A stretch of 64,000 bases of DNA from the human T2T-CHM13v2.0 reference genome, Homo sapiens. A model generated the notes under the pieces. That model worked only from the letters and a program-made list of their open reading frames with translations. It ran no database searches and was not told the DNA's origin. This document shows positions 1 to 64,000 of this stretch, one piece after another; positions within the stretch are counted from its first letter, which is position 1; each line of letters opens with the position of its first letter. A program made the position numbers and the translations under genes. The DNA lies in the NCBI GenBank assembly GCA_009914755.4, contig CP086569.2, positions 29,408,001 to 29,472,000 on the forward strand, in the 5' to 3' direction.

Positions 1-3000
1 GACTGCAATAGAAAGGATTCGAATGGAATGAAAAAGAATTGAATGGAATAGAACAGAATGGAATCAAATCGAATGAAATGGAATGGAATAGAAAGGAATG
101 GAATGAAATGGAATGGAAAGGATTCGAATGGAATGCAATCGAATGGAATGGAATCGAACGGAATGGAATAAAATGGAAGAAAACTGGCAAGAAATGGAAT
201 CGAAATGAATGGAGTGTTACGGAACGGACTCAAAAGGAATTGAATGTAATAGAATGGAGTGGAGTGGACTCGAATATAATGGACTGGAATGGAATGAAAT
301 CATATGGAATGGGAACGAATGGAATAGAATGGAAAGGAATGGAATCGAATGGAAAGGAATCGAATGGAAGGGAATGAAATTGAATCAACAGGAATGGAAG
401 GGAATAGAATAGACGGTAATGGAATGGACTCGAATAGAATGGACACCAATGCTCAAATTGAATGGACTCGAATGGAATGGAAACGAAAGGAATGTCATCG
501 AATGGAATTGAATCGATTGGAATGAAATCGCATAGAATGGAGTGGAATCAAATGGAATTGAATCGAAAGGAAAGGAAGCGAATGGACTGAAATGAAATGG
601 AATGGAATTGAATGGAAAGTAATGCAATGGAATAGAATGGAACGAAATTTCACGGAATGGAATCAAACTGAATGGAATCAAATCAATGGAATCTAATCAA
701 ATGGAATGGAAAGGAATTGAATGGAGTAGATTGGATTGGATGGGATTGGAATGAAATGTACTGGAAAGGACTCGAATTTCATGAAACGGAATGGAATGAA
801 TTGGAACGGAATGGACTCGAATGGAATGGAATGTCATGGAATGGCATCAAATGGAATGGCATCAAATGGAATGGAATCGAATGCAATGGAATGCTATGGA
901 ATGGAATGGAATGCATTGGAATGGAATGTCCTCTAATGGAATGGATTCGAGTGGAATGGAATCGAATATAATGGAGTCGAATGAAATGGAATTGAAAGGA
1001 ATGGGATCGAATACAATGGAATATACTGGAATGTAATGTAATGAGCTGGAATGTAATTGACTGGAATGGAATGTACATGAATGGAATGTAATCGAATGGA
1101 AAGTAATCCAATGGAATAGAATCTAATGCAATAATATCGACTCAGATAGAGTAGAATGTAATGGAATGGAGTGCAGTGAAATGGAATGGAATGGAATGGA
1201 ATGCAATGGAATGGAATGGAATGGAATGGAATGGAATGGAATGGAATGGAATGGGATGGAATGGTGTGGAATGGATAGTAATGGACTGGAGTGAAATGGA
1301 GTGGAAAGGAATGGACTCAAATTGAAAGGGCTCGAAAGGAATGGAGTCAAATGGAATGGTATGGAATGGAATGAACACGAATGTAAGGCAATCCAATAGA
1401 ATGGAATCGAATGGCATGGAATATAAAGAAATGGAATCGAAGAGAATGGAAACAAATGGAATGGAATTGAATGGAATGGAATTGAATGGAATGGGAACGA
1501 ATGGAGTGAAATTGTATGCAATAGAAGAGAATAGAATGGAATGCAAGCGAAAGGAAAGGAATAGATTGGAATGGAATGGAATTCATTGGAATGGAAGGGA
1601 ATGTAGTGTAATGGACAGGCCTGGAATAAAGTGGAATGCTACGGTCTCGAATGGAATAAAAATGTATGGAATGGAATGCAATGAAACGGAATCGAATGTC
1701 ATAGAATGTAATGGAATGCAAAAAATTGGAATCCAAAATCATTGACTGGAAAGGCTGGGTGTCGAAAGGAATTGACTCCAATGGAATGGAATCGAATGGA
1801 ATGGAAGTGAATAGAATCGAACTAAATCGAATGGAATGGAATTGATAGGAACGGAATGGAAAGGAATGCAATGATTTGGCATGGAATGGAATCGAATGGC
1901 ATCGAATGGAATGGAATGGAATGCAATGGAATGGAATGTATTAGAATGTAATGAACTTTAATGGAATGTACTCGAATGGATTCGACTGGAATGGAATGTT
2001 CTGGAAGTGAATGGACTCCAATGGAATGGATTCGAAAGGAATGGAATCGTACGGAATGGAATCTAATGGAATGGAATTAAATGGAAATGAATCAAATTGA
2101 ATAGCACGGAATTGAATTGAATGGAATCGAATGCAATGGAATCTAATGAAACGGAAAGGAAAGGAATGGAATGGAATGGAATGGGCTGGAATGGAAAGGA
2201 ATCGAAACGAATGGAATGGAATCGAACTGAAGAGACTGGAATGGAATGCACTGGAATGGAAGGGAGTGTAATGGAAGGTTCTCGAAAAAAATGGAATCGA
2301 ATGGAATGGAATTGAATGGAACGGAATAGAGTCGAATGGAATTGAATGGAATGGAATGGACTAGAGTGAAATGGAATCGAACCACAAGGAATGGACAGGA
2401 ATAGAATGGTCTCGAATTGAATGGAATCGTATGGAATGGCATCAAACGGAATGGAATGGACAGCCACGGAATGGAATGCACTCGAATGCAATGGAGTCGA
2501 AACTAATGGACTGGAATAGAATGGACTCGACTGGTACGGACTCCAATGGAATGGAATCGAATGGAAGGGAATCGAACGGAATGGACTCGAAGGGAAAAGA
2601 CTGCAATGGAAAGGTCTCGAATGGAATGGAAATTAATGGAATGGAATGGAATCGAATGAAATGGAGTCAAAAGGAATGGAATCGAATGGCAAGAAATCGA
2701 ATGTAATGGAATCGCAAGGAATTGATGTGAACGGAACGGAATGGAATGGAATCCAAAGGAATGGAATAGAATGGAATGGAATCGAATGGAAAGGACTCGA
2801 ATGGAAATCACTCGAATAGAATGCAATTTAATAAAATAGGATCAAATGTAATGGAATGGAATGGAAAGGAATCGAAACGAAAGGAATGGAGACAGATGGA
2901 ATGGAATGGAACAGAGAGCAATGGTATAGAATGGAATGGAATCATCTGGAATGGAATTGAATGGAATGGAATAATATGAAATGGAATGGAATGGAATGGA

Positions 3001-3569
3001 ATGGAATGCCCTTGAATTAAATGGACTGGAATGGAATGGACTCGAACAGAGTGGAATGGAAAGTGTTGAGATAGAATGGAATGGACTCCTTTGGAATGGT
3101 GTAGTATGCAATGCAATCGACTGGCAGGGAATCAAAAGGAATGTAATCGAATGGATTGGAGTGGAATGCAATGGACTCGAATAGATTGGAAACGGAATGC
3201 AAAGGAATGGAATGGAATAGTATGGAATGGAATGGAAAGGAATGGAGTGGAATAGACTAGAGTGGAATGGAATGGACTGGAAAGCAATGGACTGGAATGG
3301 AACTTTATTGAATGGACTGGAATCAAACGGAATGGAATGCAATGCAATCAAATGGCATGGAATAAAATAGAATGAAAGAGAATCAAATGGAATTGAATCG
3401 AATGGAATCGAATGGATTGGAAAGGAATAGAATGGAATGGAATGGAATTGACTCAAATGGAATGGACTAGAATGGAATGGATTCGAATGGAAGGCAAAGG
3501 AATGGAATCTATTGGAATGGACTGTAATGGAATGGAATGGAAGGGATTGGAATGGACTCGAATGGAATG
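1..3569. repeat. HOR unit 1, full length (3569 bp), canonical
   Basis: The landmark 'gactgcaatagaaagg' at 1 recurs at 3570, and the ORF at 39..377 recurs at 3608..3946. Confidence 0.85.
1618..1621. other. HaeIII (GGCC) site inside the unit's most degenerate landmark block 'atggacaggcctggaataaagtggaatgctacggtctcg'. It is apparently the only GGCC per canonical unit.
   Basis: GGCC recurs at the same unit offset at 5202, 8726, 12294, 14013, 16412 and other positions. It is absent in unit 6, where the sequence is TGCC at 19961–19964. Confidence 0.7.
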
Positions 3570-6500
3570 GACTGCAATAGAAAGGATTCGAATGGAATGA
3601 AAAAGAATTGAATGGAATAGAACAGAATGGAATCAAATCGAATGAAATGGAATGGAATAGAAAGGAATGGAATGAAATGGAATGGAAAGGATTCGAATGG
3701 AATGCAATCGAATGGAATGGAATCGAACGGAATGGAATAAAATGGAAGAAAACTGGCAAGAAATGGAATCGAAATGAATGGAGTGTTATGGAACGGACTC
3801 AAAAGGAATTGAATGTAATAGAATGGAGTGGAGTGGACTCGAATATAATGGACTGGAATGGAATGAAATCACATGGAATGGGAACGAATGGAATGGAATG
3901 GAAAGGAATGGAATCGAATGGAAAGGAATCGAATGGAAGGGAATGAAATTGAATCAACAGGAATGGAAGGGAATAGAATAGACGGTAATGGAATGGACTC
4001 GAATAGAATGGACACGAATGCTCAAATTGAATGTACTCGAATGGAATGGAAACGAAAGGAATGTCATCGAATGGAATTGAATCGATTGGAATGAAATCGC
4101 ATAGAATGGAGTGGAATCAAATGGAATTGAATCGAAAGGAAAGGAAGCGAATGGACTGAAATGAAATGGAATGGAATTGAATGGAAAGTAATGCAATGGA
4201 ATAGAATGGAACGAAATTTCACGGAATGGAATCAAACTGAATGGAATCAAATCAATGGAATCAAATCAAATGGAATGGAAAGGAATTGAATGGAGTAGAT
4301 TGGATTGGATGGGATTGGAATGAAATGTACTGGAAAGGACTCGAATTTCATGAAACGGAATGGAATGAATTGGAACGGAATGGACTCGAATGGAATGGAA
4401 TGCCATGGAATGGCATCAAATGGAATGGCATCAAATGGAATGGAATCGAATGCAATGGAATGCTATGGAATGGAATGGAATGCATTGGAATGGAATGTCC
4501 TCTAATGGAATGGATTCGAGTGGAATGGAATCGAATATAATGGAGTCGAATGAAATGGAATTGAAAGGAATGGGATCGAATACAATGGAATATACTGGAA
4601 TGTAATGTAATGAACTCGAATGTAATTGACTGGAATGGAATGTACATGAATGGAATGTAATCGAATGGAAAGTAATCCAATGGAATAGAATCTAATGCAA
4701 TAAAATCGACTCAGATAGAGTAGAATGTAACGGAATGGAGTGGAGTGCAATGGAATGGAATGGAATGGAATGCAATGGAATGGAATGGAATGGAATGGAA
4801 TGGAATGGAATGGAATGGAATGGAATGGGATGGAATGGGATGGAATGGTATGGAATGGATAGTAATGGACTGGAGTGAAATGGACTGGAAAGGAATGGAC
4901 TCAAATTGAAAGGGCTCGAAAGGAATGGAGTCAAATGGAATGGTCTGGAATGGAATGAACACGAATGTAATGCAATCCAATAGAATGGAATCGAATGGCA
5001 TGGAATATAAAGAAATGGAATCGAAGAGAATGGAAACAAATGGAATGGAATTGAATGGAATGGAATTGAATGGAATGGGAACGAATGGAGTGAAATTGTA
5101 TGCAGTAGAAGGGAATAGAATGGAATGCAAGCGAAAGGAAAGGAATGGATTGGAATGGAATGGAATTCATTGGAATGGAAGGGAATTTAGTGTAATGGAC
5201 AGGCCTGGAATAAAGTGGAATGCTACGGTCTCGAATGGAATAAAAATGTATGGAATGGAATGCAATGAAACGGAATCGAATGTCATAGAATGTAATGGAA
5301 TGCAACAAAATGGAATCCAAAATCATTGACTGGAAAGGCTGGGTGTCGAAAGGAATTGACTCCAATGGAATGGAATCGAATGGAATGGAAGTGAATAGAA
5401 TCGAACTAAATCGAATGGAATGGAATTGATAGGAACGGAATGGAAAGGAATGCAATGATTTGGCATGGAATGGAATCGAATGGCATCGAATGGAATGGAA
5501 TGGAATGCAATGGAATGGAATGTATTAGAATGTAATGAACTTTAATGGAATGTACTCAAATGGATTCGACTGGAATGGAATGTTCTGGAAGTGAATGGAC
5601 TACAATGGAATGGATTCAAAAGGAATGGAATCGTACGGAATGGAATCTAATGGAATGGAATTAAATGGAAATGAATCAAATTGAATAGCACGGAATTGAA
5701 TTGAATGGAATGGAATGCAATGGAATCTAATGAAACGGAAAGGAAAGGAATGGAATGGAATGGAATGGAATGGGCTGGAATGGAAAGGAATCGAAACGAA
5801 TGGAATGGAATCGAACTGAAGAGACTGGAATGGAATGCACTGGAATGGAAGGGAGTGTAATGGAAGGTTCTCGAAAAAAATGGAATCGAATGGAATGGAA
5901 TTGAATGGAACGGAATAGAGTCGAATGGAATTGAATGGAATGGAATGGACTAGAGTGAAATGGAATCGAACCACAAGGAATGGAGAGGAATAGAATGGTC
6001 TCGAATTGAATGGAATCGTATGGAATGGCATCAAACGGAATGGAATGGACAGCCACGGAATGGAATGCACTCGAATGCAATGGAGTCGAAACTAATGGAC
6101 TGGAATAGAATGGACTCGACTGGTACGGACTCCAATGGAATGGAATCGAATGGAAGGGAATCGAACGGAATGGACTCGAAGGGAAAAGACTGCAATGGAA
6201 AGGTCTCGAATGGAATGGAAATTAATGGCATGGAATGGAATCGAATGAAATGGAGTCAAAAGGAATGGAATCGAATGGCAAGAAATCGAATGTAATGGAA
6301 TCGCAAGGAATTGATGTGAACGGAACGGAATGGAATGGAATCCAAAGGAATGGAATAGAATGGAATGGAATCGAATGGAAAGGACTCGAATGGAAATCAC
6401 TCGAATAGAATGCAATTTAATAAAATAGGATCAAATGTAATGGAATGGAATGGAAAGGAATCAAAACGAAAGGAATGGAGTCAGATGGAATGGAATGGAA

Positions 6501-7153
6501 CAGAGAGCAATGGTATAGAATGGAATGGAATCATCTGGAATGGAATTGAATGGAATGGAATAATATGAAATGGAATGGAATGGAATGGAATGTCCTTGAA
6601 TTAAATGGACTGGAATGGAATGGACTCGAACAGAGTGGAATGGAAAGTGTTGAGATAGAATGGAATGGACTCCTTTGGAATGGTCTAGTATGCAATGCAA
6701 TCGACTGGCAGGGAATCAAAAGGAATGTAATGGAATGGATTGGACTGGAATGCAATGGACTCGAATAGATTGGAAACGGAATGTAAAGGAATGGAATGGA
6801 ATAGTATGGAATGGAATGGAAAGGAATGGAGTGGAATAGACTAGAGTGGAATGGAATGGACTCGAAAGCAATGGACTGGAATGGAACTTTCTTGAATGGA
6901 CTGGAATCAAACGGAATGGAATGCAATGCAATCAAATGGCATGGAATAAAATAGAATGAAAGAGAATCAAATGGAATTGAATCGAATGGAATCGAATGGA
7001 TTGGAAAGGAATAGAATGGAATGGAATGGAATTGACTCAAATGGAATGGACTAGAATGGAATGGATTCGAATGGAAGGCAAAGGAATGGAATCTATTGGA
7101 ATGGACTTTAATGGAATGGAATGGAAGGGATTGGAATGGACTCGAATGGAATG
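3570..7153. repeat. HOR unit 2, full length (3584 bp), with an expanded pure (GGAAT)n tract near 4779–4850
   Basis: Same landmark order as unit 1. It is 15 bp longer, and the difference is localised to the GGAAT-tract region. Confidence 0.85.
4779..4850. repeat. Near-pure (GGAAT)n microsatellite-like tract, one of the longest in the window. The equivalent tract is shorter in other units (for example 1207–1253 and 8290–8350).
   Basis: Direct reading shows 'aatggaatggaatgg...' with only an occasional 'ggaatgggat' variant. Confidence 0.8.
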
Positions 7154-10100
7154 GACTGCAATAGAAAGGATTCGAATGGAATGAAAAAGAATTGAATGGA
7201 AGAGAACAGAATGGAATCAAATCGAATGAAATGGAATGGAATAGAAAGGAATGGAATGAAATGGAATGGAAAGGATTCGAATGGAATGCAATCGAATGGA
7301 ATGGAATCGAACGGAATGGAATAAAATGGAAGAAAACTGGCAAGAAATGGAATCGAAATGAATGGAGTGTTATGGAACGGACTCAAAAGGAATTGAATGT
7401 AATAGAATGGAGTGGAGTGGACTCGAATATAATGGACTGGAATGGAATGAAATCACATGGAATGGGAACGAATGGAATGGAATGGAATGGAAGGGAATGA
7501 AATTGAATCAACAGGAATGGAAGGGAATAGAATAGACGGTAATGGAATGGACTCGAATAGAATGGACACGAATGCTCAAATTGAATGGACTCGAATGGAA
7601 TGGAAAAGAAAGGAATGTCACCGAATGGAATTGAATCGATTGAAATGAAATCGCATAGAATGGAGTGGAATCAAATGGAATTGAATCGAAAGGAAAGGAA
7701 GCGAATGGACTGAAATGAAATGGAATGGAATTGAATGGAAAGTAATGCAATGGAATAAAATGGAACGAAATTTCACGGAATGGAATCAAACTGAATGGAA
7801 TCAAATCAATGGAATATAATCAAATGGAATGGAAAGGAATAGAATGGAGTAGATTGGATTGGATGGGATTGGAATGAAATGGAATGGAAAGGACTCGAAT
7901 TTCAGGAAACAGAAGGGAATGAATTGGAACGGAATGGACTCGAATGGAATGGAATGTCATGGAATGGCATCAAATGGAATGGCATCAAATGGAATGGAAT
8001 CGAATGCACTGGAATGCTATGGAATGGAATGGAATGCATTGGAATGGAATGTCCTCTAATGGAATGGATTCGAGTGGAATGGAATCGAATATAATGGAGT
8101 CGAATGAAATGGAATTGAAATGAATGGGATCGAATACAATGGAATATACTGGAATGAAACGTAATGAACTCGAATGTAATTGACTGGAATGGGATGTACA
8201 TGAATGGAATGTAATCGAATGGAAAGTAATCCAATGGAATAGAATCCAATGCAATAAAATCGACTCAAATAGAATAGAATGTAATAGAATGGAGTGCAGT
8301 GCAATGGAATGGAATGGAATGGAAAGCAATGGAATGGAATGGAATGGCATGGAATAGAATGGGACGGAATGGTATGGAATGGATAGTAATGGACTGGAGT
8401 GAAATGGGCTGGAAAGCAATGGACTCAATTTGAAAGCGCTCGAAACGAATGGAGTCAAATGGAATGGTCCGGAATGGAATGAACACGAATGTAATGCAAT
8501 CCAATAGAATTGAATCGAATGGCATGGAATATAAAGAAATGGAATCGAAGAGAATGGAAACAAATGGAATGGAATTGAATGGAATGGAATTGAATGGAAT
8601 GGGAACGAATGGAGTGAAATTGTATGCAGCAGAAGAGTATAGAATGGAATGCAAGCAAAAGGAAAGGAATGGATTGGAATGGAATGGAATTCATTGGAAT
8701 GGAAGGGAATGTAGTGTAATGGACAGGCCTGGAATAAAGTGGAATGCTACGGTCTCGAATGGAATAAAAATGTATGGAATGGAACGCAATGAAACGGAAT
8801 CGAATGTCATAGAATGTAATGGAATGCAACAAAATGGAATCCAAATCATTGACTGGAAAGGCTGGGTGTCGAAAGGAATTGACTACAATGGAATGGAATC
8901 GAATGGAATGGAAGTGAGTAGAATCGAACTAAATCGAATGGAATGGAATTGATAGGAACGGAATGGAAAGGAATGCAATGATTTGGCATGGAAAGGAATC
9001 GAATGGCATCGAATGGAATGGAATGGAATGCAATGGAATGCAATGTATTAGAGTGAAATGAACTTTAATGGAATGTACTCGAATGGATTCGACTGGAATC
9101 GAATGTTCTGGAAGTGAATGGACTCCAATGGAATGGATTCGAAAGGAATGGAATCGAACGGAATGGAATCTAATGGACTGGAATTAAATGGAAACGAATC
9201 AAATTGAATAGCACGGAATTGAATTGAATGGAATCGAATGCAATGGAATCTAATGAAACGGAAAGGAAAGGAATGGAATGGAATGGGCTGGAATGGAATG
9301 GAATCGAAACGAATGGAATGGAATCGAACTGAAGAGACTGGAATGGAATGCACTGGAATGGAAGGGAGTGTAATGGAAGGTTCTCGAAAACAATGGAATC
9401 GAATGGAATGGAATTGAATGGAACGGAATAGAGTCGAATGGAATTGAATGGAATGGAATGGACTAGAGTGAAATGGAATCGAACCACAAGGAATGGACAG
9501 GAATAGAATGGTCTCGAATTGAATGGAATCGTATGGAATGGCATCAAACGGAATGGAATGGACAGCCACGGAATGGAATGCACTCGAATGCAATGGAGTC
9601 GAAACTAATGGACTGGAATAGAATGGACTCGACTGGTACGGACTCCAATGGAATGGAATCGAATGGAAGGGAATCGAACGGAATGGACTCGAAGGGAAAA
9701 GACTGCAATGGGAAGGTCTCGAATGGAATGGAAATTAATGGAGTGGAATGGAATGGAATCGAATGAAATGGAGTCAAAAGGAATGGAATCGAATGGCAAG
9801 AAATCGAATGTAATGGAAGCGCAAGGAATTGATGTGAACGGAACGGAATGGTATGGAATCCAAAGGAATGGAATAGAATGGAATGGAATCGAATGGAAAG
9901 GACTCGAATGGAAATCACTCGAATAGAATTCAATTTAATAAAACAGGATCAAATGTAATGGAATGGAATGGAAAGGAATCGAAACGAAAGGAATGGAGAC
10001 AGATGGAATGGAATGGAACAGAGAGCAATGGTATAGAATGGAATGGAATCATCTGGAATGGAATTGAATGGAATGGAATAATATGAAATGGAATGGAATG

Positions 10101-10671
10101 GAATGGAATGCCCTTGAATTAAATGGACTGGAATGGAATGGACTCGAACAGAGTGGAATGGAAAGTGTTGAAATAGAATGGAATGGACTCCTTTGGAATG
10201 GTGTAGTATGCAATGCAATCGACTGGCAGGGAATCAAAAGGAATGTAATCGAATGGATTGGACTGGAATGCAATGGACTCGAATAGATTGGAAACGGAAT
10301 GCAAAGGAATGGAATGGAATAGTATGGAATGGAATGGAAAGGAATGGAGTGGAATAGACTAGAGTGGAAAGGAATGGACTGGAAAGCAATGGACTGGAAT
10401 GGAACTTTCTTGAATGGACTGGAATCAAACGGAATGGAATGCAATGCAATCAAATGGCATGCAATAAAATAGAATGAAAGAGAATCAAATGGAATTGAAT
10501 CGAATGTAATCGAATGGATTGGAAAGGAATAGAATGGAATGGAATGGAATTGACTCAAATGGAATGGACTAGAATGGAATGGATTCGAATGGAAGGCAAA
10601 GGAATGGAATCTATTGGAATGGACTGTAATGGAATGGAATGGAAGAGATTGGAACGGACTCGAATGGAATG
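7154..10671. repeat. HOR unit 3, full length (3518 bp), with a contracted pentamer tract near 8290–8350 and private variants ('gaaagcgctcgaaacg')
   Basis: Landmarks are collinear with units 1 and 2. A shortened pentamer tract accounts for the roughly 50-bp length difference. Confidence 0.8.
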
Positions 10672-13600
10672 GACTGCAATAGAAAGGATTAGAAAGGAAT
10701 GAAAAAGAATTGAATGGAATAGAACAGAATGGAATCAAATCGAATGAAATGGAATGGAATAGAAAGGAATGGAATGAAATGGAATGGAAAGGATTCGAAT
10801 GGAATGCAATCGAATGGAATGCAATCGAACGGAATGGAATCGAACGGAATGGAATAAAATGGAAGAAAACTGGTAAGAAAAGGAATCGAAATGAATGGAG
10901 TGGTATGGAACGGATTCAAAAGGAATTGAATGTAATAGAATGGAGTGGAGTGGACTCGAATATAATGGACTGGAATGGAATGAAATCACATGGAATGGGA
11001 ACGAATGGAATGGAATGGAAAGGAATGGAATCGAATGGAAAGGAATCGAATGGAAGGGAATGAAATTGAATCAGCAGGAATGGAAGGGAGTAGAATAGAC
11101 GGAAATGGAATGGACTCGAAGAGAATGGACACGAATGCTCAAATTGAATGGACTCGAATGGAATGGAAAAGAAAGGAATGTCATCGAATGGAATTGAATC
11201 GATTGGAATGAAATCGCATGGAATGGAGTGGAATCAAATGGATTTGAATCGAAAGGAAAGGAAGCGAATGGACTGAAATGAAATGGAATGGAATTGAATG
11301 GAAAGTAATGCAATGGAATAGAATGGAACGAAATTTCACGGAATGGAATCAAACTGAATGGAATCAAATTAATGGAATATAATCAAATGGAATGGAAAGG
11401 AATTGAATGGAGTAGATTGGATTGGATGGGATTGGAATGAAATGTACTGGAAAGGACTCGCATTTCATGAAACGGAATGGAATGAATTGGAACGGAATGG
11501 ACTCGAATGGAATGGAATGTCATGGAATGGAATCAACTGGAATGGCATTAAATGGAATGGAATCGAATGCAATGGAATGCTATGCAATGGAATGGAATGC
11601 ATTGGAATGGAATGTCCTCTAATGGAATGGATTCGAGTGGAATGGAATCGAATATAATGGAGTCGAATGAAATGGAATTGAAAGGAATGGGATCGAATAC
11701 AATGGAATATAGTGGAATGTAACGTAATGAACTCGAATGTAATTGACTGAAATGGAATGTACATGAATGGAATGTAATCGAAAGGAAAGTAATCCAGTGC
11801 AATAGAATCTAATGCAATAAAATCGACTCAAATAGAATAGAATGTAATGGAATGGAGTACAGTGCAATGGAATGGAATGGAATGGATTGGAATGCAACGG
11901 AATGGAACGGAATAGAATGGAATAGAATGGGATGGAATGGTATGGAATGGATAGTAATGGACTGGAGTGAAATGGACTGGAAAGCAATGGACTCAAATTG
12001 AAAGCGCTCGAAACGAATGGAGTGAAATGGAATGGTCTGGAATCGAGTGAACACGAATGTAATGCAATCCAATAGAATGGAATCGAATGGCATGGAATAT
12101 AAAGAAATGGAATCGAAGAGAATGGAAACAGATGGAATGGAATTTAATGGAATGGAATTGAATGGAATGGGAACGAATGGAGTGAAATTGTATGCAGTAG
12201 AAGAGAATAGAATGGAATGCAAGCGAAAGGAAAGGAATGGATTGGAATGGAATGGAATTCATCGGAATGGAAGGGAATGTAGTGTAATGGACAGGCCTGG
12301 AATAAAGTGGAATGCTACGGTCTCGAAAGGAATAAAAATGTATGGAATGGAATGCAATGAAACGGAATCGAATGTCATAGAATGTAATGGAATGCAAAAA
12401 AATGGAATCCAGAATCATTGACTGGAAAGGCTGGGTGTCGAAAGGAATTGACTCCAATGGAATGGAATCGAATGGAATGGAAGTGAGTAGAATCAAACTA
12501 AATCGAATGGAATGGAATTGATAGGAACGGAATGGAAAGGAATGCAATGATTTGGCATGGAATGGAATCGAATGGCATCGAATGGAATGGAATGGAATGC
12601 AATGGAATGGAATGTATTAGAATGTAATGAACTTTAATGGAATGTACTCGAATGGATTCGACTGGAATGGAATGTTCTGGAAGTGAATGGACGCCAAAGG
12701 AATGGATTCGAAAGGAATGGAATCGAACGGAATGGAATCTAATGGAATGGAATTAAATGGAAATGAATCAAATTGAATAGCACGGAATTGAATTGAATGG
12801 AATCGAATGCAATGGAATCTAATGAAACGGAAAGGAAAGGAATGGAATTGAATGGAATGGGCTGGAATGGAAAGGAATCGAAACGAATGGAATGGAATCG
12901 AACTGAAGAGACTGGAATGGAATGCACTGGAATGAAAGGGAGTGTAATGGAAAGCTCTCGAAAAAAACGGAATCGAATGGATTGGAATTGAATGGAACGG
13001 AACAGAGTCGAATGGAATTCAATGGAATGGAATGGACTAGAGTGAAATGGAATCGAACCACAAGGAATGGAAAGGAATAGAATGGTATCGAATTGAATGG
13101 AATCGTATGGAATGGTATCAAACGGAATGGAATGGACAGCCACGGAATGGAATGCATTCGAATGCAATGGAGTCGAAGCTAATGGACTGGAATAGAATGG
13201 ACTCGACTGGTACGGACTCCAATGGAATGGAATCGAATGGAAGGGAATCGAACGGAATGGACTCGAAGGGAAAAGACTGCAATGGAAAGGTCTCGAATGG
13301 AATGGAAATTAATGGAATGGAATGGAATCGAATGAAATGGAGTCAAAAGGAATGGAATCGAATGCAAGAAATCGAATGTAATGGAATCGCAAGGAATTGA
13401 TGTGAACGGAACGGAATGGAATGGAATCCAAAGGAATGGAATAGAATGGAATGGAATCGAATGGAAAGGACTCGAATGGAAATCACTCGAATAGAATGCA
13501 ATTTAATAAAATAGGATCAAATGTAATGGAATGGAATGGAAAGGAATCGAAACGAAAGGAATGGAGACAGATGGAATGGAATGGAACAGAGAGCAATGGT

Positions 13601-14789
13601 ATAGAATGGAATGGAATCATCTGGAATGGAATTGAATGGAATGGAATGGGATGGAATGGTATGGAATGGATAGTAATGGACTGGAGTGAAATGGACTGGA
13701 AAGGAATGGACTCAAATTGAAAGGGCTCGAAAGGAATGGAGTCAAATGGAATGGTCTGGAATGGAATGAACACGAATGTAATGCAATCCAATAGAATGGA
13801 ATCGAATGGCATGGAATATAAAGAAATGGAATCGAAGAGAATGGAAACAAATGGAAAGGAATTGAATGGAATGGAATTGAATGGAATGGGAAGGAATGGA
13901 GTGAAATTGTATGCAGTAGAAGAGAATAGAATGGAATGCAAGCGAAAGGAAAGGAATGGGTTGGAATGGAATGGATTTCATTGGAATGGAAGGGAATGTA
14001 GTGTAATGGACAGGCCTGGAATAAAGTGGAATGCTACGGTCTCGAATGGAATAAAAATGTATGGAATGGTATGCAATGAAACGGAATCGAATGTCATAGA
14101 ATGTAATGGAATGCAAAAAAATGGAATCCAAAATCATTGACTGGAAAGTCTGGGTTTCGAAAGGAATTGACGCCAATGGAATGGAATCGAATGGAATGGA
14201 AGTGAATAGAATCGAACTAAATCGAATGGAATGGAATTGATAGGAACGGAATGGAAAGGAAAGCAATGATTTGGCATGGAATGGAATCGAATGGCATCGA
14301 ATGGAATGGAATAGAATGCAATGGAATGGAATGTATTAGAATGTAATGAACATTAATGGAATGTAATCGAATGGATTGGACTGGAATGCAATGGACTCGA
14401 ATAGATTGGAAACGGAATGCCAAGGAATGGAATGGAATAGTATGGAATGGAATGGAAAGGAATGGAGTGGAATAGACTAGAGTGGAATGGAATGGACTGG
14501 AAAGCAATGGACTGGAATGGAACTTTCTTGAATGGACTGGAATCAAACGGAATGGAATGCAATGCAATCAAATGGCATGGAATAAAATAGAATGAAAGAG
14601 AATCAAATGGAATTGAATCGAAGGGAATCGAATGGATTGGAAAGGAATAGAATGGAATGGAATGGAATTGACTCAAATGGAATGGACTAGAATGGAATGG
14701 ATTCGAATGGAAGGCAAAGGAATGGAATCTATTGGAATGGACTGTAATGGAATGGAATGGAAGGGATTGGAATGGACTCGAATGGAATG
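10672..14789. repeat. HOR unit 4, complex long variant (4118 bp). It reads as unit offsets 0–2975, then a second copy of offsets ~1245–1968, then offsets ~3145–3569.
   Basis: There are junctions at about 13647 and about 14362. The block containing the MESNGMVWNGM ORF appears twice (12032.. and 13736..). GGCC occurs twice, at 12294 and 14013. Confidence 0.75.
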
Positions 14790-17700
14790 GACTGCAATAG
14801 AAAGGATTCGAATGGAATGAAAAAGAATTGAATGGAATAGAACAGAATGGAATCAAATCGAATGAAATGGAATGGAATAGAAAGGAATGGAATGAAATGG
14901 AATGGAAAGGATTCGAATGGAATGCAATCGAATGGAATGGAATCGAACGGAATGGAATAAAATGGAAGAAAACTGGCAAGAAATGGAATCGAAATGAATG
15001 GAGTGTTATGGAACGGACTCAAAAGGAATTGAATGTAATAGAATGGAGTGGAGTGGACTCGAATATAATGGACTGGAATGGAATGAAATCACATGGAATG
15101 GGAACGAATGGAATGGAATGGAAAGGAATGGAATCGAATGGAAAAGAATCGAATGGAAGGGAATGAAATTGAATCAACAGGAATGGAAGGGAATAGAATA
15201 GACGTTAATGGAATGGACTCGAATAGAATGGACACGAATGCTCAAATTGAATGGACTCGAATGGAATGGAAACGAAAGTAATGTCATCGAATGGAATTGA
15301 ATCGATTGGAATGAAATCGCATAGAATGGAGTGGAATCAAATGGAATTGAATCGAAAGCAAAGGAAGCGAATGGACTGAAATGAAATGGAATGGAATTGA
15401 ATGGAAAGTAATGCAATGGAATAGAATGGAACGAAATTTCACGGAATGGAATCAAACTGAATGGAATCAAATCAATGGAATATAATCAAATGGAATGGAA
15501 AGGAATTGAATGGAGTAGATTGGATTGGATGGGATTGGAATGAAATGTACTGGAAAGGACTCGAATTTCATGAAACGGAATGGAATGAATTGGAACGGAA
15601 TGGACTCGAATGGAATGGAATGTCATGGAATGGCATCAAATGGAATGACATCAAATGGAATGGAATCGAATGCAATGGAATGCTATGGAATGGAATGGAA
15701 TGCATTGGACTGGAATGTCCTCTAATGGAATGGATTCGAGTGGAATGGAATCGAATATAATGGAGTCGAATGAAATGGAATTGCAAGGAACGGGATCGAA
15801 TACAATGGAATATACCGGAATGTAATGTAATGAACTCGAATGTAATTGACTGGAATGGAATGTACATGAATGGAATGTAATCGAATGGAAAGTAATCCAA
15901 TGGAATAGAATCTAATGTAATAAAATCGACTCAGATACAGTAGAATATAATGGAATGGAGTGAAGTGCAATGGAATGGAACGGAATGGAATGCAATGGAA
16001 TGGAATGGAATGGAATGGAATGGAATGGAATGGAATGGAATGGAATGGGATGGAATGGTATGGAATGGATAGTAATGGACTGGAGTGAAATGGACTGGAA
16101 ATGAATGGACTCAAATTGAAAGGGCTCGAAAGGAATGGAGTCAAATGGAATGGTCTGGAATGGAATGAACACGAATGTAATGCAATCCAATAGAATGGAA
16201 TCGAATGGCATGGAATATAAAGAAATGGAATCGAAGAGAATGGAAACAAATGGAATGGAATTGAATGGAATGGAATTGAATGGAATGGGAACGAATGGAG
16301 TGAAATTGTATGCAGTGGAAAAGAATAGAATGGAATGCAAGCGAAAGGAAAGGAATGGATTGGAATGGAATGGAATTCATTGGAATGGAAGGTAATGTAG
16401 TGTAATGGACAGGCCTGGAATAAAGTGGAATGCTACGGTCTCGAATGGAATAAAAATGTATGGAATGGAATGCAATGAAACGGAATCGAATGTCATAGAA
16501 TGTAATGGAATGCAAAAAAATGGAATCCAAAATCATTGACTGGAAAGGCTGGGTGTCGAAAGGAATTGACTCCAATGGAATGGAATCGAATGGAATGGAA
16601 GTGAATAGAATCGAACTAAATCGAATGGAATGGAATTGATAGGAACGGAATGGAAAGGAATGCAATGATTTGGCATGGAATGGAATCGAATGGCATCGAA
16701 TGGAATGGAATGGAATGGAATGTATTAGAATGTAATGAACTTTAATGGGATGTACTCGAATGGATTCGACTGGAATGGAATGTTCTGGAAGTGAATGGAC
16801 TCCAATGGAATGGATTCGAAAGGAATGGAATCGAACGGAATGGAATCTAATGGAATGGAATTAAATGGAAATGAATCAAATTGAATAGCACGGGATTGAA
16901 TTGAATGGAATCGAATGCAATGGAATCTAATGAAACGGAAAGGAAAGGAATGGAATGGAATGGAATGGGCTGGAATGGAAAGGAATCGAAACGAATGGAA
17001 TGGAATCGAACTGAAGAGACTGGAATGGAATGCACTGGAATGGAAGGGAGTGTAATGGAAGGTTCTCGACAAAAATGGAATCGAATGGAATGGAATTGAA
17101 TGGAACGGAATAGAGTGGAATGGAATTGAATGGAATGGAATGGACTAGAGTGAAATGGAATCGAACCACAAGGAATGGACAGGAATAGAATGGTCTCGAA
17201 TTGAATGGAATCGTATGGAATGGCATCAAACGGAATGGAATGGACAGCCACGGAATGGAATGCACTCGAATGCAATGGAGTCGAAACTAATGGACTGGAA
17301 TAGAATGGACTCGACTGGTACGGACTCCAATGGAATGGAATCGAATGGAAGGGAATCGAAAGGAATGGACTCGAAGGGAAAAGACTGCAATGGAAAGGTC
17401 TCGAATGGAATGGAAATTAATGGAATGGAATGGAATCGAATGAAATGGAGTCAAAAGGAATGGAATCGAATGGCAAGAAATCGAATGTAATGGAATCGCA
17501 AGGAATTGATGTGAACGGAACGGAATGGAATGGAATCCAAAGGAATGGAATAGAATGGAATGGAATCGAATGGAAAGGACTCGAATGGAAATCACTCGAA
17601 TAGAATGCAATTTAATAAAATAGGATCAAATGTAATGGAATGGAATGGAAAGGAATCGAAACGAAAGGAATGGAGACAGATGGAATGGAATGGAACAGAG

Positions 17701-18348
17701 AGCAATGGTATAGAATGGAATGGAATCATCTGGAATGGAATTGAATGGAATGGAATAATATGAAATGGAATGGAATGGAATGGAATGCCCTTGAATTAAA
17801 TGGACTGGAATGGAATGGACTCGATCAGAGTGGAATGGAAAGTGTTGAGATAGAATGGAATGGACTCCTTTGGAATGGTGTAGTATGCAATGCAATCGAC
17901 TGGCAGGGAATCAAAAGGAATGTAATCGAATGGATTGGACTGGAATGCAATGGACTCGAATAGATTGGAAACGGAATGCAAAGGAATGGAATGGAATAGT
18001 ATGGAATGGAATGGAAAGGAATGGAGTGGAATAGACTAGAGTGGAATGGAATGGACTCGAAAGCAATGGACTGGAATGGAACTTTCTTGAATGGACTGGA
18101 ATCAAACGGAATGGAATGCAATGCAATCAAATGGCATGGAATAAAATAGAATGAAAGAGAATCAAATGGAATTGAATCGAATGGAATCGAATGGATTGGA
18201 AAGGAATAGAATGGAATGGAATGGAATTGACTCAAATGGAATGGACTAGAATGGAATGGATTCGAATGGAAGGCAAAGGAATGGAATCTATTGGAATGGA
18301 CTGTAATGGAATGGAATGGAAGGGATTGGAATGGACTCGAATGGAATG
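14790..18348. repeat. HOR unit 5, full length (3559 bp)
   Basis: Collinear with unit 1. Confidence 0.85.
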
Positions 18349-21300
18349 GACTGCAATAGAAAGGATTCGAATGGAATGAAAAAGAATTGAATGGAATAGA
18401 ACAGAATGGAATCAAATCGAATGAAATGGAATGGAATAGAAAGGAATGGAATGAAATGGAATGGAAAGGATTCGAATGGAATGCAATCGAATGGAATGGA
18501 ATCGAACGGAATGGAATAAAATGGAAGAAAACTGGCAAGAAATGGAATCGAAATGAATGGAGTGTTATGGAACGGACTCAAAAGGAATTGAATGTAATAG
18601 AATGGAGTGGAGTGGACTCGAATATAATGGACTGGAATGGAATGAAATCACATGGAATGGGAACGAATGGAATGGAATGGAAAGGAATGGAATCGAATGG
18701 AAAGGAATCGAATGGAAGGGAATGAAATTGAATCAACAGGAATGGAAGGGAATAGAATAGACGGTAATGGAATGGACTCGAATAGAATGGACACGAATGC
18801 TCAAATTGAATGGACTCGAATGGAACGGAAACGAAAGGAATGTCATCGAATGGAATTGAATCGATTGGAATGAAATCGCATAGAATGGAGTGGAATCAAA
18901 TGGAATTGAATCGAAAGCAAAGGAAGCGAATGGACTGAAATGAAATGGAATGGAATTGAATGGAAAGTAATGCAATGGAATAGAATGGAACGAAATTTCA
19001 CGGAATGGAATCAAACTGAATGGAATCAAATCAATGGAATATAATCAAATGGAATGGAAAGGAATTGAATGGAGTAGATTGGATTGGATGGGATTGGAAT
19101 GAAATGTACTGGAAAGGACTCGAATTTCATGAAACGGAATGGAATGAATTGGAACGGAATGGACTCGAATGGAATGGAATGTCATGGAATGGCATCAAAT
19201 GGAATGACATCAAATGGAATGGAATCGAATGCAATGGAATGCTATGGAATGGAATGGAATGCATTGGACTGGAATGTCCTCTAATGGAATGGATTCGAGT
19301 GGAATGGAATCGAATATAATGGAGTCGAATGAAATGGAATTGAAAGGAACGGGATCGAATACAATGGAATATACCGGAATGTAATGTAATGAACTCGAAT
19401 GTAATTGACTGGAATGGAATGTACATGAATGGAATGTAATCGAATGGAAAGTAATCCAATGGAATAGAATCTAATGTAATAAAATGGACTCAGATAGAGT
19501 AGAATATAATGGAATGGAGTGAAGTGCAATGGAATGGAACGGAATGGAATGCAATGGAATGGAATGGAATGGAATGGAATGGAATGGAATGGAATGGGAT
19601 GGAATGGTATGGAATGGATAGTAATGGACTGGAGTGAAATGGACTGGAAATGAATGGACTCAAATTGAAAGGGCTCGAAAGGAATGGAGTCAAATGGAAT
19701 GGTCTGGAATGGAATGAACACGAATGTAATGCAATCCAATAGAATGGAATCGAATGGCATGGAATATAAAGAAATGGAATCGAAGAGAATGGAAACAAAT
19801 GGAATGGAATTGAATGGAATGGAATTGAATGGAATGGGAACGAATGGAGTGAAATTGTATGCAGTGGAAAAGAATAGAATGGAATGCAAGCGAAAGCAAA
19901 GGAATGGATTGGAAAGGAATGGAATTCATTGGAATGGAAGGGAATGTAGTGTAATGGACATGCCTGGAATAAAGTGGAATGCTACGGTCTCGAATGGAAT
20001 AAAAATGTATGGAATGGAATGCAATGAAACGGAATCGAATGTCATAGAATGTAATGGAATGCAAAAAAATGGAATCCAAAATCATTGACTGGAAAGGCTG
20101 GGTGTCGAAAGGAATTGACTCCAATGGAATGGAATCGAATGGAATGGAAGTGAATAGAATCGAACTAAATCGAATGGAATGGAATTGATAGGAACGGAAT
20201 GGAAAGGAATGCAATGATTTGGCATGGAATGGAATCGAATGGCATCGAATGGAATGGAATGGAATGGAATGTATTAGAATGTAATGAACTTTAATGGGAT
20301 GTACTCGAATGGATTCGACTGGAATGGAATGTTCTGGAAGTGAATGGACTCCAATGGAATGGATTCGAAAGGAATGGAATCGAACGGAATGGAATCTAAT
20401 GGAATGGAATTAAATGGAAATGAATCAAATTGAATAGCACGGAATTGAATTGAATGGAATCGAATGCAATGGAATCTAATGAAACGGAAAGGAAAGGAAT
20501 GGAATGGAATGGAATGGGCTGGAATGGAAAGGAATCGAAACGAATGGAATGGAATCGAACTGAAGAGACTGGAATGGAATGCACTGGAATGGAAGGGAGT
20601 GTAATGGAAGGTTCTCGACAAAAATGGAATCGAATGGAATGGAATTGAATGGAACGGAATAGAGTCGAATGGAATTGAATGGAATGGAATGGACTAGAGT
20701 GAAATGGAATCGAACCACAAGGAATGGACAGGAATAGAATGGTCTCGAATTGAATGGAATCGTATGGAATGGCATCAAACGGAATGGAATGGACAGCCAC
20801 GGAATGGAATGCACTCGAATGCAATGGAGTCGAAACTAATGGACTGGAATAGAATGGACTCGACTGGTACGGACTCCAATGGAATGGAATCGAATGGAAG
20901 GGAATCGAACGGAATGGACTCGAAGGGAAAAGACTGCAATGGAAAGGTCTCGAATGGAATGGAAATTAATGGAATGGAATGGAATCGAATGAAATGGAGT
21001 CAAAAGGAATGGAATCGAATGGCAAGAAATCGAATGTAATGGAATCGCAAGGAATTGATGTGAACGGAACGGAATGGAATGGAATCCAAAGGAATGGAAT
21101 AGAATGGAATGGAATCGAATGGAAAGGACTCGAATGGAAATCACTCGAATAGAATGCAATTTAATAAAATAGGATCAAATGTAATGGAATGGAATGGAAA
21201 GGAATCGAAACGAAAGGAATGGAGACAGATGGAATGGAATGGAACAGAGAGCAATGGTATAGAATGGAATGGAATCATCTGGAATGGAATTGAATGGAAT

Positions 21301-21897
21301 GGAATAATATGAAATGGAATGGAATGGAATGGAATGCCCTTGAATTAAATGGACTGGAATGAAATGGACTCGATCAGAGTGGAATGGAAAGTGTTGAGAT
21401 AGAATGGAATGGACTCCTTTGGAATGGTGTAGTATGCAATGCAATCGACTGGCAGGGAATCAAAAGGAATGTAATCGAATGGATTGGACTGGAATGCAAT
21501 GGACTCGAATAGATTGCAAACGGAATGCAAAGGAATGGAATGGAATAGTATGGAATGGAATGGAAAGGAATGGAGTGGAATAGACTAGAGTGGAATGGAA
21601 TGGACTCGAAAGCAATGGACTGGAATGGAACTTTCTTGAATGGACTGGAATCAAACGGAATGGAATGCAATGCAATCAAATGGCATGGAATAAAATAGAA
21701 TGAAAGAGAATCAAATGGAATTGAATCGAATGGAATCGAATGGATTGGAAAGGAATAGAATGGAATGGAATGGAATTGACTCAAATGGAATGGACTAGAA
21801 TGGAATGGATTCGAATGGAAGGCAAAGGAATGGAATCTATTGGAATGGACTGTAATGGAATGGAATGGAAGGGATTGGAATGGACTCGAATGGAATG
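18349..21897. repeat. HOR unit 6, full length (3549 bp). Its HaeIII site is mutated (GGCC to TGCC at 19961–19964).
   Basis: Collinear with unit 1. The sequence reads 'ggacatgcctgg' where other units have 'ggacaggcctgg'. Confidence 0.85.
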
Positions 21898-24747
21898 GAC
21901 TGCAATAGAAAGGATTCGAATGGAATGAAAAAGAATTGAATGGAATAGAACACAATGGAATCAAATCGAATGAAATGGAATGGAATAGAAAGGAATGGAA
22001 TGAAATGGAATGGAAAGGATTCGAATGGAATGCAATCGAATGGAATGGAATCGAACGGAATGGAATAAAATGGAAGAAAACTGGCAAGAAATGGAATCGA
22101 AATGAATGGAGTGTTATGGAACGGACTCAAAAGGAATTGAATGTAATAGAATGGAGTGGAGTGGACTCGAATATAATGGACTGGAATGGAATGAAATCAC
22201 ATGGAATGGGAACGAATGGAATGGAATGGAAAGGAATGGAATCGAATGGAAAGGAATCGAATGGAAGGGAATGAAATTGAATCAACAGGAATGGAAGGGA
22301 ATAGAATAGACGGTAATGGAATGGACTCGAATAGAATGGACACGAATGCTCAAATTGAATGGACTCGAATGGAATGGAAACGAAAGGAATGTCATCGAAT
22401 GGAATTGAATCGATTGGAATGAAATCGCATAGAATGGAGTGGAATCAAATGGAATTGAATCGAAAGCAAAGGAAGCGAATGGACTGAAATGAAATGGACT
22501 CAAATTGAAAGGGCTCGAAAGGAATGGAGTCAAATGGAATGGTCTGGAATGGAGTGAACACGAATGTAATGCAATCCAATAGAATGGAATCGAATGGCAT
22601 GGAATATAAAGAAATGGAATCGAAGAGAATGGAAACAAATGGAATGGAATTGAATGGAATGGAATTGAATGGAATGGGAACGAATGGAGTGAAATTGTAT
22701 GCAGTAGAAGAGAATAGAATGGAATGCAAGCGAAAGGAAAGGAATGGATTGGAATGGAATGGAATTCATTGGAATGGAAGGGAATGTAGTGTAATGGACA
22801 GGCCTGGAATAAAGTGGAATGCTACGGTCTCGAATTGAATAAAAATGTATGGAATGGAATGCAATGAAACGGAATCGAATGTCATAGAATGTAATGGAAT
22901 GCAAAAAATTGGAATCCAAAATCATTGACTGGAAAGGCTGGGTGTCGAAAGGAATTGACTCCAATGGAATGGAATCGAATGGAATGGAAGTGAATAGAAT
23001 CGAACTAAATCGAATGGAATGGAATTGATAGGAACGGAATGGAAAGGAATGCAATGATTTGGCATGGAGTGGAATCGAATGGCATCGAATGGAATGGAAT
23101 GGAATGCAATGGAATGGAATGTATTAGAATGTAATGAACATTAATGGAATGTACTCGAATGGATTCGACTGGCATGGAATGTTCTGGAAATGAATGGAAT
23201 CCAATGGAATGGATTCAAAAGGAATGGAATCGTACGGAATGGAATCTAATGGAATGGAATTAAATGGAAATGAATCAAATTGAATAGCACGGAATTGAAT
23301 TGAATGGAATCGAATGCAATGGAATCTAATGAAACGGAAAGGAAAGGAATGGAATGGAATGGAATGGGCTGGAATGGAAAGGAATCGAAACGAATGGAAT
23401 GGAATCGAACTGAAGAGACTGGAATGGAATGCACTGGAATGGAAGGGAGTGTAATGGAAGGTTCTCGACAAAAATGGAATCGAATGGAATGGAATTGAAT
23501 GGAACGGAATAGAGTCGAATGGAATTGAATGGAATGGAATGGACTAGAGTGAAATGGAATCGAACCACAAGGAATGGACAGGAATAGAATGGTCTCGAAT
23601 TGAATGGAATCGTATGGAATGGCATCAAACGGAATGGAATGGACAGCCACGGAATGGAATGCACTCGAATGCAATGGAGTCGAAACTAATGGACTGGAAT
23701 AGAATGGACTCGACTGGTACGGACTCCAATGGAATGGAATCGAATGGAAGGGAATCGAATGGAATGGACTCGAAGGGAAAAGACTGCAATGGAAAGGTCT
23801 CGAATGGAATGGAAATTAATGGAATGGAATGGAATCGAATGAAATGGAGTCAAAAGGAATGGAATCGAATGGCAAGAAATCGAATGTAATGGAATCGCAA
23901 GGAATTGATGTGAACGGAACGGAATGGAATGGAATCCAAAGGAATGGAATAGAATGGAATGGAATCGAATGGAAAGGACTCGAATGGAAATCACTAGAAT
24001 AGAAAGCAATTTAATAAAATAGGATCAAATGTAATGGAATGGAATGGAAAGGAATCGAAACGAAAGGAATGGAGACAGATGGAATGGAATGGAACAGAGA
24101 GCAATGGTATAGAATGGAATGGAATCATCTGGAATGGAATTGAATGGAATGGAATAATATGAAATGGAATGGAATGGAATGGAATGCCTTTGAATTAAAT
24201 GGACTGGAATGGAATGGACTCGAACAGAGTGGAATGGAAAGTGATGAGATAGAATGGAATGGACTCGTTTGGAATGGTGTAGTATGCAATGTAATCGACT
24301 GGCAGGGAATCAAAAGGAATGTAATCGAATGGATTGTACTGGAATGCAATGGACTCGAATAGATTGGAAACGGAATGCAAAGGAATGGAATGGAATAGTA
24401 TGGAATGGAATGGAAAGAAATGGAGTGGAATAGACTAGAGTGGAATGGAATGGACTGGAAAGCAATGGACTGGAATGGAACTTTCTTGAATGGACTGGAA
24501 TCAAACGGAATGGAATGCAATGCAATCAAATGGCATGGAATAAAATAGAATGAAAGAGAATCAAATGGAATTGAATCGAATGGAATCGAATGGATTGGAA
24601 AGGAATAGAATGGAATGGTATGGAATTGACTCAAATGGAATGGACTAGAATGGAATGGATTCGAATGGAAGGCAAAGGAATGGAATCTATTGGAATGGAC
24701 TGTAATGGAATGGAATGGAAGGGATTGGAATGGACTCGAATGGAATG
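21898..24747. repeat. HOR unit 7, short variant (2850 bp) lacking about 710 bp (unit offsets ~600–1310)
   Basis: The deletion junction lies at about 22486–22500, 'gactgaaatgaaatgga|ctcaaattgaaaggg'. It fuses two reference ORFs into the single ORF 22282..22638. Confidence 0.8.
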
Positions 24748-27592
24748 GACTGCAATAGAAAGGATTCGAATGGAATGAAAAAGAATTGAATGGAATAGAA
24801 CACAATGGAATCAAATCGAATGAAATGGAATGGAATAGAAAGGAATGGAATGAAATGGAATGGAAAGGATTCGAATGGAATGCAATCGAATGGAATGGAA
24901 TCGAACGGAATGGAATAAAATGGAAGAAAACTGGCAAGAAATGGAATCGAAATGAATGGAGTGTTATGGAACGGACTCAAAAGGAATTGAATGTAATAGA
25001 ATGGAGTGGAGTGGACTCGAATATAATGGACTGGAATGGAATGAAATCACATGGAATGGGAACGAATGGAATGGAATGGAAAGGAATGGAATCGAATGGA
25101 AAGGAATCGAATGGAAGGGAATGAAATTGAATCAACAGGAATGGAAGGGAATAGAATAGACGGTAATGGAATGGACTCGAATAGAATGGACACGAATGCT
25201 CAAATTGAATGGACTCGAATGGAATGGAAACGAAAGGAATGTCATCGAATGGAATTGAATCGATTGGAATGAAATCGCATAGAATGGAGTGGAATCAAAT
25301 GGAATTGAATCGAAAGCAAAGGAAGCGAATGGACTGAAATGAAATGGACTCAAATTGAAAGGGCTCGAAAGGAATGGAGTCAAATGGAATGGTCTGGAAT
25401 GGAGTGAACACGAATGTAATGCAATCCAATAGAATGGAATCGAATGGCATGGAATATAAAGAAATGGAATCGAAGAGAATGGAAACAAATGGAATGGAAT
25501 TGAATGGAATGGAATTGAATGGAATGGGAACGAATGGAGTGAAATTGTATGCAGTAGAAGAGAATAGAATGGAATGCAAGCGAAAGGAAAGGAATGGATT
25601 GGAATGGAATGGAATTCATTGGAATGGAAGGGAATGTAGTGTAATGGACAGGCCTGGAATAAAGTGGAATGCTACGGTCTCGAATGGAATAAAAATGTAT
25701 GGAATGGAATGCAATGAAACGGAATCGAATGTCATAGAATGTAATGGAATGCAAAAAATTGGAATCCAAAATCATTGACTGGAAAGGCTGGGTGTCGAAA
25801 GGAATTGACTCCAATGGAATGGAATCGAATGGAATGGAAGTGAATAGAATCCAACTAAATCGAATGGAATGGAATTGATAGGAACGGAATGGAAAGGAAT
25901 GCAATGATTTGGCATGGAGTGGAATCGAATGGCATCGAATGGAATGGAATGGAATGCAATGGAATGGAATGTATTAGAATGTAATGAACATTAATGGAAT
26001 GTACTCGAATGGATTCGACTGGCATGGAATGTTCTGGAAGTGAATGGAATCCAATGGAATGGATTCAAAAGGAATGGAATCGTACGGAAAGGAATCTAAT
26101 GGAATGGAATTAAATGGAAATGAATCAAATTGAATAGCACGGAATTGAATTGAATGGAATCGAATGCAATGGAATCTAATGAAACGGAAAGGAAAGGAAT
26201 GGAATGGAATGGGCTGGAATGGAAAGGAATCGAAACGAATGGAATGGAATCGAACTGAAGAGACTGGAATGGAATGCACTGGAATGGAAGGGAGTGTAAT
26301 GGAAGGTTCTCGACAAAAATGGAATCGAATGGAATGGAATTGAATGGAACGGAATAGAGTGGAATGGAATTGAATGGAATGGAATGGACTAGAGTGAAAT
26401 GGAATCGAACCACAAGGAATGGACAGGAATAGAATGGTCTCGAATTGAATGGAATCGTATGGAATGGCATCAAACGGAATGGAATGGACAGTCACGGAAT
26501 GGAATGCATTCGAATGCAATGGAGTCGAAACTAATGGACTGGAATAGAATGGACTCGACTGGTACGAACTCCAATGGAATGGAATCGAATGGAAGGGAAT
26601 CGAACGGAATGGACTCGAAGGGAAAAGACTGCAATGGAAAGGTCTCGAATGGAATGGAAATTAATGGAATGGAATGGAATCGAATGAAATGGAGTCAAAA
26701 GGAATGGAATCGAATGGCAAGAAATCGAATGTAATGGAATCGCAAGGAATTGATGTGAACGGAACGGAATGGAATGGAATCCAAAGGAATGGAATCGAAT
26801 GGAATGGAATCGAATGGAAAGGACTCGAATGGAAATCACTCGAATAGAATGCAATTTAATAAAATAGGATCAAATGTAATGGAATGGAATGGAAAGGAAT
26901 CGAAACGAAAGGAATGGAGACAGATGGAATGGAATGGAACAGAGAGCAATGGTATAGAATGGAATGGAATCATCTGGAATGGAATTGAATGGAATGGAAA
27001 AATATGAAATGGAATGGAATGGAATGGAATGTCCTTGAATTAAATGGACTGGCATGGAATGGACTCGAACAGAGTGGAATGGAAAGTGTTGAAATAGAAT
27101 GTAATGGACTCCTTTGGAATGGTCTAGTATGCAATGCAATCGACTGGCAGGGAATCAAAAGGAATGTAATCGAATGGATTGGACTGGAATGCAATGGACT
27201 CGAATAGATTGGAAACGGAAAGCAAAGGAATGGAATGGAATAGTATGGAATGGAATGGAAAGGAATGGAGTGGAATAGACTAGAGTGGAATGGAATGGAC
27301 TCGAAAGCAATGGACTGTAATGGAACTTTCTTGAATGGACTGGAATCAAACGGAATGGAATGCAATGCAATCAAATGGCATGGAATAAAATAGAATGAAA
27401 GAGAATCAAATGGAATTGAATCGAATGGAATCGAATGGATTGGAAAGGAATAGAATGGAATGGAATGGAATTGACTCAAATGGAATGGACTAGAATGGAA
27501 TGGATTCGAATGGAAGGCAAAGGAATGGAATCTATTGGAATGGACTGTAATGGAATGGAATGGAAGGGATTGGAATGGACTCGAATGGAATA
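24748..27592. repeat. HOR unit 8, short variant (2845 bp)
   Basis: Same junction as unit 7 (fused ORF 25132..25488). Near-identical to unit 7. Confidence 0.8.
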
Positions 27593-30427
27593 GACTGCAA
27601 TAGAAAGGATTCGAATGGAATGAAAAAGAATTGAATGGAATAGAACAGAATGGAATCAAATCGAATGAAATGGAATGGAATAGAAAGGAATGGAATGAAA
27701 TGGAATGGAAAGGATTCGAATGGAATGCAATCGAATGGAATGGAATCGAACGGAATGGAATAAAATGGAAGAAAACTGGCAAGAAATGGAATCGAAATGA
27801 ATGGAGTGTTATGGAACGGACTCAAAAGGAATTGAATGTAATAGAATGGAGTGGAGTGGACTCGAATATAATGGACTGGAATGGAATGAAATCACATGGA
27901 ATGGGAACGAATGGAATGGAATGGAAAGGAAAGGAATCGAATGGAAGGGAATGAAATTGAATCAACAGGAATGGAAGGGAATAGAATAGACGGTAATGGA
28001 ATGGACTCGAATAGAATGGACACGAATGCACAAATTGAATGGACTCGAATGGAATGGAAACGAAAGGAATGTCATCGAATGGAATTGAATCGATTGGAAT
28101 GAAATCGCATAGAATGGAGTGGAGTCAAATGGAATTGAAACGAAAGCAAAGGAAGCGAATGGACTGAAATGAAATGGACTCAAATTGAAAGGGCTCGAAA
28201 GGAATGGAGTCAAATGGAATGGTCTGGAATGGAATGAACACGAATGTAATGCAATCCAATAGAATGGAATCGAATGGCATGGAATATAAAGAAATGGAAT
28301 CGAAGAGAATGGAAACAAATGGAATGGAATTGAATGGAATGGAATTGAATGGAATGGGAACGAATGGAGTGAAATTGTATGCAGTAGAAGAGAATAGAAT
28401 GGAATACAAGCGAAAGGAAAGGAATGGATTGGAATGGAATGGAATTCATTGGAATGGAAGGGAATGTAGTGTAATGGACAGGCCTGGAATAAAGTGGAAT
28501 GCTACGGTCTCGAATGGAATAAAAATGTATGGAATGGAATGCAATGAAACGGAATCGAATGTCATAGAATGTAATGGAATGCAACAAAATGGAATCCAAA
28601 ATCATTGACTGGAAAGGCTGGGTGTCGAAAGGAATTGACTCCAATGGAATGGAATCGAATGGAATGGAAGTGAATAGAATCGAACTAAATCGAATGGAAT
28701 GGAATTGATAGGAACGGAATGGAAAGGAATGCAATGATTTGGCATGGAATGGAATCGAATGGCATCGAATGGAATGGAATGGAATGCAATGGAATGGAAT
28801 GTATTAGAATGTAATGAACATTAATGGAATGTACTCGAATGGATTCGACTGGCATGGAATGTTCTGGAAGTGAATGGAATCCAATGGAATGGATTCAAAA
28901 GGAATGGAATCGTACGGAATGGAATCTAATGGAATGGAATTAAATGGAAATGAATCAAATTGAATAGCACGGAATTGAATTGAATGGAATCGAATGCAAT
29001 GGAATCTAATGAAACGGAAAGGAAAGGAATGGAATGGAATGGAATGGGCTGGAATGGAAAGGAATCGAAACGAATGGAATGGAATCGAACTGAAGAGACT
29101 GGAATGGAATGCACTGGAATGGAAGGGAGTGTAATGGAAGGTTCTCGACAAAAATGGAATCGAATGGAATGGAATTGAATGGAACGGAATAGAGTCGAAT
29201 GGAATTGAATGGAATGGAATGGACTAGAGTGAAATGGAATCGAACCACAAGGAATGGACAGGAATAGAATGGTCTCGAATTGAATGGAATCGTATGGAAT
29301 GGCATCAAACGGAATGGAATGGACAGCCACGGAATGGAATGCACTCGAATGCAATGGAGTCGAAACTAATGGACTGGAATAGAATGGACTCGACTGGTAG
29401 GGACTCCAATGGAATGGAATCGAATGGAAGGGAATCGAATGGAATGGACTCGAAGGGAAAAGACTGCAATGGAAAGGTATCGAATGGAATGGAAATTAAT
29501 GGAATGGAATGGAATCGAATGAAATGGAGTCAAAAGGAATGGAATCGAATGGCAAGAAATCGAATGTAATGGAATCGCAAGGAATTGATGTGAACGGAAC
29601 GGAATGGAATGGAATCCAAAGGAATGGAATAGAATGGAATGGAATCGAATGGAAAGGACTCGAATGGAAATCACTCGAATAGAAAGCAATTTAATAAAAT
29701 AGGATCAAATGTAATGGAATGGAATGGAAAGGAATCGAAACGAAAGGAATGGAGACAGATGGAATGGAATGGAACAGAGAGCAATGGTATAGAATGGAAT
29801 GGAATCATCTGGAATGGAATTGAATGGAATGGAATAATATGAAATGGAATGGAATGGAATGGAATGCCTTTGAATTAAATGGACTGGAATGGAATGGACT
29901 CGAACAGAGTGGAATGGAAAGTGATGAGATAGAATGGAATGGACTCGTTTGGAATGGTCTAGTATGCAATGCAATCGACTGGCAGGGAATCAAAAGGAAT
30001 GTAATCGAATGGATTGTACTGGAATCCAATGGACTCGAATAGATTGGAAACGGAATGCAAAGGAATGGAATGGAATAGTATGGAATGGAATGGAAAGAAA
30101 TGGAGTGGAATAGACTAGAGTGGAATGGAATGGACTCGAAAGCAATGGACTGGAATGGAACTTTCTTGAATGGACTGGAATCAAACGGAATGGAATGCAA
30201 TGCAATCAAATGGCATGGAATAAAATAGAATGAAAGAGAATCAAATGGAATTGAATCGAATGGAATCGAATGGATTGGAAAGGAATAGAATGGAATGGAA
30301 TGGAATTGACTCAAATGGAATGGACTAGAATGGAATGGATTCGAATGGAAGGCAAAGGAATGGAATCTATTGGAATGGACTGTAATGGAATGGAATGGAA
30401 GGGATTGGAATGGACTCGAATGGAATG
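27593..30427. repeat. HOR unit 9, short variant (2835 bp)
   Basis: Same deletion junction (fused ORF 27962..28318). Its private variants are shared with unit 11. Confidence 0.8.
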
Positions 30428-33400
30428 GACTGCAATAGAAAGGATTCGAATGGAATGAAAAAGAATTGAATGGAATAGAACACAATGGAATCAAATCGAA
30501 TGAAATGGAATGGAATAGAAAGGAATGGAATGAAATGGAATGGAAAGGATTCGAATGGAATGCAATCGAATGGAATGGAATCGAACGGAATGGAATAAAA
30601 TGGAAGAAAACTGGCAAGAAATGGAATCGAAATGAATGCAGTGTTATGGAACGGACTCAAAAGGAATTGAATGTAATAGAATGGAGTGGAGTGGACTCGA
30701 ATATAATGGACTGGAAGGGAATGAAATCACATGGAATGGGAACGAATGGAATGGAATGGAAAGGAATGGAATCGAATGGAAAGGAATCGAATGGAAGGGA
30801 ATGAAATTGAATCAACAGGAATGGAAGGGAATAGAATAGACGGTAATGGAATGGACTCGAATAGAATGGACACGAATGCTCAAATTGAATGGACTCGAAT
30901 GGAATGGAAACGAAAGGAATGTCATCGAATGGAATTGAATCGATTGGAATGAAATCGCATAGAATGGAGTGGAATCAAATGGATTTGAATCGAAAGGAAA
31001 GGAAGCGAATGGACTGAAATGAAATGGAATGGAATTGAATGGAAAGTAATGCAATGGAATAGAATGGAACGAAATTTCACGGAATGGAATCAAACTGAAT
31101 GGAATCAAATCAATGGAATCAAATCAAATGGAATGGAAAGGAATTGAATGGAGTAGATTGGATTGGATGGGATTGGAATGAAATGTACTGGAAAGGACTC
31201 GAATTTCATGAAACGGAATGGAATGAATTGGAACGGAAGGGACTCGAATGGAATGGAATGTCATGGAATGGCATCAAATGGAATGACATCAAATGGAATG
31301 GAATCGAATACAATGGAATGTTATGGAATGGAATGGAATGCATTGGAATGGAATGTCCTCTAATGGAATGGATTCGAGTGGAATGGAATCGAATATAATG
31401 GAGTCGAATGAAATGGAATTGAAAGGAATGGGATCGAATAGAATGGAATATACTGGAATGTAATGTAATGAACTGGAATGTAATTGACTGGAATGGAATG
31501 TAGATGAATGGAATGTAATCGAATGGAAAGTAATCCAATGGAATAGAATCTAATGCAATAAAACCGACTCAGATAGAGTAGAATGTAATGGAATGGAGTG
31601 CAGTGCAATGGAATGGAATGGAATTGAATGGAATGGAATGGAATGGAATGGAATGGAATGGAATGGGATGGAATGGTATGGAATGGATAGTAATGGACTG
31701 GAGTGAAATGGACTGGAAAGGAATGGACTCAAATTGAAAGGGCTCGAAAGGAATGGAGTCAAATGGAATGGTCTGGAATGGAATGAACACGAATGTAATG
31801 CAATCCAATAGAATGGAATCGAATGGCATGGAATATAAAGAAATGGAATCGAAGAGAATGGAAACAAATGGAATGGAATTGAATGGAATGGAATTGAATG
31901 GAATGGGAACGAATGGAGTGAAATTGTATGCAGTAGAAGGGAATAGAATGGAATGCAAGCGAAAGGAAAGGAATGGATTGGAATGGAATGGAATTCATTG
32001 GAATGGAAGGGAATGTAGTGTAATGCACAGGCCTGGAATAAAGTGGAATGCTACGGTCTCGAATGGAATAAAAATGTATGGAATGGAATGCAATGAAACG
32101 GAATCGAATGTCATAGAATGTAATGGAATGCAACAAAATGGAATCCAAAATCATTGACTGGAAAGGCTGGGTGTCGAAAGGAATTGACTCCAATGGAATG
32201 GAATCGAATGGAATGGAAGTGAATAGAATCGAACTAAATCGAAAGGAATGGAATTGATAGGAACGGAATGGAAAGGAATGCAATGATTTGGCATGGGATG
32301 GAATCGAATGGCATCGAATGGAATGGAATGGAATGGAATGGAATGGAATGGAATGGAATGGAATGTATTAGAATGTAATGAACATTAATGGAATGTACTC
32401 TAATGGATTCGACTGTAATGGAATGTTCTGGAAGTGAATGGACTCCAATGGAATGGATTCGAAAGGAATGGAATCGAACGGAATGGATTCTAATGGAATG
32501 GAATGAAATGGAAATGAATCAAATTGAATAGCACGGAATTGAATTGAATGGAATCGAATGCAATGGAATCTAATGAAACGGAAAGGAAAGGAATGGAATG
32601 GAATGGAATGGGCTGGAATGGAATGGAATGGAAACGAATGGAATGGAATCGAACTGAAGAGACTGGAATGGAATGCACTGGAACGGAAGGGAGTGTAATG
32701 GAAGGTTCTCGAGAAAATGGAATCGAATGGAATGGAATTGAATAGAACGGAATAGAGTCGAATGGAATTCAATGGAATGGAATGGACTAGAATGAAATGG
32801 AATCGAACCACAAGGAATGGACAGGAATAGAATGGTCTCGAATTGAATGGAATCGTATGGAATGGCATCAAACGGAATGGAATGGACAGCCACGGAATGG
32901 AATGCACTCGAATGCAATGGAGTCGAAACTAATGGACTGGAATAGAATGGACTCGACTGGTACGGACTCCAATGTAATGGAATCGAATGGAAGGGAATCG
33001 AACGGAATGGACTCGAAGGGAAAAGACTGCAACGGAAAGGTCTCGAATGGAATGGAAATTAATGGAATGGAATGGAATCGAATGAAATGGAGTCAAAAGG
33101 AATGGAATCGAATGGCAAGAAATCGAATGTAATGGAATCGCAAGGAATTGTTGTGAACGGAACGGAATGGAATGGAATCCAAAGGAATGGAATAGAATGG
33201 AATGGAATCGAATGGAAAGGACTCGAATGGAAATCACTCGAATAGAATGCAATTTAATAAAATAGGATCAAATGTAATGGAATGGAATGGAAAGGAATCG
33301 AAACGAAAGGAATGGAGACAGATGGAATGGAATGGAACAGAGAGCAATGGTATAGAATGGAATGGAATCCTCTGGAATGGAATTGAATGGAATGGAATAA

Positions 33401-33990
33401 TATGAAATGGAATGGAATGGAATGGAATGCCCTTGAATTAAATGGACTGGAATGGAATGGACTCGAACAGAGTGGAATGGAAAGTGTTGAAATAGAATGG
33501 AATGGACTCCTTTGGAATGGTGTAGTATGCAATGCAATCGACAGGCAGGGAATCAAAAGGAATGTAATCGAATGGATTGGACTGGAATGCAATGGACTCA
33601 AATAGATTGGAAACGGAATGCAAAGGAATGGAATGGAATAGTATGGAATGGAATGGAAAGGAATGGAGTGGAATAGACTAGAGTGGAATGGAATGGACTA
33701 GAAAGCAATGGACTGGAATGGAACTTTCTTGAATGGACTGGAATCAAACGGAATGGAATGCAATGCAATCAAATGGCATGGAATAAAATAGAATGAAAGA
33801 GAATCAAATGGAATTGAATCGAATGGAATCGAATGGATTGGAAAGGAATAGAATGGAATGGAATGGAATTGACTCAAATGGAATGGACTAGAATGGAATG
33901 GATTCGAATGGAAGGCAAAGGAATGGAATCTATTGGAATGGACTGTAATGGAATGGAATGGAAGGGATTGGAATGGACTCGAATGGAATG
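30428..33990. repeat. HOR unit 10, full length (3563 bp)
   Basis: Contains the complete offset 600–1310 region. Near-identical to unit 12. Confidence 0.85.
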
Positions 33991-36825
33991 GACTGCAATA
34001 GAAAGGATTCGAATGGAATGAAAAAGAATTGAATGGAATAGAACAGAATGGAATCAAATCGAATGAAATGGAATGGAATAGAAAGGAATGGAATGAAATG
34101 GAATGGAAAGGATTCGAATGGAATGCTATCGAATGGAATGGAATCGAACGGAATGGAATAAAATGGAAGAAAACTGGCAAGAAATGGAATCGAAATGAAT
34201 GGAGTGTTATGGAACGGACTCAAAAGGAATTGAATGTAATAGAATGGAGTGGAGTGGACTCGAATATAATGGACTGGAATGGAATGAAATCACATGGAAT
34301 GGGAACGAATGGAATGGAATGGAAAGGAAAGGAATCGAATGGAAGGGAATGAAATTGAATCAACAGGAATGGAAGGGAATAGAATAGACGGTAATGGAAT
34401 GGACTCGAATAGAATGGACACGAATGCACAAATTGAATGGACTCGAATGGAATGGAAACGAAAGGAATGTCATCGAATGGAATTGAATCGATTGGAATGA
34501 AATCGCATAGAATGGAGTGGAGTCAAATGGAATTGAAACGAAAGCAAAGGAAGCGAATGGACTGAAATGAAATGGACTCAAATTGAAAGGGCTCGAAAGG
34601 AATGGAGTCAAATGGAATGGTCTGGAATGGAATGAACACGAATGTAATGCAATCCAATAGAATGGAATCGAATGGCATGGAATATAAAGAAATGGAATCG
34701 AAGAGAATGGAAACAAATGGAATGGAATTGAATGGAATGGAATTGAATGGAATGGGAACGAATGGAGTGAAATTGTATGCAGTAGAAGAGAATAGAATGG
34801 AATACAAGCGAAAGGAAAGGAATGGATTGGAATGGAATGGAATTCATTGGAATGGAAGGGAATGTAGTGTAATGGACAGGCCTGGAATAAAGTGGAATGC
34901 TACGGTCTCGAATGGAATAAAAATGTATGGAATGGAATGCAATGAAACGGAATCGAATGTCATAGAATGTAATGGAATGCAACAAAATGGAATCCAAAAT
35001 CATTGACTGGAAAGGCTGGGTGTCGAAAGGAATTGACTCCAATGGAATGGAATCGAATGGAATGGAAGTGAATAGAATCGAACTAAATCGAATGGAATGG
35101 AATTGATAGGAACGGAATGGAAAGGAATGCAATGATTTGGCATGGAATGGAATCGAATGGCATCGAATGGAATGGAATGGAATGCAATGGAATGGAATGT
35201 ATTAGAATGTAATGAACATTAATGGAATGTACTCGAATGGATTCGACTGGCATGGAATGTTCTGGAAGTGAATGGAATCCAATGGAATGGATTCAAAAGG
35301 AATGGAATCGTACGGAATGGAATCTAATGGAATGGAATTAAATGGAAATGAATCAAATTGAATAGCACGGAATTGAATTGAATGGAATCGAATGCAATGG
35401 AATCTAATGAAACGGAAAGGAAAGGAATGGAATGGAATGGAATGGGCTGGAATGGAAAGGAATCGAAACGAATGGAATGGAATCGAACTGAAGAGACTGG
35501 AATGGAATGCACTGGAATGGAAGGGAGTGTAATGGAAGGTTCTCGACAAAAATGGAATCGAATGGAATGGAATTGAATGGAACGGAATAGAGTCGAATGG
35601 AATTGAATGGAATGGAATGGACTAGAGTGAAATGGAATCGAACCACAAGGAATGGACAGGAATAGAATGGTCTCGAATTGAATGGAATCGTATGGAATGG
35701 CATCAAACGGAATGGAATGGACAGCCACGGAATGGAATGCACTCGAATGCAATGGAGTCGAAACTAATGGACTGGAATAGAATGGACTCGACTGGTAGGG
35801 ACTCCAATGGAATGGAATCGAATGGAAGGGAATCGAATGGAATGGACTCGAAGGGAAAAGACTGCAATGGAAAGGTATCGAATGGAATGGAAATTAATGG
35901 AATGGAATGGAATCGAATGAAATGGAGTCAAAAGGAATGGAATCGAATGGCAAGAAATCGAATGTAATGGAATCGCAAGGAATTGATGTGAACGGAACGG
36001 AATGGAATGGAATCCAAAGGAATGGAATAGAATGGAATGGAATCGAATGGAAAGGACTCGAATGGAAATCACTCGAATAGAAAGCAATTTAATAAAATAG
36101 GATCAAATGTAATGGAATGGAATGGAAAGGAATCGAAACGAAAGGAATGGAGACAGATGGAATGGAATGGAACAGAGAGCAATGGTATAGAATGGAATGG
36201 AATCATCTGGAATGGAATTGAATGGAATGGAATAATATGAAATGGAATGGAATGGAATGGAATGCCTTTGAATTAAATGGACTGGAATGGAATGGACTCG
36301 AACAGAGTGGAATGGAAAGTGATGAGATAGAATGGAATGGACTCGTTTGGAATGGTCTAGTATGCAATGCAATCGACTGGCAGGGAATCAAAAGGAATGT
36401 AATCGAATGGATTGTACTGGAATGCAATGGACTCGAATAGATTGGAAACGGAATGCAAAGGAATGGAATGGAATAGTATGGAATGGAATGGAAAGAAATG
36501 GAGTGGAATAGACTAGAGTGGAATGGAATGGACTCGAAAGCAATGGACTGGAATGGAACTTTCTTGAATGGACTGGAATCAAACGGAATGGAATGCAATG
36601 CAATCAAATGGCATGGAATAAAATAGAATGAAAGAGAATCAAATGGAATTGAATCGAATGGAATCGAATGGATTGGAAAGGAATAGAATGGAATGGAATG
36701 GAATTGACTCAAATGGAATGGACTAGAATGGAATGGATTCGAATGGAAGGCAAAGGAATGGAATCTATTGGAATGGACTGTAATGGAATGGAATGGAAGG
36801 GATTGGAATGGACTCGAATGGAATG
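33991..36825. repeat. HOR unit 11, short variant (2835 bp), near-identical copy of unit 9
   Basis: ORFs 34602.. and 35764.. are identical to 28204.. and 29366... The offset between the copies is 6398 bp. Confidence 0.85.
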
Positions 36826-39800
36826 GACTGCAATAGAAAGGATTCGAATGGAATGAAAAAGAATTGAATGGAATAGAACACAATGGAATCAAATCGAATG
36901 AAATGGAATGGAATAGAAAGGAATGGAATGAAATGGAATGGAAAGGATTCGAATGGAATGCATTCGAATGGAATGGAATCGAACGGAATGGAATAAAATG
37001 GAAGAAAACTGGCAAGAAATGGAATCGAAATGAATGCAGTGTTATGGAACGGACTCAAAAGGAATTGAATGTAATAGAATGGAGTGGAGTGGACTCGAAT
37101 ATAATGGACTGGAAGGGAATGAAATCACATGGAATGGGAACGAATGGAATGGAATGGAAAGGAATGGAATCGAATGGAAAGGAATCGAATGGAAGGGAAT
37201 GAAATTGAATCAACAGGAATGGAAGGGAATAGAATAGACGGTAATGGAATGGACTCGAATAGAATGGACACGAATGCTCAAATTGAATGGACTCGAATGG
37301 AATGGAAACGAAAGGAATGTCATCGAATGGAATTGAATCGATTGGAATGAAATCGCATAGAATGGAGTGGAATCAAATGGATTTGAATCGAAAGGAAAGG
37401 AAGCGAATGGACTGAAATGAAATGGAATGGAATTGAATGGAAAGTAATGCAATGGAATAGAATGGAACGAAATTTCACGGAATGGAATCAAACTGAATGG
37501 AATCAAATCAATGGAATCAAATCAAATGGAATGGAAAGGAATTGAATGGAGTAGATTGGATTGGATGGGATTGGAATGAAATGTACTGGAAAGGACTCGA
37601 ATTTCATGAAACGGAATGGAATGAATTGGAACGGAAGGGACTCGAATGGAATGGAATGTCATGGAATGGCATCAAATGGAATGACATCAAATGGAATGGA
37701 ATCGAATACAATGGAATGTTATGGAATGGAATGGAATGCATTGGAATGGAATGTCCTCTAATGGAATGGATTCGAGTGGAATGGAATCGAATATAATGGA
37801 GTCGAATGAAATGGAATTGAAAGGAATGGGATCGAATAGAATGGAATATACTGGAATGTAATGTAATGAACTGGAATGTAATTGACTGGAATGGAATGTA
37901 GATGAATGGAATGTAATCGAATGGAAAGTAATCCAATGGAATAGAATCTAATGCAATAAAACCGACTCAGATAGAGTAGAATGTAATGGAATGGAGTGCA
38001 GTGCAATGGAATGGAATGGAATTGAATGGAATGGAATGGAATGGAATGGAATGGAATGGAATGGGATGGAATGGTATGGAATGGATAGTAATGGACTGGA
38101 GTGAAATGGACTGGAAAGGAATGGACTCAAATTGAAAGGGCTCGAAAGGAATGGAGTCAAATGGAATGGTCTGGAATGGAATGAACACGAATGTAATGCA
38201 ATCCAATAGAATGGAATCGAATGGCATGGAATATAAAGAAATGGAATCGAAGAGAATGGAAACAAATGGAATGGAATTGAATGGAATGGAATTGAATGGA
38301 ATGGGAACGAATGGAGTGAAATTGTATGCAGTAGAAGGGAATAGAATGGAATGCAAGCGAAAGGAAAGGAATGGATTGGAATGGAATGGAATTCATTGGA
38401 ATGGAAGGGAATGTAGTGTAATGCACAGGCCTGGAATAAAGTGGAATGCTACGGTCTCGAATGGAATAAAAATGTATGGAATGGAATGCAATGAAACGGA
38501 ATCGAATGTCATAGAATGTAATGGAATGCAACAAAATGGAATCCAAAATCATTGACTGGAAAGGCTGGGTGTCGAAAGGAATTGACTCCAATGGAATGGA
38601 ATCGAATGGAATGGAAGTGAATAGAATCGAACTAAATCGAAAGGAATGGAATTGATAGGAACGGAATGGAAAGGAATGCAATGATTTGGCATGGGATGGA
38701 ATCGAATGGCATCGAATGGAATGGAATGGAATGGAATGGAATGGAATGGAATATAATGGAATGTATTAGAATGTAATGAACATTAATGGAATGTACTCTA
38801 ATGGATTCGACTGTAATGGAATGTTCTGGAAGTGAATGGACTCCAATGGAATGGATTCGAAAGGAATGGAATCGAACGGAATGGATTCTAATGGAATGGA
38901 ATGAAATGGAAATGAATCAAATTGAATAGCACGGAATTGAATTGAATGGAATCGAATGCAATGGAATCTAATGAAACGGAAAGGAAAGGAATGGAATGGA
39001 ATGGAATGGGCTGGAATGGAATGGAATGGAAACGAATGGAATGGAATCGAACTGAAGAGACTGGAATGGAATGCACTGGAACGGAAGGGAGTGTAATGGA
39101 AGGTTCTCGAGAAAATGGAATCGAATGGAATGGAATTGAATAGAACGGAATAGAGTCGAATGGAATTCAATGGAATGGAATGGACTAGAATGAAATGGAA
39201 TCGAACCACAAGGAATGGACAGGAATAGAATGGTCTCGAATTGAATGGAATCGTATGGAATGGCATCAAACGGAATGGAATGGACAGCCACGGAATGGAA
39301 TGCACTCGAATGCAATGGAGTCGAAACTAATGGACTGGAATAGAATGGACTCGACTGGTACGGACTCCAATGTAATGGAATCGAATGGAAGGGAATCGAA
39401 CGGAATGGACTCGAAGGGAAAAGACTGCAACGGAAAGGTCTCGAATGGAATGGAAATTAATGGAATGGAATGGAATCGAATGAAATGGAGTCAAAAGGAA
39501 TGGAATCGAATGGCAAGAAATCGAATGTAATGGAATCGCAAGGAATTGTTGTGAACGGAACGGAATGGAATGGAATCCAAAGGAATGGAATAGAATGGAA
39601 TGGAATCGAATGGAAAGGACTCGAATGGAAATCACTCGAATAGAATGCAATTTAATAAAATAGGATCAAATGTAATGGAATGGAATGGAAAGGAATCGAA
39701 ACGAAAGGAATGGAGACAGATGGAATGGAATGGAACAGAGAGCAATGGTATAGAATGGAATGGAATCCTCTGGAATGGAATTGAATGGAATGGAATAATA

Positions 39801-40388
39801 TGAAATGGAATGGAATGGAATGGAATGCCCTTGAATTAAATGGACTGGAATGGAATGGACTCGAACAGAGTGGAATGGAAAGTGTTGAAATAGAATGGAA
39901 TGGACTCCTTTGGAATGGTGTAGTATGCAATGCAATCGACAGGCAGGGAATCAAAAGGAATGTAATCGAATGGATTGGACTGGAATGCAATGGACTCAAA
40001 TAGATTGGAAACGGAATGCAAAGGAATGGAATGGAATAGTATGGAATGGAATGGAAAGGAATGGAGTGGAATAGACTAGAGTGGAATGGAATGGACTGGA
40101 AAGCAATGGACTGGAATGGAACTTTCTTGAATGGACTGGAATCAAACGGAATGGAATGCAATGCAATCAAATGGCATGGAATAAAATAGAATGAAAGAGA
40201 ATCAAATGGAATTGAATCGAATGGAATCGAATGGATTGGAAAGGAATAGAATGGAATGGAATGGAATTGACTCAAATGGAATGGACTAGAATGGAATGGA
40301 TTCGAATGGAAGGCAAAGGAATGGAATCTATTGGAATGGACTGTAATGGAATGGAATGGAAGGGATTGGAATGGACTCGAATGGAATG
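36826..40388. repeat. HOR unit 12, full length (3563 bp), near-identical copy of unit 10
   Basis: ORFs 38151.. and 38766.. are identical to 31753.. and 32368... Confidence 0.85.
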
Positions 40389-43300
40389 GACTGCAATAGA
40401 AAGGATTCGAATGGAATGAAAAAGAATTGAATGGAATAGAACAGAATGGAATCAAATCGAATGAAATGGAATGGAATAGAAAGGAATGGAATGAAATGGA
40501 ATGGAAAGGATTCGAATGGAATGCTATCGAATGGAATGCAATCGAACGGAATGGAATCGAACAGAATGGAATAAAATGGAAGAAAACTGGCAAGAAATGG
40601 AATCGAAATGAATGGAGTGTTATGGAACGGACTCCAAAGGAATTGAATGTAATAGAATGGAGTGGAGTGGACTCGAATATAATGGACTGGAATGGAATGA
40701 AATCACATGGAATGGGAACGAATGGAATGGAATGGAAAGGAATGGAATCGAATGGAAAGGAATCGAATGGAAGGGAATGAAATTGAATCAACGGAATGGA
40801 AGGGAGTAGAATAGACGGTAATTGAATGGACTCGAATAGAATGGACAGGAATGCTCAAATTGAATGGACTCGAATGGAAAGGAAACGAAAGGAATGTCAT
40901 CGAATGGAATTGATTCGATTGGAATGAAATGACATAAAAAGGAGTGGAATGACATGGAATTGAATCGAAAGGAAAGGAAGCGAATGAACTGAAATGAAAT
41001 GGAAAGGAATTGAATGGAAAGTAATGCAATGGAATAGAATGGAACGAAATTTCACGGAATGGAATCAAACTGAATGGAATCAAATCAATGGAATATAATC
41101 AAATGGAATGGAAAGGAATTGAATGGAGTAGATGGGATTGGATGGGATTGGAATGAAATGTACTGGAAAGGACTCGAATTTCATGAAACGGAATGGAATG
41201 AATTGGAACGGAATGGACTCGAATGGAATGGAATGTCATGGGATGGCAACAAATGGAATGGCATCAAATGGAATGGAATCGAATGCAATGGAATGCTATG
41301 GAATGGAATGGAATGCATTGGAATGGAATGTCCTCTAATGGAATGGATTCGAGTGGAATGGAATCGAATATAATGGAGTCGAATGAAATGGAATTGAAAG
41401 GAATGGGATCGAATACAATGGAATATACTGCAATGTAACGTAATGAACTCGAATGTAATCGACTGGAATGGAATATACATGAATCGAATGTAATCGAATG
41501 GAAAGTAATCCAATGGAATAGAATCTAATGCAATAAAATCGACTCAAATAGAATAGAATGTAATGGAATGGAGTGCAGTGCAATGGAATGGAATGGAATG
41601 GAATGCAATGGAATGGAATGGAATGGAATGGAATGGCATGGAATGGTATGGAATGGATAGTAATGGACTGGAGTGAAATGGACTGGAAAGGAATGGACTC
41701 AAATTGAAAGGGCTCGAAAGGAATGGAGTCAAATGGAATGGTCCGGAATGGAATGAACACGAATGTAATGCAATCCAATAGAATGGAATCGAATGGCATG
41801 GAATATAAAGAAATGGAATCGAAGAGAATGGAAACAAATGGAATGGAATTGAATGGAATGGAATTGAATGGAATGGGAACGAATGGAGTGAAATTGTATG
41901 CAGTAGAAGAGAATAGAATGGAATGCAAGCGAAAGGAAAGGAATGGATTGGAATGGAATGGAATTCATTGGAATGGAAGGGAATGTAGTGTAATGGACAG
42001 GCCTGGAATAAAGTGGAATGCTACGGTCTCGAATGGAATAAAAATGTATGGAATGGAATGCAATGAAACGGAATCGAATGTCATAGAATGTAATGGAATG
42101 CAAAAAAATGGACTCCAAAATCATTGACTGGAAAGGCTGGGTGTCGAAAGGAATTGACTCCAATGGAATGGAATCGAATGGAATGGAAGTGAATAGAATC
42201 GAACTAAATCGAATGGAATGGAATGGATAAGAACGGAATGGAAAGGAATGCAATGATTTGGCATGGAATGGAATCGAATGTCATGGAATGGAATGGAATG
42301 GAATGCAATGGAGTGGAATGTATTAGAATGTAATGAACTTTAATGGAATGTACTCGAATGGATTCGACTGGAATGGAATGTTCTGTAAGTAAATAGACTC
42401 CAATGGAATGGATTCGAAAGGAATGGAATCGAACGGAATGGAATCTAATGGAATGGAATTAAATGGAAATGAATCAAATTGAATAGCACGGAATTGAATT
42501 GAATGGAATCGAAAGCAATGGAATCTAATGTAACGGAAAGGAAAGGAATGGAATGGAATGGAATGGGCTGGAATGGAATGGAATCGAAACGAATGGAATG
42601 GAATCGAACTGAAGAGACTGGAATGGAATGCACTGGAATGGAAGGGAGTGTAATGGAAGGTTCTCGACAAAAATGGAATCGAATGGAGTGGAATTGAATG
42701 GAACGGAATAGAGTCGAATGGAATTGAATGGAATGGAATGGACTAGAGTGAAATGGAATCGAACCACAAGGAATGGACAGGAATAGAATGGTCTCGAATT
42801 GAATGGAATCGTATGGAATGGCATCAAACGGAATGGAATGGACAGCCACGGAATGGAATGCACTCGAATGCAATGGAGTCGAAACTAATGGACTGGAATA
42901 GAATGGACTCGACTGGTACGGACTCCAATGGAATGGAATCGAATGGAAGGGAATCGAACGGAATGGACTCGAAGGGAAAAGACTGCAATGGAAAGGTATC
43001 GAATGGAATGGAAATTAATGGAATGGAATGGAATCGAATGAAATGGAGTCAAAAGGAATGGAATCGAATGGCAAGAAATCGAATGTAATGGAATCGCAAG
43101 GAATTGATGTGAACAGAACGGAATGGAATGGAATCCAAAGGAATGGAATAGAATGGAATGGAATCGAATGGAAAGGACTCGAATGGAAATCACTCGAATA
43201 GAATGCAATTTAATAAAATAGGATCAAATGTAATGGAATGGAATGGAAAGGAATCGAAACGAAAGGAATGGAGACAGATGGAATGGAATGGAACAGAGAG

Positions 43301-43926
43301 CAATGCTATAGAATGGAATGGAATCATCTGGAATGGAATTGAATGGAATGGAATAATATGAAATGGAATGGAATGGAATGGAATGCCCTTGAATTAAATG
43401 GACTGGAATGGAATGGACTCGAACAGAGTGGAATGGAAAGTGTTGAAATAGAATGGAATGGACTCCTTTGGAATGGTCTAGTATGCAATGCAATCGACAG
43501 GCAGGGAATCAAAAGGAATGTAATGGAATGGATTGGACTGGAATGCAATGGACTCGAATAGATTGGAAACGGAAAGCAAATGAATGGAATGGAATAGTAT
43601 GGAATGGAATGGAAAGGAATGGAGTGGAATAGACTAGAGTGGAATGGACTCGAAAGCAATGGACTGGAATGGAACTTTCTTGAATGGACTGGAATCAAAC
43701 GGAATGGAATGCAATGCAATCAAATGGCATGGAATAAAATAGAATGAAAGAGAATCAAATGGAATTGAATCGAATGGAATCGAATGGATTGGAAAGGAAT
43801 AGAATGGAATGGAATGGAATTGACTCAAATGGAATGGACTCGAATGGAAGGCAAAGGAATGGAATCTATTGGAATGGACTGTAATGGAATGGAATGGAAG
43901 GGATTGGAATGGACTCGAATGGAATG
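40389..43926. repeat. HOR unit 13, full length (3538 bp), more divergent (substitution cluster at 40861–41000)
   Basis: Collinear landmarks, but it carries the local variant 'gaaatgacataaaaaggagtggaatgacatgg'. Confidence 0.8.
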
Positions 43927-46900
43927 GACTGCAATAGAAAGGATGCGAATGGAATGAAAAAGAATTGAATGGAATAGAACAGAATGGAATCAAATCGCAT
44001 GAAATGGAATGGAATAGAAAGGAATGGAATGAAATGGAATGGAAAGGATTCGAATGGAATGCAATCGAATGCAATGGAATCGAACGGAACGGAATAAAAT
44101 GGAAGAAAACTGGCAAGAAATGGAATCGAAATGAATGGAGTGTTATGGAACGGACTCAAAAGGAATTGAATGTAATAGAATGCAGTGGAGTGGACTCGAT
44201 TATACTGGACTGGAATGGAATGAAATCACATGGAATAGTAATGAATGGAATGGAATGGAAAGGAATGGAATCGAATGGAAAGGAATCGAATGGAAGGGAA
44301 TGAAATTGAATCAACAGGAATGGAAGGGAATAGAATAGACGGTAATGGAATGGACTCGAATAGAATGGACACGAATGCTCAAATTGAATGGACTCGAATG
44401 GAATGGAAACGAAAGGAATGTCATCGAATGGAATTGAATCGATTGGAATGAAATCGCATAGAATGGAGTGGAATCAAATGGAATTGAATCGAAAGGAAAG
44501 GAAGCGAATGGACTGAAATGAAATGGAATGGAATGGAATGGAAAGTAATGCAATGGAATAGAATGGAACGAAATTTCACGGAATGGAATGAAACTGAATG
44601 GAATCAAATCAATGGAATCAAATCAAATGGAATGGAAAGGAATTGAATGGAGTAGATTGGATTGGATGGGATTGGAATGAAATGTACTGGAAAGGACTCG
44701 AATTTCATGAAACGGAATGGAATGAATTGGAACGGAATGGACTCGAATGGAATGGAATGTCATGGAATGTCATCAAATGGAATGGCATCAAATGGAATGG
44801 AATCGAATGCAATGGAATGCTATGGAATGGAATGGAATGCATTGGAATGGAATGTCCTCTAATGGAATGGATTCGAGTGGAATGGAATCGAATATAATGG
44901 AGTCGAATGAAATGGAATTGAAAGGAATGGGATCGAATACAATGGAATATACTGGAATGTAATGTAATGAACTCGAATGTAATTGACTGGAATGGAATGT
45001 ACATGAATGGAATGTAATCAAATGGAAAGTAATCCAATGGAATAGAATCTAATGCAATAAAATCGACTCAAATAGAATAGAATGTAATGGAATGGAGTGC
45101 AGTGCAATGGAATGGAATGGAATGGAATGCAATGGAATGGAACGTAATGGAATGGAATGGAATGGGATGGAATGGTATGGAATGGATAGTAATGGACTGG
45201 AGTGAAATGCACTGGAAAGGAATGGACTCAAATTGAAAGGGCTCGAAAGGAATGGAGTCAAATGGAATGGTCTGGAATGGAATGAACACGAATGTAATGC
45301 AATCCAATAGAATGGAATCGAATGGCATGGAATATAAAGAAATGGAATCGAAGAGAATGGAAACAAATGGAATGGAATTGAATGGAATGGAATTGAATGG
45401 AATGGGAAGGAATGGAGTGAAATTGTATGCAGTAGAAGAGAATAGAATGGAATGCAAGCGAAAGGAAAGGAATGGATTGGAATGGAATGGAATTCATTGG
45501 AATGGAAGGGAATGTAGTGTAGTGGACAGGCCTGGAATAAAGTGGAATGCTACGGTCTCGAATGGAATAAAAATGTATGGAATGGAATGCAATGAAACGG
45601 AATCGAATGTCATAGAATCTAATGGAATGCAAAAAAATGGAATCCAAAAACATTGACTGGAAAGGCTGGGTGTCGAAAGGAATTGACTCCAATGGAATGG
45701 AATCGAATGGAATGGAAGTGAATAGAATCGAACTAAATCGAATGGAATGGAATTGATAGGAACGGAATGGAAAGGAATGCAATGATTTGGCATGGAATGG
45801 AATCGAATGGCATCGAATGGAATGGAATGGAATGCAATGGAATGGAATGTATTAGAATGTAATGAACTATAATGCAATGTACTCGAATGGATTCGACTGG
45901 CATGGAATGTTCTGGAAGTGAATGGACTCCAATGGAATGGATTCAAAAGGAATGGAATCGTACGGAATGGAATCTAAAGGAATGGAATTAAATGGAAATG
46001 AATCAAATTGAATAGCACGGAATTGAATTGAATGGAATCGAATGCAATGGAATCTAATGAAACGGAAAGGAAAGGAATGGAATGGAATGGAATGGGCTGG
46101 AATGGAAAGGAATCGAAACGAATGGAATGGAATCGAACTGAAGAGACTGGAATGGAATGCACTGGAATGGAAGGGAGTGTAATGGAAGGTTCTCGACAAA
46201 AATGGAATCGAATGGAATGGAATTGAATGGAACGGAATAGAGTGGAATGGAATTGAATGGAATGGAATGGACTAGAGTGAAATGGAATCGAACCACAAGG
46301 AATGGACAGGAATAGAATGGTCTCGAATTGAATGGAATCGTATGGAATGGCATCAAACGGAATGGAATGGACAGCCACGGAATGGAATGCACTCGAATGC
46401 AATGGAGTCGAAACTAATGGACTGGAATAGAATGGACACGACTGGTACGGACTCCAATGGAATGGAATCGAATGGAAGGGAATCGAACGGAATGGACTCG
46501 AAGGGAAAAGACTGCAATGGAAAGGTCTCGAATGGAATGGAAATTAATGGAATGGAATGGAATCGAATGAAATGGAGTCAAAAGGAATGGAATGGAATGG
46601 CAAGAAATCAAATGTAATGGAATCGCAAGGAATTGAGGTGAACGGAAAGGAATGGAATGGAATCCAAAGGAATGGAATAGAATGGAATGGAATCGAATGG
46701 AAAGGACTCGAATGGAAATCACTCGAATAGAATGCAATTTAATAAAATAGGATCAAATGTAATGGAATGGAATGGAAAGGAATCGAAACGAAAGGAATGG
46801 AGACAGATGGAATGGAATGGAACAGAGAGCAATGGTATAGAATGGAATGGAATCATCTGGAATGGAATTGAATGGAATGGAATAATATGAAATGGAATGG

Positions 46901-47475
46901 AATGGAATGCAATGTCCTTGAATTAAATGGACTGGAATGAAATGGACTCGAACAGAGTGGAATGGAAAGTGTTGAAATAGAATGGAATGGACTCCTTTGG
47001 AATGGTGTAGTATGCAATGCAATCGACAGGCAGGGAATCAAAAGGAATGTAATGGAATGGATTGGACTGGAATGCAATGGACTCGAATAGATTGGAAACG
47101 GAAAGCAAAGGAATGGAATGGAATAGTATGGAATGGAATGGAAAGGAATGGAGTGGAATAGACTAGAGTGGAATGGAATGGACTCGAAAGCAATGGACTG
47201 GAATGGAACTTTCTTGAATGGACTGGAATCAAACGGAATGGAATGCAATGCAATCAAATGGCATGGAATAAAATAGAATGAAAGAGAATCAAATGGAATT
47301 GAATCGAATGGAATCGAATGGATTGGAAAGGAATAGAATGGAATGGAATGGAATTGACTCAAATGGAATGGACTAGAATGGAATGGATTCGAATGGAAGG
47401 CAAAGGAATGGAATCTATTGGAATGGACTGTAATGGAATGGAATGGAAGGGATTGGAATGGACTCGAATGGAATG
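43927..47475. repeat. HOR unit 14, full length (3549 bp)
   Basis: Collinear with unit 1. It shares private variants with unit 15. Confidence 0.85.
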
Positions 47476-50400
47476 CACTGCAATAGAAAGGATGCGAATG
47501 GAATGAAAAAGAATTGAATGGAATAGAACAGAATGGAATCAAATCGCATGAAATGGAATGGAATAGAAAGGAATGGAATGAAATGGAATGGAAAGGATTC
47601 GAATGGAATGCAATCGAATGCAATGGAATCGAACGGAATGGAATAAAATGGAAGAAAACTGGCAAGAAATGGAATCGAAATGAATGGAGTGTTATGGAAC
47701 GGACTCAAAAGGAATTGAATGTAATAGAATGCAGTGGAGTGGACTCGAATATACTGGACTGGAATGGAATGAAATCACATGGAATAGTAACGAATGGAAT
47801 GGAATGGAAAGGAATGGAATCGAATGGAAAGGAATCGAATGGAAGGGAATGAAATTGAATCAACAGGAATGGAAGGGAATAGAATAGACGGTAATGGAAT
47901 GGACTCGAATAGAATGGACACGAATGCTCAAATTGAATGGACTCGAATGGAATGGAAACGAAAGGAATGTCATCGAATGGAATTGAATCGATTGGAATGA
48001 AATCGCATAGAATGGAGTGGAATCAAATGGAATTGAATCGAAAGGAAAGGAAGCGAATGGACTGAAATGAAATGGAATGGAATTGAATGGAAAGTAATGC
48101 AATGGAATAGAATGGAACGAAATTTCACGGAATGGAATCAAACTGAATGGAATCAAATCAATGGAATCAAATCAAATGGAATGGAAAGGAATTGAATGGA
48201 GTAGATTGGATTGGATGGGATTGGAATGAAATGTACTGGAAAGGACTCGAATTTCATGAAACGGAATGGAATGAATTGGAACGGAATGGACTCGAATGGA
48301 ATGGAATGTCATGGAATGTCATCAAATGGAATGGCATCAAATGGAATGGAATCGAATGCAATGGAATGCTATGGAATGGAATGGAATGCATTGGAATGGA
48401 ATGTCCTCTAATGGAATGGATTCGAGTGGAATGGAATCGAATATAATGGAGTCGAATGAAATGGAATTGAAAGGAATGGGATCGAATACAATGGAATATA
48501 CTGGAATGTAATGTAATGAACTCGAATGTAATTGACTGGAATGGAATGTACATGAATGGAATGTAATCAAATGGAAAGTAATCCAATGGAATAGAATCTA
48601 ATGCAATAAAATCGACTCAAATAGAATAGAATGTAATGGAATGGAGTGCAGTGCAATGGAATGGAATGGAATGGAATGCAATGGAATGGAATGTAATGGA
48701 ATGGAATGGAATGGGATGGAATGGTATGGAATGGATAGTAATGGACTGGAGTGAAATGCACTGGAAAGGAATGGACTCAAATTGAAAGGGCTCGAAAGGA
48801 ATGGAGTCAAATGGAATGGTCTGGAATGGAATGAACACGAATGTAATGCAATCCAATAGAATGGAATCGAATGGCATGGAATATAAAGAAATGGAATCGA
48901 AGAGAATGGAAACAAATGGAATGGAATTGAATGGAATGGAATTGAATGGAATGGGAAGGAATGGAGTGAAATTGTATGCAGTAGAAGAGAATAGAATGGA
49001 ATGCAAGCGAAAGGAAAGGAATGGATTGGAATGGAATGGAATTCATTGGAATGGAAGGGAATGTAGTGTAGTGGACAGGCCTGGAATAAAGTGGAATGCT
49101 ACGGTCTCGAATGGAATAAAAATGTATGGAATGGAATGCAATGAAACGGAATCGAATGTCATAGAATCTAATGGAATGCAAAAAAATGGAATCCAAAAAC
49201 ATTGACTGGAAAGGCTGGGTGTCGAAAGGAATTGACTCCAATGGAATGGAATCGAATGGAATGGAAGTGAATAGAATCGAACTAAATCGAATGGAATGGA
49301 ATTGATAGGAACGGAATGGAAAGGAATGCAATGATTTGGCATGGAATGGAATCGAATGGCATCGAATGGAATGGAATGGAATGCAATGGAATGGAATGTA
49401 TTAGAATGTAATGAACTATAATGCAATGTACTCGAATGGATTCGACTGGCATGGAATGTTCTGGAAGTGAATGGACTCCAATGGAATGGATTCAAAAGGA
49501 ATGGAATCGTACGGAATGGAATCTAAAGGAATGGAATTAAATGGAAATGAATCAAATTGAATAGCACGGAATTGAATTGAATGGAATCGAATGCAATGGA
49601 ATCTAATGAAACGGAAAGGAAAGGAATGGAATGGAATGGAATGGGCTGGAATGGAAAGGAATCGAAACGAATGGAATTGAATCGAACTGAAGAGACTGGA
49701 ATGGAATGCACTGGAATGGAAGGGAGTGTAATGGAAGGTTCTCGACAAAAATGGAATCGAATGGAATGGAATTGAATGGAACGGAATAGAGTGGAATGGA
49801 ATTGAATGGAATGGAATGGACTAGAGTGAAATGGAATCGAACCACAAGGAATGGACAGGAATAGAATGGTCTCGAATTGAATGGAATCGTATGGAATGGC
49901 ATCAAACGGAATGGAATGGACAGCCACGGAATGGAATGCACTCGAATGCAATGGAGTCGAAACTAATGGACTGGAATAGAATGGACACGACTGGTACGGA
50001 CTCCAATGGAATGGAATCGAATGGAAGGGAATCGAACGGAATGGACTCGAAGGGAAAAGACTGCAATGGAAAGGTCTCGAATGGAATGGAAATTAATGGA
50101 ATGGAATGGAATCGAATGAAATGGAGTCAAAAGGAATGGAATGGAATGGCAAGAAATCAAATGTAATGGAATCGCAAGGAATTGAGGTGAACGGAACGGA
50201 ATGGAATGGAATCCAAAGGAATGGAATAGAATGGAATGGAATCGAATGGAAAGGACTCGAATGGAAATCACTCGAATAGAATGCAATTTAATAAAATAGG
50301 ATCAAATGTAATGGAATGGAATGGAAAGGAATCGAAACGAAAGGAATGGAGACAGATGGAATGGAATGGAACAGAGAGCAATGGTATAGAATGGAATGGA

Positions 50401-51024
50401 ATCATCTGGAATGGAATTGAATGGAATGGAATAATATGAAATGGAATGGAATGGAATGCAATGTCCTTGAATTAAATGGACTGGAATGGAATGGACTCGA
50501 AGAGAGTGGAATGGAAAGTGTTGAAATAGAATGGAATGGACTCCTTTGGAATGGTCTAGTATGCAATGCAATCGACTGGCAGGGAATCAAAAGGAATGTA
50601 ATGGAATGGATTGGACTGGAATGCAATGGACTCGAATAGATTGGAAACGGAAAGCAAAGGAATGGAATGGAATAGTATGGAATGGAATGGAAAGGAAAGG
50701 AGTGGAATAGACTAGAGTGGAATGGAATGGTCTCGAAAGCAATGGACTGGAATGGAACTTTCTTGAATGGACTGGAATCAAACGGAATGGAATGCAATGC
50801 AATCAAATGGCATGGAATAAAATAGAATGAAAGAGAATCAAATGGAATTGAATCGAATGGAATCGAATGGATTGGAAAGGAATAGAATGGAATGGAATGG
50901 AATTGACTCAAATGGAATGGACTAGAATGGAATGGATTCGAATGGAAGGCAAAGGAATGGAATCTATTGGAATGGACTGTAATGGAATGGAATGGAAGGG
51001 ATTGGAATGGACTCGAATGGAATG
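47476..51024. repeat. HOR unit 15, full length (3549 bp), near-identical to unit 14
   Basis: ORFs 48567.., 49043.. and 48801.. correspond to 45018.., 45494.. and 45252... Confidence 0.85.
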
Positions 51025-53868
51025 GACTGCAATAGAAAGGATTCGAATGGAATGAAAAAGAATTGAATGGAATAGAACAGAATGGAATGAAATCGAATGA
51101 AATTGAATGGAATAGAAAGGAATGGAAAGAAATGGAATGGAAAGGATTCGAATGGAATGCAATCGAATGGAATGGAATCGAACGGAATGGAATAAAATGG
51201 AAGAAAACTGGCAAGAAATGGAATCGAAATGAATGGAGTGTTATGGAACGGACTCAAAAGGAATTGAATGTAATAGAATGGAGTGGAGTGGACTCGAATA
51301 TAATGGACTGGAATGGAATGAAATCACATGGAATGGGAACGAATGGAAAGGAATGGAAAGGAATGGAATCGAATGGAAAGGAATCGAATGGAAGGGAATG
51401 AAATTGAATCAACAGGAATGGAAGGGAATAGAATAGACGGTAATGGAATGAACTCGAATAGAATGGACAAGAATGCTCAAATTGAATGGAATCGAATGGA
51501 ATGGAAACGAAAGTAATGTCATCGAATGGAATTGAATCGATTGGAATGAAATCGCATAGAATGGAGTGGAATCAAATGGAATTGAATCGAAAGCAAAGGA
51601 AGCGAATGGACTGAAATGAAATGGACTCAAATTGAAAGGGCTCGAAATGAATGGAGTCAAATGGAATGGTCTGGTATGGAATGAACACGAATGTAATGCA
51701 ATCCAATAGAATGGAATCGAATGGCATGGAATATAAAGAAATGGAATCGAAGAGAATGGAAACAAATGGAATGGAATTGAATGGAATGGAATTGAATGGA
51801 ATGGGAACGAATGGAGTGAAATTGTATGCAGTACAAGAGAATAGAATGGAATGCAAGCGAAAGGAAAGGAATGGATTGGAATGGAATGGAATTCATTGGA
51901 ATGGAAGGGAATGTAGTGTAATGGACAGGCCTGGAATAAACTGGAATGCTACGGTCTCGAATGGAATAAAAATGTATGGAATGGAATGCAATGAAACGGA
52001 ATCGAATGTCATAGAATGTAATGGAATGCAAAAAAATGGAATCCAAAATCATTGACTGGAAAGGCTGGGTGTCGAAAGAATTGACTCCAATGGAATGGAA
52101 TCGAATGGAATGGAAGTGAATAGAATCGAACTAAATCGAATGGAATGGAATTGATAGGAACGGAATGGAAAGGAATGCAATGATTTGGCATGGAATGGAA
52201 TCGAATGGCATCGAATGGAATGGTATGGAATGCAATGGAATGGAATGTATTAGAATGTAATGAACATTAATGGAATGTACTCGAATGGATTCGACTGGCA
52301 TGGAATGTTCTGGAAGTGAATGGAATCCAATGGAATGGATTCAAAAGGAATGGAATCGTACGGAATGGAATCTAATGGAATGGAATTAAATGGAAATGAA
52401 TCAAATTGAATAGCACGGAATTGAATTGAATGGAATCGAATGCAATGGAATCTAATGAAACGGAAAGGAAAGGAATGGAATGGAATGGGCTGGAATGGAA
52501 AGGAATCGAAACGAATGGAATGGAATCGAACTGAAGAGACTGGAATGGAATGCACTGGAATGGAAGGGACTGTAATGGAAGGTTCTCGACAAAAATGGAA
52601 TCGAATGGAATGGAATTGAATGGAACGGAATAGAGTGGAATGGAATTGAATGGAATGGAATGGACTAGAGTGAAATGGAATCGAACCACAAGGAATGGAC
52701 AGGAATAGAATGGTCTCGAATTGAATGGAATCGTATGGAATGGCATCAAACGGAATGGAATGGACAGCCACGGAATGGAATGCACTCGAATGCAATGGAG
52801 TCGAAACTAATGGACTGGAATAGAATGGACTCGACTGGTACGGACTCCAATGGAATGGAATCGAATGGAAGGGAATCGAACGGAATGGACTCGAAGGGAA
52901 AAGACTGCAATGGAAAGGTCTCGAATGGAATGGAAATTAATGGAATGGAATGGAATCGAATGAAATGGAGTCAAAAGGAATGGAATCGAATGGCAAGAAA
53001 TCGAATGTAATGGAATCGCAAGGAATTGATGTGAACGGAACGGAATGGAATGGAATCCAAAGGAATGGAATAGAATGGAATGGAATCGAATGGAAAGGAC
53101 TCGAATGGAAATCACTCGAATAGAATGCAATTTAATAAAATAGGATCAAATGTAATGGAATGGAATGGAAAGGAATCGAAACGAAAGGAATGGAGACAGA
53201 TGGAATGGAATGGAACAGAGAGCAATGGTATAGAATGGAATGGAATCATCTGGAATGGAATTGAATGGAATGGAATAATATGAAATGGAATGGAATGGAA
53301 TGGAATGTCCTTGAATTAAATGGACTGGAATGGAATGGACTCGAACAGAGTGGAATGGAAAGTGTTGAAATAGAATGGAATGGACTCCTTTGGAATGGTC
53401 TAGTATGCAATGCAATCGACTGGCAGGGAATCAAAAGGAATGTAATCGAATGGATTGGACTGGAATGCAATGGACTCGAATAGATTGGAAACGGAAAGCA
53501 AAGGAATGGAATGGAATAGTATGGAATGGAATGGAAAGGAATGGAGTGGAATAGACTAGAGTGGAATGGAATGGACTCGAAAGCAATGGACTGGAATGGA
53601 ACTTTCTTGAATGGACTGGAATCAAACGGAATGGAATGCAATGCAATCAAATGGCATGGAATAAAATAGAATGAAAGAGAATCAAATGGAATTGTATCGA
53701 ATGGAATCGAATGGATTGGAAAGGAATAGAATGGAATGGAATGGAATTGACTCAAATGGAATGGACTAGAATGGAATGGATTCGAATGGAAGGCAAAGGA
53801 ATGGAATCTATTGGAATGGACTGTAATGGAATGGAATGGAAGGGAGTGGAATGGACTCGAATGGAATG
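51025..53868. repeat. HOR unit 16, short variant (2844 bp)
   Basis: Fused ORF 51409..51765 spans the same deletion junction. Confidence 0.8.
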
Positions 53869-56703
53869 GACTGCAATAGAAAGGATTCGAATGGAATGAA
53901 AAAGAATTGAATGGAATAGAACAGAATGGAATCAAATCGAATGAAATGGAATGGAATAGAAAGGAATGGAATGAAATGGAATGGAAAGGATTCGAATGGA
54001 ATGCAATCGAATGGAATGGAATCGAACGGAATGGAATAAAATGGAAGAAAACTGGCAAGAAATGGAATCGAAATGAATGGAGTGTTATGGAACGGACTCA
54101 AAAGGAATTGAATGTAATAGAATGGAGTGGAGTGGACTCGAATATAATGGACTGGAATGGAATGAAATCACATGGAATGGGAACGAATGGAATGGAATGG
54201 AAAGGAAAGGAATCGAATGGAAGCGAATGAAATTGAATCAACAGGAATGGAAGGGAATAGAATAGACGGTAATGGAATGGACTCGAATAGAATGGACACG
54301 AATGTACAAATTGAATGGACTCGAATGGAATGGAAACGAAAGGAATGTCATCGAATGGAATTGAATCGATTGGAATGAAATCGCATAGAATGGAGTGGAG
54401 TCAAATGGAATTGAAACGAAAGCAAAGGAAGCGAATGGACTGAAATGAAATGGACTCAAATTGAAAGGGCTCGAAAGGAATGGAGTCAAATGGAATGGTC
54501 TGGAATGGAATGAACACGAATGTAATGCAATCCAATAGAATGGAATCGAATGGCATGGAATATAAAGAAATGGAATCGAAGAGAATGGAAACAAATGGAA
54601 TGGAATTGAATGGAATGGAATTGAATGGAATGGGAACGAATGGAGTGAAATTGCATGCAGTAGAAGAGAATAGAATGGAATACAAGCGAAAGGAAAGGAA
54701 TGGATTGGAATGGAATGGAATTCATTGGAATGGAAGGGAATGTAGTGTAATGGACAGGCCTGGAATAAAGTGGAATGCTACGGTCTCGAATGGAATAAAA
54801 ATGTATGGAATGGAATGCAATGAAACGGAATCGAATGTCATAGAATGTAATGGAATGCAAAAAAATGGAATCCAAAATCATTGACTGGAAAGGCTGGGTG
54901 TCGAAAGGAATTGACTCCAATGGAATGGAATCGAATCGAATGGAAGTGAATAGAATCGAACTAAATCGAATGGAATGGAATTGATAGGAACGGAATGGAA
55001 AGGAATGCAATGATTTGGCATGGAATGGAATCGAATGGCATCGAATGGAATGGAATGGAATGCAATGGAATGGAATGTATTAGAATGTAATGAACATTAA
55101 TGGAATGTACTCGAATGGATTCGACTGGCATGGAATGTTCTGGAAGTGAATGGAATCCAATGGAATGGATTCAAAAGGAATGGAATCGTACGGAATGGAA
55201 TCTAATGGAATGGAATTAAATGGAAATGAATCAAATTGAATAGCACGGAATTGAATTGAATGGAATCGAATGCAATGGAATCTAATGAAACGGAAAGGAA
55301 AGGAATGGAATGGAATGGAATTGGCTGGAATGGAAAGGAATCGAAACGAATGGAATGGAATCGAACTGAAGAGACTGGAATGGAATGCACTGGAATGGAA
55401 GGGAGTGTAATGGAAGGTTCTCGACAAAAATGGAATCGAATGGAATGGAATTGAATGGAACGGAATAGAGTCGAATGGAATTGAATGGAATGGAATGGAC
55501 TAGAGTGAAATGGAATCGAACCACAAGGAATGGACAGGAATAGAATGGTCTCGAATTGAATGGAATCGTATGGAATGGCATCAAACGGAATGGAATGGAC
55601 AGCCACGGAATGGAATGCACTCGAATGCAATGGAGACGAAACTAATGGACTGGAATAGAATGGACTCGACTGGTACGGACTCCAATGGAATGGAATCGAA
55701 TGGAAGGGAATCGAATGGAATGGACTCGAAGGGAAAAGACTGCAATGGAAAGGTATCGAATGGAATGGAAATTAATGGAATGGAATGGAATCGAATGAAA
55801 TGGAGTCAAAAGGAATGGAATCGAATGGCAAGAAATCGAATGTAATGGAATCGCAAGGAATTGATGTGAACGGAACGGAATGGAATGGAATCCAAAGGAA
55901 TGGAATAGAATGGAATGGAATCGAATGGAAAGGACTCGAATGGAAATCACTCGAATAGAAAGCAATTTAATAAAATAGGATCAAATGTAATGGAATGGAA
56001 TGGAAAGGAATCGAAACGAAAGGAATGGAGACAGATGGAATGGAATGGAACAGAGAGCAATGGTATAGAATGGAATGGAATCATCTGGAATGGAATTGAA
56101 TGGAATGGAATAATATGAAATGGAATGGAATGGAATGGAATGCCTTTGAATTAAATGGACTGGAATGGAATGGACTCGAACAGAGTGGAATGGAAAGTGA
56201 TGAGATAGAATGGAATGGACTCCTTTGGAATGGTGTAGTATGCAATGCAATCGACTGGCAGGGAATCAAAAGGAATGTAATCGAATGGATTGGACTGGAA
56301 TGCAATGGACTCGAATAGATTGGAAACGGAATGCAAAGGAATGGAATGGAATAGTATGGAATGGAATGGAAAGAAATGGAGTGGAACAGACTAGAGTGGA
56401 ATGGAATGGACTCGAAAGCAATGGACTGGAATGGAACTTTCTTGAATGGACTGGAATCAAACGGAATGGAATGCAATGCAATCAAATGGCATGGAATAAA
56501 ATAGAATGAAAGAGAATCAAATGGAATTGAATCGAATGGAATGGAATGGATTGGAAAGGAATAGAATGGAATGGAATGGAATTGACTCAAATGGAATGGA
56601 CTAGAATGGAATGGATTCGAATGGAAGGCAAAGGAATGGAATCTATTGGAATGGACTGTAATGGAATGGAATGGAAGGGATTGGAATGGACTCGAATGGA
56701 ATG
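53869..56703. repeat. HOR unit 17, short variant (2835 bp)
   Basis: Fused ORF 54238..54594. Confidence 0.8.
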
Positions 56704-59700
56704 GACTGCAATAGAAAGGATTCGAATGGAATGAAAAAGAATTGAATGGAATAGAACAGAATGGAATCAAATCGAATGAAATGGAATGGAATAGAAAGGA
56801 ATGGAATGAAATGGAATGGAAAGGATTCGAATGGAATGCAATCGAATGGAATGGAATCGAACGGAATGGAATAAAATGGAAGAAAACTGGCAAGAAATGG
56901 AATCGAAATGAATGGAGTGTTATGGAACGGACTCAAAAGGAATTGAATGTAATAGAATGGAGTGGAGTGGACTCGAATATAATGGACTGGAATGGAATGA
57001 AATCACATGGAATGGGAACGAATGGAATGGAATGGAAAGGAATGGAATCGAATGGAAAGGAATCGAATGGAAGGGAATGAAATTGAATCAACAGGAATGG
57101 AAGGGAATAGAATAGACGGTAATGGAATGGACTCGAATAGAATGGACACGAATGCTCAAATTGAATGGACTCGAATGGAATGGAAACGAAAGGAATGTCA
57201 TCGAATGGAATTGAATCGATTGGAATGAAATCGCATAGAATGGAGTGGAATCAAATGGAATTGAATCGAAAGCAAAGGAAGCGAATGGACTGAAATGAAA
57301 TGGACTCAAATTGAAAGGGCTCGAAAGTAATGGAGTCAAATGGAATGGTCTGGAATGGAGTGAACACGAATGTAATGCAATCCAATAGAATGGAATCGAA
57401 TGGCATGGAATATAAAGAAATGGAATGAAATGGAATGGAAAGGATTCGAAAGGAATGCAATCGAATGGAATGGAATCGAACGGAATGGAATAAAATGGAA
57501 GAAAACTGGCAAGAAATGCAATCGAAATGAATGGAGTGTTATGGAACGGACTCAAAAGGAATTGAATGTAATAGAATGGAGTGGAGTGGACTCGAATATA
57601 ATGGACTGGAATGGAATGAAATCACATGGAATGGGAACGAATGGAATGGAATGGAAAGGAATGGAATCGAATGGAAAGGAATCGAATGGAAGGGAATGAA
57701 ATTGAATCAACAGGAATGGAAGGGAATAGAATAGACGGTAATGGAATGGACTCGAATAGAATGGACACGAATGCTCAAATTGAATGGACTCGAATGGAAT
57801 GGAAACGAAAGGAATGTCATCGAATGGAATTGAATCGATTGGAATGAAATCGCATAGAATGGAGTGGAATCAAATGGAATTGAATCGAAAGCAAAGGAAG
57901 CGAATGGACTGAAATGAAATGGACTCAAATTGAAAGGGCTCGAAAGTAATGGAGTCAATGGAATGGTCTGGAATGGAGTGAACACGAATGTAATGCAATC
58001 CAATAGAATGGAATCGAATGGCATGGAATATAAAGAAATGGAATCAAAGAGAATGGAAACAAATGCAATGGAATTGAATGGAATGGAATTGAATGGAATG
58101 GGAACGAATGGAGTGAAATTGTATGCAGTAGAAGAGAATAGAATGGAATGCAAGCGAAAGGAAAGGAATGGATTGGAATGGAATGGAATTCATTGGAATG
58201 GAAGGGAATGTAGTGTAATGGACAGGCCTGGAATAAAGTGGAATGCTACGGTCTCGAATGGAATAAAAATGTATGGAATGGAATGCAATGAAACGGAATC
58301 GAATGTCATAGAATGTAATGGAATGCAAAAAAATGGAATCCAAAATCATTGACTGGAAAGGCTGGGTGTCGAAAGGAATTGACTCCAATGGAATGGAATC
58401 GAATGGAATGGAAGTGAATAGAATCGAACTAAATCGAATGGAATGGAATTGATAGGAACGGAATGGAAAGGAATGCAATGATTTGGCATGGAATGGAATC
58501 GAATGGCATCGAATGGAATGGAATGGAATGCAATGGAATGGAATGTATTAGAATGTAATGAACATTAATGGAATGTACTCGAATGGATTCGACTGGCATG
58601 GAATGTTCTGGAAGTGAATGGAATCCAATGGAATGGATTCAAAAGGAATGGAATCGTACGGAATGGAATCTAATGGAATGGAATTAAATGGAAATGAATC
58701 AAATTGAATAGCACGGAATTGAATTGAATGGAATCGAATGCAATGGAATCTAATGAAACGGAAAGGAAAGGAATGGAATGGAATGGGCTGGAATGGAAAG
58801 GAATCGAAACGAATGGAATGGAATCGAACTGAAGAGACTGGAATGGAATGCACTGGAATGGAAGGGAGTGTAATGGAAGGTTCTCGACAAAAATGGAATC
58901 GAATGGAATGGAATTGAATGGAACGGAATAGAGTGGAATGGAATTGAATGGAATGGAATGGACTAGAGTGAAATGGAATCGAACCACAAGGAATGGACAG
59001 GAATAGAATGGTCTCGAATTGAATGGAATCGTATGGAATGGCATCAAACGGAATGGAATGGACAGCCACGGAATGGAATGCACTCGAATGCAATGGAGTC
59101 GAAACTAATGGACTGGAATAGAATGGACTCGACTGGTACGGACTCCAATGGAATGGAATCGAATGGAAGGGAATCGAACGGAATGGACTCGAAGGGAAAA
59201 GACTGCAATGGAAAGGTCTCGAATGGAATGGAAATTAATGGAATGGAATGGAATCGAATGAAATGGAGTCAAAAGGAATGGAATCGAATGGCAAGAAATC
59301 GAATGTAATGGAATCGCAAGGAATTGATGTGAACGGAACGGAATGGAATGGAATCCAAAGGAATGGAATAGAATGGAATGGAATCGAATGGAAAGGACTC
59401 GAATGGAAATCACTCGAATAGAATGCAATTTAATAAAATAGGATCAAATGTAATGGAATGGAATGGAAAGGAATCGAAACGAAAGGAATGGAGACAGATG
59501 GAATGGAATGGAACAGAGAGCAATGGTATAGAATGGAATGGAATCATCTGGAATGGAATTGAATGGAATGGAATAATATGAAATGGAATGGAATGGAATG
59601 GAATGTCCTTGAATTAAATGGACTGGAATGGAATGGACTCGAACAGAGTGGAATGGAAAGTGTTGAAATAGAATGGAATGGACTCCTTTGGAATGGTCTA

Positions 59701-60141
59701 GTATGCAATGCAATCGACTGGCAGGGAATCAAAAGGAATGTAATCGAATGGATTGGACTGGAATGCAATGGACTCGAATAGATTGGAAACGGAAAGCAAA
59801 GGAATGGAATGGAATAGTATGGAATGGAATGGAAAGGAATGGAGTGGAATAGAATAGAGTGGAATGGAATGGACTCGAAAGCAATGGACTGTAATGGAAC
59901 TTTCTTGAATGGACTGGAATCAAACGGAATGGAATGCAATGCAATCAAATGGCATGGAATAAAATAGAATGAAAGAGAATCAAATGGAATTGAATCGAAT
60001 GGAATCGAATGGATTGGAAAGGAATAGAATGGAATGGAATGGAATTGACTCAAATGGAATGGACTAGAATGGAATGGATTCGAATGGAAGGCAAAGGAAT
60101 GGAATGGAATGGAAGGGATTGGAATGGACTCGAATGGAATG
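56704..60141. repeat. HOR unit 18 (3438 bp): a short variant carrying a 620-bp tandem duplication (56806–57425 repeated at 57426–58045) and a ~25-bp deletion near 60100
   Basis: The duplication junction at about 57425 reads 'aaagaaatggaat|gaaatggaatggaaaggattcgaa'. The deletion junction appears twice (about 57296 and about 57917), and the variant 'cgaaagtaatgg' is present in both copies. Confidence 0.75.
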
Positions 60142-62976
60142 GACTGCAATAGAAAGGATTCGAATGGAATGAAAAAGAATTGAATGGAATAGAACAGAAT
60201 GGAATCAAATCGAATGAAATGGAATGGAATAGAAAGGAATGGAATGAAATGGAATGGAAAGGATTCGAATGGAATGCAATCGAATGGAATGGAATCGAAC
60301 GGAATGGAATAAAATGGAAGAAAACTGGCAAGAAATGGAATCGAAATGAATGGAGTGTTATGGAACGGACTCAAAAGTAATTGAATGTAATAGAATGGAG
60401 TGGAGTGGACTCGAATATAATGGACTGGAATCGAATGAAATCACGTGGAATGGGAACGAATGGAATGGAATGGAAAGGAAAGTAATCGAATGGAAGGGAA
60501 TGAAATTGAATCAACAGGAATGGAAGGGAATAGAATAGACGGTAATGGAATGGACTCGAATAGAATGGACACGAATGCTCAAATTGAATGGACTCGAATG
60601 GAATGGAAACGAAAGGAATGTCATCGAATGGAATTGAATCGATTGGAATGAAATCGCATAGAATGGAGTGGAGTCAAATGGAATTGAAACGAAAGCAAAG
60701 GAAGCGAATGGACTGAAATGAAATGGACTCAAATTGAAAGGGCTCGAAAGGAATGGAGTCAAATGGAATGGTCTGGAATGGAATGAACATGAATGTAATG
60801 CAGTCCAATAGAATGGAATCGAATGGCATGGAATATAAAGAAATGGAATCGAAGAGAATGGAAACAAATGGAATGGAATTGAATGGAATGGAATTGAATG
60901 GAATGGGAACGAATGGAGTGAAATTGTATGCAGTAGAAGAGAATAGAATGGAATGCAAGCGAAAGGAAAGGAATGGATTGGAGTGGAATAGAATTCATTG
61001 GAATGGAAGAGAATGTAGTGTAATGGACAGGCCTGGAATAAAGTGGAATGCTACGGTCTCGAATGGAATAAAAATGTATGGAATGGAATGCAATGAAACG
61101 GAATCGAATGTCATAGAATGTAATGGAATGCAAAAAAATGGAATCCAAAATCATTGACTGGAAAGGCTGGGTGTCGAAAGGAATTGACTCCAATGGAATG
61201 GAATCGAATGGAATGGAAGTGAATAGAATCGAACTAAATCGAATGGAATGGAATTGATAGGAACGGAATGGAAAGGAATGCAATGATTTGGCATGGAATG
61301 GAATCGAATGGCATCGAATGGAATGGAATGGAATGCAATGGAATGGAATGTATTAGAATGTAATGAACATTAATGGAATGTACTCGAATGGATTCGACTG
61401 GCATGGAATGTTCTGGAAGTGAATGGAATCCAATGGAATGGATTCAAAAGGAATGGAATCGTACGGAATGGAATCTAATGGAATGGAATTAAATGGAAAT
61501 GAATCAAATTGAATAGCACGGAATTGAATTGAATGGAATCGAATGCAATGGAATCTAATGAAACGGAAAGGAAAGGAATGGAATGGAATGGAATGGGCTG
61601 GAATGGAAAGGAATCGAAACGAATGGAATGGAATCGAACTGAAGAGACTGGAATGGAATGCACTGGAATGGAAGGGAGTGTAATGGAAGGTTCTCGACAA
61701 AAATGGAATCGAATGGAATGGAATTGAATGGAACGGAATAGAGTCGAATGGAATTGAATGGAATGGAATGGACTAGAGTGAAATGGAATCGAACCACAAG
61801 GAATGGACAGGAATAGAATGGTCTCGAATTGAATGGAATCGTATGGAATGGCATCAAACGGAATGGAATGGACAGCCACGGAATGGAATGCACTCGAATG
61901 CAATGGAGACGAAACTAATGGACTGGAATAGAATGGACTCGACTGGTACGGACTCCAATGGAATGGAATCGAATGGAAGGGAATCGAATGGAATGGACTC
62001 GAAGGGAAAAGACTGCAATGGAAAGGTATCGAATGGAATGGAAATTAATGGAATGGAATGGAATCGAATGAAATGGAGTCAAAAGGAATGGAATCGAATG
62101 GCAAGAAATCGAATGTAATGGAATCGCAAGGAATTGATGTGAACGGAACGGAATGGAATGGAATCCAAAGGAATGGAATAGAATGGAATGGAATCGAATG
62201 GAAAGGACTCGAATGGAAATCACTCGAATAGAAAGCAATTTAATAAAATAGGATCAAATGGAATGGAATGGAATGGAAAGGAATCGAAACGAAAGGAATG
62301 GAGACAGATGGAATGGAATGGAACAGAGAGCAATGGTATAGAATGGAATGGAATCATCTGGAATGGAATTGAATGGAATGGAATAATATGAAATGGAATG
62401 GAATGGAATGGAATGCCTTTGAATTAAATGGACTGGAATGGAATGGACTCGAACAGAGTGGAATGGAAAGTGATGAGATAGAATGGAATGGACTCCTTTG
62501 GAATGGTGTAGTATGCAATGCAATCGACTGGCAGGGAATCAAAAGGAATGTAATCGAATGGATTGGACTGGAATGCAATGGACTCGAATAGATTGGAAAC
62601 GGAATGCAAAGGAATGGAATGGAATAGTATGGAATGGAATGGAAAGAAATGGAGTGGAACAGACTAGAGTGGAATGGAATGGACTCGAAAGCAATGGACT
62701 GGAATGGAACTTTCTTGAATGGACTGGAATCAAACGGAATGGAATGCAATGCAATCAAATGGCATGGAATAAAATAGAATGAAAGAGAATCAAATGGAAT
62801 TGAATCGAATGGAATGGAATGGATTGGAAAGGAATAGAATGGAATGGAATGGAATTGACTCAAATGGAATGGACTAGAATGGAATGGATTCGAATGGAAG
62901 GCAAAGGAATGGAATCTATTGGAATGGACTGTAATGGAATGGAATGGAAGGGATTGGAATGGACTCGAATGGAATG
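60142..62976. repeat. HOR unit 19, short variant (2835 bp), close copy of unit 17
   Basis: ORF 62483..62782 is identical to 56210..56509. The METK and NRKQFNK variants are shared. Confidence 0.8.
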
Positions 62977-64000
62977 GACTGCAATAGAAAGGATTCGAAT
63001 GGAATGAAAAAGAATTGAATGGAATAGAACAGAATGGAATCAAATCGAATGAAATGGAATGGAATAGAAAGGAATGGAATGAAATGGAATGGAAAGGATT
63101 CGAATGGAATGCAATCGAATGGAATGGAATCGAACGGAATGGAATAAAATGGAAGAAAACTGGCAAGAAATGGAATCGAAATGAATGGAGTGTTATGGAA
63201 CGGACTCAAAAGGAATTGAATGTAATAGAATGGAGTGGAGTGGACTCGAATATAATGGACTGGAATGGAATGAAATCACGTGGAATGGGAACGAATGGAA
63301 TGGAATGGAAAGGAAAGTAATCGAATGGAAGGGAATGAAATTGAATCAACAGGAATGGAAGGGAATAGAATAGACGGTAATGGAATGGACTCGAATAGAA
63401 TGGACACGAATGCTCAAATTGAATGGACTCGAATGGAATGGAAACGAAAGGAATGTCATCGAATGGAATTGAATCGATTGGAATGAAATCGCATAGAATG
63501 GAGTGGAGTCAAATGGAATTGAAACGAAAGCAAAGGAAGCGAATGGACTGAAATGAAATGGACTCAAATTGAAAGGGCTCGAAAGGAATGGAGTCAAATG
63601 GAATGGTCTGGAATGGAATGAACACGAATGTAATGCAATCCAATAGAATGGAATCGAATGGCATGGAATATAAAGAAATGGAATCGAAGAGAATGGAAAC
63701 AAATGGAATGGAATTGAATGGAATGGAATTGAATGGAATGGGAACGAATGGAGTGAAATTGTATGCAGTAGAAGAGAATAGAATGGAATGCAAGCGAAAG
63801 GAAAGGAATGGATTGGAATGGAATGGAATTCATTGGAATGGAAGAGAATGTAGTGTAATGGACAGGCCTGGAATAAAGTGGAATGCTACGGTCTCGAATG
63901 GAATAAAAATGTATGGAATGGAATGCAATGAAACGGAATCGAATGTCATAGAATGTAATGGAATGCAAAAAAATGGAATCCAAAATCATTGACTGGAAAG
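62977..64000. repeat. HOR unit 20, partial (truncated by the window end), short-variant type
   Basis: The unit landmark is at 62977 and the fused deletion-junction ORF is at 63346..63702. Confidence 0.75.

What the first reader, a model, noticed from the sequence alone, without database searches (positions are those of the whole stretch)
10672..14789. Complex 4.1-kb unit built by re-insertion of a ~720-bp internal segment
Unit 4 follows the normal order up to offset ~2975 (about 13647). It then jumps back to offset ~1245 ('ggaatgggatggaatggtatggaatggatagtaatgg') and replays about 720 bp, including a second GGCC at 14013. At about 14362 it jumps forward to offset ~3145. The forward jump occurs within a ~27-bp imperfect homology, 'ggaatgtactcgaatggattcgactgg' versus 'ggaatgtaatcgaatggattggagtgg'. 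The second copy of the block looks canonical, whereas the first copy carries unit-3-like private variants ('gaaagcgctcgaaacg'). This points to out-of-register exchange between different units rather than a simple intra-unit duplication.
Basis: seen in the sequence. Interest (0 to 1): 0.55.

Follow-up and report, generated by a model that had tools for sequence, protein, structure and literature searches.

The report
Rearranged 4.1-kb DYZ1 satellite repeat unit
One repeat unit of the human Y-chromosome satellite DYZ1 carries a second, out-of-place copy of about 710 bp of itself in place of about 160 bp; this is a real but ordinary by-product of how tandem satellites shuffle, with no sign of function.

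Summary
The window is (GGAAT)n-derived satellite with a ~3.55-kb higher-order unit and fits DYZ1/HSat3A6. Unit 4 (10672-14789, 4118 bp) follows the canonical order to consensus ~2952. It then replays consensus ~1233-1949 (13647-14354, a copy of 11928-12635 at an offset of exactly 1719 bp), then jumps to consensus ~3113. About 160 bp is lost. There are two GGCC sites (12294, 14013), giving HaeIII fragments of 1719 and 2399 bp.

Both new joints lie in short homology: 14 bp perfect at the first, and 8 bp perfect within a 25/27 match at the second. That is far more than random breakpoints give.

The two copies differ at 24 of 708 sites and share no derived variant, so this is not a recent self-copy. 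The unit-3-like variants in the first copy are real but could be a short conversion tract.

The best reading is a homology-guided, out-of-register repair or exchange among DYZ1 repeats. I favour one patch-type event over two separate unequal crossovers, but cannot decide between them here. Neither junction was found in 42 outside DYZ1 contigs.

Two other rearranged unit types sit in the same window: eight complete 2.84-kb deletion units plus one cut by the window end, and one 3.44-kb unit. Interest is low.

The parts
10672..14789 (+). Unit 4: a 4118-bp structural variant of the ~3.55-kb DYZ1/HSat3A6 higher-order unit (GGAAT on the + strand)
   Evidence: Unit boundaries from the anchor GACTGCAATAGAAAGGATT; chain against the canonical unit
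11928..12635 (+). Copy A: the resident, in-register copy of the duplicated block (consensus ~1233-1949). It has 13 non-consensus sites, 4 shared only with unit 3
13647..14354 (+). Copy B: the out-of-place second copy of the block, sitting where ~160 bp of the canonical unit (consensus ~2953-3112) is missing. It has 11 non-consensus sites, 9 private
13634..13647 (+). Junction 1 overlap: GAATGGAATGGAAT, 14 bp identical in both joined parts of the unit (25/26 over 13622-13647). This is the back-jump from consensus ~2952 to ~1233
   Evidence: chance control (P of at least 14 bp = 0.0023)
14358..14384 (+). Junction 2 homology: perfect overlap GGAATGTA (14358-14365) at the 5' edge of a 27-bp 25/27 match. 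This is the forward jump from consensus ~1949 to ~3113
   Evidence: chance control (P of at least 8 bp = 0.027; a 31-bp window with at least 27 matches = 0.0012)
12639..12665 (+). Resident counterpart of the junction-2 homology at the end of copy A (GGAATGTACTCGAATGGATTCGACTGG)
12294..12297 (.). First HaeIII site (GGCC) of unit 4, in copy A
14013..14016 (.). Second HaeIII site (GGCC) of unit 4, in copy B; the resulting fragments are 1719 and 2399 bp

Best explanation
Unit 4 is a non-functional structural variant of the human Y-chromosome satellite DYZ1 (HSat3A6). A break or gap in the region of consensus ~2953-3112 of one repeat was most likely repaired by copying from an out-of-register DYZ1 template.

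The proposed steps are these. The broken end paired at a 14-bp run of perfect GGAAT repeats with consensus ~1233 of a repeat on the sister chromatid or the same chromatid. About 710 bp was copied. The new strand then re-annealed to the far side of the gap through a 27-bp near-match (consensus ~1942-1968 versus ~3113-3139). The result is a 708-bp patch that replaces ~160 bp and adds a second HaeIII site.

Shown here: the structure, the homology at both joints, and the divergence between the two copies. Inferred: that it was one event (a conversion or template-switch type) rather than two, and that the template was not the resident copy as it now stands.

The variant then persisted in a poorly homogenised part of the array. 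Unit 4 is the most diverged unit in the window.
For: - **Structure.** Two non-allelic joints lie about 720 bp apart in one unit.
- **Homology at both joints.** It exceeds what random breakpoint pairs in the same unit give: P(at least 14 bp perfect) = 0.0023, P(at least 8 bp) = 0.027, P(at least 27/31) = 0.0012.
- **Other rearrangements in the window have one joint each.** The 2.84-kb deletion type and the unit-18 619-bp tandem duplication each have a single joint. Two independent joints falling in one of 19 units is therefore less parsimonious than one event with two switches.
- **No intermediate seen.** No unit carries only junction 1 or only junction 2, either in the window or in 42 outside DYZ1 loci.
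- **The copies are not close relatives.** They differ at 24 of 708 sites and share no derived site. Each is closer to units 2, 14 and 15 than to the other copy.
- **Identity of the satellite.** Period-5 GAATG; units of 3518-3584 bp with one GGCC each; 33 copies of the HSat3A6-diagnostic 24-mer and none of 10 other HSat3 subfamily 24-mers (24-mers from PMC4022460); unit 1 is 3569 bp, the modal HaeIII fragment reported for DYZ1.
- **Background from the literature.** Gene conversion and sister-chromatid exchange are documented in Yq12.
Against: - One sequence cannot separate a one-step patch from two successive unequal crossovers whose intermediate was lost.
- No donor carrying copy B's private variants was found, so the inter-unit origin is unproven.
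- The 24 differences could have accumulated in place after an old intra-unit copy. At the published Yq12 rate of 3.86e-7 per bp per generation that would take about 44,000 generations.
- Short homologies are common in a pentamer satellite, so the homology at the joints, though above chance, does not identify the pathway.
- No read-level support could be checked.
Confidence: 0.5

Rival explanations
1. Two successive unequal crossovers (sister-chromatid or intrachromatid). The first, between consensus ~2952 of one unit and ~1233 of another, made a ~5.26-kb unit with a 1.7-kb internal duplication. The second, between the 27-bp near-matches at ~1942 and ~3113, deleted ~1.18 kb, leaving 4118 bp. 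The order could also be reversed, through a 2.37-kb unit.
For: Unequal exchange is the classical mechanism of satellite turnover and is the one invoked for Yq12. Both joints lie in homology. Under this route copy B would be the only remnant of a third unit lineage, which fits its private variants and the lack of sharing with copy A. The non-consensus site density changes along the unit: ~26 per kb up to ~13170, 1 site in 13172-13671, and 4 in the 435 bp right of copy B. That hints at several lineage switches.
Against: It needs two independent non-allelic joints within one unit, while every other rearranged unit type in the 64 kb has one joint. No intermediate or reciprocal product is present in the window or in 42 outside loci. 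The mosaic signal is weak (post hoc P about 0.01, and that region is also less variable in other units).
Confidence: 0.27
2. An old intra-unit duplication: replication slippage or template switching on the same template, or on an in-register sister. Copy B was copied from copy A when both were consensus-like. The copies then diverged in place, and copy A later took a short conversion tract from unit 3.
For: Both copies carry similar loads of private changes (8 and 9). These are similar to the rest of the very diverged unit 4: 15 private substitutions per kb in the left part and 12.7 per kb in copy B. Three of the four unit-3-like sites cluster within 30 bp, as a conversion tract would. There is no indel between the copies.
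Against: It requires an age of about 44,000 generations at the published Yq12 rate without homogenisation or loss. It also requires an extra conversion event to explain the unit-3 sharing.
Confidence: 0.15
3. An assembly artefact: a false join or expansion in a highly repetitive array.
For: Yq12 is the hardest part of the Y chromosome to assemble. The variant occurs once in the window and was not found in outside contigs.
Against: Assembler misjoins arise across long near-identical overlaps and are in register. Here the joints share only 14 and 8 bp and are out of register. Copy B carries 9 bases seen in no other unit of the window, so it is not a re-used local read. The outside contigs are mostly collapsed short-read consensus sequences, which would not show a rare unit, and they also lack the 2.84-kb type that makes up 8 of 19 units here.
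Confidence: 0.05

Closest known systems
DYZ1 / HSat3A6, the ~3.56-kb HaeIII repeat of human Yq12 (described in PMC4022460, 10.1101/2022.12.01.518724 and 10.1101/2022.12.01.518658)
   Same: Pentamer GGAAT/CATTC base, ~3.55-kb nested unit with one HaeIII site, the HSat3A6-diagnostic 24-mer, a 3569-bp unit present, and 38-40% G+C.
   Different: Unit 4 is 4118 bp with two HaeIII sites, an internal 708-bp repeat and a ~160-bp loss. I found no description of this form in the papers I could search.
Structural variants of alpha-satellite higher-order repeats made by out-of-register unequal crossover between monomers (my own knowledge of the Warburton/Willard work and the T2T centromere studies; not re-read here)
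   Same: Units of a tandem array gain or lose internal segments through exchange at short internal homologies. The variants can stay single or be amplified, as the 2.84-kb type is here.
   Different: Alpha-satellite variants differ by whole 171-bp monomers and have one joint per event. Here the internal repeat is a degenerate pentamer, the homologies are 8-27 bp, and the unit has two non-allelic joints.
Templated-insertion or template-switch rearrangements (SDSA with an ectopic template, FoSTeS/MMBIR; my own knowledge)
   Same: A copied patch from a nearby template replaces a shorter stretch, with microhomology at both joints.
   Different: Those models were defined on unique-sequence loci with known donors. 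Here the donor is unidentified, and the background of short homology is high.
The 2.7-kb composite repeat at the Yq11/Yq12 transition (77% DYZ1-like, 23% DYZ18-like; 10.1101/2022.12.01.518658)
   Same: A DYZ1-derived unit of non-canonical length created by rearrangement.
   Different: That repeat joins two satellite families and is amplified into its own array. Unit 4 is purely DYZ1 and occurs once in this window.

Membership tests
DYZ1 / HSat3A6 satellite | Built from diverged copies of the pentamer GGAAT (CATTC) | tested here: met
   TRF reports period 5, consensus GAATG, 12772 copies over 21-63965
DYZ1 / HSat3A6 satellite | Nested higher-order unit of ~3.56 kb with one HaeIII (GGCC) site per unit | tested here: met
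   The commonest 24-mer distance is 3549. Ten units measure 3518-3584 bp, and unit 1 is 3569 bp, the modal virtual HaeIII fragment in Hallast et al.
DYZ1 / HSat3A6 satellite | Carries HSat3A6-specific 24-mers and not those of other HSat3 subfamilies | tested here: met
   TCGTTTCGATTCCTTTCCATTCCA occurs 33 times (minus strand). The example 24-mers of 10 other HSat3 subfamilies occur 0 times (24-mers from PMC4022460). Only one diagnostic 24-mer per subfamily was available
DYZ1 / HSat3A6 satellite | Located in human Yq12, male-specific | not testable with these tools
   No human assembly is searchable here. Indirect support: contaminant contigs in metagenomes and microbial assemblies are 97-99.5% identical to the window consensus over whole units
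Product of a single unequal crossover | One non-allelic joint per unit, giving a simple tandem duplication or a simple deletion | tested here: not met
   Unit 4 has two non-allelic joints (2952|1233 and 1949|3113). By contrast, the 2.84-kb units and unit 18 have one each
Product of two successive unequal crossovers | An intermediate or reciprocal unit (5.26 kb, 2.37 kb or 1.84 kb) exists or existed | tested here: inconclusive
   Each junction core occurs only once, both in unit 4, and in none of 42 outside loci. The sample is far too small to exclude this route
Templated patch (ectopic conversion / template switching) | Homology or microhomology at both ends of the copied patch | tested here: met
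   14 bp perfect (25/26) at one end, and 8 bp perfect within 25/27 at the other. Both are above the random-breakpoint expectation
Templated patch (ectopic conversion / template switching) | An identifiable donor that matches the patch, with recipient flanks of one lineage | tested here: inconclusive
   The nearest in-window relatives of copy B are units 2, 14 and 15 (14-15 differences), not copy A (24). Its 9 private bases were found nowhere. The flank lineage signal is weak

The most novel reading that the evidence does not exclude
The 708-bp patch was laid down in a single break-repair event with two template switches. If so, unit 4 would be a preserved footprint showing that conversion-type or replication-based repair, and not only unequal crossover, reshapes the internal structure of DYZ1 units in Yq12 heterochromatin. 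It might be old enough (about 1 million years if the copies diverged in place) to serve as a positional marker shared across human Y lineages.
Probability: 0.4. Interest if true: 0.3.

Novelty: new member of a known kind. Interest (0 to 1): 0.17.

Why it matters
It matters little on its own. It is one more structural variant of a well-known satellite, produced by the kind of homology-guided exchange already held to drive satellite evolution.

Its modest value is as a marker and a test case:
- The two junction sequences are unique k-mers that could be tracked across the roughly 200 available Y assemblies. That would date the event, locate a donor, and show whether rearranged DYZ1 units arise by one-step patch repair or by serial crossovers.
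- The 1.72-kb and 2.40-kb HaeIII fragments it predicts would hide under or near the DYZ2 band in classical digests.

Tried and rejected
- **The repeat finder on unit 4** was swamped by the pentamer background (hundreds of 60-70% 'copies') and gave nothing usable. I replaced it with exact 14-, 20- and 24-mer chaining.
- **Internal paralogy.** I looked for a long ancient sub-repeat of the DYZ1 unit that could explain the breakpoints. No 60-bp window exceeds 54/60, and the best ones are plain GGAAT runs, so the joints do not lie in long internal paralogues.
- **Shared breakpoints.** I asked whether the duplicated block (consensus ~1233-1949) is the reciprocal of the ~703-bp deletion in the 2.84-kb units (ref ~602-1304). 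The breakpoints differ, so it is not.
- **Exact junction searches.** These found nothing in metagenome contigs, prokaryote genome contigs or viral contigs. Positive controls showed that DYZ1 is present in the first two collections. Those contigs are mostly collapsed consensus units, so the negative result is weak.
- **A fuzzy junction search** allowing up to 2 mismatches was useless, because the junction-2 core differs from the canonical sequence by exactly two bases. I redid it as an exact search.
- **ORFs and RNA families.** The ORFs are pentamer-driven low complexity (IPFHS and NGMEW repeats), and no Rfam family reaches its threshold.
- **Literature.** I found no description of a 4.1-kb or a 2.84-kb DYZ1 unit.
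Full report
**1. What the window is**

The whole 64 kb is one satellite. TRF reports a period-5 array with consensus GAATG over 21-63965. G+C is 38-40% with strong G-over-C skew throughout.

Above the pentamer there is a higher-order period. The commonest distance between repeated 24-mers is 3549 bp, and GGCC (HaeIII) occurs about once per period. With the anchor GACTGCAATAGAAAGGATT the window divides into 19 complete units and one partial unit. Their lengths, in order, are 3569, 3584, 3518, 4118, 3559, 3549, 2850, 2845, 2835, 3563, 2835, 3563, 3539, 3549, 3548, 2844, 2835, 3438 and 2835 bp.

The satellite fits DYZ1/HSat3A6 of human Yq12:
- The 24-mer that Altemose et al. list as diagnostic for HSat3A6 (PMC4022460) occurs 33 times. 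The example 24-mers of ten other HSat3 subfamilies do not occur at all.
- Unit 1 is 3569 bp. That is the most abundant virtual HaeIII fragment of DYZ1 in six of the seven analysed genomes with a fully assembled Yq12 (10.1101/2022.12.01.518658).

The chromosomal location itself cannot be tested with these tools.

**2.

I chained unique 14-mers of each unit against a canonical unit (unit 6). Unit 4 runs ref 1->2944, back to 1238->1941, then forward to 3123->3540.

Within unit 4, 342 exact 20-mers recur at the single offset 1719. The next best offset has 9. No other unit exceeds 22, except unit 18, which carries a different duplication.

The duplicated stretch is at most 11915-12646 versus 13634-14365 (707/732 identical, no indel). 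Its core is 11928-12635 (copy A) versus 13647-14354 (copy B), 684/708 identical. About 160 bp of the canonical unit (consensus ~2953-3112) is missing.

GGCC lies at 12294 and 14013.

**3. The joints**

- **Junction 1.** The sequence follows the ~2950 region through ...CATCTGGAATGGAATTGAATGGAATGGAAT and continues GGGATGGAATGGTATGG from the ~1233 region. The two parents are identical over GAATGGAATGGAAT (13634-13647, 14 bp) and match 25/26 over 13622-13647.
- **Junction 2.** The parents share GGAATGTA (14358-14365) at the 5' edge of a 25/27 match (GGAATGTACTCGAATGGATTCGACTGG versus GGAATGTAATCGAATGGATTGGACTGG). Both diagnostic bases after the overlap are of the ~3113 type.
- **Chance control.** For 200,000 random breakpoint pairs in the canonical unit, perfect overlap of at least 8 bp occurs in 2.7%, of at least 14 bp in 0.23%, and at least 27/31 identity in 0.12%.

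Both joints are therefore homology-associated beyond chance. They do not lie in any long internal paralogue of the unit.

**4. Relationship of the two copies**

- Copy A and copy B differ by 24 substitutions (3.4%). Each is closer to units 2, 14, 15, 1 and 13 than to the other copy.
- At no site do both copies carry the same non-consensus base.
- Copy A has 13 non-consensus sites. Eight are private.
- Copy B has 11 non-consensus sites, 9 of them private. Copy B is therefore not 'canonical'.
- None of these private bases appears in 23 outside copies of the block.

Unit 4 as a whole is the most diverged unit in the window: 2.4-3.3% from every other unit, against 0.1-2% for most other pairs. It has 15 private substitutions per kb in its left part and 12.7 per kb in copy B.

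Two readings fit these facts:
- Copy B came from another unit lineage.
- The duplication is old, and both copies diverged in place.

Under the second reading, the published Yq12 rate of 3.86e-7 per bp per generation (PMC12240836) gives roughly 44,000 generations. This is a crude figure, because part of that rate is itself gene conversion.

The unit-3-like cluster in copy A does not decide between the readings. A short in-register conversion tract between neighbours would produce it.

**5. Mechanism**

A single unequal crossover gives one non-allelic joint, and unit 4 has two, about 720 bp apart. That leaves two routes:
- One repair event copied an out-of-register template and returned. This would be ectopic conversion by synthesis-dependent strand annealing, or replication-based template switching.
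- Two separate unequal crossovers happened, and their intermediate (5.26 kb or 2.37 kb) has been lost.

I favour the one-event route, at about 0.5 against about 0.27, for two reasons:
- The other rearranged unit types in this window each have a single joint.
- No unit in the window or in the outside loci has either junction alone.

This is an argument from parsimony, not a demonstration.

The density of non-consensus sites drops from ~26 per kb (10672-13171) to 1 site in 13172-13671, and is 4 in the 435 bp to the right of copy B. This hints at a mosaic. The signal is weak, because the test is post hoc (P about 0.01) and that region is less variable in other units too.

An assembly artefact is unlikely for three reasons, but it cannot be excluded without reads:
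- The joints are out of register.
- The joints share only 8-14 bp.
- Copy B carries bases found in no other unit of the window or outside copy checked.

**6. Outside sequences**

The exact junction sequences were absent from metagenome contigs, prokaryote genome contigs and viral contigs.

Searches with only the canonical half of each junction served as positive controls. They returned 36 metagenome loci and 6 contigs filed under bacterial or archaeal genomes. The 16 of these loci that I compared with the consensus are mostly 96-99.5% identical to it, many over whole units; two short contigs match at about 93%. These are human DYZ1 contamination.

None of them has either junction, and none has the junction of the 2.84-kb type. 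Most are collapsed short-read consensus units, so this shows only that the 4.1-kb form is not a common DYZ1 form.

**7. Comparison with what is known, and verdict**

DYZ1, its ~3.56-kb unit, its evolution by unequal exchange, sister-chromatid exchange in Yq12 and interlocus gene conversion there are all documented. I found no description of a 4.1-kb unit in the searchable literature.

The finding is a real, correctly described structural variant. It is a new instance of a known kind of event, with no coding or RNA signal and no reason to expect a function. Its use would be as a traceable marker of repair history in Yq12. I score interest low.

Noticed in passing
window 21898-30427, 33991-36825, 51025-56703, 60142-64000 (units 7, 8, 9, 11, 16, 17, 19 and partial unit 20): Seven complete units, plus the partial unit 20, are a 2.84-kb form of the DYZ1 unit that lacks ref ~602-1304 (~703 bp). 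All share one junction, TGAAATGAAATGGACTCAAATTGAAA, which lies in a short imperfect homology (AATGGA core). Unit 18 (listed separately) carries the same deletion. The junction is absent from 42 outside DYZ1 loci. I found no 2.84-kb DYZ1 form in the papers searched.
   Followed up: partly
window 56704-60141 (unit 18, 3438 bp): A second complex unit: a 2.84-kb-type unit with a simple tandem duplication at offset 619 bp (ref 97-601 plus 1305-1432, repeated). The copies are 557/565 identical. There is one joint, in a ~10-bp overlap (GAAATGGAAT). It is much younger-looking than the unit-4 duplication.
   Followed up: partly
window 27593-40388 (units 9-12): A 6398-bp super-repeat (2835 + 3563 bp) is present twice in tandem. 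Unit 9 versus 11 and unit 10 versus 12 each differ by 0.1%, so the pair of unlike units was recently duplicated as a block. Units 5/6 (0.5%) and 14/15 (0.4%) are also recent neighbour copies.
   Followed up: partly
window ~19980 (unit 6, position orthologous to the GGCC of other units): Unit 6 has lost its HaeIII site (GGACATGCCTGG instead of GGACAGGCCTGG). This gives a 6389-bp GGCC-to-GGCC interval from 16412 to 22801.
   Followed up: yes
window 7154-14789 and 40389-43927 (units 3, 4, 13): Three units are much more diverged than their neighbours: 11-15 private substitutions per kb, against 0.4-5 for the rest. The window therefore mixes old, unhomogenised units with recently copied ones.
   Followed up: partly
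window 13172-13671 and 14355-14789: The ~480 bp just left of junction 1 and the 435 bp right of copy B carry very few non-consensus bases (1 and 4), against ~26 per kb in the first 2.5 kb of unit 4. This may be a mosaic of lineages within the unit. Statistically it is weak.
   Followed up: partly
loci L037-L042 (e.g. BMRF01000076.1 Actinomadura cremea JCM 3308, 3637 bp; CAYVXY010000078.1 Polyangiaceae MAG, 3604 bp) and L001-L036: Contigs deposited as bacterial or archaeal genome sequence, and many metagenome contigs, are human DYZ1 satellite. The best are 99.0-99.5% identical to the window consensus over whole ~3.6-kb contigs, so they are male human contamination in those assemblies.
   Followed up: partly

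What the first reader, a model, noticed from the sequence alone, without database searches (positions are those of the whole stretch)
27593..40388. Near-identical 6.4-kb super-repeat (short unit plus full unit duplicated in tandem)
Units 9+10 (27593–33990) and units 11+12 (33991–40388) are offset by exactly 6398 bp. They share many private variants: the ORFs at 28204, 29366, 31753 and 32368 are identical to those at 34602, 35764, 38151 and 38766. This indicates a very recent two-unit duplication and a local second-order HOR. Only small differences separate the copies, for example the pentamer tract 32316–32364 versus 38701–38760.
Basis: seen in the sequence. Interest (0 to 1): 0.55.

Follow-up and report, generated by a model that had tools for sequence, protein, structure and literature searches.

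The report
Recent two-unit duplication in Y-chromosome satellite
The window is human Y-chromosome DYZ1 satellite DNA, and the finding is a real, recent 6,398-base tandem duplication made by a misaligned exchange between repeat units, which is the ordinary, already described way this satellite grows and shrinks.

Summary
Blocks 27593-33990 and 33991-40388 align without gaps at offset 6398 with 6 mismatches (99.91 %). Other same-type unit pairs in the window differ by 0.4-3.1 % (medians 1.1 % short, 1.8 % full).

The whole 64-kb window is human Yq12 DYZ1 (HSat3A6). It is GGAAT-derived, has a ~3.56-kb nested unit with one HaeIII site, and matches published DYZ1 primers once per unit.

The block pairs a 2,850-bp deletion-variant unit with a 3,548-bp full unit. 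Unit U10 (30856-34403) is a clean recombinant. It follows U12 at every informative site up to 34127 and follows U8 from 34141 on. A single in-register unequal exchange within 34128-34140 therefore duplicated exactly 6,398 bp (27730-34127 and 34128-40525). Only four mutational events have accumulated since, two per copy. That gives roughly 800 generations at the published Yq12 mutation rate, and more than ten times longer at a euchromatic rate.

"HOR" overstates a two-copy duplication. The claimed pentamer-tract length difference is really a GG/AT substitution. The ORFs are artefacts of translating a satellite.

Unequal sister-chromatid exchange in Yq12 is already documented, so this is ordinary and interest is low.

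The parts
27730..34127 (.). Copy 1 of the duplicated 6,398-bp segment. It consists of the tail of short unit U8 (276 bp), the whole of short unit U9 (2,850 bp) and the head of full unit U10 (3,272 bp).
   Evidence: Offset-6398 near-identity runs 27730-34140 versus 34128-40538. The informative-site switch in U10 fixes the phase.
34128..40525 (.). Copy 2 of the duplicated segment. It consists of the tail of U10 (of U8 origin), the whole of U11 and the head of U12.
   Evidence: It differs from copy 1 by 4 mutational events (5 bases).
34128..34140 (.). Recombinant junction: the 13-bp interval that contains the unequal-exchange point inside hybrid unit U10. The parental equivalents are 27730-27742 in U8 and 40526-40538 in U12.
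   Evidence: U10 carries the U12-private T at 34127. Immediately after, it lacks the 15-bp GGAATGCAATCGAAC insertion that U12 has at 40533-40547. All later informative sites match U8.
25176..28005 (.). U8, a short DYZ1 unit of subtype b and the left parental unit. Left of 27319 it differs from U10 by about 2.2 %. Its last 276 bp are identical to the tail of U10.
28006..30855 (.). U9, a short DYZ1 unit of 2,850 bp (subtype a), lacking reference positions 174-886.
   Evidence: It differs from U11 at 2 of 2,850 positions.
30856..34403 (.). U10, a full DYZ1 unit of 3,548 bp. It is a hybrid: U12-type head (30856-34127) and U8-type tail (34141-34403).
   Evidence: More than 60 informative columns match U12 before the junction, and 7 events (2 x 15-bp indel, 1-bp indel, 4 substitutions) match U8 after it. 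The only exceptions are 32355-6 and 33700, which match neither parent and are read as later mutations.
34404..37253 (.). U11, a short DYZ1 unit of 2,850 bp and the duplicate of U9.
37254..40830 (.). U12, a full DYZ1 unit of 3,577 bp and the right parental unit. Its last ~300 bp (40533-40830) differ from the U10 tail by two 15-bp insertions, a 1-bp deletion and 4 substitutions.
30026..30026 (.). Post-duplication substitution in copy 1. C is derived: position 36424 and 17 other units have G.
36963..36963 (.). Post-duplication substitution in copy 2. T is derived: position 30565 and 18 other units have A.
38753..38754 (.). Post-duplication dinucleotide change in copy 2. GG became AT inside a (GAATG)10 tract that is private to U10 and U12. 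Copy 1 keeps GG at 32355-6.
33700..33700 (.). Post-duplication substitution in copy 1. A is probably derived: position 40098 has G, and the other units have C or G.
28162..28191 (+). Deletion junction that defines the 2.85-kb short unit, joining reference position 173 to 887 across an ATGGA-type microhomology. The same junction occurs in all ten short or fragment units, including 34560-34589 in U11.
32030..32033 (.). The single HaeIII (GGCC) site of unit U10. There is one site per unit across the block (28481, 32030, 34879, 38428), giving fragments of 3,549 / 2,849 / 3,549 bp.

Best explanation
The window is human Y-chromosome long-arm heterochromatin, the DYZ1 satellite (HSat3A6). Its ~3.56-kb unit is itself a nested repeat built from degenerate GGAAT pentamers.

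The ancestral local order was U8 (short) - U9 (short) - U12 (full). Two copies of the array, most likely sister chromatids, paired out of register by two units. The tail of the full unit lay against the homologous tail of the short unit two positions upstream. A single homologous exchange within a 13-bp interval (34128-34140) then joined them.

The product carries a hybrid unit, U10, with a U12-type head and a U8-type tail. It also carries a second copy of everything between the two paired points, which is exactly 6,398 bp (27730-34127 duplicated as 34128-40525). Four mutational events have arisen since, two in each copy.

Shown by the sequence: the satellite's identity, the period, the near-identity, the hybrid unit, the position of the junction and the polarity of the four changes.

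Inferred: that the exchange was between sister chromatids rather than by intrachromatid or replication-based template switching, and the age. The age is about 800 generations (95 % interval 220-2,070) at the published Yq12 rate of 3.86e-7 per bp per generation. It would be about 12,500 generations at an assumed euchromatic rate of about 2.5e-8 per bp per generation.

The duplication has no function of its own. It is one step in the turnover that expands, contracts and homogenises this satellite.
For: Identity as DYZ1:
- Pentamer periodicity runs over 21-63965.
- A ~3.55-kb unit recurs across the window.
- There is one HaeIII site per unit, with fragments of 3,524-3,584 bp. The literature gives 3,564/3,569 bp (PMC3925983; Hallast et al. 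10.1101/2022.12.01.518658, main text and supplement).
- All eight published DYZ1 primers of PMC3925983 Table 5 match about once per unit.
- The classic Y1.1/Y1.2 primer pair (recalled from memory) matches convergently and gives a 154-bp amplicon in every unit.
- GC is 38-39 % and CpG density is 1 per 33.7 bp. Hallast et al. give 38 % and 1 per 35 bp.
- 39 independent copies sit in bacterial-genome and metagenome contigs, the best at 96-99 % identity to unit U5. I read these as contaminants. The T2T-Y paper describes such HSat3 contamination of bacterial records.

Duplication:
- 6 mismatches in 6,398 bp at offset 6398.
- The near-identical stretch is 6,411 bp, one period plus 13 bp.
- Flanking divergence is about 2.2 % on the left and about 1.5 % plus three indels on the right.

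Hybrid unit:
- There is a clean switch of parental state in U10 between 34127 and 34141.

Polarity:
- Two derived changes lie in each copy.

Mechanism in the literature:
[quoted passage not shown] - The Yq12 mutation rate comes from PMC12240836.
Against: The sequence alone cannot separate unequal sister-chromatid exchange from replication slippage, template switching or break-induced replication at the same homologous points. Hallast et al. also leave gene conversion and slippage open.

No reads are available, so a false duplication by the assembler cannot be formally excluded.

The age depends on a mutation rate that differs more than tenfold between Yq12 satellite and Y euchromatin, and the Yq12 rate includes conversion-like events.

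The source assembly and individual are unknown, so I could not test whether the duplication is polymorphic.
Confidence: 0.88

Rival explanations
1. Gene conversion rather than duplication. The array already held two short+full dimers, and a long non-reciprocal conversion tract overwrote one dimer with the sequence of the other.
For: Conversion-like events are frequent in Yq12: 29 % of de novo SNVs match non-orthologous sites (PMC12240836). The window holds shorter near-identical tracts of 1.0-2.3 kb that are shorter than their period and could be conversion tracts.
Against: The near-identical stretch is 6,411 bp for a period of 6,398 bp. A conversion tract has no reason to equal one period to within 13 bp, whereas a tandem duplication must. 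U10's tail is identical to the tail of U8, the unit one period upstream, exactly as a crossover product predicts.
Confidence: 0.05
2. Assembly artefact. The assembler falsely duplicated one 6.4-kb stretch of a highly repetitive array.
For: Yq12 is among the hardest regions to assemble. Near-identical tandem copies are a typical form of false duplication. No read data could be checked here.
Against: The two copies differ at four places, with derived states split two and two between them, including a dinucleotide change. The junction is an in-register homologous hybrid with a single clean parental switch. The flanking units have normal divergence. The Y is haploid, so haplotype mixing is not expected.
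Confidence: 0.05
3. An established second-order higher-order repeat. On this view a 6.4-kb short+full dimer is the local repeating unit of this part of the array.
For: Two adjacent dimers exist with an exact 6,398-bp period. The window does show second-order structure among the short units (b+a dimers).
Against: Only two copies exist. The units on either side are short-short (U7, U8) and full-full-full (U13-U15). The near-identity covers one period only. The older dimer pattern in the window is b+a (about 5.68 kb), not short+full.
Confidence: 0.02

Closest known systems
DYZ1 / HSat3A6 satellite of human Yq12
   Same: It is derived from the GGAAT/CATTC pentamer and has a ~3.56-kb nested unit with a single HaeIII site. 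Fragments of 3,524-3,584 bp include one of 3,568 bp. All published DYZ1 primers match once per unit. GC is 38-39 % and CpG density is about 1 per 34 bp. Most units are over 98 % identical (literature).
   Different: About half the units in this window are a 2.83-2.85-kb variant that lacks ~713 bp (reference 174-886). This length class is not mentioned in the texts I read. Its junction was absent from the JGI metagenome collection and from 39 external DYZ1 loci. It is not the published '2.7-kbp' DYZ18/DYZ1 hybrid repeat, because every part of it aligns to DYZ1.
Unequal sister-chromatid exchange in tandem arrays (Smith-type unequal crossing over), as invoked for Yq12, DYZ19 and centromeric alpha-satellite HORs
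   Same: The duplication is in register and spans a whole number of units. It has a hybrid unit at the junction, near-identity over exactly one period, and older divergence outside. The T2T-Y and Hallast papers give the same mechanism for Yq12.
   Different: Published descriptions concern kilobase-to-megabase blocks seen on dot plots. Here a single event is resolved to a 13-bp exchange interval. The sister-chromatid nature of the exchange is inferred, not shown.
Alpha-satellite higher-order repeats (HORs)
   Same: Several diverged base units are combined into a larger block that is copied with very high identity.
   Different: A HOR is a periodicity kept over many copies, and this is one duplication (two copies). 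The base unit here is already a 3.56-kb nested repeat of a pentamer, not a 171-bp monomer. No centromere function is implied.

Membership tests
DYZ1 / HSat3A6 (human Yq12 satellite) | Built from degenerate copies of the pentamer TTCCA/GGAAT | tested here: met
   TRF reports period 5 with consensus GAATG over 21-63965. PMC3925983 and the T2T-Y paper describe the pentamer.
DYZ1 / HSat3A6 (human Yq12 satellite) | Nested tandem unit of about 3.56 kb, cut once by HaeIII (classical 3.4/3.56-kb male-specific band; 3,564/3,569-bp fragments) | tested here: met
   There is one GGCC per unit. Full-unit fragments are 3,524-3,584 bp, including one of 3,568 bp. Short units give 2,805-2,850 bp.
DYZ1 / HSat3A6 (human Yq12 satellite) | Matches published DYZ1-specific PCR primers in the expected order and spacing | tested here: met
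   Primers A-H of PMC3925983 Table 5 match once per unit: C, D, E and F exactly, A, B, G and H with at most 1-2 errors. Y1.1/Y1.2 (recalled from memory, not found in the paper library) match convergently with a 154-bp product in every unit.
DYZ1 / HSat3A6 (human Yq12 satellite) | Base composition of about 38 % GC and about 1 CpG per 35 bp | tested here: met
   GC is 0.377-0.397 and CpG density is 1 per 33.7 bp. Hallast et al. give the reference values.
DYZ1 / HSat3A6 (human Yq12 satellite) | Physical location on Yq12, alternating with DYZ2/HSat1B blocks | not testable with these tools
   No human reference genome is available in the tools. No DYZ2 sequence lies within the 64-kb window, which fits published DYZ1 block sizes of 50 kb to 3.6 Mb.
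Tandem duplication by unequal homologous exchange | The near-identical stretch at offset P has length equal to P | tested here: met
   P = 6,398 and the stretch is 6,411 bp.
Tandem duplication by unequal homologous exchange | A hybrid repeat unit at the junction with a single switch between the two parental variant patterns | tested here: met
   U10 equals U12 at every informative site up to 34127 and equals U8 at every one from 34141. The only exceptions are 32355-6 and 33700, which match neither parent and are read as later mutations.
Tandem duplication by unequal homologous exchange | The exchange was between sister chromatids, as opposed to replication-based template switching | not testable with these tools
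   This would need the reciprocal deletion product or pedigree or single-cell data. The literature supports frequent SCE in Yq12.
Higher-order repeat (HOR) in the alpha-satellite sense | The multi-unit block is reiterated many times with high inter-copy identity | tested here: not met
   There are only two short+full dimers, and the neighbours are short-short and full-full-full.
   Five ORFs were scanned. None reaches a Pfam gathering score. There are only below-threshold hits to pentapeptide-repeat and other low-complexity families.

The most novel reading that the evidence does not exclude
The 2.85-kb deletion variant of DYZ1, with its two subtypes arranged as b+a dimers, together with the 6.4-kb duplication, may mark an uncatalogued local DYZ1 subfamily that is possibly specific to a Y lineage. 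Its junctions (the 173/887 deletion junction and the 34128-34140 hybrid junction) could then serve as unique structural markers. They could be used to date and trace array turnover across Y haplogroups.
Probability: 0.25. Interest if true: 0.25.

Novelty: already known. Interest (0 to 1): 0.15.

Why it matters
It matters little beyond bookkeeping. Human Yq12 has been assembled completely in many individuals, and local duplication by unequal exchange is the accepted way DYZ1 and DYZ2 arrays evolve.

The modest value lies in the resolution. One exchange event is mapped to a 13-bp interval. Both parental units are still present next to the product, and four dated changes have followed. That makes it a tidy worked example. 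It could also help calibrate the rate of array turnover against point mutation if the same locus were compared across Y haplogroups or pedigrees.

Tried and rejected
- **Self-megablast.** A run with a percent-identity filter returned nothing useful, because HSPs run across the whole array. I replaced it with chaining of exact 250-mers.
- **Y1.1/Y1.2 primers in the literature.** Searches of the paper library for these primer strings found no paper. That test rests on my memory of the primers. I replaced it with the eight primers printed in PMC3925983.
- **Short-unit deletion junction elsewhere.** A scan of metagenome contigs found 0 matches. The junction and the U10/U12-private variants are also absent from 39 external DYZ1 loci. 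No independent copy of the short variant or of the duplication was obtained.
- **External long contigs.** BNJT/BNJU contigs (L010, L011, L019, L027, L033) carry many gap openings (32-183 per alignment of 2.7-3.6 kb). I judged them too noisy for fine comparison and did not use them to estimate how common such duplications are.
- **Coding potential.** I considered and rejected it: there are no Pfam families above threshold.
- **Structured RNA.** I considered and rejected it: no Rfam family reaches its gathering score in 26000-41500.
- **Identity with the published 2.7-kbp DYZ18/DYZ1 hybrid repeat.** I rejected this because the whole short unit aligns to the DYZ1 unit.


Full report
**What the window is**

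Tandem Repeats Finder reports one array of period 5 (consensus GAATG) from 21 to 63965. Composition is uniform at 38-39 % GC with strong G-over-C and A-over-T skew.

On top of the pentamer there is a unit of about 3.55 kb. It is marked by a 23-bp doublet that recurs every 3.52-3.58 kb or every 2.83-2.85 kb. Taking that marker as phase, I defined 20 units, U1 to U20. Mapping unique 18-mers of U5 onto the window gave three results:
- The 'short' units (U7, U8, U9, U11, U16, U17, U19, U20) lack reference positions 174-886, about 713 bp.
- U4 (4,103 bp) is rearranged.
- U18 is a 619-bp fragment.

**Identity as human DYZ1**

Every unit has a single HaeIII site. Full-unit fragments are 3,524-3,584 bp, including one of 3,568 bp. 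DYZ1 is classically defined as the male-specific 3.4/3.56-kb HaeIII fragment (3,564 bp in PMC3925983). Virtual digestion of complete Yq12 assemblies gives mostly 3,564/3,569-bp fragments (Hallast et al.).

All eight DYZ1 primers printed in PMC3925983 Table 5 match about once per unit. C, D, E and F match exactly, and the others match with one or two errors. Primers B and E match only in the full units, so they lie inside the segment that the short units have lost.

The Y1.1/Y1.2 pair, which I recalled from memory as the classic DYZ1 sexing primers, matches convergently in every unit and gives a 154-bp product. I could not find those strings in the paper library, so that test rests on memory.

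CpG density is 1 per 33.7 bp and GC is 38-39 %. These agree with the 1 per 35 bp and 38 % that Hallast et al. give for DYZ1.

A scan of public collections with the conserved primer site found 39 loci in bacterial genome assemblies and metagenomes. The best of them are 96-99 % identical to U5. The T2T-Y paper describes this kind of HSat3 contamination of bacterial records.

I conclude with high confidence that the window is human Yq12 DYZ1 (HSat3A6). The window's minus strand is the conventional TTCCA strand.

**Checking the observation**

At offset 6398, blocks 27593-33990 and 33991-40388 align without gaps and have 6 mismatches, or 99.906 % identity. The period equals 2,850 + 3,548 bp, one short unit plus one full unit.

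In a multiple alignment of all units, U9/U11 differ at 2 of 2,850 positions (0.07 %) and U10/U12 at 7 of 3,547 (0.20 %). The other 27 short-short pairs range from 0.49 to 1.34 % (median 1.07). The other 44 full-full pairs range from 0.42 to 3.13 % (median 1.77).

U10 and U12 share 27 variant events found in no other unit, and U9 and U11 share 3.

Chaining of exact 250-mers shows that the stretch is the longest near-identical repeat in the window, at 6,411 bp. The next longest are 2,349, 2,069, 1,331 and 1,066 bp.

No mismatch lies inside them.

One detail is wrong. The pentamer tracts do not differ in length: 32316-32365 corresponds to 38714-38763, and the only difference is GG versus AT at 32355-6 / 38753-4.

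**Anatomy of the event**

The mismatch list at offset 6398 shows three zones:
- About 2.2 % divergence from 26346 to 27318.
- Only 8 mismatches from 27319 to 34140.
- Loss of register after 34140.

A gapped alignment beyond that point shows that the U10 tail and the U12 tail differ by two 15-bp indels, a 1-bp indel and four substitutions in about 270 bp. That is ordinary inter-unit divergence.

I then asked, at every column where U8 and U12 differ, which of the two U10 follows. From its start (30856) to 34127, U10 follows U12 at every informative site. The only exceptions are 32355-6 and 33700, where it matches neither. From 34141 to its end (34403), U10 follows U8 at every site. The raw sequences confirm this. 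U10 carries the T at 34127 that is otherwise private to U12. Directly afterwards it lacks the GGAATGCAATCGAAC insertion and the later variants of U12, just as U8 does.

U10 is therefore a single-switch recombinant, and the exchange point lies within 34128-34140. The equivalent intervals are 27730-27742 in U8 and 40526-40538 in U12.

The duplicated segment is 27730-34127, repeated as 34128-40525. Its length is 276 bp of U8 tail plus 2,850 bp of U9 plus 3,272 bp of U10 head, which sums to 6,398 bp. The near-identical stretch (6,411 bp) equals one period plus the 13 bp in which the parents do not differ. That is the expected signature of a single tandem duplication. A conversion tract would have no reason to have that length. 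The inferred ancestral order is U8-U9-U12.

**Changes since the event, and age**

Within the true duplicated segment, four mutational events separate the copies. Comparison with the other units polarises them:
- 30026 C is derived in copy 1.
- 36963 T is derived in copy 2.
- 38753-4 AT is derived in copy 2.
- 33700 A is probably derived in copy 1.

At the pedigree-based Yq12 rate of 3.86e-7 per bp per generation (PMC12240836), four events over 2 x 6,398 bp give about 810 generations (Poisson 95 % interval 220-2,070). That is a few tens of thousands of years. At a euchromatic rate of about 2.5e-8 (my own approximate figure), the estimate is about 12,500 generations. 'Very recent' is right relative to the 1-2 % divergence of neighbouring units, but the absolute age is uncertain by more than tenfold.

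**Mechanism**

This is an in-register, whole-unit duplication with a hybrid junction unit, which is what unequal homologous exchange between misaligned arrays produces. The male-specific Y has no homologue, so sister chromatids are the likely partners.

[quoted passage not shown] The sequence cannot separate exchange from replication-based template switching at the same points. That step is inference.

**Rivals**

*Long-tract gene conversion* is disfavoured by the match between tract length and period, and by the identity of U10's tail to the unit one period upstream.

*Assembly artefact* is disfavoured by the four differences split two and two between the copies, and by the clean homologous junction. 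It cannot be excluded without reads.

*A true second-order HOR* is not supported. There are only two dimers, flanked by short-short (U7, U8) and full-full-full (U13-U15).

*Coding or RNA function* is not supported. None of five ORFs scanned reaches a Pfam gathering score, and the only hits are below-threshold matches to pentapeptide-repeat and other low-complexity families. I read those hits as an effect of translating a 5-bp repeat. No Rfam family reaches its gathering score in 26000-41500.

**Comparison with what is known, and verdict**

The sequence meets every sequence-based criterion of DYZ1 that I could test. Only chromosomal location could not be tested. The event is an instance of the unequal exchange already described for Yq12.

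The only less familiar element is the 2.85-kb deletion variant. Its junction is shared by all ten short or fragment units, so it has a single origin. It falls into two subtypes with 13 fixed differences, arranged as b+a dimers. It was absent from the metagenome collection and from the 39 external DYZ1 loci. It is distinct from the published 2.7-kbp DYZ18/DYZ1 repeat.

The mechanism is resolved to near base level, but the phenomenon is ordinary and already known. Interest is low.

Noticed in passing
window 22326-30855, 34404-37253, 51453-64000: The 2.83-2.85-kb short DYZ1 units all share one deletion junction (reference 173 joined to 887 across an ATGGA-type microhomology). They fall into two subtypes separated by 13 fixed differences: a (U7, U9, U11, U17, U20) and b (U8, U16, U19). 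They occur as b+a dimers (U8+U9, U16+U17, U19+U20) that differ by 0.5-0.9 % between dimers and 1.07-1.27 % between the two partner units of a dimer. This is an older second-order periodicity of about 5.68 kb.
   Followed up: partly
window 11115-15217: Unit U4 is 4,103 bp long and the most diverged unit (2.3-4.0 % from all others). Reference positions 816-1523 occur a second time (13634-14351) in place of reference positions ~2531-2700. This gives two HaeIII sites (12294, 14013; fragments 1,719 + 2,399 bp) and two copies of the Y1.1/Y1.2 amplicon.
   Followed up: no
window 57132-57750: U18 is a 619-bp fragment unit made of reference positions 1-173, 887-1014 and 3228-3559. It is a short unit of b type with a further ~2.2-kb internal deletion, and it sits between two b+a dimers.
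   Followed up: no
window 44591-46939 vs 48140-50488; 54938-57006 vs 61211-63279; 52225-53555 vs 58523-59853; 21770-22835 vs 24620-25685: There are further near-identical tracts of 2,349, 2,069, 1,331 and 1,066 bp at offsets 3549, 6273, 6298 and 2850. Each is shorter than its period. They look like older duplications partly eroded, or gene-conversion tracts.
   Followed up: no
L001-L006 (bacterial genome records) and L007-L039 (metagenome contigs): DYZ1 units sit in records titled Actinomadura cremea JCM 3308, Streptomyces kurssanovii JCM 4388, Streptosporangium violaceochromogenes JCM 3281, Streptomyces sp. NPDC050549, Senimuribacter sp. and a Polyangiaceae MAG, at 96.5-98.9 % identity to U5. 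Further copies sit in 33 metagenome loci, whose best alignments range from about 72 to 99 % identity. I read these as human male DNA contamination. Several contigs are about 3.6 kb, one collapsed unit.
   Followed up: partly
window 29805-30617 (-), 32368-32907 (-), and generally the minus strand: Long open frames of up to 379 aa occur on both strands, the longest on the minus strand. The perfect ATTCC repeat has no stop codon in any frame, which probably explains the long minus-strand frames. Translations give below-threshold hits to Pentapeptide_4, Extensin_1 and LD_SV2, which I read as effects of the repeat periodicity.
   Followed up: yes
window 40533-40547 and 40739-40753 (U12); the first also in U3: Some units carry 15-bp (three-pentamer) insertions, GGAATGCAATCGAAC and GGAATGGAATCGAAT, and others lack them. 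PMC3925983 also reports 15-bp indels between DYZ1 clones. The first insertion is shared by U3 and U12.
   Followed up: no

What the first reader, a model, noticed from the sequence alone, without database searches (positions are those of the whole stretch)
56806..58045. 620-bp tandem duplication nested inside a short unit, postdating the 710-bp deletion
The block 56806–57425 is repeated at 57426–58045, with a junction at about 57425 reading 'aaagaaatggaat|gaaatggaatggaaaggattcg'. Both copies contain the subfamily deletion junction (about 57296 and about 57917) and the private substitution 'cgaaagtaatgg'. The order of events is therefore deletion, then point mutation, then duplication. This is a clear example of layered rearrangement within one HOR unit.
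Basis: seen in the sequence. Interest (0 to 1): 0.5.

Follow-up and report, generated by a model that had tools for sequence, protein, structure and literature searches.

The report
Small tandem duplication in Y-chromosome satellite
One repeat unit of the human Y-chromosome DYZ1 (HSat3) satellite carries a real but ordinary 619-bp head-to-tail duplication that arose after an older ~715-bp deletion, the kind of layered rearrangement that unequal exchange routinely produces in satellite arrays.

Summary
Copy 1 is 56808–57426 (619 bp) and copy 2 is 57427–58044 (618 bp). They lie head to tail with no spacer and differ at two substitutions and one 1-bp deletion (99.5% identity). The junction lies in an 8-bp AATGGAAT microhomology, and the junction string occurs once in the window. 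Both copies carry the deletion junction shared by all short units. Both also carry a G>T (57328/57947) found nowhere else in the 64 kb. All three copy-2 differences are unique to copy 2.

The order deletion, then G>T, then duplication, then copy-2 changes is the most parsimonious. One caveat: by raw distance copy 1 is closer to the blocks at 22002 and 24852 (1 mismatch each) than to copy 2 (3 differences). Immediate neighbours are much further (6–12 mismatches plus a 15-bp indel).

The window is human DYZ1/HSat3A6 (Yq12). The published HSat3A6 24-mer and DYZ1 primers match, and HaeIII units are about 3.55 kb. The most likely mechanism is one out-of-register sister-chromatid exchange or template switch. 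Read-level support could not be tested. This is an ordinary instance of a known process, so interest is low. One curiosity: five of six later private changes lie within 100 bp of a breakpoint.

The parts
56808..60245 (.). The repeat unit that carries the duplication. It is 3438 bp = 2819 bp short-type DYZ1 unit + 619 bp. The phase is defined by the anchor GGAAAGGATTCGAA minus 10.
   Evidence: Anchor spacing and unit table. The HaeIII fragment 54757→58225 is 3468 bp = 2849 + 619.
56808..57426 (.). Copy 1 of the duplicated block (619 bp). It equals the haplotype of blocks 22002 and 24852 plus the single G>T.
57427..58044 (.). Copy 2 of the duplicated block (618 bp). It equals copy 1 plus three changes unique in the window: 57451 T>A, 57519 G>C, and a 1-bp A deletion after 57956.
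57419..57426 (.). Duplication junction microhomology AATGGAAT. The same octamer ends the left flank (56800–56807) and copy 2 (58037–58044). The breakpoint is ambiguous within it.
   Evidence: The junction string is unique in the window.
57288..57308 (.). Deletion junction of the short-unit subfamily in copy 1: GACTGAAATGA|AATGGACTC. About 710–720 bp is lost relative to long units, roughly nt 310–1030 of the published DYZ1 unit.
57907..57927 (.). The same deletion junction in copy 2.
57328..57328 (.). Shared derived G>T (CGAAAGGAATGG→CGAAAGTAATGG) in copy 1.
57947..57947 (.). The same G>T in copy 2.
58046..58066 (.). Two substitutions private to this unit, immediately 3' of the duplication: 58046 G>A (at a CpG) and 58066 G>C. 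All 18 other units are identical at these two positions and, apart from the divergent unit 10776, across the surrounding ~80 bp.
60097..60098 (.). Site of a 25-bp deletion private to this unit (AATGGAATCTATTGGAATGGACTGT lost). It is a further layer of rearrangement in the same unit.

Best explanation
The window is a stretch of the human Y-chromosome DYZ1 array (HSat3 subfamily A6, Yq12), read on the GGAAT strand. It mixes canonical ~3.55-kb units with a derived ~2.84-kb subfamily that lost about 715 bp. In one short unit of the 2844–2850-bp subtype, a 619-bp segment spanning the deletion junction was duplicated head to tail in a single event. The most likely event is an out-of-register (by 619 bp) sister-chromatid exchange or replication template switch. 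It resolved in an 8-bp AATGGAAT identity inside a ~25-bp stretch of 88% similarity.

The order of events is: deletion (subfamily-wide); G>T at the site now at 57328/57947; duplication; then two substitutions and a 1-bp deletion in copy 2. The structure is non-coding and has no inferred function beyond serving as a lineage marker of array evolution.

Shown directly: the two copies, the junction, the shared derived states, and the identity of the array. Inferred: the molecular mechanism and the timing.
For: Duplication anatomy and 99.5% identity. Unique junction, two-copy CGAAAGTAATGG, and deletion junction in all short blocks. Offset-619 signal confined to this locus, with background at most 0.655. 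Copy-2 alleles absent from all 19 other units. Variable-site table showing copy 1 = b22002/b24852 haplotype + T, and copy 2 = copy 1 + 3 changes.

The rest of the unit is closest to short units 24852 (0.6%) and 51129 (0.7%), the same subtype as the block.

Short units share CGAAAGCAAAGG and AAATGAATGG alleles with long units 14894 and 18453. This makes the short form a derived deletion rather than the long form an insertion.

In the junction register, flanking similarity is 90% over 20 bp and 80% over 40 bp upstream, falling to about 65% by 150 bp. This is a short homeologous patch, not long homology.

Array identity: the HSat3A6 24-mer from Altemose 2014 (PMC4022460) has 33 exact hits, against 0 for the 13 other subfamily 24-mers. 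DYZ1 primers C and D (PMC3925983) hit once per unit, and primer E hits only in the 11 long units; the positions are collinear with the published coordinates. HaeIII fragments are 3524–3584 bp, against published modal values of 3,569 and 3,564 bp.

Against: No reads or independent assemblies could be examined, so the structure rests on a single assembled sequence. The sister relationship of the copies rests on one shared derived base plus adjacency. By raw distance copy 1 is nearer to two blocks 32–35 kb away. The 8-bp microhomology says nothing about mechanism, because AATGGAAT occurs 2549 times in the window. The window covers only about 19 units of an array of thousands, so 'unique' and 'private' are local statements.
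Confidence: 0.8

Rival explanations
1. Assembly artefact. The assembler or polisher falsely inserted a second copy of the 619-bp block, or mis-joined reads from two units, so the source chromosome has a plain 2819–2845-bp short unit here.
For: No read evidence was available. Satellite arrays are the regions where residual assembly issues are reported; two ambiguous HSat positions were left in T2T-Y. One of the three inter-copy differences is a homopolymer-length change (AAA→AA). The unit's private point differences cluster near the block edges, which could also arise from consensus errors around a misassembly.
Against: The copies are not identical; two are clean substitutions. The junction is clean and in pentamer register. 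Modern T2T-class Y assemblies report no false duplication outside a few flagged sites, and base error below 1 per 10 Mb, although the source of this window is unknown. A 619-bp insertion is well within a single HiFi read, so it is hard to create spuriously.
Confidence: 0.07
2. Unequal crossover between two different short units rather than within one unit or between identical sisters. Copy 1 and what lies upstream derive from parent A. Copy 2 and the rest of the unit derive from parent B. The three inter-copy differences then predate the event.
For: All single-copy private changes of the unit (57451, 57519, 57957del, 58046, 58066, 59854 and the 25-bp deletion at 60097) lie on the 3' side of the junction. 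None lies in copy 1. This is what a chimaera of a 'clean' parent A and a more diverged parent B would look like.
Against: Both parents would need to carry the otherwise unseen G>T. None of the putative parent-B alleles is seen in any of the other 19 blocks or 18 units. Zero of 6 changes falling in the 619-bp copy 1 is expected about 30% of the time by chance (inference from lengths).
Confidence: 0.1
3. The order of events differs. The duplication came first, the G>T arose in one copy, and it was transferred to the other by short-tract gene conversion.
For: Gene conversion is active in Yq12. Six of 35 non-redundant de novo SNV events in Yq12 were classed as consistent with gene conversion in a pedigree study (10.64898/2026.06.03.729890).
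Against: It needs two events where one suffices. The other three differences between the copies, the nearest only 10 bp from the site (57957 vs 57947), were not homogenised.
Confidence: 0.08

Closest known systems
DYZ1 / HSat3A6 satellite of human Yq12 (3.56-kb HaeIII unit)
   Same: It is derived from the GGAAT/TTCCA pentamer. Units are about 3.55 kb, mostly with one HaeIII site each. The HSat3A6-specific 24-mer is present 33 times and the other subfamily markers are absent. Published DYZ1 primers match in the published order.
   Different: Eight of the 19 complete units in this window, plus a ninth partial unit at the window's end, are a ~2.84-kb deletion derivative. One unit is 4118 bp and one is 3438 bp. 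In the papers read, only 1–35-bp indels within units (PMC3925983) and very large multi-block duplications are described, not these sub-unit variants.
Structural variants of satellite repeat units generated by unequal exchange (for example variant higher-order repeats in alpha satellite, and iterative tandem duplications in Yq12)
   Same: It is a head-to-tail duplication with a clean junction inside a tandem array, followed by divergence of the copies. It is layered on an older deletion variant that has itself spread through the array.
   Different: The scale is sub-unit (619 bp of a 2.8-kb unit). The exchange point has only 8 bp of perfect identity, so it is homeologous or microhomology-mediated rather than in-register homologous exchange between whole units.
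Microhomology-mediated replicative duplications (FoSTeS/MMBIR), which in other human loci show extra point mutations near breakpoints (own knowledge: Carvalho et al. 2013, Nat Genet)
   Same: There is microhomology at the junction. Five of six post-duplication private point changes lie within 100 bp of a breakpoint.
   Different: There are no templated insertions or complexity at the junction. The microhomology is expected by chance in this satellite (2549 AATGGAAT sites). The clustering test is post hoc on six events.

Membership tests
Human DYZ1 / HSat3A6 | Built from diverged copies of the pentamer GGAAT (CATTC/TTCCA on the other strand) | tested here: met
   Tandem Repeats Finder gives 10- and 15-bp periods with consensus AATGGAATGG across 50005–63965. 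Strand-asymmetric composition is uniform over all 64 kb.
Human DYZ1 / HSat3A6 | Nested repeat unit of about 3.56–3.6 kb delimited by a HaeIII (GGCC) site | tested here: met
   Virtual HaeIII fragments are 3584, 3524, 3568, 3549 (×4), 3572 and 3529 bp, and one unit is 3569 bp by anchor. Published values are 3,564 bp, modal 3,569 bp and ~3.6 kb. Short (2829–2850 bp) and rearranged units also occur.
Human DYZ1 / HSat3A6 | Subfamily-specific 24-mer of Altemose et al. 2014 (TCGTTTCGATTCCTTTCCATTCCA) | tested here: met
   There are 33 exact matches on the minus strand. The 13 other HSat2/HSat3 subfamily 24-mers from the same table have 0 matches at up to 1 mismatch.
Human DYZ1 / HSat3A6 | Published DYZ1 PCR primers match in the published order | tested here: met
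   Primers C and D (PMC3925983) match exactly 19 times each. E matches exactly in all 11 long units. B matches within 2 mismatches in 10. Positions counted from the HaeIII site are 753–802, 846–900, ~1643–1720 and ~2534–2618, against published 763, 861, 1668 and 2564. Two 23-mers that I recall as the classical Y1.1/Y1.2 DYZ1 primers also match, giving 154 bp, but I could not verify them in the paper library.
Human DYZ1 / HSat3A6 | Location on Yq12, male-specific | not testable with these tools
   No human genome collection is available. Scans of metagenome, prokaryote-genome and viral collections returned nothing.
Simple tandem duplication | Two adjacent head-to-tail copies, no spacer, with a novel junction found nowhere else | tested here: met
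Simple tandem duplication | Copies share derived states absent from all homologous blocks | tested here: met
   There is one shared derived base (G>T at 57328/57947), absent from the 19 other blocks.
Simple tandem duplication | Copies are each other's nearest relatives by distance | tested here: not met
   Copy 1 differs from blocks 22002 and 24852 by 1 mismatch, and from copy 2 by 2 mismatches plus 1 indel. For copy 2 the nearest block is copy 1. The discrepancy is explained by three changes unique to copy 2.
Simple tandem duplication | Supported by reads or independent assemblies | not testable with these tools
   There is no read data. The junction is absent from all searchable collections, which evidently hold no DYZ1.
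Replicative microhomology-mediated duplication (FoSTeS/MMBIR) | Microhomology at the junction | tested here: inconclusive
   An 8-bp AATGGAAT is present, but the octamer occurs 2549 times in 64 kb, so it is expected under any mechanism.
Replicative microhomology-mediated duplication (FoSTeS/MMBIR) | Templated insertions or complex junctions | tested here: not met
   The junction is clean. Copy 2 starts exactly where copy 1's homologous sequence starts. The derived 15-mers around the private changes are unique in the window, so they were not copied from elsewhere in it.
Replicative microhomology-mediated duplication (FoSTeS/MMBIR) | Excess point mutations close to breakpoints | tested here: inconclusive
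   Five of 6 private post-duplication changes lie within 100 bp of a breakpoint. Simulated p is 3e-4 at w=100, 1e-3 at w=25 and 7e-3 at w=50. The window choice is post hoc and n = 6.

The most novel reading that the evidence does not exclude
The cluster of private point changes within 100 bp of the duplication's junction and right edge (57451, 57519, 57957del, 58046, 58066) may be a footprint of error-prone repair synthesis that accompanied the duplication. That would make this a natural example of mutagenic, replication-based (MMBIR-like) duplication in human Y heterochromatin. The alternative is clean unequal crossover followed by independent mutations.
Probability: 0.15. Interest if true: 0.35.

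Novelty: new member of a known kind. Interest (0 to 1): 0.1.

Why it matters
It matters little beyond bookkeeping. Sub-unit variants like this one are rare, unambiguous markers: a unique junction k-mer, a subfamily deletion junction and a private SNV. They could be used to trace how blocks of DYZ1 units expand, contract and move within Yq12 and between Y haplogroups, and to anchor reads in an otherwise hard-to-map array. The structure shows that sub-unit rearrangements accumulate on top of each other in single units: a deletion, an SNV, a 619-bp duplication and a 25-bp deletion. This fits the accepted model of satellite evolution by unequal exchange and does not challenge it.

Tried and rejected
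A gapped alignment fixed this.

(2) A first block-only MAFFT alignment suggested 7–11% divergence between short and long units. This was an alignment artefact around the deletion. Whole-unit alignment gives 0.9–2%, the same as long versus long. The idea that short and long units are deeply separate families was rejected.

(3) A whole-unit MAFFT alignment with copy 2 left in forced copy 2 onto the 710-bp segment of long units. It was redone with copy 2 removed.

(4) The repeat finder was swamped by the pentamer background and did not isolate the duplication.

(5) Exact-match scans for the duplication junction, the deletion junction and a generic DYZ1 marker returned nothing in metagenome, prokaryotic-genome and viral collections. 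These collections evidently hold no DYZ1, so the result says nothing either way.

(6) Literature searches for the two classical DYZ1 primers I recalled found nothing. Identity was established instead with published sequences from PMC4022460 and PMC3925983.

(7) I tested whether the near-breakpoint private alleles were copied from the misaligned partner or from elsewhere in the window. The derived 15-mers are unique in the window. By hand, in the junction register, only 58046 G>A matches the partner base, and it is also a CpG transition. Templated conversion was rejected.

(8) An Rfam scan of the whole window gave no match. No coding or RNA-gene reading was pursued, because the window is uniform satellite.

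Full report
**What the window is.** All 64 kb is one uninterrupted, strand-asymmetric (GGAAT)n-type satellite. GC is 0.38–0.40 and GC skew is about +0.55 throughout. Tandem Repeats Finder reports 10- and 15-bp periods with consensus AATGGAATGG.

Superimposed on this is a long periodicity. Exact 24-mer spacings peak at 3549 bp and at 2835/2850 bp. Using the anchor GGAAAGGATTCGAA, I cut the window into 19 complete units:
- 10 long units of 3518–3584 bp;
- 1 long-type rearranged unit of 4118 bp;
- 7 short units of 2835–2850 bp;
- the unit of interest, 56808–60245, at 3438 bp.

**Identity of the array.** The HSat3A6-specific 24-mer published by Altemose et al. 2014 (PMC4022460) occurs 33 times exactly on the minus strand. 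The 24-mers of the 13 other HSat2/HSat3 subfamilies in the same table do not occur even with one mismatch.

DYZ1 primers C and D of PMC3925983 match exactly 19 times each, about once per unit. Primer E matches exactly in each of the 11 long units and in no short unit. All fall at the published distances from the HaeIII site.

Virtual HaeIII digestion gives 3524–3584-bp fragments. Published values are 3,564 bp, a modal 3,569 bp (Hallast et al. preprint) and '~3.6 kb' (T2T-Y preprint).

The window is therefore human DYZ1/HSat3A6 from Yq12, read on the GGAAT strand. The chromosomal location itself could not be tested.

**Checking the observation.** An ungapped comparison at the stated coordinates fails. 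A gapped alignment anchored on the repeated sequence gives copy 1 = 56808–57426 (619 bp) and copy 2 = 57427–58044 (618 bp).

The copies differ at three positions:
- 56832 T versus 57451 A;
- 56900 G versus 57519 C;
- one A of an AAA run missing after 57956.

The quoted junction string occurs once in the window, at 57414. The breakpoint lies in the octamer AATGGAAT, which ends the left flank, copy 1 and copy 2 alike.

The signal is far above background. At offset 619, 600-bp identity peaks at 0.96 here and never exceeds 0.655 elsewhere. The 451 exact 30-mers at offset 619 all start at 56800–57310, followed by 59 at offset 618.

Only one other sub-unit duplication exists in the window, inside the 4118-bp unit.

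**The deletion.** All short-unit blocks and both copies carry the same junction GACTGAAATGA|AATGGACTC. In the two copies it is at about 57298/57299 and 57917/57918.

Relative to long units, about 710–720 bp is missing. This corresponds to roughly nt 310–1030 of the published DYZ1 unit, which explains why primer E is absent from short units.

The endpoints in long units are imperfect direct repeats of the form AATGGACTG(G)AAATGA(A)ATGGA.

Short units share the alleles CGAAAGCAAAGG and AAATGAATGG with long units 14894 and 18453 only. Over the whole unit, short and long units differ by no more than long units differ among themselves, at 0.9–2%. An early impression of 7–11% divergence was an alignment artefact.

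**The 'private' substitution and the order of events.** CGAAAGTAATGG occurs exactly twice, at 57322 and 57941. All 18 other aligned units have G at this position.

The variable-site table for the ten short-type blocks shows three things:
- blocks 22002 and 24852 are identical to each other;
- copy 1 equals that haplotype plus the G>T;
- copy 2 equals copy 1 plus three further changes.

Each of those three changes is absent from all other units.

The most parsimonious history is: deletion; G>T; duplication; three changes in copy 2.

Deletion before duplication is robust, because the alternative needs two identical deletions. G>T before duplication is parsimonious but rests on one site. A later mutation spread by gene conversion needs an extra event. 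It would also have had to leave unconverted the 1-bp difference only 10 bp away.

Against the adjacent short units (53973, 60246, 63081), the copies differ by 6–12 mismatches plus a 15-bp indel. Against each other they differ by 2 mismatches and 1 indel. The stated test is passed.

The copies are not each other's nearest relatives in the strict sense, however. Copy 1 is one mismatch from the blocks at 22002 and 24852, which lie 32–35 kb away.

The duplicated unit belongs to the 2844–2850-bp subtype of short units (22002, 24852, 51129). It is flanked by units of the 2835-bp subtype, which carry a 15-bp deletion. Over the rest of the unit its closest relatives are again 24852 (0.6%) and 51129 (0.7%).

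**Mechanism.** This part is inferred. Yq12 has no homologue to recombine with, so the event was intrachromosomal or between sister chromatids.

In the register of the junction, the two parental sequences are 90% identical over the 20 bp upstream, 80% over 40 bp, and about 65% (background) by 150 bp. Downstream they are 65–72% identical. The exchange therefore used a short homeologous patch with an 8-bp perfect core, not long homology.

This fits an out-of-register sister-chromatid exchange resolved by microhomology, or a replication template switch or slippage. The microhomology cannot discriminate between these, because AATGGAAT occurs 2549 times in the window.

The T2T-Y authors describe Yq12 rearrangements as consistent with unequal exchange. 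They observed sister-chromatid exchanges there in about 15% of Strand-seq libraries.

**Rough age.** This is an order-of-magnitude inference only. A pedigree study reported 35 non-redundant de novo SNV events over six transmissions in Yq12, whose mean length is about 27 Mb (10.64898/2026.06.03.729890). That gives roughly 2e-7 per bp per generation. At that rate, two substitutions over 2 × 619 bp correspond to thousands of generations, with a very wide Poisson range.

**A curiosity.** Apart from the shared G>T, the unit has six private single-copy point changes and a private 25-bp deletion at 60097/60098.

Five of the six point changes lie within 100 bp of the junction or the right edge of the duplication: 57451, 57519, 57957del, 58046 and 58066. 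Random placement gives p of about 3e-4 at 100 bp and 1e-3 to 7e-3 at other window sizes. The test is post hoc on six events.

At 58046 and 58066 themselves all 18 other units are identical, and across the surrounding ~80 bp only the divergent unit 10776 varies, at two other positions. The derived sequences are unique in the window, so they were not copied from elsewhere within it.

This could be a footprint of error-prone repair synthesis, chance, or consensus error near a difficult spot. I rate the first at about 0.15.

**Rivals.** An assembly artefact cannot be excluded without reads. It is unlikely for three reasons: the copies differ by clean substitutions, the junction is in register, and 619 bp lies well within single HiFi reads. 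T2T-class assemblies report no false duplication outside a few flagged sites, but the source assembly of this window is unknown.

A crossover between two different parental short units would explain why all single-copy private changes lie 3' of the junction. It requires both parents to carry the otherwise unseen T, and none of the putative parent-B alleles is seen elsewhere in the window.

**What led nowhere.**
- Scans of the metagenome, prokaryotic-genome and viral collections for the duplication junction, the deletion junction and a generic DYZ1 marker were all empty. This says only that those collections lack DYZ1.
- The repeat finder was swamped by the pentamer background.
- Rfam found nothing.
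- Two classical DYZ1 primers recalled from memory match once per unit with a 154-bp product. They could not be verified in the paper library and are not relied on.

**Verdict.** It is a genuine-looking, recent, sub-unit tandem duplication layered on an older subfamily deletion in human DYZ1. It is a new instance of a thoroughly known process, satellite evolution by unequal exchange. Interest is low. It has value mainly as a lineage marker, and possibly as one data point on mutation clustering at duplication breakpoints.

Noticed in passing
window 10776–14893: This is a 4118-bp DYZ1 unit. A ~700-bp segment (about 11925–12633) recurs 1719 bp downstream (about 13634–14350) and replaces about 170 bp of canonical sequence, for a net gain of 550 bp. 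It brings a second HaeIII site at 14013, giving fragments of 1719 + 2399 bp. This unit is also the most diverged in the window, at 3.4–4.1% with 84 private substitutions.
   Followed up: partly
window ~26400–34100 vs ~32800–40500: A two-unit (short + long) super-repeat of 6398 bp is duplicated almost perfectly, with 6 mismatches in 6398 bp. Per site it is younger than the 619-bp duplication.
   Followed up: partly
window 57451, 57519, 57957, 58046, 58066 (vs 59854): Five of the six post-duplication private point changes of the duplicated unit lie within 100 bp of the junction or right edge. Simulated p is about 3e-4, post hoc. They are not templated from elsewhere in the window.
   Followed up: partly
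window 60097/60098: The same unit has a private 25-bp deletion (AATGGAATCTATTGGAATGGACTGT) between AATGGAAT direct repeats. All 18 other units retain the segment.
   Followed up: yes
short units at 22002, 24852, 51129, 56808 vs 27697, 34095, 53973, 60246, 63081: The short units fall into two subtypes, separated by a 15-bp indel about 230 bp into the block (2844–2850 bp versus 2835 bp). The duplicated unit is of the first subtype but sits between units of the second.
   Followed up: yes
window ~19961 (unit 18453–22001): The HaeIII site expected in this unit is missing, giving a double-length 6389-bp virtual fragment. The recalled 23-mer primer site overlapping it is also absent.
   Followed up: no
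long units, e.g. 45110/45815, 1184/1904, 4753/5488, 31633/32318: Exact 30–41-bp matches spaced 685–735 bp apart recur inside long units. This hints at an older internal ~700-bp periodicity of the DYZ1 unit. They do not coincide with the endpoints of the short-unit deletion.
   Followed up: no
long units 14894–18452 and 18453–22001: These two long units alone share the alleles CGAAAGCAAAGG and AAATGAATGG with all short units. This marks the long-unit lineage from which the ~715-bp deletion arose.
   Followed up: partly
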